Shown here: in pieces, positions 1-64,000 of the stretch
Layout: the number at the start of each line of letters is the position of its first letter
Position numbering within the stretch: the first letter of the stretch is position 1
Source of the DNA: Bacteroidota bacterium
GTDB taxonomy: Bacteria > Bacteroidota > Bacteroidia > 2-12-FULL-35-15
Length of the DNA: 64,000 nucleotides
Direction: 5' to 3'
Assembly (NCBI GenBank): GCA_021323165.1
Contig: JAJTCJ010000001.1
Coordinates: 14,205 to 78,204 of the forward strand
Notes under the pieces: generated by a model
Told to the model about the DNA's origin: nothing
Database searches by the model: none
What the model saw: only the letters and a program-made list of their open reading frames with translations
Translations under genes and position numbers: made by a program

Positions 1-546
1 TAATATCATGTCACGACCCGTTCTTTTCTTTATGTAAGCACCTAAGTTCTTATCAGGGGCAAATATTATCTTCTGATCTTTCGGAAGGCTCTCAACAATC
101 TGAACAGCATTTGTTGAAGTACAAACTATATCAGTTAGCGTTTTTAATTCAGCTGTGCAATTGATGTAGGAAATTACGAGATGATCGGGATATTGTTTTT
201 TGAATTCAGTAAATTTATCAGCCGGACAGGAATCAGCGAGTGAGCATCCTGCACGAAGATCGGGTAATAAAACTTTTTTGTCGGGACAAAGTATTTTAGC
301 TGTTTCAGCCATGAAATGAACGCCTGCAAAAACAATAATCTTTGCATCAGTCTTTGCAGCCCGCTGGGATAAGCCCAGACTATCGCCAATGTAATCCGCA
401 ATGTCCTGAATATCTGCGTCTTGGTAATAGTGGGCAAGAATGATGGCATTTTTTTCTTTTTTGAGTTTCTTAATTTCTGAGAACAAATCTAAAGAAAAAT
501 CTATCGGAACATCTAAAAAACCTTTTGTGAGCAAATCGTTACTCAT
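1..546 (-). CDS. nadA: Quinolinate synthase A, 5' part (runs off the window edge; absent from the ORF track)
   Basis: Manual translation from ATG at 546: [14 protein letters not shown]...[30 protein letters not shown]...[38 protein letters not shown], the NadA N-terminal motifs. Confidence 0.96.
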
Positions 547-1154
547 AACAATAATAATATTTAAATATTTAAATTTTAATAAAAAATGTTGTTGTTATTG
601 GTCTGTTAGTCCATTGTAAAAAATAAACTTAAAAGCGTTGTTAATTCAGTTATTAAGAACCCGCCAACACAACTTAACAAGTTATCATTTTATAACTAAC
701 TGATGCTTAATAATAATCAACTTTATTAACGTGTTGTTAGTAACGTTTTCATCTGATAACTTGGATGCAAAGTTACTGTTAATTATGTGATATAAGTGTT
801 GATGTTTATGTGTGAAAGTCTTATAACATTCTGTTGATTTATTGAAAAATTTATGCATGCGATATAAGAATCGAACAAAACAAGGAAAAAATTCCACACT
901 TTTAACACATAAAACATTCTTATCAACAGAAAAGGTGTTGATAAATAGAAAAATAGAACGCTAATTATCAAGGGTTTATTGCTGAACTTTACAAACATGT
1001 TCATAAGCCCAAAAAGCTGTTAATTACAGGGGATTTAAGGGGTTTATACTTAAATAAAAACAGTTCAATCCTGAGAATTTGAAACCAAACAGCTGATTAC
1101 TAAGGGCTAAAGGTAAAATAAATAAAAACTCGTGCCAACTAAACAAACATCTAT
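547..1154. other. Long AT-rich divergent intergenic region with DnaA-box-like 9-mers; candidate replication origin
   Basis: TTATCAACA 920-928 and TGTTGATAA 936-944 (inverted pair), TGTTCATAA 998-1006, TGTTAATTA 777-785 and 1018-1026, TGTTAATTC 639-647, TGTTGATTT 832-840, TGTTGATGT 797-805, AATTCCACA 890-898; nearly pure A/T tract at 547-586. Confidence 0.5.
768..775 (-). promoter_or_regulatory. Bacteroidota sigma70 -7 element (TAACTTTG), probably for nadA
   Basis: Matches TAnnTTTG on the minus strand about 220 nt upstream of the nadA start. Confidence 0.45.
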
Positions 1155-1589
1155 ATGAAAATAGCAATAGGTTGTGATCATGCCGCTTTTTTACTTAAAG
1201 AAAAGCTAAAACCTTATCTTATATCAAAAGGATATGAAATTAAGGATTTTGGGTGTTATTCAGAAGAACGTGCTGATTACCCTGATTTTGCCCATTCTGT
1301 ATCTATTGGAGTGGAAAGCAAAGAGTTTGATCTTGGCCTCTTAATGTGTGGCAGCGGCAATGGTATCAATATGGCAGCAAACAAACATAAAGGTATACGG
1401 TCTGCGCTTTGCTGGAAACCAGAAATAGCGGAATTGGCGCGTCAGCATAATGATGCGAATATTTTAACTCTCCCGGCCCGGTATATGGATGAGGATGAGG
1501 CAAAAAAATGCATTGATGTTTTTTTTAATACTCCGTTTGAAGGCGGGCGTCACCTTGACAGAGTGAAGAAAATCTCAGAAGGTTACTAA
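1155..1589 (+). CDS. rpiB: Ribose-5-phosphate isomerase B
   Basis: IAIGCDHAA, DYPDFA, CGSGNG, ANKHKGIRSAL, ARQHNDANIL, FEGGRH motifs. Confidence 0.97.
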   Translation: MKIAIGCDHAAFLLKEKLKPYLISKGYEIKDFGCYSEERADYPDFAHSVSIGVESKEFDLGLLMCGSGNGINMAANKHKGIRSALCWKPEIAELARQHNDANILTLPARYMDEDEAKKCIDVFFNTPFEGGRHLDRVKKISEGY

Positions 1590-1600
1590 AATTCCAGTGA

Positions 1601-3190
1601 ATGAACAGATCTTTATTTATAAAGGGATTAATATTTATATCTCTTCCTTTTTCCCTTTTTTCTCAAAAATCTCCTGAAGCGGAGGAAAAGAACAATTCCT
1701 TAATCCAGGATCCAAAAGCATTAATTTATTCGGAAAACGTTACATCAGCAGGAATGAGTAAAAACCTTCATGTGTTGGCATCAGACGAATATGAAGGAAG
1801 GGAAACAGGGAAAAAGGGCCAAAAGATGGCAGCAGAATATATTGCGGATCAATTTAAAACATTCGGGATTCTCCCATTTAAAAATAACAGCTATTTTCAA
1901 ACGTATCCTCTCAACATGATAATGCCGGCTCCGGCAGAAATTACGATCAAAGACAAAAAATATAAAGGCAACAAAGATTTCTACAATTTTCCAGGTCTGA
2001 GCGAACAGATTATCACATCCAATAATATCCTCTTTTTGGGTTATGGAATAGAAGAAGAGTCTTACAATGACTATAAAGATGCGGATGTTAAGGGAAAGGT
2101 TATCATGATAATGGGAGGAGAGCCATATTCTAAAGATTCACTTTCAATAATTACAGGAAAAAAGTCACCCTCATTGTGGACAAGCTATTATAAACTCAAG
2201 CCTGAAAAAGCCAGGGAAAAAGGGGTGTTGGCATTGTTTATTGTTGTCGATGATATTCAAAAATCCCTGGAAAATAATAAACACAGGCTGGAAACGCCTT
2301 CTATGAAACTGGAATTAGGCAAGAAAGAGATGCCTGTTATCTATATCTCGAAGGAGATGGCTGGTTCCATTTTAAAAAAACAATCCATTGAAAAAACACA
2401 GAAAAAGATCAGAGATTCAGGTGCTCCCTATAATAAGGAAATAAGAGCTGATCTTGAAATTAAGATTAAAAACACCGTACAGAAGATAGAGGCAGAGAAC
2501 GTTCTTGGTTATCTTGAAGGAAGTGATCTTAAAGATGAGCTTATTATAATAACGGCTCATTACGATCATTTAGGTATGGAGGGAAATGTTGTATTTAACG
2601 GAGCTGACGATGACGGATCCGGAACAGTAGCGGTAATAGAACTTGCCAGCGCTTTCGCCAAAGCCAAAAAAGAAGGACAAGGTCCAAGAAGAAGCATATT
2701 ATTCATGTGTGTTTCAGGTGAAGAAAAAGGGTTGTTAGGTTCCTCTTATTATGTGGACCACCCTGAGTTTCCTTTAAAAAATACTGTTTGCGATCTAAAT
2801 ATAGATATGATAGGAAGACTTGATGAAAGACACGAGTCAAACCCAAATTATATTTACCTCATAGGTTCCGATAAGCTGAGTTCAGATCTTCATTCTATAA
2901 GCGAAACAGCAAATAATACGTATACGAAACTGGAATTAGACTATACATATAATGATGAGAAAGATAAAAACCGTTTTTATTACCGTTCGGATCATTATAA
3001 TTTTGCAAAAAATGGAATTCCTGTGATCTTCTATTTTAATGGAGTTCACGCAGATTATCATAAAGAAACAGATGAAGTTGAGAAGATAGATTTTAAGAAA
3101 ATGGAAAAGATAACACGCCTTGTTTTCTTTACTGCATGGGAATTAGCGAACAGGAATGAGAGAATTGCTGTTGATTCGAATAAAAAATAA
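1601..3190 (+). CDS. Secreted M28 family aminopeptidase with PA-like insert
   Basis: Signal peptide; AHYDHLG, GADDDGSG, GEEKGLLGS, NIDMIGR, RSDHYNF, YH motifs. Confidence 0.92.
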   Translation: MNRSLFIKGLIFISLPFSLFSQKSPEAEEKNNSLIQDPKALIYSENVTSAGMSKNLHVLASDEYEGRETGKKGQKMAAEYIADQFKTFGILPFKNNSYFQTYPLNMIMPAPAEITIKDKKYKGNKDFYNFPGLSEQIITSNNILFLGYGIEEESYNDYKDADVKGKVIMIMGGEPYSKDSLSIITGKKSPSLWTSYYKLKPEKAREKGVLALFIVVDDIQKSLENNKHRLETPSMKLELGKKEMPVIYISKEMAGSILKKQSIEKTQKKIRDSGAPYNKEIRADLEIKIKNTVQKIEAENVLGYLEGSDLKDELIIITAHYDHLGMEGNVVFNGADDDGSGTVAVIELASAFAKAKKEGQGPRRSILFMCVSGEEKGLLGSSYYVDHPEFPLKNTVCDLNIDMIGRLDERHESNPNYIYLIGSDKLSSDLHSISETANNTYTKLELDYTYNDEKDKNRFYYRSDHYNFAKNGIPVIFYFNGVHADYHKETDEVEKIDFKKMEKITRLVFFTAWELANRNERIAVDSNKK

Positions 3191-3194
3191 TTCA

Positions 3195-3224
3195 CCGAAT
3201 AACGAATAAAACGAATAACGAATA
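3195..3224. repeat. Four copies of heptamer (A/C)CGAATA ending at the lutB start codon
   Basis: CCGAATA ACGAATA AA ACGAATA ACGAATA(TG). Confidence 0.85.
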
Positions 3225-4606
3225 TGTCATCAGAACTGGAATTATTTTTAGAAGCATCGGAGAAGAAAGCATTTGATATTGATCATCGCAGAACGATCAA
3301 CTATAATATCGGACAATATGATAAAAAAGTTGCTCATGGAAAAGAGCAATTTTCTAATCTGGAGCTGGCTCGGACCCGAGCTGCAGCGATAAAACAAAAA
3401 TCAATAGACAATCTTGAAAAATATCTTGTAGAATTTGAAGCAGCATTTATAAAACGAGGAGGAAAAGTGATTTGGGCGCAGGATGCGGAAGAAGCTGTGA
3501 AAGAGTCCCTGCAGATCATGAAGAAGGCAAATACCAAAACTGTTGTGAAGGCAAAATCAATGACCACAGAAGAGGTAAATTTTAATGAGGAGCTTGAGAA
3601 GAATGGAATAGAAAGCATAGAAACGGATCTGGGAGAATACATCGTTCAGTTAAGAAAAGAGCCGCCATATCACATTGTTACACCTGCAATGCACCTTTCT
3701 AAGGAAGATGTTGCAAAGACCTTCAATGAACTTAAAGGTACACCAGCAGACTGGAGCCCGGAGCAGATAACGAATTATGTAAGGCTTCAGTTGCGTGATC
3801 GTTACAGTAAAGCAGAAGTGGGGGTGAGCGGAGCAAATTTCCTGATCGCAGATGTTGGTGCTGTCGCAGTATCTGAAAACGAAGGGAACGGTTTAATGTC
3901 AATGGCTTTTCCAAAAGTACAGATCGTAATTGTTGGCCTGGAGAAAATAATACCATCTGTGGCAGATCTTGATCTTTTCTGGCCACTATTAGCAACACAC
4001 GGAACAGGGCAGGATGTAACAGTTTACAATACGATTTATAGCGGTCCAAAACAACCGGGAGAAACAGACGGTCCTGAAGAAATGTATGTGATCCTTCTTG
4101 ATAATGGCAGGACAAACCTGCTTGCAGAAACAGAACAAAGAAGGGCACTTTCGTGTATTCGCTGCGGAGCTTGTTTAAACGCATGCCCGGTTTACCAAAC
4201 AGTCGGAGGGCACACTTACGGAACCACATACAGCGGTCCGATCGGATCTGTGATAACACCATACCTTAAAGGAATAAATGAGTTCAAGCACCTGAGTTTC
4301 GCTTCAACTTTATGTGGAAAATGTACAGATGTTTGCCCTGTAAAAATTGATATTCACAAGCTTTTATTATTGAACAGAAGTGATGCTGTTCAAAAGGGAT
4401 TTACTACAAAAACCGAGAATTGGGTATGGTTCTTCTGGAAAGGCGCAATGCTCAAGAGAAGTAAGATGGATAAAGGAGGATCAAAACTGAAGAACTTTAT
4501 GATAAAACAGTTCTTTAAAAAGCAATGGGGCGACAGAAGGGATCTTCCTCAGGTTGCTCCAAAGTCCTTTAACCAGATGTGGAGAGAGCGGAAGGGAATA
4601 AAGTAA
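3224..4606 (+). CDS. lutB: Lactate utilization protein B (LUD domain plus two 4Fe-4S motifs)
   Basis: ETDLGEYIVQL, HIVTPAMH, ENEGNG, CIRCGACLNACPVY and CGKCTDVCPV. Confidence 0.93.
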   Translation: MSSELELFLEASEKKAFDIDHRRTINYNIGQYDKKVAHGKEQFSNLELARTRAAAIKQKSIDNLEKYLVEFEAAFIKRGGKVIWAQDAEEAVKESLQIMKKANTKTVVKAKSMTTEEVNFNEELEKNGIESIETDLGEYIVQLRKEPPYHIVTPAMHLSKEDVAKTFNELKGTPADWSPEQITNYVRLQLRDRYSKAEVGVSGANFLIADVGAVAVSENEGNGLMSMAFPKVQIVIVGLEKIIPSVADLDLFWPLLATHGTGQDVTVYNTIYSGPKQPGETDGPEEMYVILLDNGRTNLLAETEQRRALSCIRCGACLNACPVYQTVGGHTYGTTYSGPIGSVITPYLKGINEFKHLSFASTLCGKCTDVCPVKIDIHKLLLLNRSDAVQKGFTTKTENWVWFFWKGAMLKRSKMDKGGSKLKNFMIKQFFKKQWGDRRDLPQVAPKSFNQMWRERKGIK

Positions 4607-4612
4607 AAACAA

Positions 4613-5044
4613 ATGATCAGCTTTCATACAGAAGACATAAAATTCACATTAAAGAATAAAACCATTCTCAAAAAATGGATCACTTCCATTATAGAGAAAA
4701 AGAAAAGAAAAGCGGGTGAACTGAATTTTATTTTTTGCACGGATGAACATTTATTGGGCATCAACAAGCAGTATTTAAACCACGATACTTACACTGATAT
4801 AATCACCTTCGATTATTCCAAAGAAGATCAGAAACAGCCTGTTTCAGGGGATATTTTTATAAGTGTGGAAAGAGTGGAAGAGAACGCAAAAAAATTTTCC
4901 AAGTCATTTGAGCACGAATTGCACCGGATAATTATTCATGGCACGCTTCATCTTCTTGGCTATAAGGATAAGACTAAATCAGCGAAAGAGGAGATGACGA
5001 AAGAGGAAGATGCTTGCTTAAAAAGATTACCACTAAGGCACTAA
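4613..5044 (+). CDS. ybeY: rRNA maturation RNase YbeY
   Basis: TDIITF and HELHRIIIHGTLHLLGYKD zinc motif. Confidence 0.96.
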   Translation: MISFHTEDIKFTLKNKTILKKWITSIIEKKKRKAGELNFIFCTDEHLLGINKQYLNHDTYTDIITFDYSKEDQKQPVSGDIFISVERVEENAKKFSKSFEHELHRIIIHGTLHLLGYKDKTKSAKEEMTKEEDACLKRLPLRH

Positions 5045-5104
5045 GAGCACAAAGTTTCACAAAGAATTCTTAGTGGTTCTTCTTTTTCTAAGTGCCTTAG
5101 TGGT
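5029..5104. repeat. REP-like palindromic element made of CACTAAG/CACAAAG heptamers, overlapping the ybeY stop
   Basis: Perfect 14-bp inverted repeat ACCACTAAGGCACT (5029-5042) / AGTGCCTTAGTGGT (5091-5104), with internal CACAAAG x2 and CTTAGTG; lies between convergent ybeY and pgk. Confidence 0.85.
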
Positions 5105-5112
5105 TAAAAAAA

Positions 5113-6306
5113 CTATTTCTCAATAGCATCAACACCCGGCAGGCTTCCACTTTCAATGTATTCCAGCAATGCACCGCCACCTGTTGAAACATAAGAAACC
5201 TGTTCAGCGAGATCATATTTATTGATAGCAGCAACACTATCACCGCCACCGATCAAAGAAAATGCACCATTTTTTGTAGCCACTACAATTGCATCAGCAA
5301 CAGCTTTTGTTCCGTGTTCAAAAGAGCTCAATTCAAAAACTCCCATTGGGCCATTCCATAAAATTGTCCTTGATTTTGCGATAACATCAGCATAAAGCTT
5401 TTCTGTTTCCGGTCCGATATCAAGCCCCATCCAGCCATCAGGAATATTTTTAATATCGATTGTTTTCTTATTGGCGTCATTCGCGAAATTATCAGCAACA
5501 ACAGCATCAACAGGGATGTAAATATTCACCCCCTTTTTCTTTGCATCAGCAAGAATGTTTAAAGCGGTTTGTAGTTTATCTTCTTCTACCAAGGATTTTC
5601 CAATCTTTCCGCCTTGAGCTTTTACAAAAGTAAATGCCATTCCACCGCCAATAATAATATTGTCTGCTTTACTGATCAACTGCTCAAGAATAAGAATTTT
5701 ATCAGACACTTTTGCTCCGCCCATAATAGCTGTGAAAGGCTTTTCAGAATCATTTAAAACCTTATCCACAGACGCTAATTCACCGCTCATAACATATCCG
5801 AAACACTTGTTATCAGCATGAAAATATTGCGCGATCACAGCAGTAGATGCATGAGCACGGTGCGCTGTTCCGAATGCGTCATTCACGTAAAAAGTCCCGT
5901 GTTCAGCTAGTTTCATTGCAAAATTCTCATCTCCTCTTTCTTCTTCTTTATGAAAACGCAGATTTTCTAATAGCAACACATCCCCGGGTTGTAAAGAAGC
6001 ACAAACCTCTTTAGACTCTTCTCCAACACAGTCAGACACAAACTTAACAGGCCGGCTTAATAATTTGCTAAGGTGATCAACAATGTGTTTTAGGGAATAT
6101 TTGTCTGTTGGTCCTTCTTTTGGACGTCCAAGATGTGACATAAGAATAACTGCACCACCATCTTTCAGGATCTTATTTATAGTAGGTAAAGCCGCACGCA
6201 TGCGGGTGTCGTCAGTCACACAGAACTTGTCATCAAGAGGCACATTAAAATCAACTCGTATAAGGGCTTTGTGACCAGAAAAATTATAATTCTCTACAGT
6301 TTTCAT
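5113..6306 (-). CDS. pgk: Phosphoglycerate kinase
   Basis: [56 protein letters not shown]. Confidence 0.98.
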
Positions 6307-6350
6307 ATAAGATATTTTCTAATTCGGTTTCAGAATTTCCTGAAGGCTTG

Positions 6351-6358
6351 CAAAAATA
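6351..6358 (-). promoter_or_regulatory. sigma70 -7 element (TATTTTTG) for pgk
   Basis: TAnnTTTG 45 nt upstream of the pgk ATG. Confidence 0.55.
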
Positions 6359-6534
6359 ACTATTCTCTCAAACGATGTATAATTTTTAATCAACATGTTC
6401 AAAAAAACAAATAAAAGACCGAATAAAAATTCGAACAAGCGAGACCTCGTTTAAATCTTGCAAATCTGATGAGTTTTCAAATTTAAACATTCAAAATTTA
6501 TGGCCACGGAAAACTGTAGTGCCGAATGATTTGT

Positions 6535-6542
6535 TATCTTTG
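6535..6542 (+). promoter_or_regulatory. sigma70 -7 element (TATCTTTG) for the holB operon
   Basis: TAnnTTTG about 54 nt upstream of the TTG start at 6596. Confidence 0.55.
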
Positions 6543-6595
6543 AAATCGCTTAAAACATTCCTCAAATCTTTCAAAAGAAGGAGACAGAAAAGAAA

Positions 6596-7738
6596 TTGTT
6601 ATTCAGTGAGATAATAGGACAACAGGCAGCAAAAGACAGGCTTTTGCGTTCCGTTTCAGACGGGCGGATCAGTCATGCCCAGTTGTTTCTTGGCCCTCAG
6701 GGAAGCGGCAGTCTGGCACTTGCTGTTGCATACGCACAATATATTTCATGCAGCAACAAACAACCGACCGACTCATGTGGTGCTTGTTCTTCATGTATAA
6801 AATACAACAAACTTATACATCCGGATCTTCATTTTGTTTATCCGGTTGCGCTTTCCAAAGATGTACGTGTGAGCACCGATGTTGCTCCGAAATGGAGAGA
6901 AACATTTTTAGATAATCCGTACATAACATTATTCAATTGGTTTGAAAGTCTTGATGCTGAAAACAAACAAGCCGTTATTGGGGTTGAAGAAAGCGGTGAA
7001 ATATTACGCAAATTAAGCCTTACAACATACGAAGCCGAATATAAGATCATGGTGATCTGGCAGGCAGAAAAAATGAATCAGGCTTCTGCAAACAAGCTGT
7101 TAAAGATACTTGAGGAGCCACCGGACAAAACATTGTTTTTGCTCGTGTGTGAGAACGAAGAACAATTGCTTCGTACGATCGTTTCTAGAACACAATTGAT
7201 TAAGATCCCTAAAATATCTGAAGAAGATCTTATTAATGCTCTTGTTGATCAACAGGGCATTTCAAGGGAAGCTGCAGAAAAAATATCTCATCTTGCCGAT
7301 GGTAATTATGCTGATGCGCTGCTTCTTTTGAATGAGAATGAGAATGCTGCACAAAATCTTGCAAGCTTTCAAAAATTGATGCGTGCAAGTTTAAAGTTTA
7401 ATCCCCAGGGCGTTTTTGCTTGGATAGATGAAGTGAATGCAGCAGGAAGAGAACGTCAGAAGAATTTTATAAATTATGCATTGCATATCATACGTGAGAG
7501 TATGATGCTGAATTACGGAGATGCAAGTCTTGTAAAGCTTGGAGCAGATGAACAGGACTTTGTAAGAAAATTTGCTCCGTTTATTCATGCGGGGAATATT
7601 GAGCGTTTTATGGAAGAGCTTAACAAAGCCTATTATCACATGGAGCGCAATGCAAATGCAAGAATCTTATTTATGGACCTTGCTTTTAAATTTAATGAAT
7701 TGTTGAATATTCCGAAAGAGGAAATGGTGAGAAAGTAG
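6596..7738 (+). CDS. holB: DNA polymerase III subunit delta' (TTG start)
   Basis: HAQLFLGPQGSG, CGACSSC zinc motif, HPDLHF, NKLLKILEEPP, TIVSR. Confidence 0.93.
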   Translation: MLFSEIIGQQAAKDRLLRSVSDGRISHAQLFLGPQGSGSLALAVAYAQYISCSNKQPTDSCGACSSCIKYNKLIHPDLHFVYPVALSKDVRVSTDVAPKWRETFLDNPYITLFNWFESLDAENKQAVIGVEESGEILRKLSLTTYEAEYKIMVIWQAEKMNQASANKLLKILEEPPDKTLFLLVCENEEQLLRTIVSRTQLIKIPKISEEDLINALVDQQGISREAAEKISHLADGNYADALLLLNENENAAQNLASFQKLMRASLKFNPQGVFAWIDEVNAAGRERQKNFINYALHIIRESMMLNYGDASLVKLGADEQDFVRKFAPFIHAGNIERFMEELNKAYYHMERNANARILFMDLAFKFNELLNIPKEEMVRK

Positions 7739-7826
7739 ATGAGTGTTTGGTTGATTTTGTTAATTCAGGTCGAGCCAAACAGAGATTAAAAAATTTAACA
7801 GGTGAGGAATTGTTTTTCTGGCATTG

Positions 7827-7857
7827 CCAAATAACCAATAACCAATAACCATTAACT
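7827..7857. repeat. Tandem ACCAATA-type heptamers upstream of ricT
   Basis: CCAAATA ACCAATA ACCAATA ACCATTA ACT. Confidence 0.75.
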
Positions 7858-7864
7858 AAAAACT

Positions 7865-9286
7865 ATGGGATGTAGTGGATGTTCAACCGGTCGAGGATGC
7901 AGTACTGCAAGTACTGGTTTGCCGGGCGGTTGTAAAAATAACGGATCTTGCGGTGCAGGCGGATGTAATAAACTGAATGTTTTTAACTGGCTTGCAAATA
8001 TGGAACTTCCTGGCGGCCAGCCGGAATTCGATATTGTAGAAGTGCGTTTTAAAAATAGCCGTAAAGAATTTTTCAGAAATGTAAATAACCTTCAGTTAAA
8101 TGTTGGTGATGTGATCGCGGTAGAAGCTTCTCCGGGACATGATATTGGGATTGTTTCAATTTCCGGAGAGCTGGTCAGGCTGCAGATGAAAAAACAAAAA
8201 GTAAATCCTGCTTCACCGGAAATAAAAAAAGTATATCGTAAAGCCAAGCAAACAGACATAGAAAAATGGCAGGAAGCTCAGGGTCTTGAGCAGGCAACAA
8301 TGTACCGCGCAAGAACATTCGCTGTAAAGCTTGGCCTTCAGATGAAGATCAGTGATGTTGAATACCAGGGAGACAGAACCAAAGCCGTTTTCTTTTACAC
8401 AGCAGATGACAGGGTTGATTTTCGTGAGCTGATCAAAGTGCTTGCAGAAGAATTCAAGGTCCGTATTGAGATGCGTCAGATTGGTGCCAGGCAGGAAGCG
8501 AGCCGTTTGGGAGCTATCGGTTCATGCGGAAGAGAACTCTGCTGTTCAACATGGCTGACAGACTTCCGTTCGGTATCAACCAGCGCAGCCCGCTACCAGC
8601 AGCTTTCGCTGAATCCTTTAAAATTAGCTGGCCAATGCGGTAAATTAAAATGCTGCTTGAACTATGAGCTCGACAGCTATATGGATGCATTAAAAGATAT
8701 TCCTGAAGTAAATAATATAAAGCTTGAAACAGAGAAGGGACGCGCTTTCCATCAAAAAACGGATATCTTCAGAAAACGAATGTTCTTTTCATATACACAT
8801 GAACCGGATAATTTTATTCAGCTTTCTGTTGACCGTGTTAAAGAAGTAATGGCGATGAACAAAGAAGGCAATAAACCAATGGATCTTCTTGTACATGTTG
8901 AAAAGAAGGTGATTGAAAAAACTCCGGATTATGAAAATGTTGTAGGCCAGGATTCTCTTACGCGTTTTGATAAAACAAAAACCAAAAAATTCAAAAGCAA
9001 GAATAATAACAGAAAGCGCGGGCCGGAAGGATCGCAAACTCAAACTCCTGGTCAGCCAAGACCACAGCAGCCTCGCCCTCAAGGACCACGTCCGCAGGGA
9101 CCGAATAATAATCCAGCTAACAAACCTGCTAATCCAAATAAACCAAACCCGAATAATCAGAACACTTCTGGAAACCCCAATAAACCAAATCCCAATAAAC
9201 CTAACAATCGTCCAAACAGGCCGAACAGAAATAACAGGCCCAATACAAATCGTCCAAAACCAAACGATACACCTCCGGCTCCTTAA
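7865..9286 (+). CDS. ricT: PSP1/RicT (YaaT) family Fe-S protein with Asn/Pro/Arg low-complexity tail
   Basis: RIEMRQIGARQEA, IGSCGRELCCSTW, LAGQCGKLKCCLNYE; Cys-rich N-terminus; NKPN-repeat tail; follows holB. Confidence 0.88.
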   Translation: MGCSGCSTGRGCSTASTGLPGGCKNNGSCGAGGCNKLNVFNWLANMELPGGQPEFDIVEVRFKNSRKEFFRNVNNLQLNVGDVIAVEASPGHDIGIVSISGELVRLQMKKQKVNPASPEIKKVYRKAKQTDIEKWQEAQGLEQATMYRARTFAVKLGLQMKISDVEYQGDRTKAVFFYTADDRVDFRELIKVLAEEFKVRIEMRQIGARQEASRLGAIGSCGRELCCSTWLTDFRSVSTSAARYQQLSLNPLKLAGQCGKLKCCLNYELDSYMDALKDIPEVNNIKLETEKGRAFHQKTDIFRKRMFFSYTHEPDNFIQLSVDRVKEVMAMNKEGNKPMDLLVHVEKKVIEKTPDYENVVGQDSLTRFDKTKTKKFKSKNNNRKRGPEGSQTQTPGQPRPQQPRPQGPRPQGPNNNPANKPANPNKPNPNNQNTSGNPNKPNPNKPNNRPNRPNRNNRPNTNRPKPNDTPPAP

Positions 9287-9299
9287 TTAATAAGGGGCC

Positions 9300-9797
9300 A
9301 TGCGTTATATGTATAGATCAAAAAGAATAAGAAAGACATTTTGTTCAGCAGCAATTCTGATGAGCATAGTTTTGTTTTCTTCCTGTAATGATAACAGGAT
9401 ATTTGAGGAAAATAAAGCAATCCCGGAAAGCGGCTGGGATACAAGCAATGTTGTAAGCTTTAATGTAGAAATTAAAGACCCATCAACTCCGGCCAATTTT
9501 TTTGTGAATGTTAGAAATGCTGATGGCTATCCTTATAGCAACCTTTTTCTTTTTGTAAAAACCAAATTTCCAAACGGAAAACAATCAAATGATACACTGG
9601 AGTGTATGCTTGCAGATGATAATGGAAAGTGGATTGGAAAAGGCATTGGAGATATTTACGATAACAGAATTCCATTTAAACGAAACGTACGTTTTCCGAT
9701 AGCGGGAAATTATATTTTTGAAATTCAGCAGGGAATGAGAGTCAGCAATGTTCCATTGATCATGGATATTGGATTACGAATAGAAAAAGCAGAGTGA
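9300..9797 (+). CDS. gldH: Gliding motility lipoprotein GldH
   Basis: Lipobox FSSC; RNADGYPYSNLFLFV, DTLECMLADDNGKWIGKG, QQGMR...DIGLRIEK; located after the PSP1 gene. Confidence 0.9.
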   Translation: MRYMYRSKRIRKTFCSAAILMSIVLFSSCNDNRIFEENKAIPESGWDTSNVVSFNVEIKDPSTPANFFVNVRNADGYPYSNLFLFVKTKFPNGKQSNDTLECMLADDNGKWIGKGIGDIYDNRIPFKRNVRFPIAGNYIFEIQQGMRVSNVPLIMDIGLRIEKAE

Positions 9798-12049
9798 TGG
9801 GTTCAGAAAAAGCAAAGAAACAAAGTTTTAAAAAATATGTTATCTGGTTCTGGATCATTTTTGCAGGGCCAATCGTTGGGATATTGCTCACTGTTCTAGG
9901 CATCCGCCTTTTTGCAGACCTTCCTGATACTGAAGAATTACAAAACCCTAAAACATTATTAGCAACAGAGATCTATTCAAGCGACCTGAAAGTCCTTGGT
10001 AAATTTTATACAGAAAACAGGACCAATGTAAAGTTTAAGGACATCTCACCTAATGTTGTAAATGCTCTCATAGCCACAGAAGATGCGCGATTCTTTGATC
10101 ATTCAGGCGTTGATGTACGGGCATTGGGAAGAGCTGTGTATGGAGCATTAACCGGAAATTCTGCCAGCGGTGGAGGAAGCACAATAACGCAACAGCTTGC
10201 AAAGATGCTGTTTCCGCGGGAAGATCTAAGCAAAGTTGAATTAGTGATCCGCAAGATCAAAGAGTGGATCATAGCAGTTAAGCTTGAAAAGGAATACACT
10301 AAGGAAGAGATTATCGCCCTTTATTTAAATAAATTTGATTACGTAAATAATGCTGTTGGAATAAAATCGGCTGCACAGATCTATTTTAATACAACTCCTC
10401 AGGATCTTAAGATTGAGGAAGCTGCAATGCTTGTTGGTATGGCGAAAAATCCGGCATTATTCAACCCAAACAGATTTCATGAAAGAGCAGAAGGCCGAAG
10501 AAATACTGTGTTGATGCAGATGAATAAATACGGTTATCTCACAACGGAGCAGCTGGACTCTCTTAAAAAGATCCCCCTGAAATTGAGGTTTAGACCGGAA
10601 GACCATAATGATGGTCCGGCTCCGTATTTCAGGGAATATTTACGAGATGTGTTCTTAAAGAAATGGTGTGAAGAAAACAGGAAGCCGGATGGAAAGAAAT
10701 ATGATATCTACCGCGATGGTTTGAAGATCTACACAACTTTAGATTCCAGAATGCAGCGTTATGCGGAAGAAGCAACCTCAGAACACATGAAAGATCTGCA
10801 GGCTGCATTTTTTAAAGATTGCAAGCAAAAAAGAAATGCCCCTTTTGCCTGGAATGTAAACAAGGAAGAGATAGCAAACATCATGAAGCAGGGAATGAGG
10901 CGTTCTGAGCGTTATCGTGTACTTAAAAAAGCCGGGATGAGTGAAGAAGCGATAAGAAAGAATTTTGATGTCCCTGCAGAAATGACTTTATTCACCTGGA
11001 ATGGTGAAGTTGATACAGTGATGACCCCATGGGATTCTATCCGTTATGCAAAAACATATTTACAGGCAGGATTCATGTCGATTGAACCTCAGACGGGATA
11101 TGTTAAGGCCTGGGTTGGCGGAATCAATCATAAGCATTTTCAATATGATCACGTACAAATAGGTCACGCAAGACAAGTTGGTTCCACCTTCAAACCCTTT
11201 GTTTACGCGCTTGCGATCCAGGAAGGATATTCACCATGCTACAGGCTGCCAAATGTTCCTACCACAATTACTTATGACGGAAAGGATTGGACACCGAAAA
11301 ATTCAGATGATAAGAATAACGGAAAGATGTTAACGCTGCAACAGGCACTGGCAGGGTCTGTTAACTACATCACAGCTTACCTGATGAAACAGTTCGGCCC
11401 GCAAGCCACAGTGGATCTTGCTCATAGAATGGGAGTGGTATCTAAGTTAGATCCGGTTCCTTCGATCTGTTTAGGAACAGTGGAGATCTCTGTTTTCGAA
11501 ATGGTAGGAGCCAATGCTACTTTTGCAAATAAAGGAACATGGATCCAGCCGACTTTTGTTACACGTATTGAAGACAAGAACGGAAAGGTGCTGGCGGATT
11601 TTGTTCCTTCCACAGAAGAGGTGATGAGCGAGGAAAAAGCATATGTAATGATCCAGCTTATGAAAGGTGTTGTACAAATGGGAACAGGAACTCGTTTGAG
11701 AACAAGATTCAAATTAAATCAGCCAACTGCAGGAAAGACAGGGACAACTCAGAATAACTCAGATGGATGGTTCATGGGAATAACCCCTGATCTGGTTTCC
11801 GGATGCTGGGTTGGAGGAGAAGACAGAGCGGTCCATTTTAATACCACTGATATGGGCCAGGGAGCAAGCATGGCTCTTCCGATCTATGGGAAATACATGC
11901 AGAAGGTTTATGCAGATAAAACCATTAAAATATCACAGGGGGATTTTGACAAGCCATCTAAGAAAATAGATATAGAAATGGATTGCAGCAAGTATAATGA
12001 TGCTTTAGAAAAAGAAACAGACAGTTTTGAAGAAGACGGAGGTTTTTAG
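9794..12049 (+). CDS. mrcA: Class A penicillin-binding protein 1A (transglycosylase/transpeptidase)
   Basis: ATEDARF, GGGSTITQQLAK, RKIKEW, YLN; transpeptidase STFK, SVN and KTG motifs. Confidence 0.93.
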   Translation: MMGSEKAKKQSFKKYVIWFWIIFAGPIVGILLTVLGIRLFADLPDTEELQNPKTLLATEIYSSDLKVLGKFYTENRTNVKFKDISPNVVNALIATEDARFFDHSGVDVRALGRAVYGALTGNSASGGGSTITQQLAKMLFPREDLSKVELVIRKIKEWIIAVKLEKEYTKEEIIALYLNKFDYVNNAVGIKSAAQIYFNTTPQDLKIEEAAMLVGMAKNPALFNPNRFHERAEGRRNTVLMQMNKYGYLTTEQLDSLKKIPLKLRFRPEDHNDGPAPYFREYLRDVFLKKWCEENRKPDGKKYDIYRDGLKIYTTLDSRMQRYAEEATSEHMKDLQAAFFKDCKQKRNAPFAWNVNKEEIANIMKQGMRRSERYRVLKKAGMSEEAIRKNFDVPAEMTLFTWNGEVDTVMTPWDSIRYAKTYLQAGFMSIEPQTGYVKAWVGGINHKHFQYDHVQIGHARQVGSTFKPFVYALAIQEGYSPCYRLPNVPTTITYDGKDWTPKNSDDKNNGKMLTLQQALAGSVNYITAYLMKQFGPQATVDLAHRMGVVSKLDPVPSICLGTVEISVFEMVGANATFANKGTWIQPTFVTRIEDKNGKVLADFVPSTEEVMSEEKAYVMIQLMKGVVQMGTGTRLRTRFKLNQPTAGKTGTTQNNSDGWFMGITPDLVSGCWVGGEDRAVHFNTTDMGQGASMALPIYGKYMQKVYADKTIKISQGDFDKPSKKIDIEMDCSKYNDALEKETDSFEEDGGF

Positions 12050-12153
12050 TCAGGAGAACGGAGTTGGTAGTTCGGAGACGGTAAACATTTAAATAGTATT
12101 ACAAAAGGATGATATAAATAAATGGAAATCTTGTCAAATATTTTATCACACAG

Positions 12154-12199
12154 ATTCGTAATTCGTAGTTTGAACAGATTCATAAAATCGTAATTCGTA
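12154..12199. repeat. ATTCGTA-type heptamer repeats upstream of scoA
   Basis: ATTCGTA at 12154, 12161 and 12193; ATTCATA 12178; AATCGTA 12186. Confidence 0.75.
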
Positions 12200-12203
12200 G
12201 ACC

Positions 12204-12911
12204 ATGAATAAAGTTGTTAAAAACGCGGAAGAAGCGATTAAAGACATTCAGGATAATGCTGTGCTTATGCTTGGTGGATTCGGTCTTTGCGGAATTCCGG
12301 AAAACACAATTGCTGCCCTTGTTAAAAAGGGTGTAAAGGGGCTTACCTGTATATCAAACAATGCCGGAGTTGATGATTTCGGCATTGGATTGATGCTCAA
12401 GACAAAGCAGGTAAAAAAGATGATAGCTTCATATGTAGGCGAAAATGCTGAATTTGAAAGGCAATTACTAAGCGGTGAACTTGAAGTAGAACTGATCCCT
12501 CAGGGAACACTGGCAACACGTTGTCTTGCCGCAGGTTATGGCATGCCGGCCATTTTTACGCCAGCAGGTGTAGGAACGGAAGTAGCTGAAGGAAAAGAAA
12601 CACGCAAATTTATAGTCGATGGTACCGAAAAGGAATTTCTGATGGAAATGGCTTTCGATGCGGATTTCGCGATTGTTAAAGCATGGAAAGGAGATCCCCA
12701 GGGAAATCTTGTATTTCGTGAAACAGCAAGAAACTTTAACCCGATGATGGCAATGGCTGGAAAAATAACCATAGCAGAAGTGGAGGAGCTTGTTCCTCTT
12801 GGAGCTCTTGATCCGGATCATATACACACTCCTGGAATTTATGTTCACCGGATCTTTAAAGGCGAGAAGTATGAAAAAAGAATAGAGCAGAGAACGGTAA
12901 GGAAAAAATAG
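12204..12911 (+). CDS. scoA: 3-oxoacid CoA-transferase subunit A
   Basis: [41 protein letters not shown]. Confidence 0.93.
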
Positions 12912-12939
12912 TTATCCAATGTACCGATGTGCGAATTAG

Positions 12940-12969
12940 TACATCAGCACATAAATACATCAGCACATA
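12940..12969. repeat. 14-bp direct repeat TACATCAGCACATA x2 between scoA and scoB
   Basis: Copies at 12940-12953 and 12956-12969; an imperfect inverted copy (ATGTACCGATGTG) lies just upstream. Confidence 0.8.
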
Positions 12970-13625
12970 TGTTAGACAAAATAGGTATAGCGAAACGTAT
13001 CGCAAAAGAAATAAAGGACGGCTATTATGTTAACTTAGGAATAGGAATTCCTACCCTTGTAGCCAATTATATTCCCAAAGGAATGAACGTTGTCTTGCAG
13101 TCTGAAAATGGCCTTTTAGGAATGGGTCCATTTCCATTTGAAGGAGAAGAAGATCCGGATCTTATCAATGCAGGAAAGCAAACCATCACCACTGTTCCCG
13201 GTTCTGCCTTTTTTGATTCTGCTATGAGCTTTGGAATGATTCGTTCACGAAAAGTAGATCTTACTATTTTAGGTGCCATGGAAGTAGCCGAGAACGGAGA
13301 CATTGCCAACTGGAAAATACCGGGAAAAATGGTAAAAGGAATGGGAGGAGCAATGGATCTTGTAGCTTCGGCAAAAAACATTATCGTTGCGATGCAGCAC
13401 GTAAATAAAGCAAACGAATCGAAGCTGCTGACAAAATGCAGCCTGCCTTTAACGGGAGTAAAATGTGTTAAAAAAATTGTTACTGAGCTTGCTGTTCTTG
13501 ATGTAACTTCTCAGGGCTTTAAACTTTTGGAAAGAGCTCCCGGAATAAGTGTTGAGCAGATAAAAAATGCAACCGAAGGCAAGCTGATCATTGAAGGCGA
13601 TATCCCAGAAATGCAAATAGAATAA
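12969..13625 (+). CDS. scoB: 3-oxoacid CoA-transferase subunit B (start moved to ATG 12969)
   Basis: VNLGIGIPT, QSENG catalytic Glu, GMGGAMDL; the 14 extra residues from 12927 are translated repeat sequence. Confidence 0.93.
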   Translation: MLDKIGIAKRIAKEIKDGYYVNLGIGIPTLVANYIPKGMNVVLQSENGLLGMGPFPFEGEEDPDLINAGKQTITTVPGSAFFDSAMSFGMIRSRKVDLTILGAMEVAENGDIANWKIPGKMVKGMGGAMDLVASAKNIIVAMQHVNKANESKLLTKCSLPLTGVKCVKKIVTELAVLDVTSQGFKLLERAPGISVEQIKNATEGKLIIEGDIPEMQIE

Positions 13626-13626
13626 T

Positions 13627-15195
13627 ATGGAAAGAATAATAAGATCCTGGTGGAAATGTGAACCATTTCTATTCGCACTTTTTGTTCTTATTACTGCAAT
13701 ACCAGTCATCGGTAACCAATATTTTCCTACGGTAGATGGCCCAGCCCACCTGCATAATGCCAATCTTTTAAAACATTATTTTTTTTACAATGATGAATTC
13801 ATTCTTGATTTCTTTGATCTGAATCGTCATTTGAATTCTAATTTCGTAGACCATGTATGGTTCGCGCTGTTTGGATTATTCCTTCCAACTTATTTGGTGG
13901 AAAAAAGTATTCTTCTGTTCTATGTTTTATTTCTCCCGTTTTCTTTTCGCTATCTGGTAAAACAGATTGTTAATGAAAAAAATTCTGCTGCGATCAGTGC
14001 TTATCTTATATTTCCTTTTGTTTACTCATTCACATTCAGGATAGGTTTTTTCAATTTTTGTATGGGGATTCCGGTACTCTTCTGGACATTAGGTTACTGG
14101 ATGAAACACAGGGCAGATTTGAATAAAAGGGAAATCATCTGGCTGACAATTCTTACAACAATTGTTTATGCAACACATATTTTTAATTTTATGTTATTGG
14201 GAATTTTGTTGTTTGTGAATGAGATACAACATGTCATAAACAGGGGAACACTAAAGGGAATTATAAAAACGCTGCGCATTCCTGTACTGATTTTTTTACC
14301 GGGAATTTTATTGACATGCCTATTTCTCCTTTCAAACAGCGCTTTTGAACATGCACCACCCTCTTATCTTTCGAAAGAAAAACTTACAGAAACGCTTATC
14401 AATGTTAGTCCGGCCATTACATTAAGCTATGAAAAAGAAGTTTTATATGCCCGTATAATCGGATGTTCATTGTGTGTTCTGGGCGCATTTGTAATCTATA
14501 CATTTTTTAAGACCAGAAAAAAAAATGTCCCACCCAAGCCGCAGTGGCTGTTTTCTCTGATAGTTGTTCTGTTGTTGTTTTATATTTTCCCCGATTGGAT
14601 TGCGTCCGGTGGATTCATTTCTATTCGTTGGGCCCTATTCTTCTTTCTGGTACTTATTCTTTTAATTGCAGCAAAAGGATTGGCTCCAAAACTGTTGGCA
14701 TTGCCCATAGCTGTTCTTTTAATAAATCATCTTTTCTTTATTGATTACCACAACAAGGAAACTGCAATTTTAAGCGAGTATGCAGAAACACTTGTAAGTG
14801 CGGAAGAATTTATGGATGGAAACAAGCTCTTGCTGCCATTAAATTACTCGCAAAACTGGATGCATATAAATCACGCAAATTATATGGCCACAGAGAAGAA
14901 TATAATCAACCTCGATAATTATGAACCGACAAAACCCCACTTTCCATTGATCTGGAAGCAAGGTGAACAGGTTTATGATCTGATGCAGAAGTATGGAAAC
15001 CGAAATCCGCCATGTATTAACATTGATAATTATGAAAGTAAAACACATCATAGAATAGATTATTTAAGCAGATTCTGTTTTGATGGGAATGTTTCAGATT
15101 CATGCACAGCACTAGTTGAGGCGGAGATAAAATCAAGATTTGACCTGGTCTACACATCCGAAAACAATAAGCTGCAGCTATATAAAAGGAAATGA
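13627..15195 (+). CDS. Polytopic membrane protein, GT-C-like glycosyltransferase (A)
   Basis: About 11 hydrophobic segments, acidic loop motif PTVDGPAHLHNA after TM1, soluble C-terminal domain. Confidence 0.6.
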   Translation: MERIIRSWWKCEPFLFALFVLITAIPVIGNQYFPTVDGPAHLHNANLLKHYFFYNDEFILDFFDLNRHLNSNFVDHVWFALFGLFLPTYLVEKSILLFYVLFLPFSFRYLVKQIVNEKNSAAISAYLIFPFVYSFTFRIGFFNFCMGIPVLFWTLGYWMKHRADLNKREIIWLTILTTIVYATHIFNFMLLGILLFVNEIQHVINRGTLKGIIKTLRIPVLIFLPGILLTCLFLLSNSAFEHAPPSYLSKEKLTETLINVSPAITLSYEKEVLYARIIGCSLCVLGAFVIYTFFKTRKKNVPPKPQWLFSLIVVLLLFYIFPDWIASGGFISIRWALFFFLVLILLIAAKGLAPKLLALPIAVLLINHLFFIDYHNKETAILSEYAETLVSAEEFMDGNKLLLPLNYSQNWMHINHANYMATEKNIINLDNYEPTKPHFPLIWKQGEQVYDLMQKYGNRNPPCINIDNYESKTHHRIDYLSRFCFDGNVSDSCTALVEAEIKSRFDLVYTSENNKLQLYKRK

Positions 15196-15211
15196 TTACG
15201 ATAGATAAACG

Positions 15212-17116
15212 ATGACAGTAAGAAAACAAAATAGTCCCGCAAACATTGTAATAATTATAATAGCGGTTTTATTGTTCTGTTATACAGCCTTTCGCGCCAT
15301 GATTCTTTCAATCACTTGGGATGAGGCATACACGTATATTGAATTCGCCCGAAACGGAAAAGTGCTTCTTGAAAGTTATGATCTGATGTCGGCCAACAAC
15401 CACATTCTTAATACATGGCTGATGATCCTGTTTACAAAAGCGTTCGGTGTGTCAGAGTTTGTAATGCGCATGCCCGTTTTGTTCACCTACATTTTGTACC
15501 TCTGTTTTTCAGCAAAGCTTGCCGGAAAAATAAACAGGAAATGGTTTTCTGTGACTGCGTTTATTGTTCTGAATGTAAATCCTTACATGATAGATTTTTT
15601 CACTGTTGCAAGGGGATATGGGCTGTCGATCGGGTTGATGATGAGCAGCCTGTATTTTCTTTATCAATTTAATTCGGAGAGAAAGACCAGGAGTGCGGTA
15701 ATCTCATTAATATTCGCAGGAATAGCTGTGTTGGCGAGTTTTGTATTGCTGCATTATTTTCTTGTGTTATTCGGGTTAATAATAATTCTCACTTTTTATT
15801 ATGAACAAGAGAATTCAAAAGAAAGAACAGGACTTATTATTAAGGTGCTGAAAAAGCTTATTGCTCCATTCTTAGTTGCTATTCTTTTGTTTCTTTTTGT
15901 GATTCCTATAACGCTTGATCTGAAAGCAGCCGGAGCTTTGTTCTTTGGAGGGGAAAGAAGTTTCTGGTCGGATACAATCAGTACAATAGTTGACAGATGT
16001 TTTTATGAAATTGGTTACAATTACTGGCTGCAGCGAATAACAAAAGCGTTTATCTTTCTGGTCCTGATTTGTTCTGCGATTTATTTTTGTTTAAAATTTT
16101 TCAAAAAACAACTGAATACTAATACTCTTTTTTTAGGTTCGTGTTTGTTCCTGATCAGTTTTTGCTGTCTGTCAACAGTGGTTCAGCATCATTTAATGGG
16201 AACAGCTTATCTCCTTGACAGAACAGCGCTTTTCCTGGTCATATTGTTTAGTCTTATCTTTGTTTTTTTTATAACTGAGCTATCAGCACAAAGCCCCCTT
16301 TCTGTCTATTTGGTGCATGTTTCAGCGGCATTTATGCTGATCCATTTCTTTTTGTGTTGTAACCTAACCTATGTACTTGAGTGGAGGTTCGATGCAAATA
16401 CAAAGGAGATGCTGTCGGATCTTAATGAGATAAAAGCGGTACCAAAAGGTAAAGAAACGGTTAGTGTTGGGATACCGCTTATTTTCCATCCCGCAACAAA
16501 TTTTTACAGAGAACTAAAAGACTATAGCTGGCTTAATACAACATGGAGGAAAGAAACCAATAATATGCTCCACGATTATTTCTGCATATCAAAAAATGAT
16601 CTGAAAGGTTTTAATATGGATTCTCTGCAAATCATTAAAACATACCCAGGAACGGGAAATATGCTTGCAAGGCCAAGATATCCTGTTAAAGAGTATCACG
16701 CTCAGATTGAAAAAATTCAGACCTTCCCAAATGAAAATGAAGGTCGTTTTATAGTAAATGAAAATGTTGAATACGCACCGGGATTCTCATATATTATAAA
16801 CGATAGTATTACTCCGGATAAAAAAGGTATTGTAGCGTTTTACGCTGAGGTGAAGGCACCGGACAAAGGAAACAATAATCTAATCATGGTAATTTCTTTT
16901 CAGGATGAAAAGGGTTCTTTGTACTCCTGGCAGAAGGCATATGTCAAGGATCTCATTAAAGATGAGGATAATTGGTTCAGAGCGAATTTTACTTGCATTA
17001 TTCCTGCAGAAGCTAAAGGAGGAGACGAGCTCAAGCTTTACATATGGAATCCGGATAAACATCAACTGTTTATAAAAGAGCAGGAATTTAAATGGCTTGT
17101 CCCAGTTTTAAACTAG
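15212..17116 (+). CDS. ArnT/PMT-like GT-C glycosyltransferase with C-terminal CBM-like domain (B)
   Basis: ITWDEAYTY (DE motif), ANNHILNT, DFFTVARGYG, WRFDANTKEML; C-terminal ...ELKLYIWNP. Confidence 0.72.
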   Translation: MTVRKQNSPANIVIIIIAVLLFCYTAFRAMILSITWDEAYTYIEFARNGKVLLESYDLMSANNHILNTWLMILFTKAFGVSEFVMRMPVLFTYILYLCFSAKLAGKINRKWFSVTAFIVLNVNPYMIDFFTVARGYGLSIGLMMSSLYFLYQFNSERKTRSAVISLIFAGIAVLASFVLLHYFLVLFGLIIILTFYYEQENSKERTGLIIKVLKKLIAPFLVAILLFLFVIPITLDLKAAGALFFGGERSFWSDTISTIVDRCFYEIGYNYWLQRITKAFIFLVLICSAIYFCLKFFKKQLNTNTLFLGSCLFLISFCCLSTVVQHHLMGTAYLLDRTALFLVILFSLIFVFFITELSAQSPLSVYLVHVSAAFMLIHFFLCCNLTYVLEWRFDANTKEMLSDLNEIKAVPKGKETVSVGIPLIFHPATNFYRELKDYSWLNTTWRKETNNMLHDYFCISKNDLKGFNMDSLQIIKTYPGTGNMLARPRYPVKEYHAQIEKIQTFPNENEGRFIVNENVEYAPGFSYIINDSITPDKKGIVAFYAEVKAPDKGNNNLIMVISFQDEKGSLYSWQKAYVKDLIKDEDNWFRANFTCIIPAEAKGGDELKLYIWNPDKHQLFIKEQEFKWLVPVLN

Positions 17117-17462
17117 AATATTAATGCTTTTTAATTCATTACACTTTTATTTTTTCTGACCCGGATAAAGGGTTTGATGAATAGTAAAAACCTGCAAAAA
17201 GAAAAAATCTTAATATTGTATTCAATTTAATGGCGGAAAATATAAAGCACGCAGACTCTCTGGTAGGGAAAGATTTAATATATTTGACGCTTCAGAACAG
17301 GGACCTGCTGGTTAAAAAATACAGTTAAAAGGAGTTATTGTTGTAGATACTGGTAGTGGTGCGTAGAAAAGATTTCTGGATCAGAAATGGACAACCGAAA
17401 GAATCTTACGGGAGGGTTTAATGAAAATTTATCTCGTGAATATATAAACTAACACAATAAAA

Positions 17463-18185
17463 ATGCTTATTAAAAAACTTTCGATCGTTATTCCGGCATA
17501 CAATGAAGCCAGAACAATCCATCTTATCCTGAATAAGGTGCTTGCAGTTAAGCTTGTTAATGATATTGAAAAAGAGATCATTATTGTGAATGATTGTTCG
17601 AAAGATGCAACAAAAGAAGTGATTGAAAAATACATTATAGATCATAACGCAAGCAATATCCGTTTGTTTAATCAGGAATATAACCAGGGAAAAGGAGCAG
17701 CGCTGCATAAAGGGATTTCTCTTGCAACTGGCGAGTTTCTGATCATCCAGGATGCCGATCTCGAGTATGACCCCGAAGAATATAATATTCTTTTGAAGCC
17801 AATTATAAATGGCTTTGCAGATGTTGTATTCGGTTCCCGTTTTGCAGGTGGTGAGCCTCATAGGATTCTGTTCTTCTGGCACACCATCGGAAACAAGATG
17901 CTTACTTTCATGTCAAACATGTTTACTAATCTGAATTTATCAGACATGGAAACCTGTTATAAGCTTTTCAAAACAGAAACTATTCAGGCGATCAAACTAA
18001 AAGAAAAGCGCTTTGGATTTGAACCTGAAGTAACTGCAAAGATCTCTCGTGTTCCTAACATTAGAATTTATGAAGTTGGAATTTCATATTACGGCAGAAC
18101 CTATGAAGAAGGTAAAAAAATAGGCTGGAAAGATGGTTTTAGAGCCATTTGGTGTATAATGAAATATAATATATTCTCTAAATAA
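17463..18185 (+). CDS. GT2 polyprenyl-phosphate glycosyltransferase (DPM1-like)
   Basis: [52 protein letters not shown]. Confidence 0.9.
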
Positions 18186-18209
18186 CATAACAAAACAACA
18201 AGAGTAAAC

Positions 18210-18698
18210 ATGAAAACAAAAATCAGCGCGGCAGTTATTGCATTATTCTTTTTAATGGCATGCGGATCTTCGGAACCTAAGCAGGAGGCTGCTCAGAATG
18301 TAGAAGAAGATGTGAATGTAAAATTCATTTTAAAGGCTTCTAATATGATGTTTATAAAAATGGATAAAGACTCTGTTTTAATAGCAAACGAACCTATATC
18401 AACAAACGCTCAGGTCTTCGAAATCGTAGATCTTAATAATGGAAGGTGCGCATTAAAAGTAGCCCCGGGTAAATATGTGGTTGATGACAGAAAGAAAGAA
18501 AACAAGCTTTTTGGCAACAGCCCTAACACATGGGACTGGGAATCATTTGAAATAATTGCCTTAGATCAGACAAAAGTAAACATTAAAGCATCTTCAGGAA
18601 TGTTTGTATGTGCGGACCAAACAGCTGGAAGTTTTCTGAAGGCGGATCGTGCAGGGGCGGGAGATTGGGAAACATTCGAACTTTTGCGCCAAAATTAA
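18210..18698 (+). CDS. Lipoprotein consisting of a fascin-like beta-trefoil domain
   Basis: Lipobox LMAC; repeats of type WESFEI...IKASSGMFVCAD...WETFEL. Confidence 0.78.
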   Translation: MKTKISAAVIALFFLMACGSSEPKQEAAQNVEEDVNVKFILKASNMMFIKMDKDSVLIANEPISTNAQVFEIVDLNNGRCALKVAPGKYVVDDRKKENKLFGNSPNTWDWESFEIIALDQTKVNIKASSGMFVCADQTAGSFLKADRAGAGDWETFELLRQN

Positions 18699-18705
18699 AA
18701 ATCAA

Positions 18706-20640
18706 ATGAACAAAATAATTCTGTTTTTTCAGCAAAAAAGCCTTTTCGTTTTTCTGCTGCTGGTGCTTATTTTATCCCTTATATTTGAGTATCACGAAAC
18801 AACTTTATTGCTTCCTCAGGGTCATCACGACTGGCGCACAACAGATTGCGCCTCCTTTGCCATGATGTATTATGATCACGGGATGAATTTTTTTGAGCCT
18901 AAGGTGTTTAATGTATTAATGGGCGGTGGCCATGCTGCCGGAGAGTTTCCCGGACTTTACTACCTCGTGGCCTGCATGTATAAAATTTTTGGGCCACATG
19001 AGGTTATCTTCAGAGTGTTCTTTCTTTTAATTTTTTATTGCGGCCTTATTGCGTTATTTAAAATAGTTAAAAGGCTTACCCAGGACCTGGTTCTCTCTTT
19101 TGTTATTCCTCTTCTTCTTTTCTCTTCTCCATTGATCATGGTGTTCGGAAACAACTTTTTATGCGACATTCCTTCTTTAAGTATGGCTTTGATCGGCTGG
19201 AATTTTGTTTTTAAATATCGCGATACAACAAGGGAAAAACATTTTTGGTTAGGCATGATGTTCTTTGCTTTTGCAGGACTCTTAAAATTAAACTCCGCGA
19301 TAAGCATGATTGCTTTAGCAGGAATGTTTTTCCTTGAAATGGTTGGCTGGGTTCAATTAGGAAATAATGGAAAAATGTTCAGGAATATTAAAAGCAACAT
19401 TGCAGGCTTTCTTATGGTTGTTGCCGTTGTGGCCAGTTGGTATCTCTGGGCAATACATTATAACGCAGAACATTCTACATCATTTTTGGGAACTCAATCC
19501 TGGCCAGGCTGGCCCATCTGGGAAACAAGCGACTATGATTTCACACGAACGCTAAACCATTTTTTTGAACATGCGAGCTATTTATTTTCCTATATAACGT
19601 GCATAGTTTTAGGCTTCCTTTTGTTTTTTATAATATCAAACAGACAGGTGCTTGATCCATTGCTGTTTGGAACATTAATATTAACTCTGCTGGGTATAAT
19701 AATGTTTGTGTGTATGTTTTATGTCGGTGTGGGCGACAATGTCTATTACATTATTAATTTAATGATATTGCCCGTGTTTATAATGATCACATCTGCACTG
19801 ATCTTTAAAACGCTGTTTCCTCATATTTTTCACTCCGTTTTATTTAAGCTCTTGTTATGTGGTTTCCTTGTTTTTAATGTTACCTATGCGAAAGCCAAGT
19901 TGAAAGTCTTTTATCATGGAGGAAAATATCACTGGAAATCCAACCCGGGTTTTTATGAACCGGAGTTCAGGCCGTTTGTAGATAGCATAGGAGTTAAAAA
20001 AACGGACAAGATCATTAGCTTTCCGGATATAACACCAGATGTTACTCTTTATTTGATTGGCCGTCCGGGATGGAGTGGTTATGATGCCAAAATTGAAGAA
20101 GGAAGCCTTAATCAATGTATTCAAAATGGTGCTCAATACCTGTTTATTAATAATCCTATGCTCTTATTTGATCCGGTTTTGTTGAATTACACCGGAGATT
20201 ATGTTGCAAACTACAAAACGATATTTATTTATAGGTTGTCGTTGCCTTCCAAAAAGAACAACCCATTAAAAGGAGCGCTCAAAGACAGCAATAATCAATA
20301 TCTGACAGTTTCGCCAGAAGGAGCAAAGCCATTAAAAGTTTCAGGTGATTCAACCTCAGCCGAAACATTCACTATACTCCCGTTAGGAAAAGACCTCGTT
20401 GCTATCAGGACGCAGGGAAATAAAATTTTATCATGTGATCTAAATAACGGAGGATTGGTAACAGCTTCCACTGACTGGATTGCAGATTGGGAAATATTCA
20501 AACTTGTTAAAAACGATGATGGAACAATAAGTTTAAAAGGAGCAAACAACAAGTTCATCACAGCTGCAGGCGATAATATTGAAGCTAAATCAGAGCTTCC
20601 GGGACCGTCAGAGAGATTTAAATTAATATTTAAATATTGA
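18706..20640 (+). CDS. ArnT-like GT-C glycosyltransferase with C-terminal fascin-like beta-trefoil (E); start probably 18706
   Basis: HHDWRTTDCAS loop motif, EFPGLYY, many TMs; C-terminal AETFTI...WEIFKL...GANNKFITA repeats. Confidence 0.75.
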   Translation: MNKIILFFQQKSLFVFLLLVLILSLIFEYHETTLLLPQGHHDWRTTDCASFAMMYYDHGMNFFEPKVFNVLMGGGHAAGEFPGLYYLVACMYKIFGPHEVIFRVFFLLIFYCGLIALFKIVKRLTQDLVLSFVIPLLLFSSPLIMVFGNNFLCDIPSLSMALIGWNFVFKYRDTTREKHFWLGMMFFAFAGLLKLNSAISMIALAGMFFLEMVGWVQLGNNGKMFRNIKSNIAGFLMVVAVVASWYLWAIHYNAEHSTSFLGTQSWPGWPIWETSDYDFTRTLNHFFEHASYLFSYITCIVLGFLLFFIISNRQVLDPLLFGTLILTLLGIIMFVCMFYVGVGDNVYYIINLMILPVFIMITSALIFKTLFPHIFHSVLFKLLLCGFLVFNVTYAKAKLKVFYHGGKYHWKSNPGFYEPEFRPFVDSIGVKKTDKIISFPDITPDVTLYLIGRPGWSGYDAKIEEGSLNQCIQNGAQYLFINNPMLLFDPVLLNYTGDYVANYKTIFIYRLSLPSKKNNPLKGALKDSNNQYLTVSPEGAKPLKVSGDSTSAETFTILPLGKDLVAIRTQGNKILSCDLNNGGLVTASTDWIADWEIFKLVKNDDGTISLKGANNKFITAAGDNIEAKSELPGPSERFKLIFKY

Positions 20641-20653
20641 AGCAACCTCGTGT

Positions 20654-22453
20654 ATGATGGGATATATTGAAAAAAACTATAAAAAGCTGGTCATCATTAC
20701 AGGCTGTTTATTTTTTTCCTATTTCCTGTTTCTTTCATGGATCTATTACAAAGAGAGAGTACTGTCTTTTGATCCTGCATTTTTTGCATTTCAAATAATA
20801 GACACTCAGAATTACAGCATTGCACTGGGGCGCTGGGGTGCTATATTTTCTCAGATCCTTCCTTTGATTGCCCTTAAGAGCAACTGCAGCATGGAAACCT
20901 TCCTCCGGTTGTTTTCCATTGCACCAATTATTAACTACATAATTGTTTTTCTCATAATAATCGCATTAAAGAATTATCGCGCAGCAATAGCGCTAATGCT
21001 TGTATTGTGCCTTGGCTTCAGACATGCATTTTATTATACCACCGCAGAACTTTATTTCGGGCTGGCACTATCGGTTTTATTTTGGGCAATTATCGCTCCT
21101 GAAAAGGAATATGATACTGCTATTAAAAAATGGCTGGCTTTGCTTTTTTCTATTGTACTGATCTATATAATGTCTTATTTACATCAGCTTACTGTATTCG
21201 CAATTGTTTTTATTCTAATATGGGAGTTTATATCCGGAAACAAATATAAAGATGTAAGATTGTGGATGATTTTTGCTGCTGCTAGTATCTGGTTTTATAT
21301 TCGAATATTTGTGCTTACTAACACAGAATATGAAAGCGAAAAGATACCAAGTTTATCCGTTTTTATAGAACAGCTGCCCTTTATACGATACTCTCCCAGC
21401 GGGATGTATTTTAAGCACTATGCAAAGTATGAGATCTGGCCTTTATTTCTGGTGTTTTTCATTTCCTGGATCTATTTATTTAAAATGAAAAAATGGTTGA
21501 ATGTTTTGTTCCTTCCTGCTTTTTCTATCGCTTTCTTAGTTCTTATTCTTATAACTTATTATAAAGGCGAGTCAGCATTGATGTATGAGAATTATTACAC
21601 AGTATTTGGTGTATTTGCAGGAATAGCATTCATGTATGTGTTATACAACAATGTAAGCGAAAAATGGCGCTTATTATGGATCATACCATTGTTGGTGATT
21701 AGTGTGCATGGTATTCATAACGCGCATGCAAGCTTTACGAAAAGGGTTGACTACCTGGATCGTCTTGTTTCCGAAGGCAGAAAGCACGAGAAGAAAAAAT
21801 TTCTGGTCAGTTCTCAAAATTTTCCCTGGCAATATGGATGGGTACATTGGGCATTGCCTTTCGAGACTACTTTATATTCTGCTATTGCCGGAGCGGATTC
21901 AGTGGTAACTTGTTTTGTCACTCCTGAGATCGACAAATATGATTCATTGATAAATAAAGAGAATGTTTTTCTTGGACCTGAATGGGCGGTAACATGGTTT
22001 GAGAGTCACCATCTTAAACAGAACTACTTTCGTTTTCCCTCTTCGGGATATGCAAAATTAAATACAAGTCAGGCAGATAGCGCTTTTCACGAAAGCGATT
22101 TCGACAAAGGGAATATTTTGATAAAACCTTTACAGGATACTTATTATTCGGATGCTGACTCTTTTATTGTGGCTGAAATAGAAATAACCAATCTTCTTTA
22201 TAAAACATTTGCGTCAATTCCTAAGGGAAACAATCCGGTATTCTTAAGCTATCACATAGAGCAGGGAGGGAAAACGGTTGTATTTGACGGGAAAAGAACG
22301 CCCCTTGAAGCTGACTTAAAAGGCAAAATCATTCAAAGCATAATGGTCACACTTCCGGAAAAAAAAGGAGATTATACAGTTGAGGTGGATCTTGTTACTG
22401 AAAATAAGCGGTGGTGGGAAATAAGGAGTAAATTCAAGCTGATTGTCAGATAA
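20654..22453 (+). CDS. Polytopic GT-C-like protein with C-terminal Ig-like domain (F)
   Basis: LSFDPAFF loop motif, about 11 TMs; C-terminal VFLSYH...DGKRTPL...GDYTVEVDLVTENKRWW beta-sandwich pattern. Confidence 0.6.
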   Translation: MMGYIEKNYKKLVIITGCLFFSYFLFLSWIYYKERVLSFDPAFFAFQIIDTQNYSIALGRWGAIFSQILPLIALKSNCSMETFLRLFSIAPIINYIIVFLIIIALKNYRAAIALMLVLCLGFRHAFYYTTAELYFGLALSVLFWAIIAPEKEYDTAIKKWLALLFSIVLIYIMSYLHQLTVFAIVFILIWEFISGNKYKDVRLWMIFAAASIWFYIRIFVLTNTEYESEKIPSLSVFIEQLPFIRYSPSGMYFKHYAKYEIWPLFLVFFISWIYLFKMKKWLNVLFLPAFSIAFLVLILITYYKGESALMYENYYTVFGVFAGIAFMYVLYNNVSEKWRLLWIIPLLVISVHGIHNAHASFTKRVDYLDRLVSEGRKHEKKKFLVSSQNFPWQYGWVHWALPFETTLYSAIAGADSVVTCFVTPEIDKYDSLINKENVFLGPEWAVTWFESHHLKQNYFRFPSSGYAKLNTSQADSAFHESDFDKGNILIKPLQDTYYSDADSFIVAEIEITNLLYKTFASIPKGNNPVFLSYHIEQGGKTVVFDGKRTPLEADLKGKIIQSIMVTLPEKKGDYTVEVDLVTENKRWWEIRSKFKLIVR

Positions 22454-22464
22454 AAAATCGAAAG

Positions 22465-24249
22465 ATGTCTATTAAAAGATTTTTAAAACTTAACAGCACA
22501 ACCATTATCTGGCTGATCGTGTTTTCCTGGGTGTGTATAATCGGTTCATCCAGACATTGGGAAAAGAACCTGATCAGCAATGATGTTGTTTCTTATTATG
22601 GTTATCTGCCAGCAGCCATAATTCACCATGATATAAAATTGGATTTCATTGTCGGACATGATGAATATGCCGGAAAATATTGGCCTGAGAATGCACCTAA
22701 TGGCGGAAGGGTAATAAAAACCACAATGGGTTTGTCTTTTTTGTACCTCCCCTTTTTTTTAACAGGCCATGCAATAGCCAAGGTTTTCGATTATCCTGCT
22801 GATGGTTATTCGGCACCCTATTTAATTCTTATGCTACTCAGTTGTTTGTTTTACCTGGTTATCGGATTTCATTTTTTACGCAAGCTCCTGCTGATTTTTT
22901 TTACAGATGGAATTACTTCGCTTACCATGGCCTCTGTGTTTTTTGGAACGAATTTACTTTGGTATGCAACATTCGATGGGCTGATGTCTCACGCTTACCT
23001 GTTTACTATTCTTATTGTTTTTATTTACCTGGTTGTGAAATGGCACCAGGAACAACAACTTAAGACAGCAATTTTAATAGGACTCTCCGGAGGATTAATG
23101 ACATTGATCCGCCCAACGATGATTGTTTGTTTTGTGATTTTTGCACTTTATTCAGTTTATGATAAGCAATCTTTTACGGCAAAATTAAAACAACTTACAG
23201 GCAGACCATTTCATCTGGTGATTATTGCTTTATGTGCTTTTATTGTTCTTCTTCCTCAGCTGGCCTACTGGAAATACATTACAGGAAATTTCTTTTTCTT
23301 TTCTTATGTGGGTGAACGTTTTTACTGGAACAATCCACACATTATCGAAGGGCTGATTGGTTTCAGAAAAGGCTGGTTATTATATACACCAATAATGGTC
23401 TTTGCGATAGCAGGCGTTTTCTATATGCGGAAAAATGTACCGGAATTTTTATTGTCGGTTGCCATTCTTTTGCCGTTGTTAATTTATGTTTTCTTTTCCT
23501 GGTGGGCTTGGTGGTATGGAGGCTCTTTCGGATTAAGGGCATTTGTAGATTATTACGGGTTGCTTGCGATTCCGCTAGCAAGTTTTTATACACAAGCTTT
23601 CCAGGCGAAATTTAAAAAAATTAAATGGGTAGTGGCAACAGCAGCGTTTCTTCTGATCTTTTTAAACATGTTTCAAACCTGGCAATTCAACAAAGGACTG
23701 ATCCATTATGATTCAATGACAAAAGAATCATATATACTGGGTTTTGGGATGAAACATCATACTGCGGAATGGTATGATGCCTTGGAGGCACCGGATTATA
23801 ACCGTGCACGGAAAGGGATTTCAGAAACATATTCTGAAGAAGAAATAAAAAATATTACAGCCGCGAACCAGATCAGGTTCAAAGGGTTTAATAATTTATT
23901 TGTGACTTGCGAGATTGCCGGAAGGAAGGAGCTTACTTCAACGCGAAACGAACCGAGTGAATGGGAAACATTTTCTTTTGTGCCCTTAGGAAATAACAAA
24001 GTGGCAATAAAAGTGGCAGACGGCAATTATATAAGTGCTGAAACTGAAATGACAGATAAACTTTATGGAAATAAGCCGGAAATAGGAAGTCAAGAAACTT
24101 TTGAATTGATTTATTTGGGAAACAACCGCTTTGCACTTAAGGCAGCTAACGGAAAATATGTTCATGTTAATTCGAAAGATCCATTCCTTCTGAAAGTGAA
24201 TGCCAAGTCCATTGGCAAGAGGGAAAAATTACGGATATATATAAATTAA
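22465..24249 (+). CDS. GT-C-like glycosyltransferase with C-terminal fascin-like beta-trefoil (G)
   Basis: NDVVSYYGYLP, LIRPT, FRKGWLLYTP, WWAWWYGGSFGLR; C-terminal WETF/QETF repeats with ALKAANGKYV. Confidence 0.75.
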   Translation: MSIKRFLKLNSTTIIWLIVFSWVCIIGSSRHWEKNLISNDVVSYYGYLPAAIIHHDIKLDFIVGHDEYAGKYWPENAPNGGRVIKTTMGLSFLYLPFFLTGHAIAKVFDYPADGYSAPYLILMLLSCLFYLVIGFHFLRKLLLIFFTDGITSLTMASVFFGTNLLWYATFDGLMSHAYLFTILIVFIYLVVKWHQEQQLKTAILIGLSGGLMTLIRPTMIVCFVIFALYSVYDKQSFTAKLKQLTGRPFHLVIIALCAFIVLLPQLAYWKYITGNFFFFSYVGERFYWNNPHIIEGLIGFRKGWLLYTPIMVFAIAGVFYMRKNVPEFLLSVAILLPLLIYVFFSWWAWWYGGSFGLRAFVDYYGLLAIPLASFYTQAFQAKFKKIKWVVATAAFLLIFLNMFQTWQFNKGLIHYDSMTKESYILGFGMKHHTAEWYDALEAPDYNRARKGISETYSEEEIKNITAANQIRFKGFNNLFVTCEIAGRKELTSTRNEPSEWETFSFVPLGNNKVAIKVADGNYISAETEMTDKLYGNKPEIGSQETFELIYLGNNRFALKAANGKYVHVNSKDPFLLKVNAKSIGKREKLRIYIN

Positions 24250-24273
24250 TTTTGCTAACACGTAATTAATCAG

Positions 24274-26157
24274 ATGAGAATTACTAAAGAGCCTGCAAAG
24301 AAAACCACTGCGAGATATTCCTTAATTGTAATGATCGCAATCGTAGGGTGGCTGAGTGCAACATCTTTTAATAAAACAGAGAACCCAATGTCATGGGACC
24401 TGTTTGGTTATTATCTGTATTCTCCTGCAATAATTATCTGGGATGATCCTGCGCTTAAGGATTTCTCAAAGGTTGAAGAAACGAATGCGAAGTATCACAA
24501 TACTCCTTCTTTTTATCAGGGAAGCAAAACAGAGAACGGATCCTGGATGATCAAATATACCCTGGGCTCTGCTCTAATGGAGCTTCCGTTTTTTATGACA
24601 GCTCATTTTATTGCACCTTCCCTGGGCTATGAACAAGATGGTTTTTCTGAACCCTATCAGCAGGCAATGATCCTGTGTCATTTTTTTTACCTTATAGTCG
24701 GAGTTGTTTTTCTGAGGAAAGTTGTTCTTAAATTCTTTTCTGATAAAATTACCGCCTTCCTGCTGGTTCTAATATTGCTGGGCACAAATTATTATATCAC
24801 ATCGGGCGGTGTTTCCATACATACAATGGAGTTCTCTTTGTTTTCTATTATACTGTATCTCACGATCCGGTGGCATGAAGACCCGAAAAGATCACTTGCT
24901 ATACTATTAGGACTGTGTGTGGGACTTTCGATTATCGTAAGGCCAACTGATGGTTTAATAGCCCTGATTCCCATTTTATGGAATGTTACTTCTGTTAAAA
25001 CGTTCAAAGAAAAAATTAAATTTTACTTTTCAAATTATAAATTTCAACTACTTCTGATCATCGTTTTCTGTTTCGCAATTGTTTTTCTACAAATGTGGTA
25101 TTGGAAAACGGTAAACGACACCTGGCTGATCATGAGTTACAATAATAATGCAGGGGAGGGATTCGAGTTTTTACAACCATATCTTCTTGAGGTTTTATTC
25201 AGCTTCAGAAAGGGTTGGTTTATTTATACACCACTGATGATATTAGCGACCATCGGTTTTATCCAAATGTATAAAAAGAACAAAAAAATATTCTATGCTG
25301 TTTTTATATTTTTTCTTTTAAATGTATACGTGGTTTCCAGTTGGAGCTGCTGGTGGTATGCCGGATGTTACGGTCAGCGTGCAATGGTTGAATCTTATGC
25401 TGTTTTAATTTTACCACTTGGATATTTTATTGAAGGCACTCTTTCCTCTCAAAAAGCGATTGTAAGGTGGGGTTCACTGATTCTTATTTTACTTCTTTTG
25501 GGATTAAATATTTTTCAGAGCTGGCAGTATGACAATGGAATCCTGCATGGCGACCGGATGACCCGCAGTTATTATTTCAAAATTTTCGGAAAAACAAAAG
25601 TAGAAGATGAGCACAAAAAATTATTGTTAGTTGACCGGTCTCAGGGAGGCATCGAGCATTTCTCACAGGAAGGAGATTATAACAAAAGGCTTTTGTTTAT
25701 GGATGATTTTGAAACTATAGAAGGAAACAAAGATCAATATGTTGATTCCGTCTTAAGAAATGGCAAATTTTCCATTAAAGTCGACAGTAATTTTATATTC
25801 ACACGGAACAATGAGCTGCCTTATAATCTGATCACACGAAAAGATCATGCATGGATCCGCACCTCTTTTTGGTATTATACAAGAGCAAACCTTCTGGATA
25901 ACAGGCTTGGTTTAGTGGTTACATTTACAAATAAGAAAGGGGAGGCTTATAAATACAGTGTTGTTGATATCGGAACTCAGGCGGGCGATCAAGCCAGTCC
26001 CGGGCAATGGATTAAATACACTGTAGATTATCTAACGCCCGAAGTGCGTGATGAGAACGATAAGCTTAATATTTATTTCTGGCTGAGAGGTAAGCAGCCG
26101 GTTTATATTGACGATTTCAAGGTAGAAGCGTATGAGCGGAAAGAAGCAGGTAAATAA
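24274..26157 (+). CDS. GT-C-like glycosyltransferase, paralog of 22465, with C-terminal CBM-like domain (H)
   Basis: WDLFGYYLYSP, IVRPT, FRKGWFIYTP, WSCWWYAGCYGQR; C-terminal DDFE...GQWIKY...KLNIYFW...YIDDFKVE. Confidence 0.75.
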   Translation: MRITKEPAKKTTARYSLIVMIAIVGWLSATSFNKTENPMSWDLFGYYLYSPAIIIWDDPALKDFSKVEETNAKYHNTPSFYQGSKTENGSWMIKYTLGSALMELPFFMTAHFIAPSLGYEQDGFSEPYQQAMILCHFFYLIVGVVFLRKVVLKFFSDKITAFLLVLILLGTNYYITSGGVSIHTMEFSLFSIILYLTIRWHEDPKRSLAILLGLCVGLSIIVRPTDGLIALIPILWNVTSVKTFKEKIKFYFSNYKFQLLLIIVFCFAIVFLQMWYWKTVNDTWLIMSYNNNAGEGFEFLQPYLLEVLFSFRKGWFIYTPLMILATIGFIQMYKKNKKIFYAVFIFFLLNVYVVSSWSCWWYAGCYGQRAMVESYAVLILPLGYFIEGTLSSQKAIVRWGSLILILLLLGLNIFQSWQYDNGILHGDRMTRSYYFKIFGKTKVEDEHKKLLLVDRSQGGIEHFSQEGDYNKRLLFMDDFETIEGNKDQYVDSVLRNGKFSIKVDSNFIFTRNNELPYNLITRKDHAWIRTSFWYYTRANLLDNRLGLVVTFTNKKGEAYKYSVVDIGTQAGDQASPGQWIKYTVDYLTPEVRDENDKLNIYFWLRGKQPVYIDDFKVEAYERKEAGK

Positions 26158-26184
26158 ATAGACAATAGAAAGTTAAAACATACT

Positions 26185-28076
26185 TTGAACGAAACCGGGC
26201 AAAAAAAGAAGAACAAATTTTTATACATAGGAACTGTATGTGCTATTATATTGTTTTCTTTTTTGTATTACGCTCCTTGTAATTTTTGGGACTATAGCTC
26301 AGATCAGGCTATTCACGTTCTGATGGCGAAAACCTTTCAACTTCCCCGAGATTTTTATTATTGGGGACAAAACAGACTGGGCAGTTTATTGCCTATGGTA
26401 GCATCTCTATTTGGCAGAGTATTTCCCGTACATACTTTATATATATGTTCATTTGTCCAATACGCTTTTTTATTTACCGGATTTTACCTTATTTCAACTC
26501 AACTCAAAAGTCCTCTTTTGAAAATCGCCATATGCGCTGTCATATTTATGCCTGTCAATGAATATATATATCTGGTAGAGCTCGGACATCCATACTCTTC
26601 ACAGTTATTTGCAGGAAGCATTTTTATTTATATGTGTTCTGCTCTAAGAAAATATTTACTTGCGAATCGCCAATTCGGATTAAAACAATTACTTATTTCG
26701 GTGTTATTGAGCTTCGGTAGTTCATTCTTCTTTTTAGTAGGAATATGGGTCTCCGAATTTAATGCAGTCTTAGTTTTAATTCCGATGATATTTATTTTAA
26801 AGGAGAAGGAGTTAAGAACAATTATTTTGGAAAGATTCCGGAATATTTATTTTATAATTTTTGAACTTTTGTTGTTAGTATTATTCATCAGTACACTTCA
26901 TTTTTATAAGCTAATAAAAGCAAATGGCCTTGAGGATGAGGCATACAATAAAGTCTTTCTTGACAATGCCCAGGATATAGGGAAAAATGTTGATTTTTTT
27001 CTTGCAAGGCTTAAAGCAAGTTTACTTTTTACAGATCCTCACCCGTTTGAGAATTTTTTTAACTGGTATTTAATTATTTTTTCAGGGATAATATTTGTCA
27101 TTTTAAAAACAAACAAACGCGTTCAAAAATCAACATTGATCTATTCATTGCTTGTGGTATGTACTGTTTCAACGATAATGTTGTTTTGTTCAATCTGGAA
27201 TTTAAGGAGCGATTTCCGCCCTAGATATTTTACACCGGTCTATATTATATTTTGCTTTATTCTTTTGTTGTTTGCAGATCAGGCTTATTTTAAAAAATAT
27301 GCAAAATTTGTGGTTTCTCTCCTTTTTGTTTTTTTTGGAGTTGTATATTGTTACAGTTCTTCAATAAGCAAAAAATTCCTGGCCCATTTGAATTGTATGG
27401 TGAATATCAAAAATTACCAAGAGGAACAATAATAGGTCGATATTGGGATGTGTATTTAATAAATTCAGTTGCAATTGATAGTTTACAGTCCTTGCCCTTT
27501 GAAGGCGAACTTATCAGGAATTATGAGTGGAGAAACCTGCCATTAAAAGAAACAAACTTCTATCTTCTTAATAACGGTAAGGGGTTCCCGGGCGGCTTAA
27601 CTGATATTGTTTTCCAGCATGGCTTTCTTTTGAAGAATTCGGGAATAAAATATATTTGTAATGGAACAGAAGTGTTGCTTTATCACAAACTTTATCCGAT
27701 AAAAAAATTCATAATTAAAGCTGCAAATAATCAATATGTTTCTGTTGACTCTCAAACAAATTTGCTTACTGCAAACAAATCTATTTCAGAGGCAGAGGTT
27801 TTTGAACTAACCGCGACTATGAATGGAACCGCATTAAAAGCATCAAACGGGAAATTCGTGTCGGCAGATTTGGCAGGAAATGGAAACCTGGCAGCGAAGA
27901 GCGACAATGCAAATGGTTGGGAAATTTTTCAGATTATTGAACATGATGGTAAGAAAATTAGTTTGCGAACAACAAATGATAAATTTGTAAGTGCCAACTT
28001 ATCTGATAATGCTGTTATGACCGCAAACAGAGACAAAGCATCCGATTGGGAAATATTTCAACTGGAACCAAGATAG
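26185..28076 (+). pseudogene. Frameshifted GT-C-like glycosyltransferase plus fascin-like beta-trefoil (I); ORFs 26185-27432 and 27348-28076
   Basis: SSDQAIHVLMA and YYWGQNRLGS in the TM part; the -1 frame (open from 27294) carries the periplasmic and trefoil domains. One extra base in T8 (27329-27336) or A6 (27370-27375) gives one 630-aa ORF. Confidence 0.72.
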
Positions 28077-28125
28077 AAACACGGGGGAATGCGAAGGATA
28101 TTATGCTTTGGATTAATAATCCATA

Positions 28126-30111
28126 TTATTTTATCACTTTAAAAGTAAAAGTTTCCCAACCTCCCGGATTATCCCGGCTTGCAGTTAATGTATCACCATG
28201 CGGTGAGTACCCGCAAACATATTTATTTAAAGAGGATTTAATAGTTACTTTATAAAAGCCTTCATATGTTATCTCGAAGGTTTCCCATTCGTTTATCTGA
28301 TCCCTGTTTGCATATAGATAGCCTGTTTTTGCATCCCTGTCTTCGCAGACAAACTTACCCTGAGATGTTTTAAGTGCAGAAAAGCCATTTCCTAAATCAA
28401 TTTGCTCAAAAACTTCAGCTTTCAATGGATCTGTCTGATTTGCAACCAATAAATGATCATTAGTAACTGAAAGATAATTTTTGTTATGTGCCTGAATGAT
28501 AAATTTTTCTCCTTTATCAACTCGTCCTAAAGGCATCCAATGATTTATAGAGTCGTTGAAATATTGATTTCCCTTTGTGTCAATTTTAATTAATGAACAC
28601 CGTGAATAAGCAAACTCTTTTAGCATTTCCAGTTTAACATGAGCTTTCTTTAGTTCCTCCACAAGAAACATGTCCACATAATAATAGTCAATTCCAGGGA
28701 AAATTAATCCTCTGATATTAAACTCCATGTTTTTATGGCAAAAAGTTTCCGCGTCATAATAATAAGGGTTTAATTCTTCCAGTTCTAAAGGATATTCCCA
28801 GGCTTTAGCGACTTGTTTAACAGAAAGAGAATCATAATTTAGCCGGCTTTTATAAAAACTCACTGAGGGGTAACGGATATATTCAATTCCAAGTAATGTA
28901 TTCCCGGGATGGTTTTCTTTTAAATAGGTTAACATGTCTTTCGTTCCCGCTTCATAACGCCACGAATAACAATATTTAAAATTCAGACAAAAAATGAAAT
29001 GCGTTAAAAGAAGGAAAAATATGATTCGATTAACCACATTTAAAATGTTGTTTTGAAAAAGAAATATTCCATAGAACAAAACGAGGATCATAAGTGGATA
29101 ATACATAATAGCCGTTCTTTCTGCCGGATAATGAGTTTGAAAAAGTATGTGTTGTGCCAGGGGGGATAACAATGAGCCTAAAAACAACAGGGATAAGCAG
29201 TTTATCACATTAAACTTTTTGACTCTTACTAATAGGTATAAATGATAAAGGGCTATCATTATCGCTGCAGAGAACATTATAATGAATATTATTTTTGCTA
29301 CATGACTATAACTTTTAAAGTATCCAAAGCATGTCCCTAAAGAGCAAATGGTGTCATGAAATAAGTTATTCCTCCCCCCAAACATAAGGTGCCCTCCGTT
29401 TTTTAACTGAAGGAGAGTGGGAAGAAGTAAACAAATGAAGCCTGCTGTTAAAATAACTATCAGGCCGGTTTTTATCAAAATATTTTTAGAAGTGTTTCCT
29501 GAAAACACAATCAGTAATATCAAAATTGCTGTGAGGGGAAGAAAAAAATTGAGCAATGTGAAATTAGCAACAACGGCCACCATTCCTGCAAACAAAGCAA
29601 CAATAGCAGATACAAAAAGTTTTTTTCTGCAGAATGTAAGCAAATAGCACAGGCTTAAAAGCATAAAAGCCAAACCCATGCCATATCCTCTTGCCAAACT
29701 AAAAAAGTCTAACAGAAACGGCATCGCAGTCAGAAGAACCAGAATGTAAGTTTTATACTCGGGTTTTATAAGAGTGGCAATTTTTATGCTGGCAAACAGA
29801 TATATTATAAAGGCCAGGACATTTGGTAATCGGATAACAAAGGCTGAGTCACCTAAAAGGGCGGTCGATGCCTTCATTAATAAACTATTCAATATATGAT
29901 AGTTTGCAGATTCGCCCATGGTTGACAATGAAAAGCCATTCAATGTTTCAAATGAAATGATTTCATCATACGTCAGAGACAGATTGTTGGCTCGAACAGC
30001 GACATAAAGAAAAAGCAATAGGGCATAGATTCCAAGCAAATATTGTTTAACAGGTCCTGGAGAGCTAACGTCTAATTTGAGGTCAACGTTTAAGTTTTTA
30101 CCTGAAGTCAT
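28126..30111 (-). CDS. ArnT/PMT-like GT-C glycosyltransferase, paralog of 15212, with C-terminal fascin-like beta-trefoil (J)
   Basis: LTYDEIISF, ANYHILNS, DFFSLARGYG, WRYEAGTKDML; three AEVF/WETF trefoil repeats. Confidence 0.75.
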   Translation of the reverse strand: MTSGKNLNVDLKLDVSSPGPVKQYLLGIYALLLFLYVAVRANNLSLTYDEIISFETLNGFSLSTMGESANYHILNSLLMKASTALLGDSAFVIRLPNVLAFIIYLFASIKIATLIKPEYKTYILVLLTAMPFLLDFFSLARGYGMGLAFMLLSLCYLLTFCRKKLFVSAIVALFAGMVAVVANFTLLNFFLPLTAILILLIVFSGNTSKNILIKTGLIVILTAGFICLLLPTLLQLKNGGHLMFGGRNNLFHDTICSLGTCFGYFKSYSHVAKIIFIIMFSAAIMIALYHLYLLVRVKKFNVINCLSLLFLGSLLSPLAQHILFQTHYPAERTAIMYYPLMILVLFYGIFLFQNNILNVVNRIIFFLLLTHFIFCLNFKYCYSWRYEAGTKDMLTYLKENHPGNTLLGIEYIRYPSVSFYKSRLNYDSLSVKQVAKAWEYPLELEELNPYYYDAETFCHKNMEFNIRGLIFPGIDYYYVDMFLVEELKKAHVKLEMLKEFAYSRCSLIKIDTKGNQYFNDSINHWMPLGRVDKGEKFIIQAHNKNYLSVTNDHLLVANQTDPLKAEVFEQIDLGNGFSALKTSQGKFVCEDRDAKTGYLYANRDQINEWETFEITYEGFYKVTIKSSLNKYVCGYSPHGDTLTASRDNPGGWETFTFKVIK

Positions 30112-30194
30112 TGAAACATTTAACCATTTATTTGCTGAGTTAAAAAGGCGTATCCCTTATTTGAATTCTTGTAAACGAATAATTAATCTAATTC

Positions 30195-30728
30195 CTAATC
30201 CTTATAAAAAGAATAAGAAATATCGTCAAACAAAAAAGCATTCTTTCCTTTGTTCCAGATATATAATTTTAAGAAACATTCAGGCCGGATGTCTTTTTTA
30301 TTTACTTTATAACTTATGGTAATTGTTTCCCATGCATTGAATTTTGCAGGAACGATTGGTCTCCCATCCCAAAAAATATTCTTTTTTGATATGCTGTCAT
30401 CATCAATGGCCAACACAAATGTTGCATCAGGATACTTTTTATCCATGAAACATTTAAATGAAACTTCTATGTGGTCAATACTTTCATAAGATGGAATGTG
30501 TTTAATTTCCTTTATCGGGCCATATCCATACTCGATCTTATCACTTAATGATCCGCTTTTTCTGCCTGAAAAGGCTTTGGTTGAATCGATCCGGGAATCG
30601 GCAACGGATTCAAAATCATGATATTCATGATAAAGCAGCGTTGAGTTTTCGTGTGTATCCGTCTTTTTATTTTTGCAGGACGATAAAACAAGAATGCTGC
30701 CCAGAACAAGAAGAAGATTAAAGCGCAT
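30195..30728 (-). CDS. Lipoprotein consisting of a CBM-like beta-sandwich domain
   Basis: Lipobox LSSC; HDFES...AFSGRKSG...NAWETI...LKLYIWNKGKNAFLFDDI resembles the C-termini of 15212 and 24274. Confidence 0.72.
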   Translation of the reverse strand: MRFNLLLVLGSILVLSSCKNKKTDTHENSTLLYHEYHDFESVADSRIDSTKAFSGRKSGSLSDKIEYGYGPIKEIKHIPSYESIDHIEVSFKCFMDKKYPDATFVLAIDDDSISKKNIFWDGRPIVPAKFNAWETITISYKVNKKDIRPECFLKLYIWNKGKNAFLFDDISYSFYKD

Positions 30729-30731
30729 AAA

Positions 30732-32537
30732 TTAAAGGGTTATAAATTGTTTTTTACGTTCTATTGAAGCTTTAATATCATCAAGCTGTCCTTTTGGAAT
30801 GGCTCCGATAAGATTTTTGGTATAATCCGTCTGAGGGTTGTTGTAAATGTTGTCCGCATCTCCCATTTCTTCAACTTTTCCTTTATTCATAACTACCATA
30901 CGGTCGCTCATGAATTTTACCACTGACAGATCATGTGAAATAAAAATGTAAGTGAAATCAAATTCACGTTTAAGCTCATTCAGTAGATTTAATACCTGGG
31001 CCTGGACAGAAACATCCAATGCTGATACAGACTCGTCACAGATAATGAATTTCGGCTTTAATGCGATGGCGCGGGCAATGCAGATACGCTGGCGTTGTCC
31101 GCCTGAAAATTCGTGAGGATAACGGTAAAAATGACTTTCATTCATGTTTACACGATGAAGAAGCTCGATCACTCTTTCTTTTCTTTCCTTGTCATTTGCC
31201 AGGATGCCATGAACCTGCATTGGTTCCATTATCGCCTGTCCGATAGTTATACGTGGATTTAAAGAAGAATAAGGATCCTGAAATATGATCTGAATATCTT
31301 TTCTTAGCTCACGCATTTCAGTATTGCTGATCTTTGTAATGTTCTTTCCGTTAAATATAACTTCACCGCTTGTCGGTTCGATAAGGCGAAGCACAGTCCT
31401 TCCAAGTGTTGTTTTTCCGCATCCTGATTCACCTACCAAGCCAAGAGTTTCACCCGGGTAAACATCAAAAGAAACGTCATCAACAGCTCTTACAAAATCC
31501 TTCGCCTTTCCAAAAACTCCTTTGTTAATCGGAAAGTATGTTTTCAAATTCCTGATCTCAAGTATCGGTTTTTTTGAATATAATGTCTTGTGAGCTTCTT
31601 CCCGTTGTTCTTTTGTAACAACAAGCCTGTTGGTTACCTCTGCAACAGATGAATTACTTTCAACCATTTCACCGGTTTCACTCGTATTCATGAAGTCGCT
31701 TACGGTAGGGAGCCATTGCAAACGTTTGCTCAGTGGAGGTCGGCAAGCCAGAAGACCTTTTGTATAAGGATGCTGAGGATTCGAAAAGATCTCAAGTGCA
31801 CTTCCCTGTTCAACGATCTTTCCTTTATACATAACAACCACCTTATCAGCCAGTTCTGCAATAACACCCAGATCATGTGTGATAAACATGATTCCCATAT
31901 CATGCTCACGCTGAAGCTTCAGCATAAGATCCAGTATAGTTGCCTGCACGGTTACGTCAAGAGCGGTTGTGGGTTCATCGGCAATAAGAATGCTCGGATT
32001 ACAGCTCATCGCCATTGCGATCATTACACGCTGTTTTTGTCCGCCAGAGATCTGGTGAGGATAGCTCTCAAAAATATTTTCGGGACGAGGAAGCTGAACT
32101 GTTTTGAACAGCTCGATTGTTCTGTCCTTTGCTTCTTTTTTTGTGCATTTCTGATGCAGCAAGATAGCTTCCATTACCTGGTCACCGCAAGTGTAAACAG
32201 GATTAAGTGAAGTCATTGGTTCCTGGAAGATCATTGCAATTTCGTTACCTCTGAGGGTACGCATTTCTTTTTCAGAAAGCTTCGCAATATCAACAGGTCC
32301 GCGGGTTTTAGAATGATAGATAATTTCTCCGCCTGTTATTTTTCCGGGAGGATTTGGAATCAGGCGCATCACGGAAAGAGATGTTACTGATTTTCCGGAT
32401 CCTGATTCGCCAACAATACCAACAGTTTCACCACGTGCAAGAGTGAATGAGATATTGTTTACCGCCTTAACGGTTTCGTCTTCCGTACGAAATTCAGTAA
32501 CAAGATTTTTGATCTCAAGTAAAACTTCTTTAGCCAT
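30732..32537 (-). CDS. Dipeptide/oligopeptide-type ABC transporter ATP-binding protein with two fused NBDs
   Basis: [16 protein letters not shown] and [24 protein letters not shown]. Confidence 0.93.
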
Positions 32538-32655
32538 CTTCCTAACAGGATTTTTCAGAGAGTGCTAAAAATACATTTTGTAAATGAAATATGCAACAAA
32601 ATTAAGACTTGCAGAGTGTTTGCTCAGACGAAATGATAAAAGAAAGTTATGAAAA

Positions 32656-33204
32656 CTAATTCTTGTCAGAATAGATAGAGATAGAAAGCTTTCCGGGTGC
32701 ACCGTCAGTAGTGAAATTGGCACTTTCATCAGAAAGATTAATATGAATGTCGCCTCTTCCCTGGGATTTTACTGTCCACACATTATAACCCATCTGGGTT
32801 TCATTGGAACCGTAATGATCATCAAAATAGGTTTTAAAGGAATTAAAAACACTGTCTATTTTACTGATATCTTTAATGTATACATAGGAAAGGATCTCGC
32901 TGAGACCTTCTTCATCAAAATCATAAGCGATGTCAAATGAGCCCATGGTATCGATCTTATATTCAAAATAAAGATAGTTCTCATCTGCTTCACTGGCCTT
33001 CGTTGTTTCTTTTAAAAGAACGGTTTCCATTTTATCTCCGAAATGTAATCCACGAAATGCACCCGAGTCAACTTTTATAACGGTGCTAACAAATGTCCCG
33101 TATTTTTTTAGAGGATCCTTTCCCTTTTTGCTGCACGCAGAGAACACGAATAACAAAATGATCGTTAAGGAAAGAAGATTTTTTGCCGCAGGAGTATTTT
33201 TCAT
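32656..33204 (-). CDS. Hypothetical lipoprotein (start probably MKNTP at 33204)
   Basis: Hydrophobic stretch then FSAC lipobox; no family recognised. Confidence 0.65.
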   Translation of the reverse strand: MKNTPAAKNLLSLTIILLFVFSACSKKGKDPLKKYGTFVSTVIKVDSGAFRGLHFGDKMETVLLKETTKASEADENYLYFEYKIDTMGSFDIAYDFDEEGLSEILSYVYIKDISKIDSVFNSFKTYFDDHYGSNETQMGYNVWTVKSQGRGDIHINLSDESANFTTDGAPGKLSISIYSDKN

Positions 33205-33322
33205 TTGTCGCAAAGATAAACGATTAAAAGACAAGGATCAGACTATATGCAAAAAAACAGCCACAGATTCGCAAATTTTTAATAGGTTTCGCTTCTCCAT
33301 GGAGAGGGTATTAAGTATGGAT

Positions 33323-34021
33323 TCAAGCGATCACAATACTCTCTTTTTCTATTAATGGCTCACCTTTGAATCGTAAAAAAACCTGAGCTACAGTTAACAC
33401 ATCTTTCTGACAGTAAACCACAATTCGTGGAAGATTTTTTTCTTCCCAATACACCCGCGCAACATCACTTCCGTCAATATCGTCTTTTGGAGTTGGAATA
33501 TTAAAGACTGCAGCAAGCAGATTTAATGAAGTATAGTTTTTATAATCACCGAATTTCCATAATTCCAGTGTGTCCAGATGTGGCACTTCCCAAGGCTTTT
33601 TGCCGGCAAGATTCAGCGTTTTTGGAAGTTTAACTCCGTTAATCAGCATTCTTCTGCAAAGAAAAGGGAAGTCGAATTCTTTTCCATTATGAGCACAGAG
33701 AAGATTGTCCTTACGGTTAAAATGTTTGTTGAGCAAAGCTGCAAAATTCTGAAGGATATCTTTTTCATCATGGCCCCAGAAAGACTTAACACGAAAGGTT
33801 TTGTCATTAAAATAACCAACAGAAATGCAGATCACCTTCGCGAATTCAGCAAATACTCCTGCTTTTTTGTAGAGATCTTCCGGGCTGTCTTTTTGTTGAA
33901 AGCGAAAACGTGAGTCCCAAAGCTCACGCATATTCTTAGGCAATTTTTTGTAGTCGTAAACTACCGGTACAGTTTCCACATCCAGGAAAAGGATGTTTGA
34001 AAGCTTGACATTATCGAGCAT
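33323..34021 (-). CDS. Stand-alone PolB-like 3'-5' exonuclease (DEDDy)
   Basis: FLDVETV, AHNGKEFDFP, YCQKDV. Confidence 0.88.
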   Translation of the reverse strand: MLDNVKLSNILFLDVETVPVVYDYKKLPKNMRELWDSRFRFQQKDSPEDLYKKAGVFAEFAKVICISVGYFNDKTFRVKSFWGHDEKDILQNFAALLNKHFNRKDNLLCAHNGKEFDFPFLCRRMLINGVKLPKTLNLAGKKPWEVPHLDTLELWKFGDYKNYTSLNLLAAVFNIPTPKDDIDGSDVARVYWEEKNLPRIVVYCQKDVLTVAQVFLRFKGEPLIEKESIVIA

Positions 34022-34066
34022 AAATTTATTTTAATTGCTCTCCCGGAGTATAGGATGAGGTGGTTA

Positions 34067-34471
34067 CTATTTTATCATCACACCCTTTTTATTTATGTAA
34101 GGGATCAACACAAAATTTTCTTCTTTGATTGTTTCAGGAAGAAAGATATATTTTTTATCATACATTATCTTATTCTCAAAAAAGCTTACCCAAAACTCAT
34201 TGTTAAGGCCAAACACCGTTTCAACGATAGGTTCGATTTTTTTAAAATCTTTTTTAGGAACAACATCCAGGAAGTGCCTCAGAGTTGAGGTTTTAACCTC
34301 TTCCTCGTTGTAAACTCCGTATCCCTGGGAAGAAACAAGTACACCTTCAATGTCATTCGTTCTCATATTGATAAGGTATGCATTCCACTCATTCTCTCCC
34401 AGGTCGTTAAGCTCTTTTATAACAGCTACGGCAACGTCTTTCACTTCGGGTGGAGTAATGTCCTTTTTCAT
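34067..34471 (-). CDS. Conserved hypothetical Bacteroidota protein (start probably MKKDI at 34471)
   Basis: Globular composition, WNAYLIN, KTSTLRH, LNNEFWVSFF; co-oriented with its neighbours. Confidence 0.7.
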   Translation of the reverse strand: MKKDITPPEVKDVAVAVIKELNDLGENEWNAYLINMRTNDIEGVLVSSQGYGVYNEEEVKTSTLRHFLDVVPKKDFKKIEPIVETVFGLNNEFWVSFFENKIMYDKKYIFLPETIKEENFVLIPYINKKGVMIK

Positions 34472-34534
34472 ACGAATCGCAAAGGTATAAAAATGTTTTT
34501 TTACCGCCAAGGCAAAGGCTTAAAGACGGGTGAT

Positions 34535-35713
34535 TTAGTGTGCTGCCTTATTTCCATACATTTCAAGAGCGGCATCTAAATAGTAATAGACATCTTGCGG
34601 ATGCTCTGTCCCTTGTGGTTTTTCTCTTTTGCTTCCCAGTCTTACTACAACCATTTTCTGATCAGGGATACATAAAATATACTGTCCCAGAATCCCTCTT
34701 GCATAAAAAACATAATGACCTTTATATTCGGGTATTATCCACCAGGCGTATCCATAATTATCAATTTTCTTCCCGTTAACATCATTCAATTCTGCCGGAA
34801 CAATTGACTGTGAAACAAATTCCGGATTAATTATTTGCCTGCCATTCCACTTACCGCTGTCGAGATACAATTGTCCGAGTCGCGCAAAATCCCTTGCATT
34901 CGAATTAAAACAGCAATATGCTTTTTCAATACCGTCTTTAGAATCAAGGCTCCACAATGCCGTATTCTTTGCTCCAAGCGGTATCCAGAGTTTTTCTGAC
35001 ATATAATCACTGAGCGTTTTGCCGGTAGCTTTCATGATAATAAATGCAAGCAATTCTGTATTTCCACTCAGGTATTTGAAAACCTTTCCACCTTCTTCTT
35101 TAACAGAATAATTGTTTGTTAGCTTGCGCAGATCGCTCCCATAATATGCCTGGGCAGGATAAGCAAAAGGGCTTACATAGTCCTCGTCAAAGTCTATTCC
35201 TGAACTCATGGTCAGCAAATGCTTAATAGTAAGTCTGGCATTATTTCCTTCTTTAAATTCAGGAAGGAAATCACCAACCGGCTGATCAACGCTTTTTATT
35301 TTTCCTTCATCTATTGCAGCGCCAATTAATATACCCACAAAAGTTTTAGCCATTGAAAACGAGTTGGAGCGAGAGTCAGGTCCGAATCCATCCCAATATT
35401 GTTCGTGCAGAATAGAATCGTTTTTTATAACGAGAAAGGCTACGGTTTGTAATTCATTGAAATGAGTTTCAAGTTCTTCCGGAATTTTTTTGGAATTATA
35501 ATTCTTTGATAAATTCCATTTCTGTTCTGTTCCTGCCTTTACTTCACGGTTATCAAAAATATCAAATTCACTTATGCTTGGGCCGGAGCGTCCTTTTAAA
35601 TAAGTGTTTGATATTCCTTTATACAGATAAGTCCGTCCGGAAACAATGATTGCAATATTTAAAATCGCAAAAAGTATCAGAAACCATACTCCAATTTTCT
35701 TAAGAATTCTCAT
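34535..35713 (-). CDS. Serine hydrolase of the beta-lactamase/NylB-like family
   Basis: SFSMAK (SxxK), LLTMSSG, FKYLSGN, ARDFARLG, YARGILGQ; N-terminal TM. Confidence 0.88.
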   Translation of the reverse strand: MRILKKIGVWFLILFAILNIAIIVSGRTYLYKGISNTYLKGRSGPSISEFDIFDNREVKAGTEQKWNLSKNYNSKKIPEELETHFNELQTVAFLVIKNDSILHEQYWDGFGPDSRSNSFSMAKTFVGILIGAAIDEGKIKSVDQPVGDFLPEFKEGNNARLTIKHLLTMSSGIDFDEDYVSPFAYPAQAYYGSDLRKLTNNYSVKEEGGKVFKYLSGNTELLAFIIMKATGKTLSDYMSEKLWIPLGAKNTALWSLDSKDGIEKAYCCFNSNARDFARLGQLYLDSGKWNGRQIINPEFVSQSIVPAELNDVNGKKIDNYGYAWWIIPEYKGHYVFYARGILGQYILCIPDQKMVVVRLGSKREKPQGTEHPQDVYYYLDAALEMYGNKAAH

Positions 35714-35736
35714 CTGAAAAAAGTTAATCGTAAACT

Positions 35737-35766
35737 CAAAGATAAAATATTTTCTCGTACTGCAAA
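35737..35766 (-). promoter_or_regulatory. sigma70 promoter TTTG-N18-TATCTTTG for the serine hydrolase
   Basis: Plus-strand CAAAGATA 35737-35744 and CAAA 35763-35766. Confidence 0.5.
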
Positions 35767-35816
35767 GCAGCAGCCTGTTCTATCAAAAGAATAAAGAATA
35801 ATAAAGGAATAATTAA

Positions 35817-37190
35817 TTACTGAATCAACTCACCGGTCAATTTTCTTAACTCGGTTTCAGATGCTTTCAAGTTGAATCGTGCATTCACGAGACGTGTGAT
35901 CGATTCTTCATACGACTTCTGGCTTTCCTTGATCTCAAGATAATTCCCGAGGCCAAGCCGTAACCGCTCTGCTGCAATTGTTAAACTTTGTTCAGCGAGT
36001 TTAATGTTCTCTTCTTCAAGAAGCAGCATTTCCTTATCACCCAGCCATCTGTTGTATGCAATGTTAGCAGCAGAGAACAAAAGATATTTGGTGCTTTCAG
36101 AATACAGATTATTATTTTCAAGATCCAGTTTTGCTATTTTGATCTGATTAGAAGTATTAAGTCCATTGAATAAATTCCAGGAGAAAGTAAATCCTAAATT
36201 CGGTCCCTGGTTTTGATTGTATAAAGCAAACCCTGCTGCACTTTGATTTCGGCCGTACTGGTAACTGGCGTTTAATGCCAATCGTGGAAGATGCTGCGCC
36301 CGCAGTTCTTTTACTATCTGATTTGAAACAGAAATATTCTTTTGTGCAAGGAGAATAGAAGTATTTGCTTTTTCAATATTGGATTTGATTTCTTCCGCTG
36401 ATTTAATATCACTGAAAGCAAAGACCGAGTCAACACTTAAATTGGAATAAGGATCACTTTTAAGAAGAACAAGCAAGTCTCCCTTGTATTGATTCAAAAG
36501 ATTTTTTTGGGTGATAAGATTTGCTTTTTGTGCATTAAGATCCAGTTTAGCCTGCAGAACTTCAACATTTGAACCTGATCCGAGGACCTGCTTTTTTTCG
36601 GAGATCTTTATTCTTTCTTCAGAAACAGCTTTCGCAGAAAGTATTCCTTTAATAAGCTGTTCCTGTTTTACTATATTATAATATGCAAGTGTTACCTGTT
36701 GAACAGTATTCTCTATTTGTAATTTTAAATTGAGCTGTCCGCTTTCTTCCAGGAGTTCAAGTCTTTCTTTAGTAGCAAACATTTTTAATCCGTCAAAAAT
36801 GGTCCATGTAAGATAAACTCCTGCGCTAAAATTGTTTGAGTTCACTCCATTCTTATCTACAATAAGTCCGCTTGAGAATTCCTGCCTTGTATTATTACTT
36901 GCAAGAGTTCCGGTAGCATTCAGATCAACTTTTGGCAGAAAACCTGCATTGCCGTATGTATTCTCTTTTTCGTTGATTGTTAAATTGTTCTTTGCTATCT
37001 GGATGTCAAAATTGTTCTTTAATGCAGTTTCTATAACAGCCTGATATGTTAATGTCCCTGCCGTCTGAGAATAATTCTTATAGTTTATAGAACAGATCAA
37101 TACTATAAAAACAAAAAGCTGTTTTCGTGTAATTCCGTAAGTGAAAGATATAGTATGATCAGACAAAAATTTATATAAATACTTAATCAT
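35817..37190 (-). CDS. TolC-family outer membrane efflux protein
   Basis: ALKNNFDI, FLPKVDL, duplicated helical-barrel pattern; last gene of the RND operon. Confidence 0.9.
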   Translation of the reverse strand: MIKYLYKFLSDHTISFTYGITRKQLFVFIVLICSINYKNYSQTAGTLTYQAVIETALKNNFDIQIAKNNLTINEKENTYGNAGFLPKVDLNATGTLASNNTRQEFSSGLIVDKNGVNSNNFSAGVYLTWTIFDGLKMFATKERLELLEESGQLNLKLQIENTVQQVTLAYYNIVKQEQLIKGILSAKAVSEERIKISEKKQVLGSGSNVEVLQAKLDLNAQKANLITQKNLLNQYKGDLLVLLKSDPYSNLSVDSVFAFSDIKSAEEIKSNIEKANTSILLAQKNISVSNQIVKELRAQHLPRLALNASYQYGRNQSAAGFALYNQNQGPNLGFTFSWNLFNGLNTSNQIKIAKLDLENNNLYSESTKYLLFSAANIAYNRWLGDKEMLLLEEENIKLAEQSLTIAAERLRLGLGNYLEIKESQKSYEESITRLVNARFNLKASETELRKLTGELIQ

Positions 37191-40100
37191 GTTTTTTCTC
37201 TTTTGATAAATAACTGTAAACGGCAGGAATAACGTAGAGTGTTAATACAAGTGAAAACAAGATTCCTCCTACGATCACGATCCCCATTCCCATTCTGCTT
37301 TTTGCACCTGCACCCAATGCAAGAGCGATCGGCATTGCACCGAGTGCTGTTGCAATGCTTGTCATAAGGATCGGTCTTAAACGTGCTGCAGCGGCTTCCT
37401 GTATTGCCTCTTTTTTTGACTTCCCCTTTTCTTTTAGTTGATTGGCAAACTCAACGATCAGGATTCCATTTTTTGTTACAAGGCCAATAAGCATGATTAT
37501 TCCGATCTGGCTGAAGATATTTAATGTCTGGTTAAAGTACCATAAAGAAAGGATCGCCCCTGCGAGTGCAAGCGGAACGGTAAGCATGATTGTGAAGGGA
37601 TCAACAAAGCTTTCAAACTGTGCAGACAGGATCAAGTATATGATAAGCAATGCAAGAAGAAAGGCAAACAGAATGTTTGAAGAGCTTTCTGCAAAATCTC
37701 TTGAGGCGCCCGTAAGTGAAGTTGTGAAGCTTTCATCAAGAACTTCCTGAGCAATTTTCTCCATTTCCTTTATTCCGTCACCTACTGTTTTTCCGGGTGC
37801 TAGTCCTGCTGATACAGTTGCAGACTGGTACCGGTTGTAATGATATAGTTGTGGAGGAGAACTTTGTTCTGTAATAGTTACGATATTATCCAGCTGTACC
37901 AATTGTCCTCTGTTGTTCTTTAAATAAATAGATGTTATATCCAGTGGTTCATCACGATTAGATCTTTCGAACTGTCCGATCACCTGGTATTGTTTTCCGT
38001 TCATTGTAAAATAATTGAAGCGTTGCCCGCTTAACGCAAGCTGTAAAGTCTGCGCAAGGTCAGCAACCGATACTCCGAGGTTTTTAGCTTTGTCGCGATC
38101 AATCGTAATGTTAAGCTCAGGCTTGTTAAATTTAAGATTGCAATCCACTCCCTGGAACACCGGATTTTTATTAGCAGCTTCAAGAAATTTTGGAAGGACC
38201 TGTTTTAATTTATCGAAGTTGGGTGCCTGAAGAACAAACTGAACAGGTAATCCTCCGCGGGCTCCTCCTGCAGAAATTGTCTGCTCTTGTATCACAAAAA
38301 TTTTACCATCCGGAAACTTTTTGCTTTCCTTCATTATGTAGTCTGCGATCTGTTGTTGTGAGCGATCCCGTTGGGAAGCATCAACCAAAGCAAGGCGCAC
38401 AAAGCCAGTGTTCACTGCGCCCGATCCCGTAAATCCCGGAGCGGTTACAGTTAAGCAAATCCTTTTTTCAGGAATAGAATCGATCACGAATTGAGTGAAT
38501 TTATCAACGAAATTATCGGTGTATTCAAATGAAGCTCCCTCCGGTGCTGTAAGTGAAACCCTCATCCAGTTCCTGTCTTCAAGAGGGGATAATTCACTCT
38601 GGAGCAAACTTCCAAGTCCGAAGATCAACCCTACAGAAGCAAAAAGAATAACTATTGCCAACCATCTTCTTCGTAAAAATATTTTTAGTGAATCAGCATA
38701 ATTATTTGTCATGCGCTCAAAGAAAGGTTCTGTCATTTCATAAAAACGACTTTTTTTATGGGATTTTCTTACCATGCGTGCATTCAGCATTGGAGTTAAA
38801 GTAAGAGAAACGAACGCAGAAATAAGAACAGCTCCTGCCAGAACAACCCCAAATTCTCTGAACAGCCTCCCGACAAAGCCTTCAAGAAAGATCACAGGCA
38901 TAAACACAGCGGCAAGAGTAATGGAGGTGGAAATAACAGCAAAATAAATTTCTTTAGAACCTTCATGCGCAGCCTGAACAGGAGGAAGGCCGTCTTCTAT
39001 TTTTTTATAAATATTTTCTGTTACAACAATACCATCATCTACCACTAACCCGGTTGCGAGTACAATCGCGAGAAGTGTCAGAACGTTAATGGAATAACCC
39101 ATAAGGTACATGATAAAGAAAGCACCAATAAGTGAAACCGGGATATCAATCAGGGGACGGAAAGCAATTAACCAGTCGCGGAAAAATAAGTAGATGATAA
39201 GAACAACAAGTATAATCGCGATCAATAAAGTTTCAGCAACTTCTTTGATGGATTTTTTAATAAATACAGTGTTGTCCAACGCTGTATCAACAACATAATC
39301 TTTTGGAAGATCTTTTTTTATTTCTTCAAGTCGTTTATAGAATTCATCAGCGATCTCAACATAATTTGCACCCGGTTGAGGAACCAGTCCCATACCGATC
39401 ATTGGTGTTCCTGATAACTTAAGAATAGTTTCTTCATTTTCCGGGCCAAGATTTGCGGTTCCTATATCTTTAAAACGTATTACCTGATCCCCTTCAGATT
39501 TAATGAGAAGGTTGTTAAAATCTTCTTCGGTTTTAAGTCTTCCGATGGTTTTTAAAGTAAGCTCCGTGTTGTTGCCCGCCACCTTTCCTGTAGGTAGTTC
39601 AACATTCTCTTTATCTAACGCCAGCTTAACATCCTGGGGAGTTAAACCATAAGCAGAAAGTTTAACAGGATCAATTCGCATCCGCATTGCATATTTTTTC
39701 TGACCCCAGATCTGAATAGTACTTACACCTGGTATTGTCTGAAGCCTTTCTGCAAGTACATTTTCAGCGAAGTCACTCACTTCAAGCTGTGTTCTTGTAT
39801 CGGATTGAAGTGTTAATGATAATATAGCATCGGAATTTGCATCGGATTTTGTAACTGTGGGAAGGCCGTCAATATCCTGCGGCAGCTGACGAATGGCTTG
39901 GGAAACTTTATCCCTCACATCATTGGCGGCAGCTTCAAGATTTGAATTAAGATTAAACTCTACGGTAATCGTGCTTGATCCCTGGTTGCTTGATGAAGAA
40001 ATAGTTCTTACACCTTCAATTCCATTTATCGCTTTTTCAAGAGGTTCTGTGATTTGCGATTCAATTACGTCAGCATTAGCGCCTGAATAATTGGTTCGTA

Positions 40101-40239
40101 CAGTTATTATCGGTGGATCAATGGAAGGATATTCACGAACTCCTAAAAAAGTATATCCTATACCACCAAAAAGGATGATAATAAGGCTCATAACAATTGC
40201 CAGAACAGGACGATTTATGCTGATGGAAGAAATATTCAT
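37183..40239 (-). CDS. RND efflux permease (AcrB/AcrD/AcrF family)
   Basis: SINRPV, GLVVDDGIVVTEN, GLVTKNGILIVEFA, RLRPILMTS; 1018 aa. Confidence 0.96.
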   Translation of the reverse strand: MNISSISINRPVLAIVMSLIIILFGGIGYTFLGVREYPSIDPPIITVRTNYSGANADVIESQITEPLEKAINGIEGVRTISSSSNQGSSTITVEFNLNSNLEAAANDVRDKVSQAIRQLPQDIDGLPTVTKSDANSDAILSLTLQSDTRTQLEVSDFAENVLAERLQTIPGVSTIQIWGQKKYAMRMRIDPVKLSAYGLTPQDVKLALDKENVELPTGKVAGNNTELTLKTIGRLKTEEDFNNLLIKSEGDQVIRFKDIGTANLGPENEETILKLSGTPMIGMGLVPQPGANYVEIADEFYKRLEEIKKDLPKDYVVDTALDNTVFIKKSIKEVAETLLIAIILVVLIIYLFFRDWLIAFRPLIDIPVSLIGAFFIMYLMGYSINVLTLLAIVLATGLVVDDGIVVTENIYKKIEDGLPPVQAAHEGSKEIYFAVISTSITLAAVFMPVIFLEGFVGRLFREFGVVLAGAVLISAFVSLTLTPMLNARMVRKSHKKSRFYEMTEPFFERMTNNYADSLKIFLRRRWLAIVILFASVGLIFGLGSLLQSELSPLEDRNWMRVSLTAPEGASFEYTDNFVDKFTQFVIDSIPEKRICLTVTAPGFTGSGAVNTGFVRLALVDASQRDRSQQQIADYIMKESKKFPDGKIFVIQEQTISAGGARGGLPVQFVLQAPNFDKLKQVLPKFLEAANKNPVFQGVDCNLKFNKPELNITIDRDKAKNLGVSVADLAQTLQLALSGQRFNYFTMNGKQYQVIGQFERSNRDEPLDITSIYLKNNRGQLVQLDNIVTITEQSSPPQLYHYNRYQSATVSAGLAPGKTVGDGIKEMEKIAQEVLDESFTTSLTGASRDFAESSSNILFAFLLALLIIYLILSAQFESFVDPFTIMLTVPLALAGAILSLWYFNQTLNIFSQIGIIMLIGLVTKNGILIVEFANQLKEKGKSKKEAIQEAAAARLRPILMTSIATALGAMPIALALGAGAKSRMGMGIVIVGGILFSLVLTLYVIPAVYSYLSKEKKHD

Positions 40240-40247
40240 TAAATGCT

Positions 40248-41306
40248 TTATTTTTTTAATTGTATGATCCGGACTTTCATTTCCGGTTTAATAGACATGA
40301 TCCCGGTTGTAATAACGGTATCTCCTTCATTAAGACCCGAAACAATCTCAACCTTTGAATCTGTCCTTAAACCTGTTTCAACTTTTACGGGGAAGGCTTT
40401 TCCGTTCTTCACGACATAGATCTTATTTCCTTTCATTTCAGGAATAAGTGATTCTGTTGGGATCATGAACGAACGTTTCTTGCTGGCAATAAGCTCAACT
40501 TTGGCAAAGGCGCCTGGATAAACATTGGAGGCAGAGTTAACATAAGAAGCTCTGATCATAATGTTTCTTGTTAGAGCATCTATTTTTGGTTCAATAGCGG
40601 CAACTTTCGCATTGAGTTTTTCTTTGAGTCCTTCAACAGAGAATTTAACTGTATCACCAACCTTAACCAATGCAGCATATTTTTCCGGAATTGAAAAATC
40701 AATCTTTAAGATTTCGGTTTGCTGTATACTTGCAATCACAGTTGCATTACTTACAAAACTTCCTTCGCTTACAGATTTCAATCCTATCTTTCCTGAGAAA
40801 GGAGCACGGATCTCTGTCTTGGCAATCTGAGCTCTTGTGAAATCTAAATCCGCCTGGATCGTTTCCAGCTCGTTAGCGGCTATATCGTATTCCTCCTGGC
40901 TGATTCCTTTTATCTCTAAAAGCCCTTTAACTCTTCCTTCTTTTTCTTTGGATAATTTATACTGAAGGTTCAGTTTTTTCAACTGAGCCTGAAGATCAGC
41001 GTCATTGATCTTTGCGAGAAGCTCTCCTTTTGTAACATTCGTGCCTTCTTTAAAAAGGACAGAAATTAATTTTCCTGACATTTCGGGTCTTAATTCTACC
41101 TCTTCAGCAGCAAGGACAGTTCCGCTGGAATAAATATTATTATTTAACATTGTTGATGTAGCAATATATCCTGTAGCGTTTGCCACTGATGCTTTCTGAG
41201 CACTATTTTTAGGGAGATCCGAATTTTTCGGTTTTAGAAAAAAGATCTTTATCAGGACCAGAGCGGTAATTATAAAAATAATTATTATTAAAGTTTTGTT
41301 CTTCAT
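40248..41306 (-). CDS. RND periplasmic adaptor (membrane fusion protein)
   Basis: N-terminal anchor, ELRPEMSGK, IRAPFSGKIG, IPTESL, VETGLR. Confidence 0.93.
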   Translation of the reverse strand: MKNKTLIIIIFIITALVLIKIFFLKPKNSDLPKNSAQKASVANATGYIATSTMLNNNIYSSGTVLAAEEVELRPEMSGKLISVLFKEGTNVTKGELLAKINDADLQAQLKKLNLQYKLSKEKEGRVKGLLEIKGISQEEYDIAANELETIQADLDFTRAQIAKTEIRAPFSGKIGLKSVSEGSFVSNATVIASIQQTEILKIDFSIPEKYAALVKVGDTVKFSVEGLKEKLNAKVAAIEPKIDALTRNIMIRASYVNSASNVYPGAFAKVELIASKKRSFMIPTESLIPEMKGNKIYVVKNGKAFPVKVETGLRTDSKVEIVSGLNEGDTVITTGIMSIKPEMKVRIIQLKK

Positions 41307-41791
41307 GCTTTTTCTTTTTTCGCTTTTTTATAATTGATATAGATCTTTTGAGATGGAAGGGGTTCAAGATTACTCTGAACTAAGTGAACACATCTGTAAA
41401 GTTCTTTTTGCTGTTCTTTCGTAAGTCCTTTAAATGCTTCTTTATTTAATGAATCGATGGCTTCGTGTATCTCCGGCATTATCTCCCGGGCTTTAGAGGT
41501 CAATTCGATAAAGTGTTCGCGTCTGTCATTCGGATTAACGGTTTTCTTCACATACTTTTTTTTGAGCAGATGATCGAGGCGGCCAACCATTGTTACTTTA
41601 TCTATTTTAAGACAATCGCAAATACACTGTTGTGTGCAGCCGGCTTGGGCGCTTTCCACAAAAATGAGAATGGAATAATCCCGTTCAATATCCAGGTGCT
41701 CAAGCCGTTTTGTAAGCGCACCAAAATATGTCTTGGCAAATATGGCCAGTAAGCGCCCAAAAGGAAGAGATTCTATTAATAATTCATTCAT
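41303..41791 (-). CDS. MarR family transcriptional regulator
   Basis: IDKVTMVGRLDHL...NPNDRREHFIELT winged-helix motif; heads the efflux operon. Confidence 0.9.
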   Translation of the reverse strand: MNELLIESLPFGRLLAIFAKTYFGALTKRLEHLDIERDYSILIFVESAQAGCTQQCICDCLKIDKVTMVGRLDHLLKKKYVKKTVNPNDRREHFIELTSKAREIMPEIHEAIDSLNKEAFKGLTKEQQKELYRCVHLVQSNLEPLPSQKIYINYKKAKKEKA

Positions 41792-41810
41792 CGATTTAAA
41801 ATTCGCAGGT

Positions 41811-41851
41811 CAAAATTAGTTAAAATAATTAATAGTTAAGATTATTAACTA
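41811..41851. promoter_or_regulatory. marR -7 element overlapped by two palindromic operator-like sites
   Basis: Minus-strand TAATTTTG 41811-41818; perfect TAGTTAA-N5-TTAACTA 41833-41851 and imperfect TAGTTAA-N5-TTAATAG 41817-41835. Confidence 0.65.
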
Positions 41852-41914
41852 ATATTTATTATATATTCATATGTTGGCCTAAAACTTTATTCCATTTAAA
41901 ACCGTATTTAAGTC

Positions 41915-42877
41915 ATGACCTGTAAGAAAAATGTATTGTTGCTGTTACTAAGCTTAAGCATTATCGAATGCGATGGGCAAAGCGACAGCATACCTGAAAA
42001 AGCAGAAAATTATTTTCGTTACAGTTATGACAACGATTTTTTCAGTGCAACTGATCGTTATTATACCCAGGGAGTCAGGCTGGAACTAATTCTTAAACCT
42101 TTAAAATATAATCCGCTTTCTTATCTATTATTAAAATTTAATAAAGGAGGTAAGAATTATTACGGACTTGCATTTGAAAGAGACGGTTTCACTCCCAGAA
42201 GTATTCGAGTTGATTCTCTGTATGTTGGCGAAAGACCTTTCGCTGGCGTTTCATTTCTGTCATCTTTCTTAGTATCGCTTGATCAAAAAAAAGAGCAGAA
42301 ATTATACACACAGCTGGATCTTGGTATCATGGGTCCGGCTTCTTTGGGAGAAGAGGAGCAAAAATACATTCATCGTAAATTAAACAATATTCAGCCATTA
42401 GGCTGGGAATACCAGGTAGCGAATGATATTGTTGTTAATTATATGCTACAGTATGAAAGGGGTATTTTAATGAAAAGGTATATTGAATTTATTGGAGGGG
42501 GCGAAGCCAGGGTAGGCACCTTGTATGATGATGTAAGCGCGGTTGGAACATTTCGTTTAGGAAGGATGCATAATTATTTTTCCAGCCTTGGAATTTCGAA
42601 ATATCCGGGATATAAAAAATTTCAATTTTATGCAATCCTAAGAGGAAGAATTAAAGCAGTAGCCTATAATGGAACGCTTCAGGGAGGAATGTTCAGCAAA
42701 AGTATTTATACTATCGAACCTCAAAATATTGAACGTTTGGTGGCCGCAGGCTCTTTCGGTTTGGTTATCGCATACAAACGTGTGAGCCTTGAATATACAA
42801 AATGGTATATTTCTCCTGAATTCCGCAATGGACTTTCTCATGGTTGGGGTCATTGTAATATCTCTGTTTGTTTTTAA
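41915..42877 (+). CDS. LpxR-family (DUF2219) outer-membrane beta-barrel, putative lipid A deacylase
   Basis: YDNDFFSATDRYYTQG, ERPFAG, GWEYQV, C-terminal aromatic residue. Confidence 0.82.
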   Translation: MTCKKNVLLLLLSLSIIECDGQSDSIPEKAENYFRYSYDNDFFSATDRYYTQGVRLELILKPLKYNPLSYLLLKFNKGGKNYYGLAFERDGFTPRSIRVDSLYVGERPFAGVSFLSSFLVSLDQKKEQKLYTQLDLGIMGPASLGEEEQKYIHRKLNNIQPLGWEYQVANDIVVNYMLQYERGILMKRYIEFIGGGEARVGTLYDDVSAVGTFRLGRMHNYFSSLGISKYPGYKKFQFYAILRGRIKAVAYNGTLQGGMFSKSIYTIEPQNIERLVAAGSFGLVIAYKRVSLEYTKWYISPEFRNGLSHGWGHCNISVCF

Positions 42878-42967
42878 TATTAAATCCCTCCGAACTCTTT
42901 ATTGGTCTGATTTTTCCCCATCCTTAACTGGAAAGTTTTTTGAGGGTGATAGAGTAAAAAACCTAAT

Positions 42968-44257
42968 ATGAAAATGAAGTTTTTACCTATTGTCTTAATG
43001 TTACTTTTCCCGCTTTGTCTTTTATCTGACAAGGTGAACATGAGCAGCGGCACTAAACACGTTGAAGTGAGAAAGCAGGGAAAAAATTATAAACTGTATG
43101 TTAATGGTTCACCCTACTTTATCAAAGGAGCGGGTGGGTACACCCATTTTGAAGATTTAAAAAAATATGGAGGGAATTCCGTTAGGCTCTGGAGCACGAT
43201 CGGGGCTAAGAAATATATGGACAAGGCCCATGAACTTGGATTGACTGTTACTTTAGGTCTTGATATGGAACTTGAAAGAAGAGGGTTTGACTACAACAAT
43301 AAGAAAGCAGTTGCAGAACAACTAGAGCGTCTAAAAAAGGAAGTCCTTGCGTTTAAAGATCATCCCGCTTTATTAATGTGGGGAGTAGGAAACGAGCTGG
43401 ATCAGTTTGCTCAGAATTATAATGTCTGGAATGCTGTTAATGATCTGGCTAAATTCATCCATGAAGTTGATCCGCATCATCCAACTACAACAATGCTTGC
43501 AGGAGTGCCCTTGCACCACGTAAAGGAGATCATGAAGAGGGCTCCTGAAATAGATGTATTATCCCTTAATGCGTTTCTCGATCTTCCGAATGTTCGCGGA
43601 CACCTGAACCGTGCCAATTATAAGGGCCCTTATCTTATCGGAGAATGGGGGGCTTCCGGATATTGGGAATCACCATTAACTCCGTGGGGTGCATTCATAG
43701 AACAAACGAGCACAGCGAAAGCCGAAATGGTGGAGCAATATTATCAGTCTGCAATAGCCGGCCACCCTGACAGGTGTCTGGGTTCTTATATATTTTACTG
43801 GGGATACAAGCAAGCGCGTACTCACACTCTTTTGAGTATGTATTTGGAAAGCGGGCATGAAACGGGCATGCTTGACGTAATGGAAAAATACTGGACAGGA
43901 AAAGATCCCGCTAATAAAGCACCCGAAGTGTTGCCAATTGGTATTGATGATAAACAAACCCATCTTGGTGTCTACCTGGCGCCCGGATCTTCTCACATGG
44001 CTTACACGGATTGTAAAGATCCTGATAACGACACATTATATTATTATTGGGAAGTCTTTCATGAAAGCCAGGAAAAGAAAGAAGGCGGAGACAAAGAGGA
44101 AAAGCCTGAAGCAATCGATGGCTTGATCATTAATGGAAAAGGTAAAGCTTTGTCTTTTAAGGCACCGAACAAACCAGGCCCTTACAGATTGTTTCTTTAT
44201 GTTTATGACGGCAAGAATAAAGTGGCTACAGCAAATGCACCGTTCTATGTGAATTAG
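42968..44257 (+). CDS. Secreted clan GH-A glycoside hydrolase (GH2-TIM-like, probably GH158/GH157-type) with C-terminal Ig domain
   Basis: Signal peptide; NGSPYFIKG, GGNSVRLW, WGVGNE (E143), YLIGEWG (E226); Ig-like tail PGPYRLFLYVYDG. Confidence 0.8.
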   Translation: MKMKFLPIVLMLLFPLCLLSDKVNMSSGTKHVEVRKQGKNYKLYVNGSPYFIKGAGGYTHFEDLKKYGGNSVRLWSTIGAKKYMDKAHELGLTVTLGLDMELERRGFDYNNKKAVAEQLERLKKEVLAFKDHPALLMWGVGNELDQFAQNYNVWNAVNDLAKFIHEVDPHHPTTTMLAGVPLHHVKEIMKRAPEIDVLSLNAFLDLPNVRGHLNRANYKGPYLIGEWGASGYWESPLTPWGAFIEQTSTAKAEMVEQYYQSAIAGHPDRCLGSYIFYWGYKQARTHTLLSMYLESGHETGMLDVMEKYWTGKDPANKAPEVLPIGIDDKQTHLGVYLAPGSSHMAYTDCKDPDNDTLYYYWEVFHESQEKKEGGDKEEKPEAIDGLIINGKGKALSFKAPNKPGPYRLFLYVYDGKNKVATANAPFYVN

Positions 44258-44558
44258 ATCTAAAGAAAAATTAACATTTGATTTATATTCTTACGTAAGT
44301 TTGTTTTAACCTGAATCAATTCATTCTATTCAATAAGTTAATGATTAACCGAAGCGGATGTTAAAATACATTTGCAGATGATCTTATTTCTATTCAATAG
44401 TATCATCGTAAGTTTTAGAATAAGCTGTATGTAAAATTTATTTGAAATTTATCCGGACCAGATAAATTTATTATCATCTAAATAAGATAAAATAGGAATC
44501 AATAAGATCATTAAGTATTGAAAAAAAGAAATAACAAACCTATTATAAATGAGTGTTG

Positions 44559-46994
44559 TTATTTTTCAGTATTCATCGTTAACAATGCGCTCATATGTGT
44601 GTTTAGCGATTGAACCCATCCGGCCAGTCGCATATGACTTACTTTTGTTTTATCAGGATATTGCATCGCGATATTAACAGTTTCCAAAGGATCATTTTTA
44701 AGATCATACATTTCAGTTATGTTCTTTGTCGCATTGAAAATGTATTTTTTATCTCCCTCTCTGTAACCAAAAAGAAAATCAGCCCATGGGGTAAAAAAGA
44801 AAACCCGGTCTGATTCGGTTTTAGTAAACAGATCACTTCCCTGCCATTTTTCAGAAACAGGAAGTCCCAGCTGATTCATAATTGTTGGAGCAAGATCTAC
44901 CAGGCCTCCAATACCGGGCTGATGTTCTCCTTTAAACGAAGGATTGATTAACACACATGGTACATGAAGATTTTCTTCATAAATACCTGAGGCATGATTA
45001 AATTGATTGTGTCTTCCGAATGCCTCACCGTGATCGCCAACAACTACCACAAGAGTTGATTCTGACAATCCATTATTTTTAAGATCATCCAATAATTTCC
45101 CTAAAACCTGATCACTGTGATTAACTGCATTTAAATATTTATTGAACATCGGATCAGGTGTATAAAATTTTTCATTCCCGGAAGTAAAATACGGATAGTG
45201 GGTTTGATAGGTCCACATCATGGAAAAGAAAGGTTTGTCTTTTTCCTGATTTATCCAGCTCATCATATCGTCCGAAGTGCAGATGTCATCTTTCCCATCA
45301 AGAAAATCCCAGTTCTTATCGTTTACTTCAAAGTGTTTACTGCATTCGACAGTGCTGCAATCTTTAATATTATCGAATTCCCTGTTGGCTAAAAATTCCC
45401 CGGCTTTTTGAAAACGATTATCTGCAGAATTAAAAAATGCTGTGCGGTACCCATGCTTTTTAAGTTCAGAACTGATCGTAGGAATCTGAATGTCCGGATG
45501 TTCTTTTGTTATGCTGTTATAAGATAACCAAGGATACACCGATCCCAAAATACTCACCATTGAATTGTTTGTGGCTGGAGCATGCGCATAAACATTATCG
45601 AATACAATCGATTCTTTAAGGTGTTTTTCCAGTTCAGGTGTTATTTTATATGTTCCGGAGTACGGTTGAACATATTCTGCCGGAGTTGATTCCATTACAA
45701 AAACGATCACATTTTTAATTGCGGAATTTTTCTTTGATTGGGTTGTGATATTTAATTTCGGGCTCAAATCAAATTTTAAACTATCCTCTACATCCATTGT
45801 AAAAAGTTCCGGATCCTCGGAAAACGGGCCCAATGAACTTGTAAAGGCAACCACCGGATTGGCAAGCTTATTATATTCCCAATTATAGTGCTGAATTGCG
45901 TCAGGTGCAAGAGTTATATAAATTGCACTGCTGCAAACCAAAGAAGAAAGCAAAGTTCCTTTCATTCGTAATTTCTGAAGGAGTATATCTGTAACAAGAA
46001 TAATTGTCATTACAGAAATAAAGGCCGCTGTACAAACCATAAGGATTTGCAGGCAGTATGTAAGAGAAATATTTGAAGTCACAGCAGCCTGCGCATCCGA
46101 ACTTTTCAGGAAATCAGAATAATATAACCATGGATAGTTAAAAGGTTTTCCTATTGTCTGCACCACACGGATGTTCAAAATGCCGGCAACAAAAGAGAAC
46201 AGTGCTAGTCCTATGAATGATCCTGTCAGATATTTCTCTGCTTTAGGTTTGTGTCTGAAAACTTTAAGCAGAATCAGGAAAACTCCAGCAAGTATCAGGG
46301 TGTAAACAACATCATAAAATCCGGCCCACAGAACTTTTGGAAAGGATCTGAAGGGATGAAAGTATAGATCCCAGCATTGTCCCGTTACTGAAGAACGTAT
46401 AAAAACCAATCCCAGAGAAAGCACTATCGCAGTGGCCGCAATAATTTTTACCGGACCGGCATATATTGGCATTCCTTTAAAGCGGTAGGATCTTAATATC
46501 AGGAAGAAGAAAAATAATATTGTTGATATACTCAATAGCGGAATTGCAAAGTCGAGAATTGTTACCGGATCGCCCGGGCGGATCTTTAATTTGGATGGAA
46601 TAAGAACGGTATTGTTATTTATCGCCATCGTGTGATAGTCTTTCTGCGGCTCTTTATTAGTGTCCCAGATATCAACAGGTTTTTTTGCCGGTCCTTTTGA
46701 TATCCAGAATACATAATCTATCATCGTGTTCTTCGGGACTTTGAGATCTACCACAAAACAATGAGCCTTTTTTTTCATCGGACTAAAAACAAGATTGTCT
46801 TTAATATACGATCCTTCAGGCCTTAAGGATGTCGCAGCGATCTGCCAGTTGTTGACTCCCCAAACAAAAAACATTTCTTCTGCCTCTGAAGTTACATACC
46901 TTATTTCTTGTTTCACAAGAGTATCATTAACCTGTGCACAAATAATCGCAGGTAAAATATTTAAGAAGGCTAAAAACACAAGTAATCTTTTCAT
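44559..46994 (-). CDS. LtaS/BcsG-like membrane phosphotransferase (alkaline phosphatase superfamily) with N-terminal CBM25/53-like domain
   Basis: Signal peptide; VWGVNNW...IDYVFW...WDTN...DYH; 5-6 TMs; VFVMES, APATNNS (Thr nucleophile position), QTHYPY, GDHGE. Confidence 0.78.
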   Translation of the reverse strand: MKRLLVFLAFLNILPAIICAQVNDTLVKQEIRYVTSEAEEMFFVWGVNNWQIAATSLRPEGSYIKDNLVFSPMKKKAHCFVVDLKVPKNTMIDYVFWISKGPAKKPVDIWDTNKEPQKDYHTMAINNNTVLIPSKLKIRPGDPVTILDFAIPLLSISTILFFFFLILRSYRFKGMPIYAGPVKIIAATAIVLSLGLVFIRSSVTGQCWDLYFHPFRSFPKVLWAGFYDVVYTLILAGVFLILLKVFRHKPKAEKYLTGSFIGLALFSFVAGILNIRVVQTIGKPFNYPWLYYSDFLKSSDAQAAVTSNISLTYCLQILMVCTAAFISVMTIILVTDILLQKLRMKGTLLSSLVCSSAIYITLAPDAIQHYNWEYNKLANPVVAFTSSLGPFSEDPELFTMDVEDSLKFDLSPKLNITTQSKKNSAIKNVIVFVMESTPAEYVQPYSGTYKITPELEKHLKESIVFDNVYAHAPATNNSMVSILGSVYPWLSYNSITKEHPDIQIPTISSELKKHGYRTAFFNSADNRFQKAGEFLANREFDNIKDCSTVECSKHFEVNDKNWDFLDGKDDICTSDDMMSWINQEKDKPFFSMMWTYQTHYPYFTSGNEKFYTPDPMFNKYLNAVNHSDQVLGKLLDDLKNNGLSESTLVVVVGDHGEAFGRHNQFNHASGIYEENLHVPCVLINPSFKGEHQPGIGGLVDLAPTIMNQLGLPVSEKWQGSDLFTKTESDRVFFFTPWADFLFGYREGDKKYIFNATKNITEMYDLKNDPLETVNIAMQYPDKTKVSHMRLAGWVQSLNTHMSALLTMNTEK

Positions 46995-47006
46995 GATACG
47001 TAAAAT

Positions 47007-50000
47007 CTAATAAACCTTAATCGGAACAGAGGCGGTGGCCACATTCCCGCTCTCATCACTCACGTGCAGATATAATCTGTAGGTTGCTTTTTTTTCCGGG
47101 ATCATAACTCTTGCTTCCGATACATTGTCTGTAGAGCTGATCGCATCTATTTTTTCCAGGTATTCATATTTTTGAAGGGTCCATTCGTAGTTCAAACCTT
47201 CTTTATCTCTGCCTTCTACAATTGCGGTGAAAGTGAATTCTTCTCCGGGTCTGATCTTGTCAGGGGCCTTAATTCTGCAGAATCCAGCTGTATATTTCGA
47301 ATCTTTTCCTGTCCATAATTTTTTCAAAGCGTGGTAAGAAGCTTTGGGTCTTCCGCTATAGTCTGTAAGTCCGAACCATGTGTGAGTCCCTTCCATCCTG
47401 TCGTGCCAGCAATATGCTATTCCTCCAATGTTATAGCCGGCATTTCCTTCAACATATTTAGTCCATTGTTCAGTATACCAATCTGCTTTTTCTTTCTCAC
47501 TGTCTTCAACTAAAAGTGTTCTGGAAGTTCTGTTATACTTAGGATCCCAATATCCGCGAGGCCCGAATTCGGAAATAACATAAGGCCTTGTAGAATCGAA
47601 CTGATAGAACACATGATTGAGTTTTGAGATCTGTTCTTTATAATAAGAGTTTATTCCTATAACATCTACTGAAGGTATAGCGTCATGATAAGCAACAAGT
47701 TCTCCAGGCAACTGATATTCTTCATGTTCCATACAACTAAAAACAGGTCTGGTCGGGTCGATCGCATGAATACGCTGAGCAAGTAATTCGATCATGTTAA
47801 CATAGCTCTGACGAACCTTTGTCAGGTAAGGCTTGTTAAAATTATGCTTAAGCAATCCCCAGGTTTCATTACCAAGCGACCATGCAAGAACAGAAGGATG
47901 ATCTTTAAATTCACGAACCATTTCTTCTACACCCGCCATGTATTCTTCAACCTGTTCACAATCCTTATAATAATCAACTTTCGGATCAAACCAAAAGCCA
48001 TACAAGACATTCAGATTATACTCACCGGCAATATTGAGTACATTTTTATCATAAATTCCATGGTCATAACGTCTGATCGTATTAGCTCCCATCTCTTTAA
48101 TTTTCTGCATATCTTTTTCAACCTGTCTTCTGGTTAATGGCATATTTCCATCTCTCCAGTCATGCGCTGTATTATAGGCTACTCCTTTTATATAGAAAGG
48201 TTTTCCTTTGATCATCAACTTGAAACTTCCTGTATTTCCAGTGATAAATTTTGAATGATATTTTTTATCAGGTTGTACTGCTATACTCGTGATGTCATAA
48301 AATGTTTCTTTATTGAAAGGAGAAGCAGACATGCTTTTTTCAATGCTCACAATGGTATTATTATCAGCCAGATTAAAATCTGAAACATACTGTTTACCAT
48401 TTATATATTTCGGTTTTGTCTGATCAAACAAAATGGCTGCATGTATCTCTTTGTATTTTTCTTTAATATTCCTGAAAGCGTCCGATAACCATTCTCCCTG
48501 CTGGTTGCTGGAAACTGAACCTAACTCAGTGATTATGTAAGGTTTTTGAAACTGACTGAAACTGGTACGGAATGGTTCATATAATTGAGCAAATGAATAT
48601 CTGTTTTTAGCATTCAATGCTGCTTCATAATTCAAACAGCTCACTCCGATCCAATCAAGGAATTTAGGTCCGGGATAAAAAGCGGTTGAAGTTGAATACT
48701 TTGGATTCCACACCCAGGTTACGTTAGAGGTTCCGAGATCATTAAAGAATGTATAGATGTATTGCCATGCTTTTATAAATTCCTGCGGTGAATTGGAAGT
48801 ATGAGTAAGGCCGTCATTATCATCAAAGCCCGGAGAAAAGTTAATGAGCACTGGGTCTTGGAATGCTCTCAGAGTTCCTGCGAAGCGCTCAAGATAATCA
48901 TCATACTTTCCTGAAGATATGCCTTTCCACATTTCATCATTGATCAAAGGTGTTTGCCATATGATCATAGGCATGGTTTTCAAGCCTTTAATTTTAGGCA
49001 GATTTTGATTGATCGTTATAGTGGTATCCCAAGGTTCTTTAAATGAAACAATCTCTGAATTATTATCGAAAAGAACATTTGTATTATTTATTTTTTTAAG
49101 ATCAATTTTTTCATCCAACGTTATTCCGGTGAAAAACCCGCCAAAATCCTTTTGCTTTATTGAGCTACCCGTTTCTTGTTCATTATCGATACTGTTATAG
49201 CTTAAAAACAATAAAGCACTCCCGAGTAGCAGAGCTACAGGTCCATTTCTAAGCAAACCATAAATAATGTGTTGGGTTTTGTCTGCCACCACATGAATAT
49301 TTTTATTTAAAACAGATACTAATGAAACAGAACTCATTTTAACCTGAAGATTATCAAGGAATTTCTGCTGGCTCATAAAAACTATCAGTCCAAGCATTCC
49401 GGCATTTATCAATGCATAAAATGCCATGGCAAGACTGTATGGGGACCAATCCAATGTTAATCCATAAGCGATACCGATTCCGCAGATTAGCGCTATAATA
49501 AAATTCGGAATGCTTAATTGCCAGTAGTTTTGATGCTCGTCTTCCTTTGGAGTCGGTATATAAGGAACTTTAATGTTAAAAATGGCATATATAAATCCGA
49601 TTAAAAAGATCCACCAGGTTGCTGTGCGCAATATTCCTCCTGCCAGATGAAATCCCCGTTCGTGTTTTTCAAGTAACCACCGTTGTGCGAAAAGCCTTAT
49701 TATCATTGATAATCCACATAAAGGAATAAAGAACATCCCGAAATTCTGCAGATCAACTTCCCATGGTACTTCGGCAAAAGATAAGGCCAGCAAAGGAACG
49801 AGGATATCAATAAAATTGATCAGGCCAAAAAGGAAATACATTGGAATGGTGAAGTAATGTATTTTTTGTCTCCACGTGAAATTTTTATAAAGTTTTGGGA
49901 AGGTGTTGAACAACAGATCAAATGTGCCTCTTGACCATTTAAGCTGTTGTTTATAATAAGATGATAGTGTTGCCGGAACTAATCCGCGGGTTAATATTTC

Positions 50001-50867
50001 AGGAATGTAAATAGATTTCCATCCTTTTGCATGCAGTTGCATGGCAGTATGCATATCTTCTGAGAGTCCAGCGGCATGCCCACCAATTGAATCCAGCGCA
50101 CTTCTTCTAAAGGCACAGTTTGCACCGATAGCCTGAACAGTCCCGTAGGTATTCATGCACATCATCATGGGACCATAAAAGTGATATGTTTGTTCAGCGG
50201 CTCCTCTCGCAATTATACTTTCATTCTGATTGCCGTATGCCTGGACGCTCTGAACAAAACCTATTTCCGGATCTTCAAAATAAGGAAGAACGCGATCGAT
50301 GAATTCAGGAACAGGGACGTGATCGGGATCCAGGACAATTGCAATATCACCCGTTGCTTGTTTCAAAGCATTATTAATATTTCCTGCTTTTGCATTTATT
50401 TTTTCAATCCTGGTAACGTGGATAATTCCTAATTCATCACAAACTTTTTTTAACACCGGATCATTTCCTTCATCACACAGATAGTTTGTATGAGGATAAC
50501 GGATCTCTTTCATAGCACGCAATGTGCGAATAATCATTTCCTGTGGTTCTCCCGGGCAGGCAGTTGTAAGAATATCGACTGTATATTTGGTTTTTAATTC
50601 CGGACGGACAGGAATGCTGAGGCTCCAGTAGTGATACCATTCATGCAGCATCTTTACCATTTTAAAGAGCAAAGCAATGGTCAGCAACCAAAATATGGGC
50701 TTATAGCCAATATGTGCCGGGCTGATAAACCACCAGACAAAAATGCCCATTAACCCAAGTCCGCATCCAATAAGGACACGAATTGTCCACACGTCTTTCT
50801 TTTTTATTTCCGAGATCTTTATAGTCTCATTTTTAGTGTTTTCGTAGCTTTTCATCATTCCCTTCAA
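47007..50867 (-). CDS. Processive GT2 polysaccharide synthase fused to a GH26-like and a clan GH-A (GH158-like) domain
   Basis: CDEG, KAGNIN, DPDH, SED, QQLKW (49935-49949), TM block; GH26-like WVWNP, DWIGVS, IITELG; then KGKPFYIKG, WSLGNE, VISEFG and Ig tail. Confidence 0.85.
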   Translation of the reverse strand: MKGMMKSYENTKNETIKISEIKKKDVWTIRVLIGCGLGLMGIFVWWFISPAHIGYKPIFWLLTIALLFKMVKMLHEWYHYWSLSIPVRPELKTKYTVDILTTACPGEPQEMIIRTLRAMKEIRYPHTNYLCDEGNDPVLKKVCDELGIIHVTRIEKINAKAGNINNALKQATGDIAIVLDPDHVPVPEFIDRVLPYFEDPEIGFVQSVQAYGNQNESIIARGAAEQTYHFYGPMMMCMNTYGTVQAIGANCAFRRSALDSIGGHAAGLSEDMHTAMQLHAKGWKSIYIPEILTRGLVPATLSSYYKQQLKWSRGTFDLLFNTFPKLYKNFTWRQKIHYFTIPMYFLFGLINFIDILVPLLALSFAEVPWEVDLQNFGMFFIPLCGLSMIIRLFAQRWLLEKHERGFHLAGGILRTATWWIFLIGFIYAIFNIKVPYIPTPKEDEHQNYWQLSIPNFIIALICGIGIAYGLTLDWSPYSLAMAFYALINAGMLGLIVFMSQQKFLDNLQVKMSSVSLVSVLNKNIHVVADKTQHIIYGLLRNGPVALLLGSALLFLSYNSIDNEQETGSSIKQKDFGGFFTGITLDEKIDLKKINNTNVLFDNNSEIVSFKEPWDTTITINQNLPKIKGLKTMPMIIWQTPLINDEMWKGISSGKYDDYLERFAGTLRAFQDPVLINFSPGFDDNDGLTHTSNSPQEFIKAWQYIYTFFNDLGTSNVTWVWNPKYSTSTAFYPGPKFLDWIGVSCLNYEAALNAKNRYSFAQLYEPFRTSFSQFQKPYIITELGSVSSNQQGEWLSDAFRNIKEKYKEIHAAILFDQTKPKYINGKQYVSDFNLADNNTIVSIEKSMSASPFNKETFYDITSIAVQPDKKYHSKFITGNTGSFKLMIKGKPFYIKGVAYNTAHDWRDGNMPLTRRQVEKDMQKIKEMGANTIRRYDHGIYDKNVLNIAGEYNLNVLYGFWFDPKVDYYKDCEQVEEYMAGVEEMVREFKDHPSVLAWSLGNETWGLLKHNFNKPYLTKVRQSYVNMIELLAQRIHAIDPTRPVFSCMEHEEYQLPGELVAYHDAIPSVDVIGINSYYKEQISKLNHVFYQFDSTRPYVISEFGPRGYWDPKYNRTSRTLLVEDSEKEKADWYTEQWTKYVEGNAGYNIGGIAYCWHDRMEGTHTWFGLTDYSGRPKASYHALKKLWTGKDSKYTAGFCRIKAPDKIRPGEEFTFTAIVEGRDKEGLNYEWTLQKYEYLEKIDAISSTDNVSEARVMIPEKKATYRLYLHVSDESGNVATASVPIKVY

Positions 50868-50921
50868 GAGTAGTTAATATTCCCCATTAAAAAATTATAC
50901 CTGTTCCTGAAAGAATGAAAT

Positions 50922-50948
50922 AAAAAAACCACGCGTAAAGCGTGGTTT
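50922..50948 (-). terminator. Intrinsic terminator downstream of the 51035-51499 gene
   Basis: Stem AAACCACGC/GCGTGGTTT, 5-nt loop, U-tract on the minus strand. Confidence 0.85.
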
Positions 50949-51034
50949 CAATTTTCAGAATTCATATTAACCAATAAAACTTATGACTCTGATTTTTAAA
51001 AACAAATCAAGTTATAATCGGACCGGATTTATTA

Positions 51035-51499
51035 TTATACCCCGGATTCTCCTGATTCATCTTCTCTATTATATTTCTTGGAGTCAAGTCCTGATCCCAT
51101 GGATCTCCCTTCACCTCCTAATTCAGTGTTTTCACCACCTTTAGAGTTTCCAAGATTTTTATTCTTTCTCAGGTCGAGTTCGGCCTTTACATCATTATCG
51201 CCTTTGGCTTCAAACGGATCGTTTTCCCAATCCTCTACGTGTATGGATTTACTTTCACCTGTTATTCCACCTGTTTCTTTCCCTACTTCACCACCTTCAC
51301 GTTTATTGTCAACGGCCATGCTGCCTTTACCCAGGCGACCTTCTTTTCCTAAACCTTCAATATCTTCTTTTTTATTGGAAACTTCTCCCATACCACGGCC
51401 CGGTGTCTTCTTTTCCTCCTCTTTTTTACCTAGAGAAGCATTACTTTTATTTGTTAATCCGTTGCCGTTTTCATCTGTCGTTTTCATAATAACCTCCAT
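51035..51499 (-). CDS. Small Gly/Glu/Lys-rich, probably disordered hydrophilin-like protein
   Basis: 154 aa almost free of hydrophobic or aromatic residues; followed by its own terminator. Confidence 0.7.
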   Translation of the reverse strand: MEVIMKTTDENGNGLTNKSNASLGKKEEEKKTPGRGMGEVSNKKEDIEGLGKEGRLGKGSMAVDNKREGGEVGKETGGITGESKSIHVEDWENDPFEAKGDNDVKAELDLRKNKNLGNSKGGENTELGGEGRSMGSGLDSKKYNREDESGESGV

Positions 51500-51650
51500 T
51501 TTTTTAACTGTGTTTATACTGAAGTATAACTACTAAACGAAATACAGTCTGTATGTATTGCGGTTTTTCGGAAAAGTGTCGGTGAAAGGGCAAAAAATAT
51601 AGCCCAAAAGAAAGACTTGAAATTTCTTATATTCGTTCAGATAATAAAAT

Positions 51651-53783
51651 ATGTACAAATACTTCCCTAAGATATTTATAGTTTCTTTTTTTTGCTTGCA
51701 GGTTTTTATTTGTCAAGGACAGATTCCTCAGTTTATTGTAAAGGGTGAATCTTCTTATACTGATACTTTAAAAAAACCAGCTCAAAGCAATACTTTAACA
51801 GCTTTAAGAGCTCATAATTTCCTGGGAGCTTATTATGAAGGAATTAGTAATTATAAGAATGCTCTTTTTCATTTATATAAAGCAGACAAATTAAATTCCG
51901 GTAAATACAGCGATGAAGAAGTTTTTTGCAGCAATTATCTCGGATACATTTACTGGCACAAAAGCGATTATAAGATCGCCTTATATTATCACAATAAAGC
52001 TCTTTCCTTAAGCAACGACCCAGGAGTTAAGAGGGCGAATGTCGCATTTACGTATCTATTACTGGGTGAGGATTATTATGACCTGGGCGATTACGAAAGG
52101 ACATCAGAATATTTTTTTAAATCTCTGAATTTGTCGGAATACATCAATGATAGTGTAGGACAGATCATGTCCCATAATAGGCTTGGAAAACTTTATTATA
52201 AGCTGAAAGATTTTCCTCGTTCCAAAGAACATGCATGGAAAGCTATGAATATAAACAAGAAAATAGGTTATATCCGGGAGCTAGCTGTTTCAAATAATTG
52301 TTTAGGTAATTCTTATATCGCCACAGGAAATACAGATTCGGCAGTCCTTTGCTTTAAGCAGGCTCTTTTTTATTTTAAAAAATGCGGAGATGTTATAGGT
52401 CAGGCAATAGCAAGCATTAATCTGGGAGATTGTTATAGTGAATTATATAATAAGTTATCAGACATGGCAATCCTTGATCAGGCACACGACTATTATAAAA
52501 TGTCTTATATGTTAAATGAAAAAGTGAATAATAAGTTCGGAATGATCTACGGGCTTTGGGGTGTTGCTGATATTGACATGATAAAAGATGAAACCGGGTC
52601 TGCATTAAAAACATATCATAAAGCACTTCACCTTGCCAGGCTTATCGAAGCAAGAAGTGAACAATATAACCTGTGCTGGAAAATTCATAAAGTATATGAG
52701 AAGAAAGGAACTAAAGACAGCAGTTATGTTTATCTGAAGAAATACGTAGATCTTAAAAATTCAATGGAAAACGAAGAGCAGACAAAAATGCTTTTACGTC
52801 AGGAAAGCAAATATGAGATCACGAAGAAAATTAATGAGAAAGATGCTGCTTTAAAAAAGGATATGTTAATCGAGGAAGAGAAACAAAAGAGAAAAAACTT
52901 TGTAATCCTTGCTATTATTTTAATAACAATTGTATTGGGAGTGGCTGTTATCATTTCTTATAGGAGACTTCGTACAATTCGTTCACAGAATCAAACGATA
53001 AATTCAATTAATAACACATTAATAACTCAGAAAAAAGAAATTACTGACAGTATCACTTATGCAAGGAGAATACAGGAGGCAATCCTTCCTTCAGAAGCAT
53101 TGCTGAAAGAGGCATTTCCGGAAAGTTTTGTTCTTTACCTTCCTAAAGATATTGTTGCAGGAGATTTTTACTGGATGGAACGGCAGGGGGAGAACACTTT
53201 GATCGCAGTTGGCGATTGCACCGGTCATGGAGTTCCGGGAGCAATGGTAAGTGTAATTTGCAGTAATGCACTAAACAGAGCGGTTTTAGAATTTGGAATA
53301 ACAGATCCCGGTAAAATTCTTGATAAAACCCGGGAACTGGTTGAGGAAGCGTTTTCAAAAAGTGATAAAGATGTAAATGATGGGATGGATATTTCTCTTG
53401 CAAGCATTAATCTGAAGTCCGGAAGGGTTCTTTGGGCAGGAGCAAATAACGCCTTATGGTATATCTCTTCTTGTCAGTTCCATGAGGTTGCTCCACATAA
53501 ACAATCTATCAGCAAAACAGAAGGCTCAAAGCCATTTCCAACACATTCAGTTCAATTAAATAAAGGAGATATTCTGTATATGTTCACTGATGGTTTCGCA
53601 GATCAGTTTGGTGGTGAGAAAGGAAAGAAATTCAAGTATAAGCCGTTAAAGGAAACTGTGTTCAAAAAATCAAACATGGCTATGGCCGAACAAAGAGAAG
53701 TTTTAAAAATGATCTTTAATCAATGGAAAGGCAATCTTGAACAGGTGGATGATGTCACCATTCTTGGAATAAGGATAGGATAA
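51651..53783 (+). CDS. Membrane sensor: periplasmic TPR repeats, TM, SpoIIE/PP2C phosphatase
   Basis: TPR-like repeats, TM ILITIVLGVAVII, KDIVAGDFYW, GDCTGHGVPGA, DGMDIS, FTDGFADQFGG, VDDVT. Confidence 0.9.
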   Translation: MYKYFPKIFIVSFFCLQVFICQGQIPQFIVKGESSYTDTLKKPAQSNTLTALRAHNFLGAYYEGISNYKNALFHLYKADKLNSGKYSDEEVFCSNYLGYIYWHKSDYKIALYYHNKALSLSNDPGVKRANVAFTYLLLGEDYYDLGDYERTSEYFFKSLNLSEYINDSVGQIMSHNRLGKLYYKLKDFPRSKEHAWKAMNINKKIGYIRELAVSNNCLGNSYIATGNTDSAVLCFKQALFYFKKCGDVIGQAIASINLGDCYSELYNKLSDMAILDQAHDYYKMSYMLNEKVNNKFGMIYGLWGVADIDMIKDETGSALKTYHKALHLARLIEARSEQYNLCWKIHKVYEKKGTKDSSYVYLKKYVDLKNSMENEEQTKMLLRQESKYEITKKINEKDAALKKDMLIEEEKQKRKNFVILAIILITIVLGVAVIISYRRLRTIRSQNQTINSINNTLITQKKEITDSITYARRIQEAILPSEALLKEAFPESFVLYLPKDIVAGDFYWMERQGENTLIAVGDCTGHGVPGAMVSVICSNALNRAVLEFGITDPGKILDKTRELVEEAFSKSDKDVNDGMDISLASINLKSGRVLWAGANNALWYISSCQFHEVAPHKQSISKTEGSKPFPTHSVQLNKGDILYMFTDGFADQFGGEKGKKFKYKPLKETVFKKSNMAMAEQREVLKMIFNQWKGNLEQVDDVTILGIRIG

Positions 53784-54455
53784 TTATTTTATTCTCAGAG
53801 GGCGCTGCCAGCTGCTCTTTACAGTATGCGTGCTCAATCGATGAGCAAGACCGTATTTATTGTTCTCATGTTTTTCCATAACGATGATCTCGCAATTTTT
53901 TGGATTTGCTATCACTTCAAACTCTTCCACAGTCCAATGAAACCATCGCATTAAAAAAAGTCTGATTGCCATTCCGTGTGTAATGATTACAACATTTTCT
54001 GAACATTCTTCTTTTTCAAAATCCCGGTAAAGAGTTCCTAAAAAATCACTGACTCTGTCGTAAACATCGGCAGCAGATTCACCGTCAGGGATCCTGAAAT
54101 AAAACGTGCCATATGCATCCCGGTCTTTTTCTATAAGTGCTCCTTCTTCCGGTGATCTTAAATGTCCCCATTCCTGTTCACGTATTCTTGGCTCTTCTAT
54201 CCAATGGATCTTTTTTCGATCCAGCTCAGCAGCAATGTATTCAAATGTTTCGCGTGTTCTCCAGAAGGGAGAAACATAAAAAAAAGCTTTTTCTTCTCCT
54301 ATGATCTTTTTTAATTCTTTACCTGCATCTTTTGCCTGATTTATGCCCTTTTCTGATAAAAGTAAGGCATAATCGGGTTTGCTTTTATAGATCAGCCTGT
54401 CTACATTGCCTTCTGATTCGCCATGCCTGATTAATATTATCCGTTTTGGTTTCAT
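53784..54455 (-). CDS. Histidine phosphatase (phosphoglycerate mutase family)
   Basis: LIRHGESEGN, SPFWRTRET, REQEWG, ITHG. Confidence 0.92.
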   Translation of the reverse strand: MKPKRIILIRHGESEGNVDRLIYKSKPDYALLLSEKGINQAKDAGKELKKIIGEEKAFFYVSPFWRTRETFEYIAAELDRKKIHWIEEPRIREQEWGHLRSPEEGALIEKDRDAYGTFYFRIPDGESAADVYDRVSDFLGTLYRDFEKEECSENVVIITHGMAIRLFLMRWFHWTVEEFEVIANPKNCEIIVMEKHENNKYGLAHRLSTHTVKSSWQRPLRIK

Positions 54456-54558
54456 ACCGTAGTTTAATATTCAATAATATAAATTTGTGCCTTCTAAATG
54501 ACTGGACCGGGAAACGAATAAGTTATAAAAGGTTTTGTAGTTTTACTCAAGCAAAAAA

Positions 54559-56073
54559 ATGAAAAAAATATTTTATATAACAGCCCTGTTTATATCGGCC
54601 TGCAGTTCAGAAGAAACAAAAAAGGCAGCCTCTGTTGATTTTTGTTCCTCTATTCATCTTGATAATAATATAGGATTATCCTCTCAGCTCGACTCTCTAA
54701 TTCCTCAAATGGAGAAAAAAACAGGCGTATATATTCTTGAAGAAGGTGATGCATCGATGGTTGCCCGTGCCTGGCTTTGTGAGAATGCTGAGAAGACAAT
54801 AGATGTTCAGTATTTCATTTTTTCTACAGACAATGTCGGCTTGATAGCGGCAGATTATCTCGTAAGGGCGGCTGATAGGGGCGTGAAAGTTCGCATTCTG
54901 ATTGATGATATTCTGGTAGAAGCAGATGAAGAAAAACTGCTGACACTTGATTCGCATAAAAACATAAGTATAAAGATCTATAACCCTGCTGTTAACGTAG
55001 GAAAAAATGCTGCTGAAAAAATTCTTGCTCTGAAAGGAGACTTTTGGGGCACAAACCAGCGCATGCATAACAAGACTTTCTCTGTTGATGGGAAGATAAC
55101 AATTACCGGTGGTAGAAACATAGCGGATGAATATTTTGATTATGACCATGAATATAATTTCCGCGACAGAGATGTCTTATTATTAGGAAAGGTTGTAAAG
55201 GATGTAGAAAGTTCATTTGAAAAGTTCTGGGACAGTCCTATTTCAAAAATGGTGACCGACCTGGTAAATCCCAATAGATACAAAGTGGGCTCAGAACCAT
55301 TTAAAGAATTGCATAATTATGCCTGTGACTCAAACAATTTCTGGCCTCAGATAAGAACAAGGATCATGAATGTTCCACAAGCATTTAGGGACATTCGACA
55401 GTCGGGAAAATTTCAATGGGTAGAAACTGTGACTTTTGTAAGCGATATTCCTGGGAAAAACAATGAATCTTTAAAAAGTGGCGGGATCACTACTGATACA
55501 TTAATGGCTTTGATCAGGAGAGCAAAACAGTCAGTTATTATTCAATCACCTTATCTGGTAACAACAGAGAAAGGAAAAGAATTGCTGGCTGCTGCAGTCA
55601 AGCGTGGTGTAGAAATTAAAATACTTACAAACAGTCTTGCTTCAACGGATAATTTACCAGCTTTCAATGGATACCAAAGGGACAGGGAGCTGTTGTTAAA
55701 GACAGGAGTAAGAATCTTTGAATTTAAGCCTGACGCACTTATTCGTTATAAGATCATGACCGGATCACTGCAGAAAACAATAAGTTATAAGCCGGTATTT
55801 GGAATTCATGCCAAAACTATGATCGTAGATGATGAAATTGCTGTAGTGGGTACTTTCAATTTTGACCCACGCAGCGCTTATCTCAATACTGAATGCATCA
55901 CTTTGATCTATTCCGGGAAAATTGCGAAAGAGGTAAGAGAAGGGATTGAGGAAGAAATGAAATATGAAAATGCCTGGGAAACAACCTTAAACTTTAATCC
56001 CGATACAGAAGCCTCTCTGAAGAAACGAATGCAGATGAAACCGATGAAGCTTATTCCAAAAGATATCCTGTAG
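54559..56073 (+). CDS. Phospholipase D / cardiolipin synthase C-like lipoprotein
   Basis: Lipobox ISAC; two HKD motifs HNKTFSVD and HAKTMIVD; GGRNIADEYF, GTFNFDPRS. Confidence 0.9.
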   Translation: MKKIFYITALFISACSSEETKKAASVDFCSSIHLDNNIGLSSQLDSLIPQMEKKTGVYILEEGDASMVARAWLCENAEKTIDVQYFIFSTDNVGLIAADYLVRAADRGVKVRILIDDILVEADEEKLLTLDSHKNISIKIYNPAVNVGKNAAEKILALKGDFWGTNQRMHNKTFSVDGKITITGGRNIADEYFDYDHEYNFRDRDVLLLGKVVKDVESSFEKFWDSPISKMVTDLVNPNRYKVGSEPFKELHNYACDSNNFWPQIRTRIMNVPQAFRDIRQSGKFQWVETVTFVSDIPGKNNESLKSGGITTDTLMALIRRAKQSVIIQSPYLVTTEKGKELLAAAVKRGVEIKILTNSLASTDNLPAFNGYQRDRELLLKTGVRIFEFKPDALIRYKIMTGSLQKTISYKPVFGIHAKTMIVDDEIAVVGTFNFDPRSAYLNTECITLIYSGKIAKEVREGIEEEMKYENAWETTLNFNPDTEASLKKRMQMKPMKLIPKDIL

Positions 56074-56149
56074 TTTCTTAAACAGGTTTTTGCTGCAAAC
56101 CTTGAATTAATATGGCAAGAATATTTAGGGTATTTGTGAAACAAATACA

Positions 56150-58021
56150 ATGAAAATTCTTTTCTCTTTTGTTTTTTTATTTCTGTCAGCATCTGGTTTG
56201 TACTCTCAGGCAGGTCAGCTGAAATATATAATCTATGATTTTGATGGTCTTGATCTCGGAGTTACTGATCTGCCTGATGGGGATTACAAAAACTTCGATC
56301 TTACTTATGAGATTTCTGCGAACCCTTTGGCAGTCAGTGATGTGCTGGGCGACCGTGTGTTAAAACTTAATCTGATGTGGTCTGGCGGAAGCGGGGAGTT
56401 TGGAAAGGGAATCACAAGGTATATTGAGCTAAATGCTTCAAGCGACCACCTGAATTTTTATTTTTTAAATCCGGTTTCTAATTATGCAAGCGCTGTTGTT
56501 GATATTGCTATTAAAGAGGATGATAACCAAAATGGAATTTATGAAGTTTCTGCTGATGATAATTGGTTGAAGACAATAACTATCCCCAAGTCATCTGCCT
56601 GGCAGTTGATCAGTGTTCCTTTGTCTGATTTTTCAGATGCTTCAAGCGGAGGCAATGGTATTTTTGATGCTGCTTATACGAGTAATAAAGGCAGAATTTT
56701 TACTATCAGTTTTAAATTTAACAGATCAGCTGCAGCCACGGGACCTGAAACTTATTATGCTGATATGTTCTGTTTTTCAGAAGGAACATTACCGTATGGC
56801 AACTCAATTCTTTCTCTTCCTTTCGATAATTCAAATAATAAATGTCTGCTTGGAAGTTATGCTTACCGAACGCCTGCGGATTCTGTACCACCAGAAGTGG
56901 AAGCTTTATTATCTCCCGGCAATAAGCTGAAGTATATTAATATTTTTATGCCATACGCATATAACGGAACAACAGCTTCAGCACTTCCGGGCGCATCAGT
57001 TCAGAGATTAATGAATAACGGTTATCGCCCGATTATAACCTGGGAGATGATGTATGCTTCGTATCAAACCATGGATCCGGTCCAGCCAAGATTAAACCAG
57101 ATAACAAATGGTTCTTTTGATAGTTACATCGATCTGTTTGCGAATCAGATCAAGACTTATTCAGATACGATAATTATACGTGTGTTTCACGAATTCGATG
57201 GCAATTGGTATTCGTGGTCAATAGAAGAGAACGGACAAGACCCTGCAAATCTGGTTGCAGCATACAGATATATCGTTGACAGGTTTAATGCTCTTGGGGT
57301 TGATAATGTGCTCTGGATGTGGTCTCCCAATTCTTCTCCCTCTCCCAATGTTTCATATAACTGGTTTGTGGATGCTTACCCGGGAGACGCATATGTTGAT
57401 ATTGTGGCGACCAGTATATACAATCATCCGTTAACAGGAACACCTCCGTGGCGTTCTTTCAGATCATTGCTATCCGAAAACTATTATTATATGCGGAAGT
57501 ATTTTCCATCTAAGCAGTTTTTTATTGCTGAAGCGGCTTGCAGGGAAAGATATGGGAATGAAATGTCATCCTCACAAACAAAGGCGGAATGGATATGTCA
57601 GATGAGTAAGGATCTTAAATCATATTTTAATGCGACTAAAGCACTTGTCTTTTTTAATGCAGATAAAGAACACGACTGGAGAATTAATTCTTCTGCCCCG
57701 GCTTTAAATGCACTGAGTAACTGTGTATGGAATGATCCTTACTTTAATAATGCTTTAACTGAAGTTATAGAGAAAAAAGAGAATGGTTCATTTGAAATTT
57801 ATCCGAATCCTTTTATTGAAGAGATTACTGTTTCTGTTTTATCAGAAAAAATGCTGCAGGAGGATTATTATTTGAATGTAATTAATATACATGGACACAA
57901 AGTTTATAATAAAAAAGTTTTAAGAAGTCAGACTATTGGCAAATCATTTCTGCCAGGAACATATATCCTTGAATTGAAAAACACCAAGCACTCTGAAAGG
58001 CGAATAATTATTAAACAATAG
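56150..58021 (+). CDS. T9SS-secreted GH26 with N-terminal CBM11-like domain
   Basis: Signal peptide; beta-sandwich WQLISVPLSDF; RVFHEFDGNWYSW acid/base, AYPGDAYVDIV, FIAE nucleophile; CTD IYPNP...GTYILEL. Confidence 0.85.
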   Translation: MKILFSFVFLFLSASGLYSQAGQLKYIIYDFDGLDLGVTDLPDGDYKNFDLTYEISANPLAVSDVLGDRVLKLNLMWSGGSGEFGKGITRYIELNASSDHLNFYFLNPVSNYASAVVDIAIKEDDNQNGIYEVSADDNWLKTITIPKSSAWQLISVPLSDFSDASSGGNGIFDAAYTSNKGRIFTISFKFNRSAAATGPETYYADMFCFSEGTLPYGNSILSLPFDNSNNKCLLGSYAYRTPADSVPPEVEALLSPGNKLKYINIFMPYAYNGTTASALPGASVQRLMNNGYRPIITWEMMYASYQTMDPVQPRLNQITNGSFDSYIDLFANQIKTYSDTIIIRVFHEFDGNWYSWSIEENGQDPANLVAAYRYIVDRFNALGVDNVLWMWSPNSSPSPNVSYNWFVDAYPGDAYVDIVATSIYNHPLTGTPPWRSFRSLLSENYYYMRKYFPSKQFFIAEAACRERYGNEMSSSQTKAEWICQMSKDLKSYFNATKALVFFNADKEHDWRINSSAPALNALSNCVWNDPYFNNALTEVIEKKENGSFEIYPNPFIEEITVSVLSEKMLQEDYYLNVINIHGHKVYNKKVLRSQTIGKSFLPGTYILELKNTKHSERRIIIKQ

Positions 58022-58026
58022 AGAGG

Positions 58027-58638
58027 CTATGACAAAGCACTTTCCATAGTTCTGAATGTTAAGTTTATTCTTGCCTTTTTAACCAGTTTTGTAGGAGGTA
58101 ATCTGTGTGTCCAGTTTATTTGTGTTTCGCCTGCCATCACAAGTAGGCTCCCATGTTCTAATATTATTGATCTTGATTCTTTTGTTTGTTTGTGTTTAAA
58201 TGAGAATTTTCTTTCCGCTCCCAGGCTCAAGGATGCAATAGCAGCATTTTTTTTTAGCGCTTTTTCATCGTCACTATGCCATGCCATGCCTTCATCTCCG
58301 TTATGATAAAGATTCAGTAAACAGGAATTGAACGTTTCACCCGTTTTGATTTCTATCAGTTCTTTAATTTCTTCTAATTCTTTGATCCAGGGTAGCGCCT
58401 GTTTTGTTGTACCGGAATAAGTGTAATTAAAAGGTTTATCACCATACCATGCAACTTTTCTCGATGTGATGATATGTTTGCCGTATAGTATTGCCTCATC
58501 ATTTCTCCATTCGATATTATTAAGAAGAGAATTAAAGTAAATATCCGATTCGAATTTTGATAAAACAGCCCCATAATAACTCACTTCACCGTCATATGGT
58601 AAAATATTCATGTCCGGGATATCATTAAAAAGATCCAT
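58027..58638 (-). CDS. AlkB-family 2OG-Fe(II) dioxygenase (start probably MDLF at 58638)
   Basis: NSCLLNLY, WHSDDE, HGSLLVM...HRLP, RINLTFR. Confidence 0.9.
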   Translation of the reverse strand: MDLFNDIPDMNILPYDGEVSYYGAVLSKFESDIYFNSLLNNIEWRNDEAILYGKHIITSRKVAWYGDKPFNYTYSGTTKQALPWIKELEEIKELIEIKTGETFNSCLLNLYHNGDEGMAWHSDDEKALKKNAAIASLSLGAERKFSFKHKQTKESRSIILEHGSLLVMAGETQINWTHRLPPTKLVKKARINLTFRTMESALS

Positions 58639-58733
58639 TATTTTTGCAAAGGTGAGTAAATGCCTCAAATTTTCCGTTATAGGAGCCACAGGAGCGCCTT
58701 TTAAGCTCATCGATTAAAAACCCGCATTTATCG

Positions 58734-58763
58734 TTGACTTTTAAATATTTATATGTACATTTG
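58734..58763 (+). promoter_or_regulatory. sigma70 promoter TTG-N19-TACATTTG for the 58793 gene
   Basis: TTG 58734-58736 and TACATTTG 58756-58763, followed by an A-rich leader. Confidence 0.7.
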
Positions 58764-58792
58764 CACCCGAAATAAATAAACAAACTAAAGAC

Positions 58793-59107
58793 ATGAAAAA
58801 ATTTTTCTCAAAACGCATTAACGTTATTGGTGTGATATTATTAATTGCTGTAGTAACTTTTGGATTCAAACAAGTAGTTGTTTTGGATAAAGTAACAATT
58901 TGCCATATACCTCCTGGAAATTCTAACAATTGTCAGGAAATTACAGTTTCTTTAAATTCTTTAGATGCTCACCTTGATCATGGTGACGATCTTGTTTGCC
59001 ATAATCCTGATGAACTGGATGCCTATATTAATATCGCTAATGATCATAACTTAAGACTACCACGTACACGTGATATTATGGTTCTTGTAGTGAGTAATCA
59101 TCCATAA
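58793..59107 (+). CDS. Small exported Cys/His-rich protein (KVTICHxPPGN...AHLDHGD module)
   Basis: N-terminal hydrophobic segment; own promoter and terminator. Confidence 0.78.
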   Translation: MKKFFSKRINVIGVILLIAVVTFGFKQVVVLDKVTICHIPPGNSNNCQEITVSLNSLDAHLDHGDDLVCHNPDELDAYINIANDHNLRLPRTRDIMVLVVSNHP

Positions 59108-59128
59108 AAGGAATCAAAAAAATAAAAG

Positions 59129-59155
59129 AACCGTGTGATTTACACGGTTTTTTTT
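59129..59155 (+). terminator. Intrinsic terminator, probably bidirectional
   Basis: AACCGTGT-GATTT-ACACGGTT with T8 tract and A-rich 5' flank, between convergent genes. Confidence 0.85.
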
Positions 59156-59159
59156 ATGC

Positions 59160-60005
59160 TTATAAATCACTTGCATTAAAAGTATCTCCTTGTTTAATAT
59201 CCCCGCTGATAAATCCTTTTTTGAACCAATACATTCGCTGCTCTGAAGTTCCATGCGTAAAAGCATCAGGTACAACATGACCCTGAGATTGCTTTTGCAG
59301 GCGATCATCGCCAATGGCATTTGCTGCATTTAATGCTTCTTCAATATCACCTGCTTCCAGGATCGTATCCATTGCCTGAGCATGATGCGCCCAAACTCCA
59401 GCCAGGAAATCTGCCTGTAATTCCTGCATCACAGAATACCTGTTGTATTCCTTCTCACTTACCTGACTTCTGAGTTTTTCCATTTTATCAGAAATCCCCA
59501 TCAAATACTGAATATGGTGACCCACCTCATGGGCTACAACATAAGCCATGGTAAAATCCCCTGGTGCATTAAAACGATGCTGCAGATCTTCATAGAAGGA
59601 AAGATCGATATAAACCGACTGATCACCGGGACAATAGAAAGGACCCACAGCAGAACTTGCAGAACCGCAGGCGGACTGCACTTCATCACGGAACAGGACC
59701 AGCATCGGTTCTTTATAATTTTGTCCTTGTTCCTTGAATATTTTATGCCATACATCTTCCGTTTCCGCAAGTACTACTTTAACAAATGCTGCTCTTTCAT
59801 CATCTTCAGACATTTGAGCTGTAGACATTTCTGTCTTATGCTGTTGCATCTCCGGCCTCAGCTGTTGAACTCCATCACCACCTAATAATGCATTTACTAT
59901 GTAAACTATTAAACCGATAAGTCCACCGCCAATTGCAATGCCTTTACCGGACATTCCCCGTTGATCGCTTACATTACTACTTTGTCTTCGTCCTCTCCAC
60001 AGCAT
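59160..60005 (-). CDS. ypfJ: YpfJ-family neutral zinc metallopeptidase
   Basis: WRGRRQSSNV, GPFYCPGD, YVVAHEVGHHIQ, ELQADFLAG, HGTSEQR. Confidence 0.92.
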   Translation of the reverse strand: MLWRGRRQSSNVSDQRGMSGKGIAIGGGLIGLIVYIVNALLGGDGVQQLRPEMQQHKTEMSTAQMSEDDERAAFVKVVLAETEDVWHKIFKEQGQNYKEPMLVLFRDEVQSACGSASSAVGPFYCPGDQSVYIDLSFYEDLQHRFNAPGDFTMAYVVAHEVGHHIQYLMGISDKMEKLRSQVSEKEYNRYSVMQELQADFLAGVWAHHAQAMDTILEAGDIEEALNAANAIGDDRLQKQSQGHVVPDAFTHGTSEQRMYWFKKGFISGDIKQGDTFNASDL

Positions 60006-60228
60006 GATATTAATTTTTAGTTACTTAATTATACAATAAAATTTCATGCTATATACCGGCATGAGCTTTCCGGAGCGGAACAACGCTTAAAAGCCCGTCA
60101 ATGCAGACTTTACGAAGGTTGATCTATGTGGATGATTTTCCTCTTTTGGTTGCGTTTAAACAAACTTGTATTGTTTCTTTTATCAATTTCAGTTACTTTT
60201 AAGCTTTCCCTCAATTCTCATTCTCTTT

Positions 60229-62331
60229 ATGGGTAAGCATATATTTAGATTTATTACAACAGCTCTGTTTACATGTCTTATGTTTTTTTGCGCACAGTGT
60301 CAGATAAATACAATTGATTCTTTGCGAAAAGAAGTGATCAGACTCGAACATGTATCTCCGGGAATTACAAAAGATACATCTCTTATAAACGCTTATTATT
60401 CACTCGCAGAAGAATTTTACAACGAAGATAATCATACGATGGAACAGGTTTACACAAATCTGGCATTGGAGATCATTACACCATTACTTGAAAAACCGGT
60501 AAAGGATAAAAAGTTAGAAAAGTGGCTTATTCATGAGCAAAGCACAGGGTTTGGAAACAAAGGAAGCTATTATCAGGATATAGGTGATCTTCCGAAAGCA
60601 CTGGATTTTCATTTTAAGGCATTAAGGAATGATGAAGGGATTGATCATACAATCGGCATAGAACGACACCTGTGTAATATCGCGATCGCCTATGGTGATC
60701 TGAATGAACATAAGAAATCATTGGATTACTATTTTAAGGCACTTAAGTATGCTAAGAAAGCTAAGGCAAAGGATTCTGAAGCGAATCTTTATGGAAATAT
60801 AGCTACAGCTTATTATTATCTTAATGAGAATGATAAGGCTTTGATGTATGAAAGCAAGTCTCTTGAAATGTTTAAGGAATTAAAGGACACTTCGGGGATT
60901 GCTTTTGTGCTTGGTAATATTGGTGTTACTTACAAGGATATAGGTCAGGATAAAATGGATGCGGGGAAAGATCCGAAAGACATTTCTGAATTTTATACTT
61001 CTGTTGTCTATTATAAAAAAGCGCTTTCTCTCATTGGTCCAAACGGAGATAAATCGACAAGAGCCATTGATCTTGGCAGCCTTGGCTCGGTTTATACAAG
61101 CATTGGAAATTATGCTGAAGCAGAAAAACATTTACTCGCATCTATGGAGCTATCCAAAGAAATAAATGATCTTTTTGGAATAATGGAGATCAATGAAAAT
61201 CTCAGTGAACTTTATTTTGCTATAGCCGCACAGAAGAATATAAGTCCACAAGCAAGAGCAGGATTTTTAGAAAAAGCGTATCAAAGGATGATTGATCATA
61301 ACACTGCTAAGGATTCACTTTTTAATAAAGACAAGACAGATGATATTACCCGCAAGGAAATGAATTATGAGTATGAAAAGAAAGAGGCGATAGATATGGC
61401 TACCAGGGAGGCAGAAAAGCGAACGCAGCGAATAATTATTATTTCGGTGATAAGCCTTATGCTTTTATCGCTGATTTTTTCTGTTTTTATTTTCCGTTCA
61501 TTCCGGATCGCTAAAAAGCAAAAGAAGCTGATTGAATTTCAAAAGCAGGAAGTGGAAGAACACAGAAAAGGGATTATTGATTCCATTACATATGCTAAAC
61601 GAATTCAGGAAGCTTTATTAAAGGATGAGGACCATGTAACAAAACATTTGCCCGAGCATTTTGTATTATATAAACCTAAAGATATTGTATCCGGTGACTT
61701 TTACTGGAGCACGGAAAAAAAGGGCCATTGGTATATCTGTGTTGCTGATTGCACTGGTCACGGAGTACCTGGTGCTTTTATGAGTATGTTGGGCATTGCT
61801 TATCTTAATGAAATTAATGCTTCTGAAGAATTGTTTGGTCCTGCAGAAATATTGAACAGGCTACGGGAAAAAATAGTGAAGGAATTAAAGCAAACCGGAA
61901 GCAGCGGGGAAAGTCACGATGGAATGGATATCTCAATGATGCGCCTGAATCTCCAAACAAAGGAAATGGTCTGGGCAGGAGCTAATAATGCATTGTGGAT
62001 CGCGGTAAATGAAAATGGTGAAACTGTAATAAGGACCATTGAACCGGATAAACAGCCTATAGGTTTTACATTCGAACCGGAGCCTTTTACGGAACATGTA
62101 TTTCAACTTGATCATAGGGATACGGTCTATTTGTTTAGCGATGGTTATGCAGATCAGTTTGGGGGTCCGAAAGGAAAAAAATTCAAGAGTAAACAATTAC
62201 AGGAAAAACTTTTGGATATAAACCAAGAGGCGTTGTCAGCTCAGAAAGAAATCCTTGAACAGAGCTTTGAGCATTGGCGTGGTGATCTTGAGCAACTTGA
62301 TGATGTCGCTATTATAGGAATAAGGGTTTAA
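60229..62331 (+). CDS. Second TPR-TM-SpoIIE/PP2C sensor phosphatase (start probably ATG 60229)
   Basis: TPR-like repeats, TM, KDIVSGDFYW, ADCTGHGVPGA, DGMDIS, FSDGYADQFGG, LDDVA. Confidence 0.9.
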   Translation: MGKHIFRFITTALFTCLMFFCAQCQINTIDSLRKEVIRLEHVSPGITKDTSLINAYYSLAEEFYNEDNHTMEQVYTNLALEIITPLLEKPVKDKKLEKWLIHEQSTGFGNKGSYYQDIGDLPKALDFHFKALRNDEGIDHTIGIERHLCNIAIAYGDLNEHKKSLDYYFKALKYAKKAKAKDSEANLYGNIATAYYYLNENDKALMYESKSLEMFKELKDTSGIAFVLGNIGVTYKDIGQDKMDAGKDPKDISEFYTSVVYYKKALSLIGPNGDKSTRAIDLGSLGSVYTSIGNYAEAEKHLLASMELSKEINDLFGIMEINENLSELYFAIAAQKNISPQARAGFLEKAYQRMIDHNTAKDSLFNKDKTDDITRKEMNYEYEKKEAIDMATREAEKRTQRIIIISVISLMLLSLIFSVFIFRSFRIAKKQKKLIEFQKQEVEEHRKGIIDSITYAKRIQEALLKDEDHVTKHLPEHFVLYKPKDIVSGDFYWSTEKKGHWYICVADCTGHGVPGAFMSMLGIAYLNEINASEELFGPAEILNRLREKIVKELKQTGSSGESHDGMDISMMRLNLQTKEMVWAGANNALWIAVNENGETVIRTIEPDKQPIGFTFEPEPFTEHVFQLDHRDTVYLFSDGYADQFGGPKGKKFKSKQLQEKLLDINQEALSAQKEILEQSFEHWRGDLEQLDDVAIIGIRV

Positions 62332-62419
62332 ATCAATTTTCTGTTCTCTTTATTCATTTGCACCCTCTTGATTATTTGAAAAAAAGGACTAATTTTAATT
62401 AGCTCTAAATAATTACCTC

Positions 62420-64000
62420 ATGCGAAAACTACTCCTCGCTCTATTTACTTTCGCCCATTTTTTATCTTATTCACAAACATGGAATGATGTAGGTGGCGGA
62501 CTAGGTGGTGATACTCATGGTTTTACGGTTTGGAATAATCTTCTGGCAATTGGTGGAAGTTTTAATAATTCACCTTGTGATAAGATCGCAGCGTGGGACA
62601 GTACTGCATTCAGCTGTTTTGGAACGGGCGTTGAAATTGTGGTGAGAGCTGTGATATCTTATCAGGGCGACCTTGTTGCAGTTGGCGATTTCTGGAATAT
62701 CAATCAGCCGTGTACAGATTGTAATGGGGTAGCAAAATGGGATGGAACTCAATGGTCGAATTTGGGTTCAGGGTTTAACAATGATGTATTGTGTCTTACA
62801 ATATGGAATGGAGACCTGATTGCCGGTGGTGATTTTACAACTGCAGACGGCAATCCCTGCAATGGTGTGGCAAGATGGAATGGTGTGTCATGGCAGCCAA
62901 TCGGAGACCCCGCAACATTCGATAATGATGTTAGAGCACTTGCGGTTTACAATGGAGATCTTTGGGTGGGAGGCGATTTTTCAAATGCCGGAGGGTGTAC
63001 AGCCTGCGATAGAATAGTTAGATGGGATGGCTCAGCATGGGTTGGAGGAAACAGCGGAGTTGATATTGCCGGTGGGCTTGATAGTACTGTGCGTGTTTTG
63101 TATGTTGATCCTTCCAGTAATAAACTTTATATGGGAGGTCACTTTATTGAAGTTGGAGGAAATACTAACTGCAGCGGTATTGCAGTCTATGACGGCAACT
63201 CCTGGTCTTCTCTTGGAACTGGGGTTAACAGCTATGTGAGAGCTATACATAAGTATAATGGGAATATAATTGCAGGTGGTGATTTCACTTCTGCAGGAGG
63301 AACCCCGGCAAACAAGGTAGCGAAATGGCAGCCCGCCTCTTCGTCCTGGACAGCAATGGGTTCAGGAATGAACGGTTATATAAGAGCTCTGCAGGAATAT
63401 AAAGGTGAGCTTTATGCCGGTGGAGAATTTACTGAAGCTGATGGACTGTCAAGGGAATATATTGCAAGATGGAAAGAGGTCCCTTCTACTCCTCCTGTTT
63501 CAAACTTCAACATGAGCTCTTCAACAATTTGTCAGGGTCAGTGTATAAATTTCACCGACAACAGTACCAACTCTCCAACCAGCTGGAGCTGGACCTTTCC
63601 TGGAGGAAGTCCATCCTCTTCAAATTTTACAAATCAGGCAGTGTGCTTTAATGCTCCAGGAAACTATGTGATCTCTCTTACTGTAACAAATGCATATGGT
63701 TCCACTACAAGTAATCAAATGATCACAGTTAATTCAGTAATGGCAAATGCAGGCCCCGATACAGCTATCTGCGGTGGTCAGAGCACATAATCCACTTTCA
63801 GATGTTACTTATACGGTAACGGTTACTGATGCATCCGGTTGTACCGACCAGGACTCTGTTTCAATAACTGTAGATCTTTGTACAGGCATTGAGGAATCAA
63901 CCAGTAATACTGGTATAACTATTAACCCTAATCCGTTTGGCTCTAACACCTTGATTAAGGTGAAGGGTAAAGATCCGCACACTCTTACTATCAGAGTGTT
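62420..64000 (+). pseudogene. Secreted 7-bladed beta-propeller plus PKD protein whose T9SS CTD is out of frame (ORF stops at 63790; CTD frame 63789 to window end)
   Basis: Seven W..lG.G.n..V...GG.F...iA.W repeats, PKD domain, AGPDTAICGGQST then TAA; the shifted frame reads NPLSDVTYTVTVTDASGC...GIEE...INPNPF. Confidence 0.75.

Follow-up and report, generated by a model that had tools for sequence, protein, structure and literature searches.

GT-C glycosyltransferases that end in a CBM have been described in mycobacterial arabinan synthesis and in the decoration of O-antigen by GT136 enzymes, with one kind of tail per family. The C-terminal CBM of EmbC binds acceptor (PMC3044687). In EmbA, EmbB, EmbC and AftD of mycobacteria, a polytopic GT-C core is followed by an extracytoplasmic beta-sandwich CBM-like domain, and several paralogous GT-C enzymes belong to one pathway. 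The GT136 enzyme ORF12 of Citrobacter youngae is part of a three-component extracytoplasmic glycosylation system that has a polyprenyl-phosphate sugar synthase, a MATE flippase, and one GT-C enzyme of 652 aa with one tail type, a C-terminal CBM of ~150 aa. This CBM binds the acceptor O-polysaccharide and is dispensable in vivo (PMC11127046), and therefore a tail need not determine specificity. Eukaryotic PMTs (GT39), whose acceptors are proteins, are GT-C enzymes with a non-cytoplasmic beta-trefoil, the MIR domain, inserted in a luminal loop between TM helices (PMC7759382).

The window analyzed here is a 64,000-nucleotide stretch of an uncultured Bacteroidota MAG. It contains a 17-kb cluster that is kept in some uncultured Bacteroidota. 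Like the Emb/Aft enzymes, the cluster has several paralogous enzymes with a polytopic, predicted GT-C core followed by an extracytoplasmic CBM-like beta-sandwich, and the g24274 model matched EmbA/EmbB best in structure. The two groups differ in phylum and in size (~600-660 aa for the cluster proteins versus ~1050-1100 aa); the jelly roll of the cluster is CBM22/16-like, and half of its enzymes carry a trefoil instead. There was no sequence similarity between them, and searches of the family A and B profiles against PDB sequences did not identify the cluster proteins as GT53, GT136 or related CAZy families. ORF12 is similar in size to the cluster enzymes, and its system likewise combines a polyprenyl-phosphate sugar synthase with a CBM-tailed GT-C enzyme. 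However, the cluster has ~8 GT-C-like genes, two tail folds, free lipoprotein tails and no evident flippase. The PMTs share with the cluster a GT-C enzyme bearing a trefoil, and the cluster cores give weak PMT_2 matches, but the trefoil of the cluster is C-terminal and belongs to different trefoil families (fascin/FRG1/DUF7910). The jelly roll has the same fold as CBM22, CBM16 and CBM4_9 of glycoside hydrolases, below sequence-family thresholds, and is found on synthases and lipoproteins rather than hydrolases.

Results

An earlier note on this DNA had described two pairs of paralogous GT-C enzymes, each with one trefoil-tailed and one CBM-tailed member, as a two-by-two domain swap. The four open reading frames (g15212, g22465, g24274 and g28126) were found at the coordinates it gave, and every motif that it quoted was present in their translations. 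Directly upstream of g15212 is g13627 (13627..15195, plus strand), a 522-aa polytopic membrane protein (core E) that matched nothing in Pfam and showed no link to cores A-C; in relatives, its homologue is always directly upstream of the g15212 orthologue. G15212 (15212..17116, plus strand) has a family A GT-C-like core (aa 1-~440, with a T-W-D37-E38 motif after TM1) and a C-terminal jelly-roll CBM-like module (aa ~481-634, window 16652-17113). Next are a 240-aa GT2 enzyme with likeness to polyprenyl-phosphate sugar synthases (17463..18185, plus strand) and g18210 (18210..18698, plus strand), a free beta-trefoil lipoprotein of the DUF7910/fascin-like type with the lipobox ...FFLMAC. G18706 (18706..20640, plus strand) has a family C core, with PMT_2 above the cut-off, and a C-terminal trefoil; its reading frame opens with a GTG at 18649, the ATG at 18706 being the likelier start. 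The 599-aa membrane protein g20654 (core D; 20654..22453, plus strand) is kept in syntenic clusters, and its C-terminal ~120 aa matched neither module profile.

The family B pair consists of g22465 (22465..24249, plus strand), a GT-C core with a C-terminal trefoil (aa ~463-594, window ~23851-24246), and g24274 (24274..26157, plus strand), a GT-C core with a C-terminal jelly-roll CBM-like module (aa 466-627, window 25669-26154). In the g24274 core, D42, R223-P224, FRKGW and WxxWWY were all invariant. G26185/g27348 (26185..28076, plus strand) is a single gene broken by a frameshift, probably in or beside an A6 run at 27371-27376, into a 415-aa membrane core (core F) and a 242-aa part with a trefoil; the counterpart in relatives is an intact protein of 642-648 aa. 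On the minus strand are g28126 (28126..30111), a family A GT-C-like core with a C-terminal trefoil (aa ~530-661, window 28129-28524), and g30195 (30195..30728), a free CBM-like jelly-roll lipoprotein with the lipobox ...LSSC, the counterpart of which adjoins a g28126-type gene in loci L001 and L004 too. Free lipoprotein forms of both modules are kept in the cluster. MBOAT/AlgX-like polysaccharide O-acylation genes were present in syntenic clusters.

The paralogy of each pair was borne out. The cores of g15212 and g28126 were 33% identical over 435 aa (E 2e-44), and those of g22465 and g24274 were 35% identical over 459 aa (E 1e-78). In both members of each pair, the first extracytoplasmic loop, which follows TM1, contains an acidic residue; D37/E38 was nearly invariant across 62 family A sequences and D42 was invariant across 50 family B sequences. 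The full-length predicted structure of g24274 (pLDDT 90.5, pTM 0.86) had 13 helices and then a beta domain at 466-627. Its top PDB structural matches were EmbA/EmbB (E 1e-5, aligned over ~800 columns), PglB and ArnT (TM 0.46), and further matches were STT3, ALG12, AftA and Pmt4 (rank 29); the core is modeled as a GT-C fold. For family A, Pfam matches and weak profile links to family B (80% probability) and family C (89%) suggest a GT-C-like core. Pfam PMT_2 (PF13231; gathering cut-off of 26.1 bits) matched 37 of the 62 family A members and 6 of the 50 family B members. Within the window, only g18706 passed this cut-off (27.6 bits); g15212 (16.9) and g22465 (18.8) were below it, and g24274 and g28126 had zero hits. 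Searches of the four paired cores against Pfam and NCBIfam gave sub-threshold matches only, and the family A and B profiles matched no GT-C chain, or anything else, among PDB sequences. Cores D, E and F had no profile similarity to A, B or C and hence are not called GT-C.

Each pair did have one trefoil and one CBM-like tail, as judged by Pfam trefoil scores, sandwich profiles and the model of the g24274 tail. The g28126 tail passed Pfam Fascin (25.4 bits, cut-off 23.1), and the g22465 tail passed both DUF7910 (38.4, cut-off 35) and FRG1 (35.6, cut-off 27); g18210 and g27348 were likewise above Pfam trefoil cut-offs. In sequence alignment, the g28126 tail matched the g22465 tail in three registers ~44 residues apart. 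The trefoils of the cluster enzymes, located after the last TM helix, matched these families and not MIR. They are joined to cores A, B, C and F, and relatives have this same trefoil on AlgX-like proteins encoded next to MBOAT genes. This spread suggests that the trefoil, a putative binder, could be the common binding module of the pathway.

Direct BLAST of the g15212 and g24274 tails gave a weak match (22% over 73 aa). Because pairwise comparison was only marginal, profiles were needed to assess homology. Profiles of these two tails, built from orthologues, aligned with 99.05% probability (E 2.2e-18, 117 columns), and the g30195 profile aligned to them at 94.7% and 96.7%, respectively (E 6e-8 and 3e-10). 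All three sandwich profiles scored <0.5% probability against the trefoil profile. These profile-profile alignments (95-99%) indicate that the sandwich domains of g15212, g24274 and g30195, grouped in the earlier note, are homologous. The g24274 tail was all-beta in its AlphaFold model (pLDDT 93, pTM 0.87), and the best PDB folds by Foldseek were CBM22 (4xup, 4xuo), CBM16 (2zex, 3oeb) and CBM61, with E of 6e-5 to 4e-4 and TM of 0.5-0.59 for the CBM22 and CBM16 structures and E values up to 1e-3 across the CBM jelly rolls matched. We can, with confidence, predict a CBM22/CBM16-like jelly roll. The likeness to CBMs is at the level of fold only (TM 0.55-0.59); Pfam CBM_4_9 was found in just 2 of 40 members of the sandwich family (best E 0.0015), and a search of the sandwich profile against PDB sequences gave CBM22 of Xyn10C at E 0.017, short of sequence membership. 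W114, Y136 and W138 were nearly invariant in the sandwich alignment (A1), where the domain has a DFE-like start and an I-D-D-like end that we take to be of the CBM4/9/22 type. The jelly-roll family comprises 4488 clusters at 50% identity and has no Pfam match at the gathering cut-off. Many non-GT-C proteins carry the module in tandem. Among ~750-aa proteins with two N-terminal sandwich modules, the Pfam partner domain was FG-GAP in one protein only, and one such protein (P0332) had zero matches to PDB sequences.

Recent in-genome duplication was considered as the origin of the pairs and was rejected because other assemblies contain orthologues of the four genes, each with the same tail. The window genes were 57-88% identical to these relatives, far above the identity to their window partners, and each pair member was closer to tail-less relatives of ~450-500 aa than to its partner. 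In the midpoint-rooted family A tree, g15212 and g28126 were on opposite sides of the deepest split. One starred clade of 46 rows was sandwich-bearing. G28126 and the one orthologue found for it were nested in a starred clade of tail-less proteins of ~500 aa that were 35-49% identical to g28126, versus 33% for g15212; L021 was a second, separate trefoil fusion. The module trees come from short alignments with weak support at depth, and trees do not separate gain from replacement. In the trefoil tree, the g28126 trefoil was within a starred clade of free lipoprotein trefoils, closest to the g18210 lineage and apart from the g22465 trefoil. In the sandwich tree, the modules clustered by host core, having diverged together with it, with 15-22% identity between families A and B, which argues against a recent transfer of the sandwich tail. 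In the family B tree, sandwich-bearing and trefoil-bearing clades were sister groups twice, and the basal member of the g22465/g24274 clade was tail-less. AU tests of family B (p 2e-5 and 7e-45) rejected a single origin for each of the two tails; these groups were defined once the tree was known, and the trefoil test is inflated by tail-less rows that lie within the trefoil clade.

Both tail types were also found on a third core family, the trefoil on g18706 and the sandwich on a copy on contig C54 of the same genome, and this genome has further family B copies of each tail type. With core F bearing a trefoil, there are at least three core families with both tails and a fourth with the trefoil, as well as tail-less forms. 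The tail pattern is not chance, but the two-by-two form given to it was incomplete. The trees show that tails joined tail-less cores of ~450-500 aa in separate events. Family A gained the jelly roll once, long ago, and the g28126 trefoil is a recent, rare fusion whose source was a copy from the lineage of free trefoil lipoproteins. Family B has at least two events for each tail on different core lineages, be they attachments or exchanges. What the window shows is one instance of a recurrent mix-and-match and not a reciprocal swap between the pairs.

Discussion

The explanation that we favor, to which we would give a probability of roughly 0.6 as a whole, is a periplasmic GT-C pathway with acceptor-holding tails that were attached separately and recurrently. 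The cytoplasmic GT2 enzyme, which resembles AglJ, ArnC, PpgS and Dol-P-hexose transferase below their curated cut-offs, is a candidate for making the lipid-linked donor, a polyprenyl-phosphate sugar. On the periplasmic side, several polytopic GT-C-type transferases would use this donor to build or decorate an envelope glycan. The positive-inside pattern on the modeled g24274 helices puts the tail outside. Because of this topology and because both folds also occur as signal-peptide lipoproteins with a lipobox (g18210 and g30195), we infer that the tails are extracytoplasmic. By analogy with EmbC, AftD and GT136 ORF12, the tails likely bind acceptor glycan in the periplasm; a tail would keep the acceptor, or the glycan being extended, close to the active site, and the tail carried would tune which intermediate or glycan feature the enzyme acts on.

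Other explanations were considered. The tails could be protein-protein assembly or anchoring modules that dock the GT-C enzymes into a multi-enzyme complex; the docking partners could be other GT-C enzymes, the free lipoproteins or an outer-membrane partner. Fascin-type trefoils in eukaryotes bind actin and not sugar, both modules are kept as free lipoproteins, and the sandwich is found in tandem in non-GT-C proteins, one of which has FG-GAP repeats. However, among solved structures, those closest in fold to the sandwich nearly all bind glycans (CBM22, CBM16, CBM61 and lectins). The AlgX-like proteins fused to the trefoil in relatives are polysaccharide-modifying, and Pseudomonas AlgX carries a CBM at the position of that trefoil. 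DUF7910, moreover, is the trefoil of plant GH5_14 glycosidases (PMC12656318). We therefore regard docking as unlikely. A true reciprocal swap, in which recombination between duplicated paralogs exchanged tails and sent one chemistry to two acceptors, appears somewhat less likely still. The presence of both tail types in each pair would fit it, and the family B sister clades would fit tail replacement soon after duplication at two places. The partners, however, are only 33-35% identical and each is nearer to tail-less proteins, the sandwich tails group with their host cores, the g28126 trefoil groups with free lipoprotein trefoils and not with those of family B, and the g22465/g24274 clade has a tail-less basal member. 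For family A, a swap is already disfavored.

The least probable of these alternatives, in our view, is that the enzymes are PMT-type protein O-glycosyltransferases with tails that recognize protein or glycopeptide acceptors as MIR does in eukaryotic PMTs. PMT_2 was the only Pfam family matched by the cores, two family A orthologues are named "glycosyltransferase family 39 protein" by NCBI, and PMTs do carry a beta-trefoil (PMC7759382). Yet PMT_2 is a broad GT-C model, Emb, PglB and ArnT were far ahead of Pmt4 among the structural matches, the trefoil here is C-terminal and fascin-type rather than a loop insertion, and the O-acylation genes of the syntenic clusters are of a polysaccharide type.

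In the favored explanation of separately attached, acceptor-holding tails, the earlier proposal of modular targeting holds in an evolutionary sense, because both separable tails are found on several GT-C core families as well as in the form of free lipoproteins. Separate attachment or exchange of modules is seen within family B, where sister clades have different tails, and an exchange is not seen between the pairs, given the positions of g28126 and of its trefoil in the trees. A single chemistry does not follow, as cores with 33-35% identity need not have a common donor, acceptor or linkage. A more speculative extension, which we consider improbable, is that the two unrelated lectin folds are interchangeable readers and fix the sequence of steps in a periplasmic multi-GT-C assembly line. 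The tail of each enzyme would recognize the product of an earlier step, the free lipoproteins would serve in trans for hand-off or retention, and new steps would arise by fusion of a free reader copy to a tail-less core, as in g28126. The gene order fits this: trefoil-bearing g28126 adjoins the free jelly roll g30195, and jelly-roll-bearing g15212 is upstream of the free trefoil g18210.

What is new here is the alternation of two unrelated folds on three or more paralogous core families, with both folds also found as free lipoproteins. One fusion, g28126, is so recent that the donor lineage can be traced. The analysis has also defined a large jelly-roll family (~4500 clusters at 50% identity) that Pfam does not match at its gathering cut-off. 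The alternating folds, their free versions and the traceable young fusion therefore amount to a natural experiment on binding tails, one that asks what a tail contributes to a membrane glycosyltransferase, whether specificity, processivity or localization. Together, these findings point to an uncharacterized envelope glycan pathway in uncultured Bacteroidota.

Results

A run of polytopic membrane protein genes lies between 13.6 and 30.7 kb of the window, which has a G+C content of about 37% and, among named relatives, is closest to MAGs of uncultured Bacteroidota/Bacteroidia. Genes are named here by their start (g) and membrane cores by family (A to F). In order, the run holds g13627 (core E, no tail), g15212 (core A, C-terminal beta-sandwich), a 240 aa GT2 (17463-18185), g18210 (free trefoil lipoprotein), g18706 (core C with PMT_2 above cut-off, C-terminal trefoil), g20654 (core D, C-terminal region without assignment), g22465 (core B, C-terminal trefoil), g24274 (core B, C-terminal beta-sandwich), g26185 with g27348 (core F and trefoil, a gene apparently split by a frameshift) and, on the minus strand, g28126 (core A, C-terminal trefoil) and g30195 (free beta-sandwich lipoprotein). 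The gene directly upstream of g30195 (30732-32537, minus strand) encodes two ABC ATPases fused in one protein, which has an oligo_HPY domain; such a gene also precedes the g30195 counterpart in the related locus L004 and probably in L001.

An earlier note had described g15212/g28126 and g22465/g24274 as paralog pairs with exchanged tails, each pair having one trefoil and one sandwich member. The pairs and their tails were confirmed by identities and profiles; the proposed swap was supported only in part. All motifs quoted for the pairs were found in the translations. Identity was 33% over 435 residues for g15212/g28126 (E 2e-44) and 35% over 459 residues for g22465/g24274 (E 1e-78). The tails span residues ~530-661 of g28126 and ~463-594 of g22465 (trefoils) and 481-634 of g15212 and 466-627 of g24274 (sandwiches). 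The trefoil tails reached Pfam cut-offs, for Fascin in g28126 and for DUF7910 and FRG1 in g22465. The sandwich tails of g15212 and g24274 have scarcely any pairwise similarity; profiles built from orthologues matched the family A tail to the family B tail with 99.05% probability (E 2.2e-18, 117 columns), and a profile of the g30195-type lipoprotein matched both (94.7% and 96.7%). None of the three sandwich profiles was related to the trefoil profile (<0.5% probability). The sandwich domains are thus homologous, whereas the note had named their non-homology as a refutation, and the paired-tail observation stands.

We aligned 40 sandwich modules, taken from this window and from loci related to it. 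The alignment opens with a DFE-like stretch, contains a Trp that is nearly invariant, and closes with Y-I-W-N...I-D-D; W114, Y136 and W138 are conserved. The AlphaFold model of the g24274 tail was all-beta (pLDDT 93, pTM 0.87), with CBM22, CBM16 and CBM61 as nearest folds (Foldseek; E 6e-5 to 1e-3, TM 0.5-0.59). The sequence links to CBMs were below threshold, both for the CBM22 of Xyn10C in a profile search of the PDB (E 0.017) and for Pfam CBM_4_9, which matched 2 of the 40 modules. The module is, on the model, a jelly roll that is CBM-like by fold only and outside any named CBM family. When 1.84 billion representatives were searched with a profile of the module, 4488 clusters were returned, 2257 of them at E <= 1e-10. 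The best 149 of the 4488 include free proteins of about 170-250 aa, family B cores with single, double or triple C-terminal copies, and a group of approximately 45 proteins (P0332-P0349 and similar), each about 750 aa long, that lack a GT-C core and begin with two copies in tandem. In these two-module proteins hydrophobic segments were few, and the FG-GAP repeats of P0339 were the only Pfam match. The sandwich module was present in 31 of 41 related genomes, with up to 10 matches per genome, and the DUF7910 trefoil was confined to 12 of the 41.

The full-length g24274 model (pLDDT 90.5, pTM 0.86) had GT-C enzymes as best PDB matches: EmbA/EmbB (E 1e-5), PglB, ArnT (TM 0.46), STT3, ALG12, AftA and Pmt4. 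PMT_2 matched 37 of 62 aligned family A members, and the family A profile was linked weakly to those of families B (80%) and C (89%). Immediately following TM1, families A and B both retain an acidic residue (D37/E38 in family A, D42 in family B). K/R-rich loops alternate along the modelled g24274 helices, from which we infer that the N-terminus would be inside and that D42, R223-P224, FRKGW, WxxWWY and the tail would be outside. Independently of loop charge, both tail types also occur with lipoprotein signal peptides (...LMAC in g18210, trefoil; ...LSSC in g30195, sandwich), which argues that both work outside the cytoplasm.

The core-tail pattern exceeds two by two. Elsewhere in the same genome, a core C paralog with a sandwich tail (C54:25045-27012, plus strand) is the counterpart of trefoil-bearing g18706. 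A whole-assembly search also found core B with a sandwich (C96:600-2393), with a trefoil (C124:14244-16100) and without a tail (C118:3045-4343, and C75:35305-36544, split by an in-frame stop), all on the minus strand. The C-terminal 120 aa or so of g20654 (about 22100-22450 of 20654-22453) had no trefoil-profile, jelly-roll-profile or Pfam match; the region is kept in L001, L003 and L004 and could be a third tail type.

In syntenic clusters of other genomes (L001, L003 and L004; G004, G014 and G018) the core-tail pairings are unchanged, and core F and its trefoil form one uninterrupted protein of 642-648 aa. These clusters additionally hold MBOAT genes beside AlgX-like proteins, some of which carry the same trefoil as a fusion and adjoin further MBOAT genes (L003:15575-21720). 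An MBOAT gene and a gene of about 350 aa separate the g15212 orthologue from the next cluster gene (L001:688-3149, L003:1513-4020, L004:4471-6806), which is the GT2 in L001 and L004. At this position (17117-17462) the window contains nothing but a gap of 346 bp and therefore lacks the probable O-acylation module.

The g13627-type core E gene, for which no family was detectable, directly preceded the g15212-type gene in every case, and the two genes often overlap (window 13627-17116; L006, L007, L010, L011, L012, L016, L017 and L020). The two are a conserved pair and may act together.

The g18706 ORF opens at GTG 18649, overlapping the end of g18210 (18649-18706); a start at ATG 18706 (MNKIILFF...) is more probable, and the orthologues have lengths of 643-645 aa. 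Within 26185-28076, the 415 aa ORF of core F overlaps a trefoil ORF of 242 aa that is read in another frame. Relatives have both intact in one protein of 642-648 aa (L015:9119-11044, minus strand; L023:1993-3936). The split between g26185 and g27348 is probably due to a frameshift in or beside the A6 run at 27371-27376, and represents either a frameshifted gene or a homopolymer assembly error.

Trees were used to follow the tails. In family A (152 rows), 104 members are tail-less, at about 480-510 aa, and the sandwich-bearing forms make up one starred clade of 46 rows. Only one full-length g28126 orthologue, P0237 (57% identity), was found among 5.8 billion proteins. Both are nested in a starred tail-less clade, whose members are 35-49% identical to g28126, above the identity of g15212 to it. 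A second family A trefoil fusion (L021) is in another tail-less clade. In the trefoil tree, g18210-type free lipoprotein trefoils form a starred clade that takes in the one from g28126, and that of g22465 groups with family B trefoils only. Sandwich modules group by host core (5 changes against a minimum of 4) and are 15-22% identical between families A and B. Taken together, the three trees indicate that family A acquired its two tails separately, the jelly roll early and the trefoil at a late stage, when a copy was taken from the lineage of free trefoil lipoproteins. A swap is disfavoured for family A.

Family B was analyzed with 84 rows from 41 genomes and a careful tree of 50 rows. A sister relationship joins the g24274-type sandwich clade (support 100/99) to a trefoil clade (81/93), and a tail-less protein is basal to the two clades. 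The trefoil clade includes the g22465-type subfamily, the C124-type subfamily and some proteins without a tail. The family's other half shows a second such pairing, of a C96-type sandwich clade with a trefoil clade as its sister. AU tests, with groups picked after the tree had been seen, rejected a single clade for all the sandwich-bearing cores (p 2e-5) and for all the trefoil-bearing cores (p 7e-45). Because sister clades recur and single origins are rejected, tails in family B have been attached, lost or replaced several times. Replacement of a tail soon after duplication could be among these events, and it is in this form that a swap survives as a possibility.

Discussion

GT-C enzymes with a CBM are already known from Emb and AftD. 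The combination is likewise known with a C-terminal CBM in GT136 (PMC11127046), and GT-C with a trefoil is known from PMT, as the MIR domain (PMC7759382). What is new is a fascin/DUF7910 trefoil at the C-terminus of GT-C enzymes from bacteria, the alternation of two unrelated folds over at least 3 paralogous core families, with free lipoprotein versions, and a fusion event that can be dated.

The GT2 resembles the polyprenyl-phosphate sugar synthases AglJ, ArnC and PpgS, below cut-offs. It would supply a polyprenyl-phosphate sugar to the GT-C enzymes, which would transfer the sugar to a glycan at the periplasmic face. By analogy, the tails may hold the acceptor glycan: the CBM of EmbC holds the acceptor (PMC3044687), and the C-terminal CBM of the GT136 ORF12 enzyme binds unmodified O-polysaccharide, yet is dispensable in vivo (PMC11127046). 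The same trefoil occurs fused to cores of four families as well as to AlgX-like proteins, which suggests that it recognizes the common polymer of the pathway; the jelly roll may recognize another feature or state.

Follow-up and report, generated by a model that had tools for sequence, protein, structure and literature searches.

We propose, as an explanation that we judge rather probable, that a gene cluster in a Bacteroidota genome encodes a synthase-dependent system for a beta-glucan containing beta-1,3 linkages. Bacteroidota are known as glycan degraders, and almost nothing is known of synthase-dependent glucans of their own; our literature search turned up no periplasmic or curdlan-like glucan described from these bacteria. 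At the centre of the cluster lies a fusion synthase gene (47007-50867, minus strand; positions are those of the window, the 64,000-nucleotide stretch of DNA that was analysed), whose 1286-residue product runs from a GT2 domain through transmembrane (TM) helices to a GH26 barrel and a GH158 barrel with an Ig-like domain. The reading frame opens with TTG, and in the public protein cluster the protein begins at an ATG four residues further in and is 1282 residues long; this ATG, at 50855 and 12 nt downstream of the TTG, is probably the true start. Full-length homologs number more than 117, with identities of 46-71%, and mark the fusion as a conserved gene and not a chance ORF. Together with a structure-based sequence search and the reading frames themselves, they establish as real the triple GT2-GH26-GH-A fusion described in an earlier note on this DNA.

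The synthase gene is followed on the same strand by that of an LtaS/OpgB-type transferase (44559-46994, minus strand, 811 residues), across a gap that measures 12 nt and not the 13 bp first given. A free, secreted GH158 protein of 429 residues is encoded on the opposite strand (42968-44257, plus strand), its gene converging on the synthase-transferase pair over a spacer of 301 nt, and this is the secreted paralog of the last fusion domain that the earlier note had facing the pair. Just upstream of the synthase gene is a terminator-like hairpin (50925-50949, minus strand), a sign that synthase and transferase may be transcribed as an operon from a promoter of their own.

The cytoplasmic GT2 catalytic domain (residues 87-320; 49908-50609, minus strand) contains the D, DPD, SED and KAG motifs, with QQLKW at residues 307-311 of the fusion protein. 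It is followed by a channel-forming membrane region (residues 321-556; 49200-49907, minus strand) that comprises TM3-TM6 and an interface helix, with the gating-loop motif YIPTPK at residues 436-441. Each of these motifs is at least 98% conserved among 117 homologs. In a search against solved structures residues 86-399 matched BcsA (4hg6/4p00, E = 3e-38 to 2.5e-39), and the CelA model TIGR03030 matched over residues 86-495 (E = 7.7e-50). By its motifs and the channel TM helices that flank it, the GT2 is predicted to be a processive synthase of the BcsA type. It is not BcsA proper: scores against the TIGR03030/PRK11498 equivalogs were 170 bits for a cut-off of 699 and 120 for one of 992, the protein is without PilZ, the genome is without BcsB, and the GT2 falls in a separate clade.

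Hydropathy gives the order TM1-2, GT2, four TM helices with the interface helix, a 38-residue cytoplasmic linker and a seventh, family-specific TM helix (residues 537-555; 49203-49259, minus strand). Because the number of TM helices after the GT domain is odd, residues 560-1286 are placed outside the cytoplasm, as had been claimed for the two barrels. Judging from the sequence, the seventh TM helix stands where BcsA has its PilZ domain. Two further absences had also been correctly read: a Pfam search found no PilZ domain in the fusion protein, and no bcsB/C/Z-like genes were found among the neighbours of the synthase. In the mechanism that we propose, the BcsA-like GT2 would polymerise a UDP-sugar, most likely UDP-glucose, and thread the chain through its own channel, at the exit of which the seventh TM helix, in PilZ's place, would tether the two periplasmic barrels. 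If this is true, a BcsA-like synthase of this type operates without c-di-GMP control.

Phylogeny against the known synthases, which the earlier note had called for, yielded the separate clade and no linkage assignment: the GT2 core stands far from BcsA and from CrdS and BgsA. At the published specificity positions the GT2 core is mosaic in character, with QAIGAN in place of the FFCGS acceptor motif. With a separate clade and mosaic positions, the sugar and the linkage can be inferred only from the partner hydrolases. The nearest GT2 in the tree, from S. meliloti, is paired with a GH26 and lies behind UDP-xylose-pathway genes, in what we take to be an arabinose-containing polysaccharide locus; these neighbours mean that a GT2 plus a GH26 is no guarantee of a glucan. 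It is nevertheless very unlikely, in our estimation, that the polymer is a beta-1,3-xylan, a mannan or a pentose-containing chain to which the GH-A barrels have adapted. The S. meliloti locus speaks for such a polymer, as do an acceptor motif unlike those of all three characterised glucan synthase subfamilies and the breadth of GH26, whose members are mostly mannanases, with some beta-1,3-xylanases (2ddx is among our matches). Against it, the best match of the fused GH26 in both sequence and fold is a lichenase and not a mannanase, both GH158 copies keep an aromatic platform for curved beta-1,3-glucan, and none of 38 loci has UDP-sugar-modifying genes alongside the module.

CrdS, which makes curdlan, and BgsA/BgsB, which make mixed-linkage glucan, are rhizobial systems that likewise use a BcsA-like GT2 without a canonical PilZ domain, and their beta-1,3 or alternating beta-1,3/1,4 glucans are the products proposed here (PMC6821405, PMC5567048). 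They differ from the fusion synthase, to which they are 22-23% identical over the core, in having no fused hydrolases and in being under c-di-GMP control, and BgsA works with an HlyD-like adaptor and TolC.

The first barrel of the fusion is Lic26A-like (about residues 579-846; 48330-49133, minus strand). Searching solved structures matched residues 635-819 to the C. thermocellum lichenase Lic26A (E = 1e-10), and in an AF2 model of residues 540-1286 (pLDDT 87, pTM 0.86) the best fold match of this part was again CtLic26A (TM 0.79-0.83). Unlike CtLic26A (2bv9, 2cip), the fused domain lacks the acid/base His-Glu, which is replaced by Pro-Gly (NFSPGFDD, 48819-48842, minus strand, for RFAHEPDN); the nucleophile, Glu781, is kept. 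Among 117 homologs, 29 keep both catalytic glutamates, 40 the nucleophile only and 39 neither, and the GH26 His-Glu is still found in distant members, the Pontibacter vulgaris fusion among them. The fold and the homology hold, but the change of HE to PG rules the domain out as a two-glutamate catalyst, and with its acid/base lost it is unlikely to cut. For the trimming first envisaged, the GH158, whose catalytic pair is intact, remains a candidate; the GH26 is probably a binding module, predicted to be non-hydrolytic, and most likely would only bind or guide the nascent chain.

The GH158 barrel and its Ig-like domain occupy residues 880-1286 (47007-48230, minus strand). Residues 920-1285 match GH158(Pro) (9oro, E = 5e-33 to 5e-34) and BuGH158 (6pal, E = 3e-26), which are also the best fold matches of this part of the AF2 model (TM 0.77-0.79). 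The catalytic pair is intact: Glu1001 (GNE) aligns to Glu143 and Glu1100 (SEFG) to Glu229, and 116 of the 117 homologs keep both. In GH158 the linkage that spans subsites -2 and -1 must be beta-1,3, a selection in which the aromatic platform and Glu285 of GH158(Pro) have roles, with Glu285 essential for productive binding (PMC13195107). At the positions of W77, F278, Y291, W236 and E285 the fused domain reads Y, Y, F, W and E, and it would therefore retain equivalents of the residues that select the beta-1,3 bond at subsites -2/-1. It is by this specificity that the product probably contains beta-1,3 bonds. The hypothesis of a beta-1,3 or mixed-linkage glucan, as put forward earlier, is reasonable in the light of GH158 specificity and of a lichenase-like GH26, while the GT2 tree is silent on linkage. 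In our proposal the intact GH158 would cleave or transglycosylate beta-1,3 bonds, releasing the product and setting its length.

The free GH158 protein matches GH158(Pro) (9oro) with E = 1e-82 and BuGH158 with E = 2e-66, and keeps the catalytic Glu pair and the equivalents of W77, F278 and W236. Its -1 subsite carries the substitutions E285A, W290L and Y291L (numbered as in GH158(Pro)), a remodelled state conserved in about 20 loci. Both copies resemble GH158(Pro) (9oro/9p25) and BuGH158 (6pal) in the (beta/alpha)8 barrel with an Ig domain and in the Glu/Glu pair, but these three substitutions set the free copy apart, and we read it as a probable member of the family whose -1 subsite departs from the canonical form, and which would process or turn over the product. 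That it is without an equivalent of Glu285 counts against our main explanation. Each lineage has at least one canonical GH158 site, in the fused domain here and in the free protein where the fused domain is dead, and the platform kept by both copies is one that binds curved beta-1,3-glucan. The GH158 enzymes known so far are laminarinases with catabolic roles, from polysaccharide-utilisation loci or metagenomes, whereas both copies here are tied to a synthase; if our reading is true, GH158 and GH26, counted as catabolic in genome surveys, are sometimes biosynthetic accessories.

Of the known systems, NdvB of Pseudomonas and Bradyrhizobium, a GH17-TM-GT2 fusion with a phosphoglycerol-substituted product (PMC10237404), has the closest architecture. 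It too unites a BcsA-like GT2, a channel and a periplasmic clan GH-A barrel for beta-1,3-glucan (the role of the barrel being predicted here), without PilZ, BcsB or BcsC. The claim of a route unlike NdvB was thus overstated, since NdvB is also a fusion of periplasmic GH, TM helices and GT2 (PMC10237404); by analogy, our fusion would be the NdvB design built from other GH modules, and if so, a synthase with a tethered glucanase has arisen again from different modules. The differences are several. NdvB has one N-terminal GH17, in place of two C-terminal domains joined through an extra TM helix, and the fusion cannot be classed as NdvB-type by GH17, to which it has no match, its barrels being GH26-like and GH158. 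NdvB is proteobacterial; here the host belongs to the Bacteroidota, the synthase has a separate GH158 partner gene (31 of 38 loci), and the transferase, which has a CBM20/25-like module, is encoded in the operon of the synthase. The NdvB product is periplasmic and receives its phosphoglycerol from an MdoB/OpgB-like enzyme (PMC10237404); it is also cyclic, and cyclisation here would be hypothetical.

The comparison raises the question of whether the fused GH158 is mainly a transglycosylase in the manner of the NdvB GH17, joining ends or branching chains to give cyclic or branched beta-1,3-glucans. NdvB does so with a clan GH-A barrel tethered to GT2 (PMC10237404), the retaining mechanism of GH158, with its trapped covalent intermediate, supplies the prerequisite (PMC13195107), and the fused GH158 region has a weak Pfam match (6.5e-7) to the GH72 glucanosyltransferases. 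We regard this as quite unlikely all the same, given that the characterised GH158 enzymes are all hydrolases (PMC13195107) and that no sequence feature marking a transglycosylase was identified in the domain.

The transferase consists of a signal peptide, an N-terminal module (residues 21-145; 46560-46934, minus strand) that folds like CBM20/25 (pLDDT 86; Foldseek E = 2e-4), about six TM helices by hydropathy (45903-46550, minus strand) and a catalytic domain (44625-45716, minus strand). It matches PF00884 with 1.8e-41, and its Glu435, Thr475, Asp654 and His655, invariant in 16 sequences, align to the LtaS residues. We thus class it, from these features, as a predicted phospho-headgroup enzyme of the LtaS/OpgB/EptA type with a Thr nucleophile. 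Neither equivalog fits, with 74 bits against an NCBIfam cut-off of 970 for LtaS and 46 against 572 for OpgB (phosphoglycerol transferase I). A formylglycine sulfatase is also ruled out, the C/S-x-P-x-R motif being missing and its position reading A-P-A-T-N-N-S, with Thr as in LtaS. Of the "LtaS/BcsG-like" label first given to this neighbour of the synthase, the alkaline-phosphatase superfamily and the likeness to LtaS hold; BcsG does not appear among the Pfam matches even at E up to 1, all of which are of sulfatase/LtaS type. The enzyme, bearing its CBM20/25-like module, would take phosphoglycerol or phosphoethanolamine, as the headgroup of a phospholipid, and attach it to the glucan.

Where would such a product reside? 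Across 38 loci there is no exporter conserved alongside the module, whether of the TPR/beta-barrel kind, Wza, an HlyD-type adaptor or any other, an unlinked exporter being possible, and a nearby RND operon is kept in three close relatives only. By analogy with OPG and NdvB glucans, we therefore think it likelier that the oligo- or polysaccharide stays in the periplasm or with the envelope than that it is secreted as a matrix polymer. In E. coli OPG synthesis, OpgH is the GT2, OpgG and OpgD are GH186 beta-1,2-glucanases and OpgB is phosphoglycerol transferase I (PMC10514313). The logic of a membrane GT2, length-setting periplasmic glucanases, a PF00884 decorator and no outer-membrane exporter is shared, as far as the genes here suggest. 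In contrast, the present GT2 is BcsA-like and not OpgH-like, its hydrolases are GH158/GH26 directed at beta-1,3 bonds and not GH186 directed at beta-1,2, and one glucanase is fused to the synthase. Membership of the Opg/Mdo system is ruled out by the absence of PF04349 (OpgG/MdoG) from the 89.6%-complete genome, in which no GGDEF or BcsB match was found either. The identities of the domains, their topology by hydropathy, the conserved catalytic residues, the linkage of the genes and their co-occurrence are observed; from these we infer the sugar, its linkage, cutting as opposed to transglycosylation, the transferred group and the location of the product.

The opposing view is that the polymer is a secreted exopolysaccharide or capsule, curdlan-like or of mixed linkage, leaving by an unlinked outer-membrane route, with the GH158 acting like BcsZ in chain release and the clearing of jams and the transferase like BcsG in matrix stiffening. 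A synthase with a cognate hydrolase is the rule in the Bcs, Pga, Pel and Ccs systems. Rhizobia export their mixed-linkage glucan through an unlinked TolC (PMC13438883). The Bcs system (BcsA-BcsB-BcsZ-BcsC, with BcsG for phosphoethanolamine cellulose) shares with ours the GT2 fold family, the D, DxD, TED-like, QxxRW and FxVTxK-like motifs and, as predicted here, the pairing of the synthase with its own periplasmic endoglucanase and with a phospho-headgroup transferase for decorating the chain. It differs in possessing PilZ, BcsB, BcsC and a c-di-GMP cyclase, in its GH8 hydrolase in place of GH158/GH26, and in BcsG in place of an LtaS/OpgB-type PF00884 enzyme with a Thr nucleophile. Secretion would also suit a T9SS-secreted Lic26A-like GH26 (56150-58021, plus strand, 623 residues; Lic26A match E = 2e-28), a possible accessory 5 kb away that has its HE and nucleophile Glu intact and is kept only in the closest relatives, and a T9SS-sorted protein encoded between two synthase-GH158 pairs in Hymenobacter. 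However, the lack of a conserved exporter argues against it, and a tethered glucanase with processive-type GH158 residues would cut a long chain as it emerged; we consider a secreted polymer rather unlikely. We note separately that the intact T9SS GH26 is easier to reconcile with an extracellular polymer than with one in the periplasm.

Returning to the periplasmic glucan that we favour, the association of its putative enzymes extends well beyond this genome. About 4% of the Bacteroidota species sampled carry a member of the synthase family, and they come from many taxonomic families. Of 38 loci, 31 have a free GH158 gene no more than 10 kb from the synthase, and 19 have the transferase, which the other half lack; synthase and free GH158 form the conserved core of the module, to which the transferase is accessory. 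In a sample of 401 genomes, transferase homologs were found in 5 of 16 with the synthase and in none of 385 without it, in four of those five unlinked to the synthase. Conservation of the locus and co-occurrence together back a functional link between the three proteins. As a tentative extension, possible rather than probable, Bacteroidota would own an independently assembled OPG counterpart: the tethered GH158 would cut or cyclise a beta-1,3(/1,4)-glucan, the starch-binding-type module would capture it for the LtaS-like enzyme to add phosphoglycerol or phosphoethanolamine, and the free GH158, its -1 subsite without the O4/O6-contacting residues, would be specialised for glucan that is branched or decorated; the loss of the fused site in some lineages and of the free one in others would then record subfunctionalisation.

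If our main explanation is true, the family also offers an architecture series for chain-length setting at the exit of a glycan channel, from GT2 alone through GT2+GH26 to GT2+GH26+GH158, with live and dead barrels, and might supply substituted beta-1,3-gluco-oligosaccharides of defined structure. Some carriers, Pontibacter and Hymenobacter among them, can be cultivated, making the synthase family directly testable. The free GH158 also accompanies synthases that are GT2 only (Pontibacter), GT2 with a degenerate GH26 (Hymenobacter) or GT2+GH26 (Nibrella), and in a Chitinophagaceae variant a free GH26 lies inside the module.

The 1286-aa protein encoded at 47007-50867 on the minus strand carries three enzymatic parts, on which Pfam, NCBIfam and PDB sequence searches concur. 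Together with an AlphaFold2 model of residues 540-1286, these searches confirm the triple fusion proposed in the earlier note, whose wider interpretation proved largely right but needed correction on three points: the role of the GH26 part, the type of the adjacent transferase and the relation to NdvB. The model is confident (pLDDT 87, pTM 0.86), its closest structures being the GH158 enzymes BuGH158 and GH158(Pro) and the C. thermocellum GH26 lichenase CtLic26A. Our ORF analysis starts the gene at a TTG codon; the public protein cluster is 1282 aa long and begins at an ATG four codons downstream.

Residues 86-495 are a BcsA-like GT2 plus part of the channel (4hg6, E 3e-38), and the CelA model also matches this part at 7.7e-50, with a score far under its equivalog cut-off. 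Across 117 full-length homologs the motifs D, DPD, SED, QQLKW and KAG are nearly invariant, as is the gating-loop motif YIPTPK (FxVTxK type). Hydropathy places two TMs ahead of the GT domain and, in agreement with BcsA, four more TMs plus an interface helix behind it. The PilZ domain that follows in BcsA is replaced by a linker of 38 residues and a seventh TM (537-555); even members that end just after this TM (Pontibacter, 598 aa) retain it. Given this extra TM, everything beyond residue 560 is predicted to lie outside the cytoplasm.

We attempted to place the GT2 part by a maximum-likelihood tree of the Bacteroidota family with RsBcsA, AtCrdS, SmBgsA and a GT2 from Sinorhizobium meliloti (locus L040). 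The Bacteroidota family forms its own clade on long branches, apart from the RsBcsA, AtCrdS and SmBgsA sequences, which were taken from S1 Fig of PMC6821405 and contain OCR errors. Identity to BcsA, CrdS and BgsA is 22-26%. Mapping the subfamily-specific sites of Oehme et al. (S8 Table) through the 4hg6 alignment reveals a mosaic, BcsA-like at 249H, 302Y, 351H, 357S, 359Y and 370P and CrdS-like at 276Q, 318I, 322C, 376Y, 387T and 402F, with an acceptor-site motif that resembles none of BcsA, CrdS and BgsA. Given the long-branch clade and the mosaic positions, we dropped any assignment of linkage from the GT2 alone.

The middle barrel (residues 635-819) matches the C. thermocellum lichenase Lic26A (E 1e-10), and had been proposed as a trimming enzyme. 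NFSPGFDD stands in place of the canonical GH26 motif RFAHEPDN, which removes the His-Glu acid/base and leaves the nucleophile Glu781. Both catalytic glutamates are present in 29 of the 117 sequences, the nucleophile only in 40 and neither in 39; distant members such as the Pontibacter vulgaris fusion retain both. Trimming by this domain is thus not upheld, and it is best read as a probable non-hydrolytic, glycan-binding remnant. A proteobacterial precedent for the pairing of GT2 with GH26 is L040 on S. meliloti pSymB (CP140883.1, 1260577-1269722), where a BcsA-like GT2 lies in an operon with a GH26 gene, a UDP-glucuronate decarboxylase family gene, GalE and two DUF995 genes; we take this to be the arabinose-containing polysaccharide locus.

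Residues 920-1285 are a GH158 domain (GH158(Pro), 9oro, E 5e-33; BuGH158, 6pal, E 3e-26), and a weak C-terminal 'PKD' match corresponds to the Ig-like part of the GH158 fold (PMC13195107). Glu1001 (in GNE) and Glu1100 (in SEFG) align with Glu143 and Glu229 of GH158(Pro), its acid/base and nucleophile respectively (PMC13195107), and the pair is kept in 116 of the 117 homologs. At the positions that bind the curved beta-1,3 chain (GH158(Pro) numbering), substitutions are conservative (W77 to Y, F278 to Y, Y291 to F), and W236 and Glu285, the latter touching O4/O6 of the -1 glucose (PMC13195107), are present. For a candidate Arg104-Asp382 tunnel salt bridge, the HMMER and MAFFT loop alignments disagree.

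The only other GH158 in the window genome is a free 429-aa protein (42968-44257, plus strand), encoded convergently with the fusion and transferase genes. It has a signal peptide and matches GH158(Pro) at E 1e-82 and BuGH158 at E 2e-66. Free and fused copies share only ~22-28% identity, and so are old paralogs. The two copies show opposite patterns in different lineages. In the window's lineage (~20 loci) the fused GH158 is canonical and the free protein combines an unaltered catalytic pair with the changes E285A, W290L and Y291L, as in the window and in the related loci L001 (16808-18100) and L002 (16584-17876). The Chitinophagaceae lineage combines a dead fused third domain (S/T-D in place of NE, and a deletion of the nucleophile segment) with a canonical free GH158, and the free enzyme is also canonical in loci without a fused GH158. 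No lineage, therefore, is left without a canonical beta-1,3-directed site, implying that this activity is integral to the system. One might speculate that loss of the contacts to O4/O6 of the -1 sugar in the free enzyme fits a substituted or branched substrate. We considered whether remodelling tracks the presence of the transferase, but the relation is not strict, six remodelled loci having no adjacent transferase.

In GH158 enzymes the sugars in subsites -2 and -1 must be beta-1,3-linked, and the next bond, which is cleaved, may be beta-1,3 or beta-1,4 (PMC13195107). This requirement, taken with the lichenase-like GH26 parts, makes a beta-1,3 or mixed beta-1,3/1,4 glucan the most likely product. 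The linkage suggested in the earlier note therefore stands on the hydrolase domains, while the GT2 itself does not settle it.

The transferase gene (811 aa; 44559-46994, minus strand) begins 12 nt past the fusion stop codon, and a terminator-like hairpin lies directly upstream of the fusion gene (50949-50925, minus strand), which makes the two genes look like an operon transcribed from a promoter of its own. The transferase belongs to the alkaline-phosphatase superfamily, LtaS/OpgB/EptA type (PF00884, 1.8e-41), with VP1736 (3lxq) and several LtaS enzymes as top structures. Sixteen orthologs share an invariant set of residues, namely Glu435 (metal-binding), Thr475 (nucleophile, in APATN) and Asp654-His655, and the protein lacks the sulfatase C/SxPxR motif. 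It had been called 'LtaS/BcsG-like'; the first half of that label holds, but Pfam returned no BcsG family match. Its N-terminus consists of a signal peptide, a 125-residue module and then about six TMs. The module was modelled as a beta-sandwich (pLDDT 86) nearest to CBM20 and CBM25 starch-binding domains (Foldseek E 2e-4, TM 0.5-0.65), a modelled likeness which argues that the transferase may act on a polysaccharide.

In a comparison of the window with 37 related loci, only three gene families recur: the synthase, the free GH158 (in 31 of the 38) and the transferase (in 19). Of the seven loci that lack a free GH158, five stop at a contig edge near the synthase. The synthase-GH158 pair is seen with every architecture: GT2 only (Pontibacter akesuensis), GT2 with a degenerate GH26 (Hymenobacter, as two tandem pairs), GT2 with an intact GH26 (Nibrella) and the triple fusion of the window. 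In an even sampling of 401 Bacteroidota species genomes, the synthase family occurs in 16 species and 15 of 178 genera. Transferase homologs (E 1e-40 or better) occur in 5 of the 16 synthase-positive and none of the 385 synthase-negative genomes, and in four of these five the gene lies hundreds of kb from the synthase or on a different contig, so the co-occurrence is independent of linkage. The second sampled species of the window's genus lacks the synthase family, which marks the module as an accessory, patchily distributed trait.

The nearest known design is NdvB/'Orphan' of pseudomonads and Bradyrhizobium, in which a periplasmic GH17 barrel and a membrane region are joined to a cytoplasmic GT2, and whose product is a cyclic beta-1,3-glucan carrying phosphoglycerol, probably added by an MdoB-like enzyme (PMC10237404). 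NdvB is thus a precedent for the fusion, contrary to the earlier suggestion of a route unlike it. The E. coli OPG pathway follows the same logic with other parts, namely OpgH, the OpgD/G glucanases and OpgB (PMC10514313), while Bcs systems, too, combine a GT2 of this fold with a cognate glucanase and a headgroup transferase. The window system works like all three and is a member of none: it lacks the GH17 of the first, the MdoG of the second and the PilZ, BcsB and BcsG of the third. Searches of the window genome for GGDEF, BcsB and MdoG found none, so control and partners differ from those of Bcs and Opg systems; with neither PilZ in the fusion nor GGDEF in the genome, control by c-di-GMP was rejected. 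Literature on GH158 with a synthase or glycosyltransferase, and on fused cellulose synthases and periplasmic glucans in Bacteroidetes, yielded no description of this synthase family, which public records name only 'glycosyltransferase' or 'cellulose synthase'. The system is uncharacterised, moderately widespread and experimentally accessible.

We propose that the GT2 would synthesise and translocate the chain, which the tethered barrels would contact in the periplasm; the fused GH158 would cleave or transglycosylate at beta-1,3 bonds, the transferase would attach a phospholipid headgroup, and the free GH158 would process the product. No exporter is conserved with the module across the 38 loci, and the fusion tethers a glucanase to the exit of the channel, which favours a periplasmic or envelope-bound, length-limited product and speaks against an exopolysaccharide. 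We nevertheless keep the latter alive, given a 623-aa Lic26A-like GH26 (56150-58021, plus strand; E 2e-28 to 2bv9) with a T9SS C-terminal sorting domain, encoded ~5 kb from the module, whose HE acid/base and nucleophile Glu are intact. Its N-terminal 226 residues have no family match, and the gene is kept in the three closest relatives.

A wider operon was considered and rejected, as the remaining neighbours (among them a histidine phosphatase and a PLD gene) are kept in only two to four closest relatives. A MarR regulator, an RND efflux pump (adaptor, AcrB-like pump and outer-membrane factor) and an LpxR-like outer-membrane lipid A deacylase (35817-42877) adjoin the free GH158, an arrangement kept only in L001, L002 and L033. 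Two paralogous 710-720-aa proteins that combine TPR repeats with a membrane segment and a phosphatase domain of the SpoIIE/PP2C type (51651-53783 and 60166-62331, plus strand) flank the area and are not conserved with the module. Directly upstream of the synthase, a 154-aa low-complexity ORF rich in Gly, Glu and Lys (51035-51499, minus strand) stops short of the terminator hairpin; it has one weak relative only (in L033), and so may be no real gene.

Other loci carry additions of their own. In Hymenobacter sp. DG25B (CP010054.1), a 738-aa T9SS-sorted protein with no further family match lies between the tandem synthase-GH158 pairs. A free GH26 directly follows the transferase in seven loci of the Chitinophagaceae type. 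In the Chitinophagaceae variant, a gene for a 152-154-aa LEA_2 lipoprotein (WHy-type, water-stress-associated) is found directly 3' of the synthase (L021, 14956-15414; L029, 14993-15457; and three further loci), which suggests a possible connection with desiccation or osmotic stress.

Follow-up and report, generated by a model that had tools for sequence, protein, structure and literature searches.

The window analysed here, a stretch of 64,000 nucleotides from a Bacteroidota bacterium (contig JAJTCJ010000001.1), encodes a BcsA-like glycosyltransferase fused to two glycoside hydrolase domains, the first of which does not carry the catalytic acid/base of its family. This raises the question of whether that domain is still an enzyme and, if it is not, what it is retained for.

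Architecture of the fusion

The fusion is encoded by a single open reading frame, which is identical to a database protein (P0004) that starts four residues later. Its parts are the following, with the evidence for each assignment in brackets.

47007..50867, minus strand: the whole fusion ORF of 1286 residues, comprising a GT2 synthase, an extra transmembrane helix, a pseudo-GH26 domain, a GH158 barrel and an Ig domain
49368..50612, minus strand: BcsA-like GT2 catalytic domain and membrane channel region, residues 86-500 (Pfam, NCBIfam, hydropathy)
49200..49259, minus strand: extra C-terminal transmembrane helix, residues 537-556 (hydropathy, charge distribution)
48318..49151, minus strand: lichenase-type GH26 (beta/alpha)8 barrel, degenerate, residues 573-850 (Pfam, phmmer, Foldseek)
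47010..48257, minus strand: GH158 module, a TIM barrel with a C-terminal Ig-like domain, residues 871-1286 (phmmer, Foldseek)

The N-terminal region is that of a processive GT2 synthase of the BcsA type, with GT-A motifs (DPD at 180-182, SED at 269-271 and QQLKW at 307-311) flanked by channel-forming transmembrane helices, and it matches the BcsA structures 4hg6 and 5ej1 with an E-value of 2e-39. Seven hydrophobic helices and one interface-like helix are seen in the hydropathy profile, and a gating-loop-like segment, PYIPTPKED, is present. The arginine of the Q(Q/R)xRW motif is replaced by a lysine that is invariant across the family. Pfam and NCBIfam searches of the fusion found no PilZ domain. 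The extra helix, residues 538-551 in the numbering of the AF2 model, would by analogy with BcsA take the C-terminus of the protein to the periplasm, with around 17 residues between it and strand 1 of the GH26 barrel. Residues 560-1286 were modelled with a pLDDT of 81.8 and a pTM of 0.81. In the model of residues 5-880, which includes the membrane part, these values were 67 and 0.44, with the transmembrane region below 50, and because of this low confidence the model does not show where the barrel lies relative to the exit of the channel.

The sequence-only reading had described the more C-terminal hydrolase as a GH-A domain with its catalytic dyad intact. This is borne out, and the domain can now be assigned to GH158 both by sequence and fold and by its catalytic residues. 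It matches GH158(Pro) (9oro) with a phmmer E-value of 4e-35 over residues 55-423 of the 424 in the chain and BuGH158 (6pal) with 9e-27, and the Foldseek match has an E-value of 1e-28 and TM-scores of 0.76-0.79. The acid/base pair Asn1000-Glu1001 lies in GNE (residues 999-1001; 47865-47873, minus strand) and the nucleophile Glu1100 in SEFG (residues 1099-1102; 47562-47573, minus strand). In BuGH158 the catalytic residues are N136, E137 and E220 and in GH158(Pro) they are E143 and E229 (PMC7157763, PMC13195107). With these two proteins the module shares the TIM barrel followed by an Ig domain, the Asn-Glu acid/base, the nucleophile motif EFGPRG.W and an equivalent of Trp236. They are secreted degradative enzymes encoded in PULs, whereas here the GH158 forms the C-terminal part of a synthase in the membrane. 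The GNE and SEFG residues are invariant in the clade of fusions to which the window protein belongs, referred to below as the window clade.

Loss of the acid/base in the GH26 barrel

The middle domain belongs to GH26, of clan GH-A, as judged from its barrel and its similarity in sequence and fold. The interval 48330-49140, for which a GH26 domain had been proposed, corresponds to residues 576-846 and is indeed a GH26-like barrel, with a pLDDT of approximately 80-95. The Pfam score for PF02156 is 20.7 bits against a cut-off of 20.2. In both sequence (phmmer E 1e-11) and fold (Foldseek E 5e-17, TM 0.81-0.82) the best match is CtLic26A (2bv9, 2bvd, 2cit), a GH26 lichenase from CelH of C. thermocellum, and because of these values the resemblance is not due to chance. 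The comparison of catalytic residues involves three further features.

48828..48833, minus strand: Pro679-Gly680, replacing the GH26 His-Glu acid/base (BLASTP, family alignments)
48525..48527, minus strand: Glu781, the retained GH26 nucleophile, aligned with E222 of CtLic26A and E461 of the free GH26
56150..58021, plus strand: free lichenase-type GH26 with His-Glu and Glu intact and a T9SS sorting tail

In CtLic26A we take E109 to be the acid/base and E222 the nucleophile, following Taylor et al. (2005) and the E109A sequence of PDB 2cit. Both 2cit, a covalent intermediate, and chain C of 6zpl have alanine at the acid/base position. H108-E109 and E222 of CtLic26A correspond in the alignment to H347-E348 and E461 of the free enzyme, which was the reference for the sequence-only reading and in which the His-Glu pair is found within RVFHEFDG (57179-57202, within the ORF 56150..58021). 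In the fusion the corresponding segment is NFSPGFDD (residues 676-683; 48819-48842, minus strand), so that Pro679-Gly680 occupies the position after strand 4 where the glutamate of His-Glu is expected. The nucleophile motif IITELG (residues 778-783; 48519-48536, minus strand) is kept and provides Glu781 after strand 7, aligned with that of CtLic26A.

The replacement of His-Glu by Pro-Gly, first proposed from the letters of the sequence, was reproduced by BLASTP against the free GH26 (E 1e-14, ungapped in the region of the motif), by the family alignment, where sister fusions show RFAHE(F/P/M)DNP.Y in the columns of Pro-Gly, and by the bridge through CtLic26A. The direct HMMER alignment of the domain with CtLic26A places the loop gaps differently and still has no acidic residue facing E109; none is aligned at the acid/base position in any of three alignments. 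Misalignment was considered as the source of the apparent loss and rejected, BLAST, the MAFFT family alignments and the sister fusions with His-Glu being in agreement. The ANGDWYPW loop of CtLic26A is replaced in the fusion by a short, low-confidence DDNDG loop; Asp682, Asp683 and Asp685 directly follow Pro-Gly, in a loop with a pLDDT below 50. The domain amounts to a naturally occurring equivalent of the E109A variant of 2cit. With an identity of 25% over 189 residues, the free GH26 is no recent duplicate of it.

Decay and constraint of the GH26 domain

At the acid/base position His-Glu is absent from every one of the 40 proteins in the window clade, which come from uncultured Bacteroidota and in all of which the ORF is intact (clade support 99), so that a survey of homologous fusions upholds the loss. 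The sister of the clade, P0024, keeps both dyads. Two loci inside the window clade, L009 and L012, read FAPEFD, i.e. Pro-Glu, and the decay of the acid/base is therefore stepwise. The GH26 nucleophile is retained in 15 of 20 members and is Ser, Asn or Gly in the other five. At 13 positions with a conservation of 80% or more among the intact fusions the residue is lost from the clade consensus, and 12 of these are changed in the window protein. Residues of the −1 subsite are among the losses, the position of Trp831 now being Phe, and in several members the loop after strand 4 is scrambled or deleted. The earlier description of a pseudo-hydrolase is thus sustained, as a GH26 domain that is without the canonical acid/base throughout the clade and has a more widely decayed catalytic centre.

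The fusion of GT2, GH26 and GH158 occurs in at least 474 species representatives, those listed being mostly Bacteroidota with some Verrucomicrobiota. Among 124 fusions both dyads are kept in 38, including those of the cultured genera Algoriphagus, Cyclobacterium and Pontibacter, while the GH26 dyad is lost in 63 and, in its stead, the GH158 dyad in 13. Decay of the GH26 is recurrent, with at least 12 changes by parsimony. The anticorrelation between the two losses is not significant, the independent events being too few, and no independent pair differing in GH26 state showed the opposite change in GH158; the reciprocal pattern therefore serves as a description and no more. Among the GH158 domains scored as lost, many read Asn-Asp, and P0053 and P0057 keep the nucleophile glutamate, so that from their sequences some of these may retain activity.

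Within the window clade the mean pairwise identity is 0.77 for the GT2, 0.42 for the GH26 and 0.72 for the GH158 domain, against 0.60, 0.39 and 0.27, respectively, in the reciprocal clade that has lost the GH158 dyad. Relative to the domains on either side, the GH26 domain evolves three to four times faster. All pairs of the window clade but one are saturated at synonymous sites, and in this single pair, where the motif is Pro-Glu and not Pro-Gly, dN/dS is 0.04 for GT2, 0.17 for GH26 and 0.06 for GH158. The domain has never been deleted among full-length members, and at least 14 of its residues, among them Q702, Y705, T706, F707, N709, L711, S714, T717, C744, R767, K775, Q790, K818 and F831, are invariant in the window clade alone. 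Constraint on the GH26 domain is relaxed yet persists. With its catalytic residues gone and purifying selection acting on it, as judged from the single pair, it is to be regarded as a pseudoenzyme. The conserved aromatic residues may belong to the core; because active relatives mostly share them they are no proof of a binding cleft.

From these sequence data it would seem fairly probable that the protein is an inner-membrane BcsA-like glucan synthase with a retained, non-catalytic GH26 ahead of an active GH158. The processive GT2 would make a glucan, and the extra membrane helix, in place of PilZ, would lead into the periplasm, where the C-terminus would carry the two tandem clan GH-A barrels, the lichenase-type GH26 and the GH158 endo-beta-1,3-glucanase with its Ig domain. 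Both hydrolases would have been active in the ancestral fusion. In the window clade the GH26 acid/base would then have been lost, His to Pro first and Glu to Gly second, followed by most of the other residues of the catalytic centre and, in some members, the nucleophile; with acid/base and catalytic centre lost, the domain would therefore no longer be a retaining hydrolase. Purifying selection would keep the dead domain as a non-catalytic module close to the membrane, most likely holding or positioning the emerging glucan and carrying the GH158, which may then cut or remodel the chain. The GH26 is, in other words, probably a tether and a glucan holder in front of the active GH158. Inactive glycoside hydrolase folds serve as lectins elsewhere, as in the GH18 chi-lectins such as YKL-40, for which binding is demonstrated. 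As in these, the catalytic acid is lost and the barrel kept under selection, although binding by the GH26 of the fusion is so far our inference.

It is unlikely, though not strongly so, that the GH26 is a structural relic that spaces the GH158 from the last membrane helix, folded and binding no glycan. Its accelerated evolution, the damage to the loop after strand 4 and the loss of −1 subsite residues would all suit such a spacer, but the dN/dS of the one measurable pair is well under neutral, around 14 newly invariant residues point to a new constrained surface, and the domain has been kept over a divergence at which synonymous sites are saturated.

We think it improbable that the domain is still an enzyme, either through a substitute acid/base (Asp682, Asp683, Asp685 or a residue of the GH158 or Ig domain) or as a transglycosylase that uses Glu781 on a nascent chain under strain or in an activated state. 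The ITELG strand is kept with its Glu781 and three aspartates follow Pro-Gly, and the C-terminal barrel of PgaB, long held to be binding-only, later proved to be a hydrolase (PMC5933820), which urges caution here. Asp682, however, is also present in the relatives that have His-Glu, in the column of the D/N of HExD/NG, and is not a replacement; in the clade it is conserved in only 70% and Asp683 in 45%. The missing nucleophile of five members, the altered catalytic centre of the window protein and the fast evolution of the domain likewise argue against retained activity. Against the preferred reading of a non-catalytic holder, the nucleophile, which persists in 75% of the clade including the window protein, hints at a residual role of the old active site.

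The locus and its probable glucan

Besides the free GH26, three genes lie close to the fusion.

44559..46994, minus strand: LtaS/OpgB-like membrane transferase of sulfatase fold, directly downstream of the fusion and in the same direction
42968..44257, plus strand: free secreted GH158 with a signal peptide, GNE and GEWG motifs and an Ig domain
51035..51499, minus strand: small hydrophilic protein encoded just upstream of the fusion

No other gene near the fusion is as conserved as the free GH158 (phmmer E 1e-82 to GH158(Pro)), which adjoins the fusion in 60 of 80 loci, and enzymes of beta-1,3-glucan form the core of the locus. The free GH26 is syntenic only in L001, L006, L008 and L016 and lies within 6 kb in just three of 41 loci with a lost GH26. 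Cellulose is a doubtful product of the fusion because both hydrolase modules are of types whose substrates are beta-1,3 or mixed-linkage glucans; a beta-1,3-containing glucan would seem the likely one.

With BcsA-BcsB (4hg6, 4p00) the fusion shares the GT2 core, the DxD, (S/T)ED and QxxRW-like motifs, the gating-loop-like segment and a periplasmic module that one helix anchors next to the channel. In contrast, the fusion is without PilZ and has QQLKW in place of QxxRW, and its periplasmic module is covalently attached and consists of hydrolase folds, neither of them a cellulase, instead of carbohydrate-binding and flavodoxin-like domains. A search of the genome, which is 89.6% complete, found no BcsB (PF03170). 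That the GH26 acts in place of BcsB, as the chain-binding guide or ruler that the sequence-only reading proposed, would be a conjecture. Because both PilZ and BcsB are missing, the protein is not to be classed as a cellulose synthase.

The NdvB-type cyclic beta-1,3-glucan synthases of Pseudomonas and Bradyrhizobium have a periplasmic GH17 domain, a transmembrane region and a cytoplasmic GT2 (PMC10237404). Here too a BcsA-like GT2 is joined through membrane helices to a periplasmic GH-A barrel for beta-1,3-glucan, with neither BcsB nor PilZ, and the NdvB barrel is believed to cleave or cyclise the growing chain. In the fusion, however, the hydrolases are C-terminal and there are two barrels, GH26 and GH158 with its Ig domain, one of them a pseudoenzyme, rather than a single GH17. 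No match to GH17 was found in the fusion, which is thus not of the NdvB type, and the likeness is one of functional analogy only.

That the dead GH26 is a docking or presentation platform for the LtaS/OpgB-like transferase, holding the chain while it is decorated with phosphoglycerol or phosphoethanolamine, would accord with the resemblance of this protein to OpgB and LtaS, with its gene adjoining the fusion in 14 of 41 loci with a lost GH26 and in none of 33 with both dyads intact, and with the clade-specific invariant residues, but has little likelihood given that the association is confounded by phylogeny, coming essentially from one clade, and that several clade members have no such gene nearby.

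Literature searches for the combination of GT2, GH26 and GH158 and for Bacteroidota glucan synthases found no mention of it. Only tentatively, we suggest that the fusions might form a previously undescribed, self-contained system for synthesis of a beta-1,3-containing glucan, possibly periplasmic and OPG-like, in which the hydrolases are partly redundant and lineages inactivate either, the dead GH26 of the window clade having perhaps been co-opted, together with the newly recruited transferase, to hold and decorate the chain. OpgG/MdoG was not found in the genome, which is compatible with an OPG-like role of the locus and no proof of it.

A hydrolase of debated function accompanies nearly every synthase-dependent polysaccharide system; examples are BcsZ, PslG, PelA, AlgL, PgaB, OpgG/D and the GH17 of NdvB. 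Here two hydrolases are fused to the synthase itself and evolution has repeated the knock-out experiment, either one losing its catalytic residues while the fold stays. The resulting series of natural variants, which have both dyads, lack that of the GH26 or lack that of the GH158 and are in part from cultured bacteria, offers a means of separating the catalytic from the structural role of a synthase-attached hydrolase. The Bacteroidota are known mainly as degraders of beta-glucans, and the fusion flags an unstudied glucan pathway in this phylum. In a relative, L001, the ORF in the corresponding place is 34% identical (E 4e-15) to the small protein encoded upstream of the fusion, and both contain the motif SKS.H.EDWENDP.

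The fusion protein and its two barrels

The fusion is encoded by a single long ORF (47007-50867, minus strand, 1286 aa) enclosing the interval 48330-49140, and every motif quoted in the sequence-only reading is found at its given position.

Motifs and domains of the fusion, with the comparison motif (domain matches from Pfam and NCBIfam)
aa 86-495: cellulose-synthase-like GT2
aa 676-683, nt 48819-48842, minus strand: NFSPGFDD, GH26 domain
aa 690-766: marginal GH26 match, 20.7 bits against a cut-off of 20.2
aa 778-783, nt 48519-48536, minus strand: IITELG, GH26 domain
aa 883-1102: "GH2_C" TIM barrel
aa 999-1001, minus strand: GNE, GH158 barrel
aa 1099-1102, minus strand: SEFG, GH158 barrel
C-terminal part: PKD-like tail
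57179-57202, plus strand: RVFHEFDG, free GH26 gene starting at 56150 (comparison motif)

The GT2 part matches BcsA structures (E 2e-39) and carries DPD, SED and QQLKW motifs; no PilZ domain was found in the fusion with Pfam or NCBIfam. Hydropathy and charge distribution are compatible with a BcsA-like topology, in which the cytoplasmic GT domain would lie between two pairs of helices, the first of them N-terminal; after the second pair would come a hydrophobic helix of the interface type, the segment PYIPTPKED, similar to the FxVTxK gating loop, and two further helices. Next are a Lys-rich linker and an extra helix (aa 537-556), which would place all downstream domains in the periplasm. An AF2 model including the membrane part was poor in that part; the Foldseek query was a model of aa 560-1286 (pLDDT 81.8, pTM 0.81).

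The middle domain is closest to CtLic26A, the GH26 lichenase of C. thermocellum CelH, both by sequence (E 1e-11) and by fold (Foldseek E 5e-17, TM 0.81-0.82). The last 416 aa are a GH158 module, consisting of a TIM barrel and an Ig domain, that matches the endo-beta-1,3-glucanases GH158(Pro) (phmmer E 4e-35) and BuGH158 (E 9e-27) over its full length and GH158 by fold (Foldseek E 1e-28, TM 0.76-0.79); these matches rule out the label of a generic GH-A domain. The GNE and SEFG motifs, read earlier as intact, do align with known GH158 catalytic residues: GNE and SEFGPRGYW fall on N136/E137/E220 of BuGH158, validated by mutation (PMC7157763), and on E143/E229 of GH158(Pro), assigned through structural comparison (PMC13195107), with the chain index offset by 8 at both.

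Decay of the GH26 domain

When the free GH26 of the window (P0002) is aligned with CtLic26A, H347-E348 correspond to H108-E109 and E461 to E222. Glu109, the acid/base of CtLic26A, is alanine in two PDB entries, 6zpl (chain C) and the covalent intermediate 2cit. In a BLASTP comparison with P0002 (E 1e-14), INFSPGFDD of the fusion lies opposite IRVFHEFDG, ungapped, and IITELG opposite FIAEAA, which places Pro679-Gly680 where His-Glu would stand and retains the nucleophile Glu781, as had been proposed. The DDNDGLTH loop after Pro-Gly has pLDDT below 50 in the model.

A word-index search gave 21 fusions and an exhaustive phmmer search with the GH26 domain 4485 relatives, the best 150 of which include many that share the fusion architecture and measure 1230-1390 aa. 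Outside the window clade, MAFFT alignments show RFAHE(F/P/M)DNP.Y and AEFGS in most fusions, an intact GH26 dyad, against F(S/A)PGFD in the window clade, with variants PC, NG, PT, NF or deletions. A tree was computed on the GT2/TM region alone, and hence independently of the GH26 trait. In it the window clade is monophyletic with GH26 lost in 20/20 members (SH-aLRT 99), and its sister is P0024 (support 93), a fusion with both dyads intact. With 80 further loci, taken from species-representative genomes, the clade grows to 40, all GH26-lost (support 99), so that His-Glu is absent throughout. Two members, L009 and L012, read FAPEFD, which suggests that the change of His to Pro preceded the loss of Glu.

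Thirteen positions at least 80% conserved in 18 intact fusions are lost in the clade consensus, and the window protein has diverged at 12 of these: TWEP after strand 3, R676, H679, E680, N683, P684 and Y686 around strand 4, and S816, D819 and W831 (now Phe) near strand 8; at the thirteenth, F814, Phe is still present. The nucleophile is S, N or G in 5/20 clade members. Judged from these alignments, the change is a clade-wide, multi-residue and stepwise inactivation of a lichenase-type GH26. The earlier proposal of a pseudo-hydrolase ahead of a GH-A domain with intact dyad is thus upheld at the level of sequence, given this clade-wide loss and the intact GH158 downstream.

The degenerate domain is nevertheless maintained, being deleted in none of the full-length members. 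Mean pairwise identity in the clade is 0.77 for GT2, 0.42 for GH26 and 0.72 for GH158. For L009/L012, the sole unsaturated pair, dN/dS is 0.04, 0.17 and 0.06, respectively; in the remaining pairs examined GH26 dN is about 3-5 times GT2 dN. Some 14 GH26 residues are invariant in the window clade only (Q702, Y705, T706, F707, N709, L711, S714, T717, C744, R767, K775, Q790, K818 and F831), which points to a new constrained surface.

A mirror-image clade and the reach of the family

In a second clade of metagenomic fusions (P0046, P0053, P0057, P0060, P0062, P0066, P0072, P0098, P0120, P0123, P0125) the GH26 dyad is intact and the GH158 Asn-Glu and Glu are unconserved (ND, NN, NA, NP, DQ, GT and others; often Asn-Asp). 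Here the GH158 barrel evolves fastest, with mean pairwise identity 0.27, compared with 0.60 (GT2) and 0.39 (GH26). Those Asn-Asp variants in which the nucleophile Glu persists (P0053, P0057) might still be active.

Of 124 fusions, 63 have lost the GH26 dyad only and 13 the GH158 dyad only; both dyads are intact in 38 and impaired in 10.

Fusions with both intact include those of cultured Algoriphagus, Aquiflexum, Belliella, Cyclobacterium, Mariniradius and Pontibacter. The GH26 state requires at least 12 parsimony changes over the 124 fusions, and the reciprocity of the two losses is descriptive, with few independent events.

MAGs with the labels Phycisphaerales, Chthoniobacteraceae, Chthoniobacterales, Luteolibacter and Rhodospirillales (L044, L045, L053, L054, L065, L079) also contain fusions of this architecture, so either the family extends past Bacteroidota or the bins are contaminated. 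In L026, L027, L030, L034, L035, L056, L058, L061, L069, L074, L075, L077, L078 and L080-L082 the tblastn match to the fusion spans about 5.0-5.3 kb, not about 3.8 kb, with the ORF carrying the GT2 motifs about 1250-1340 aa; a paralogous segment may lie next to the gene in these loci, or the gene itself may be split or extended.

Neighbouring genes, product and role

Genes around the fusion
42968-44257, plus strand: free GH158 with signal peptide, E 1e-82 to GH158(Pro), convergent with the fusion operon
44559-46994, minus strand: LtaS/OpgB-like sulfatase-fold membrane transferase, directly downstream of the fusion
51035-51499, minus strand: small, hydrophilic, Gly/Glu/Lys-rich ORF, directly upstream
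51651-53783 and 60166-62331, plus strand: TPR-SpoIIE (PP2C phosphatase) paralogues
54559-56073, plus strand: PLD-family (cardiolipin-synthase-like) gene, upstream
56150-58021, plus strand: free T9SS-secreted GH26, lichenase-type with an extra N-terminal domain, upstream

Mixed-linkage glucan is the substrate of GH26 enzymes of the CtLic26A type. In GH158, every characterised enzyme needs beta-1,3 linkages at the −2/−1 subsites (PMC13195107). These two specificities leave the framing in terms of cellulose and BcsB unsupported and make a glucan with beta-1,3 linkages the more likely product; BcsB and OpgG are both absent from the genome, which is 89.6% complete. Functionally, NdvB is the best analogue: its GT2 is fused to a periplasmic GH17, which has been proposed to cut the nascent beta-1,3-glucan and cyclise it (PMC10237404).

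The degenerate GH26 sits between the membrane, about 17 residues away, and the intact GH158. From this position and the retained constraint, it is plausible that the dead barrel is a guide, holder or ruler. It may instead be a pure scaffold, or may keep some residual non-canonical catalysis, for which PgaB is a cautionary precedent. It may also be a docking site for the LtaS-like transferase, whose gene adjoins the fusion in 14/41 GH26-lost and 0/33 both-intact loci among 80 related loci, making this neighbour specific to the window clade, though the association is confounded by phylogeny. The same neighbour suggests that in the window clade the glucan carries phosphoglycerol or phosphoethanolamine decorations.

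Of all the neighbours, the free GH158 is the most conserved, lying within 6 kb in 60/80 loci regardless of fusion state, cultured Algoriphagus included. Synteny of the free GH26 and the PLD-family gene is confined to the closest relatives, both genes being present in L001 and L006, and just the free GH26 in L008 and L016. The ORF at 51035-51499 has no Pfam family; L001 has a conserved counterpart in the same place (34% identity, E 4e-15), with the shared motif SKS.H.EDWENDP. Compared with the arrangement in L001, one of the two TPR-SpoIIE genes is an insertion that separates the fusion from the PLD/GH26 pair.
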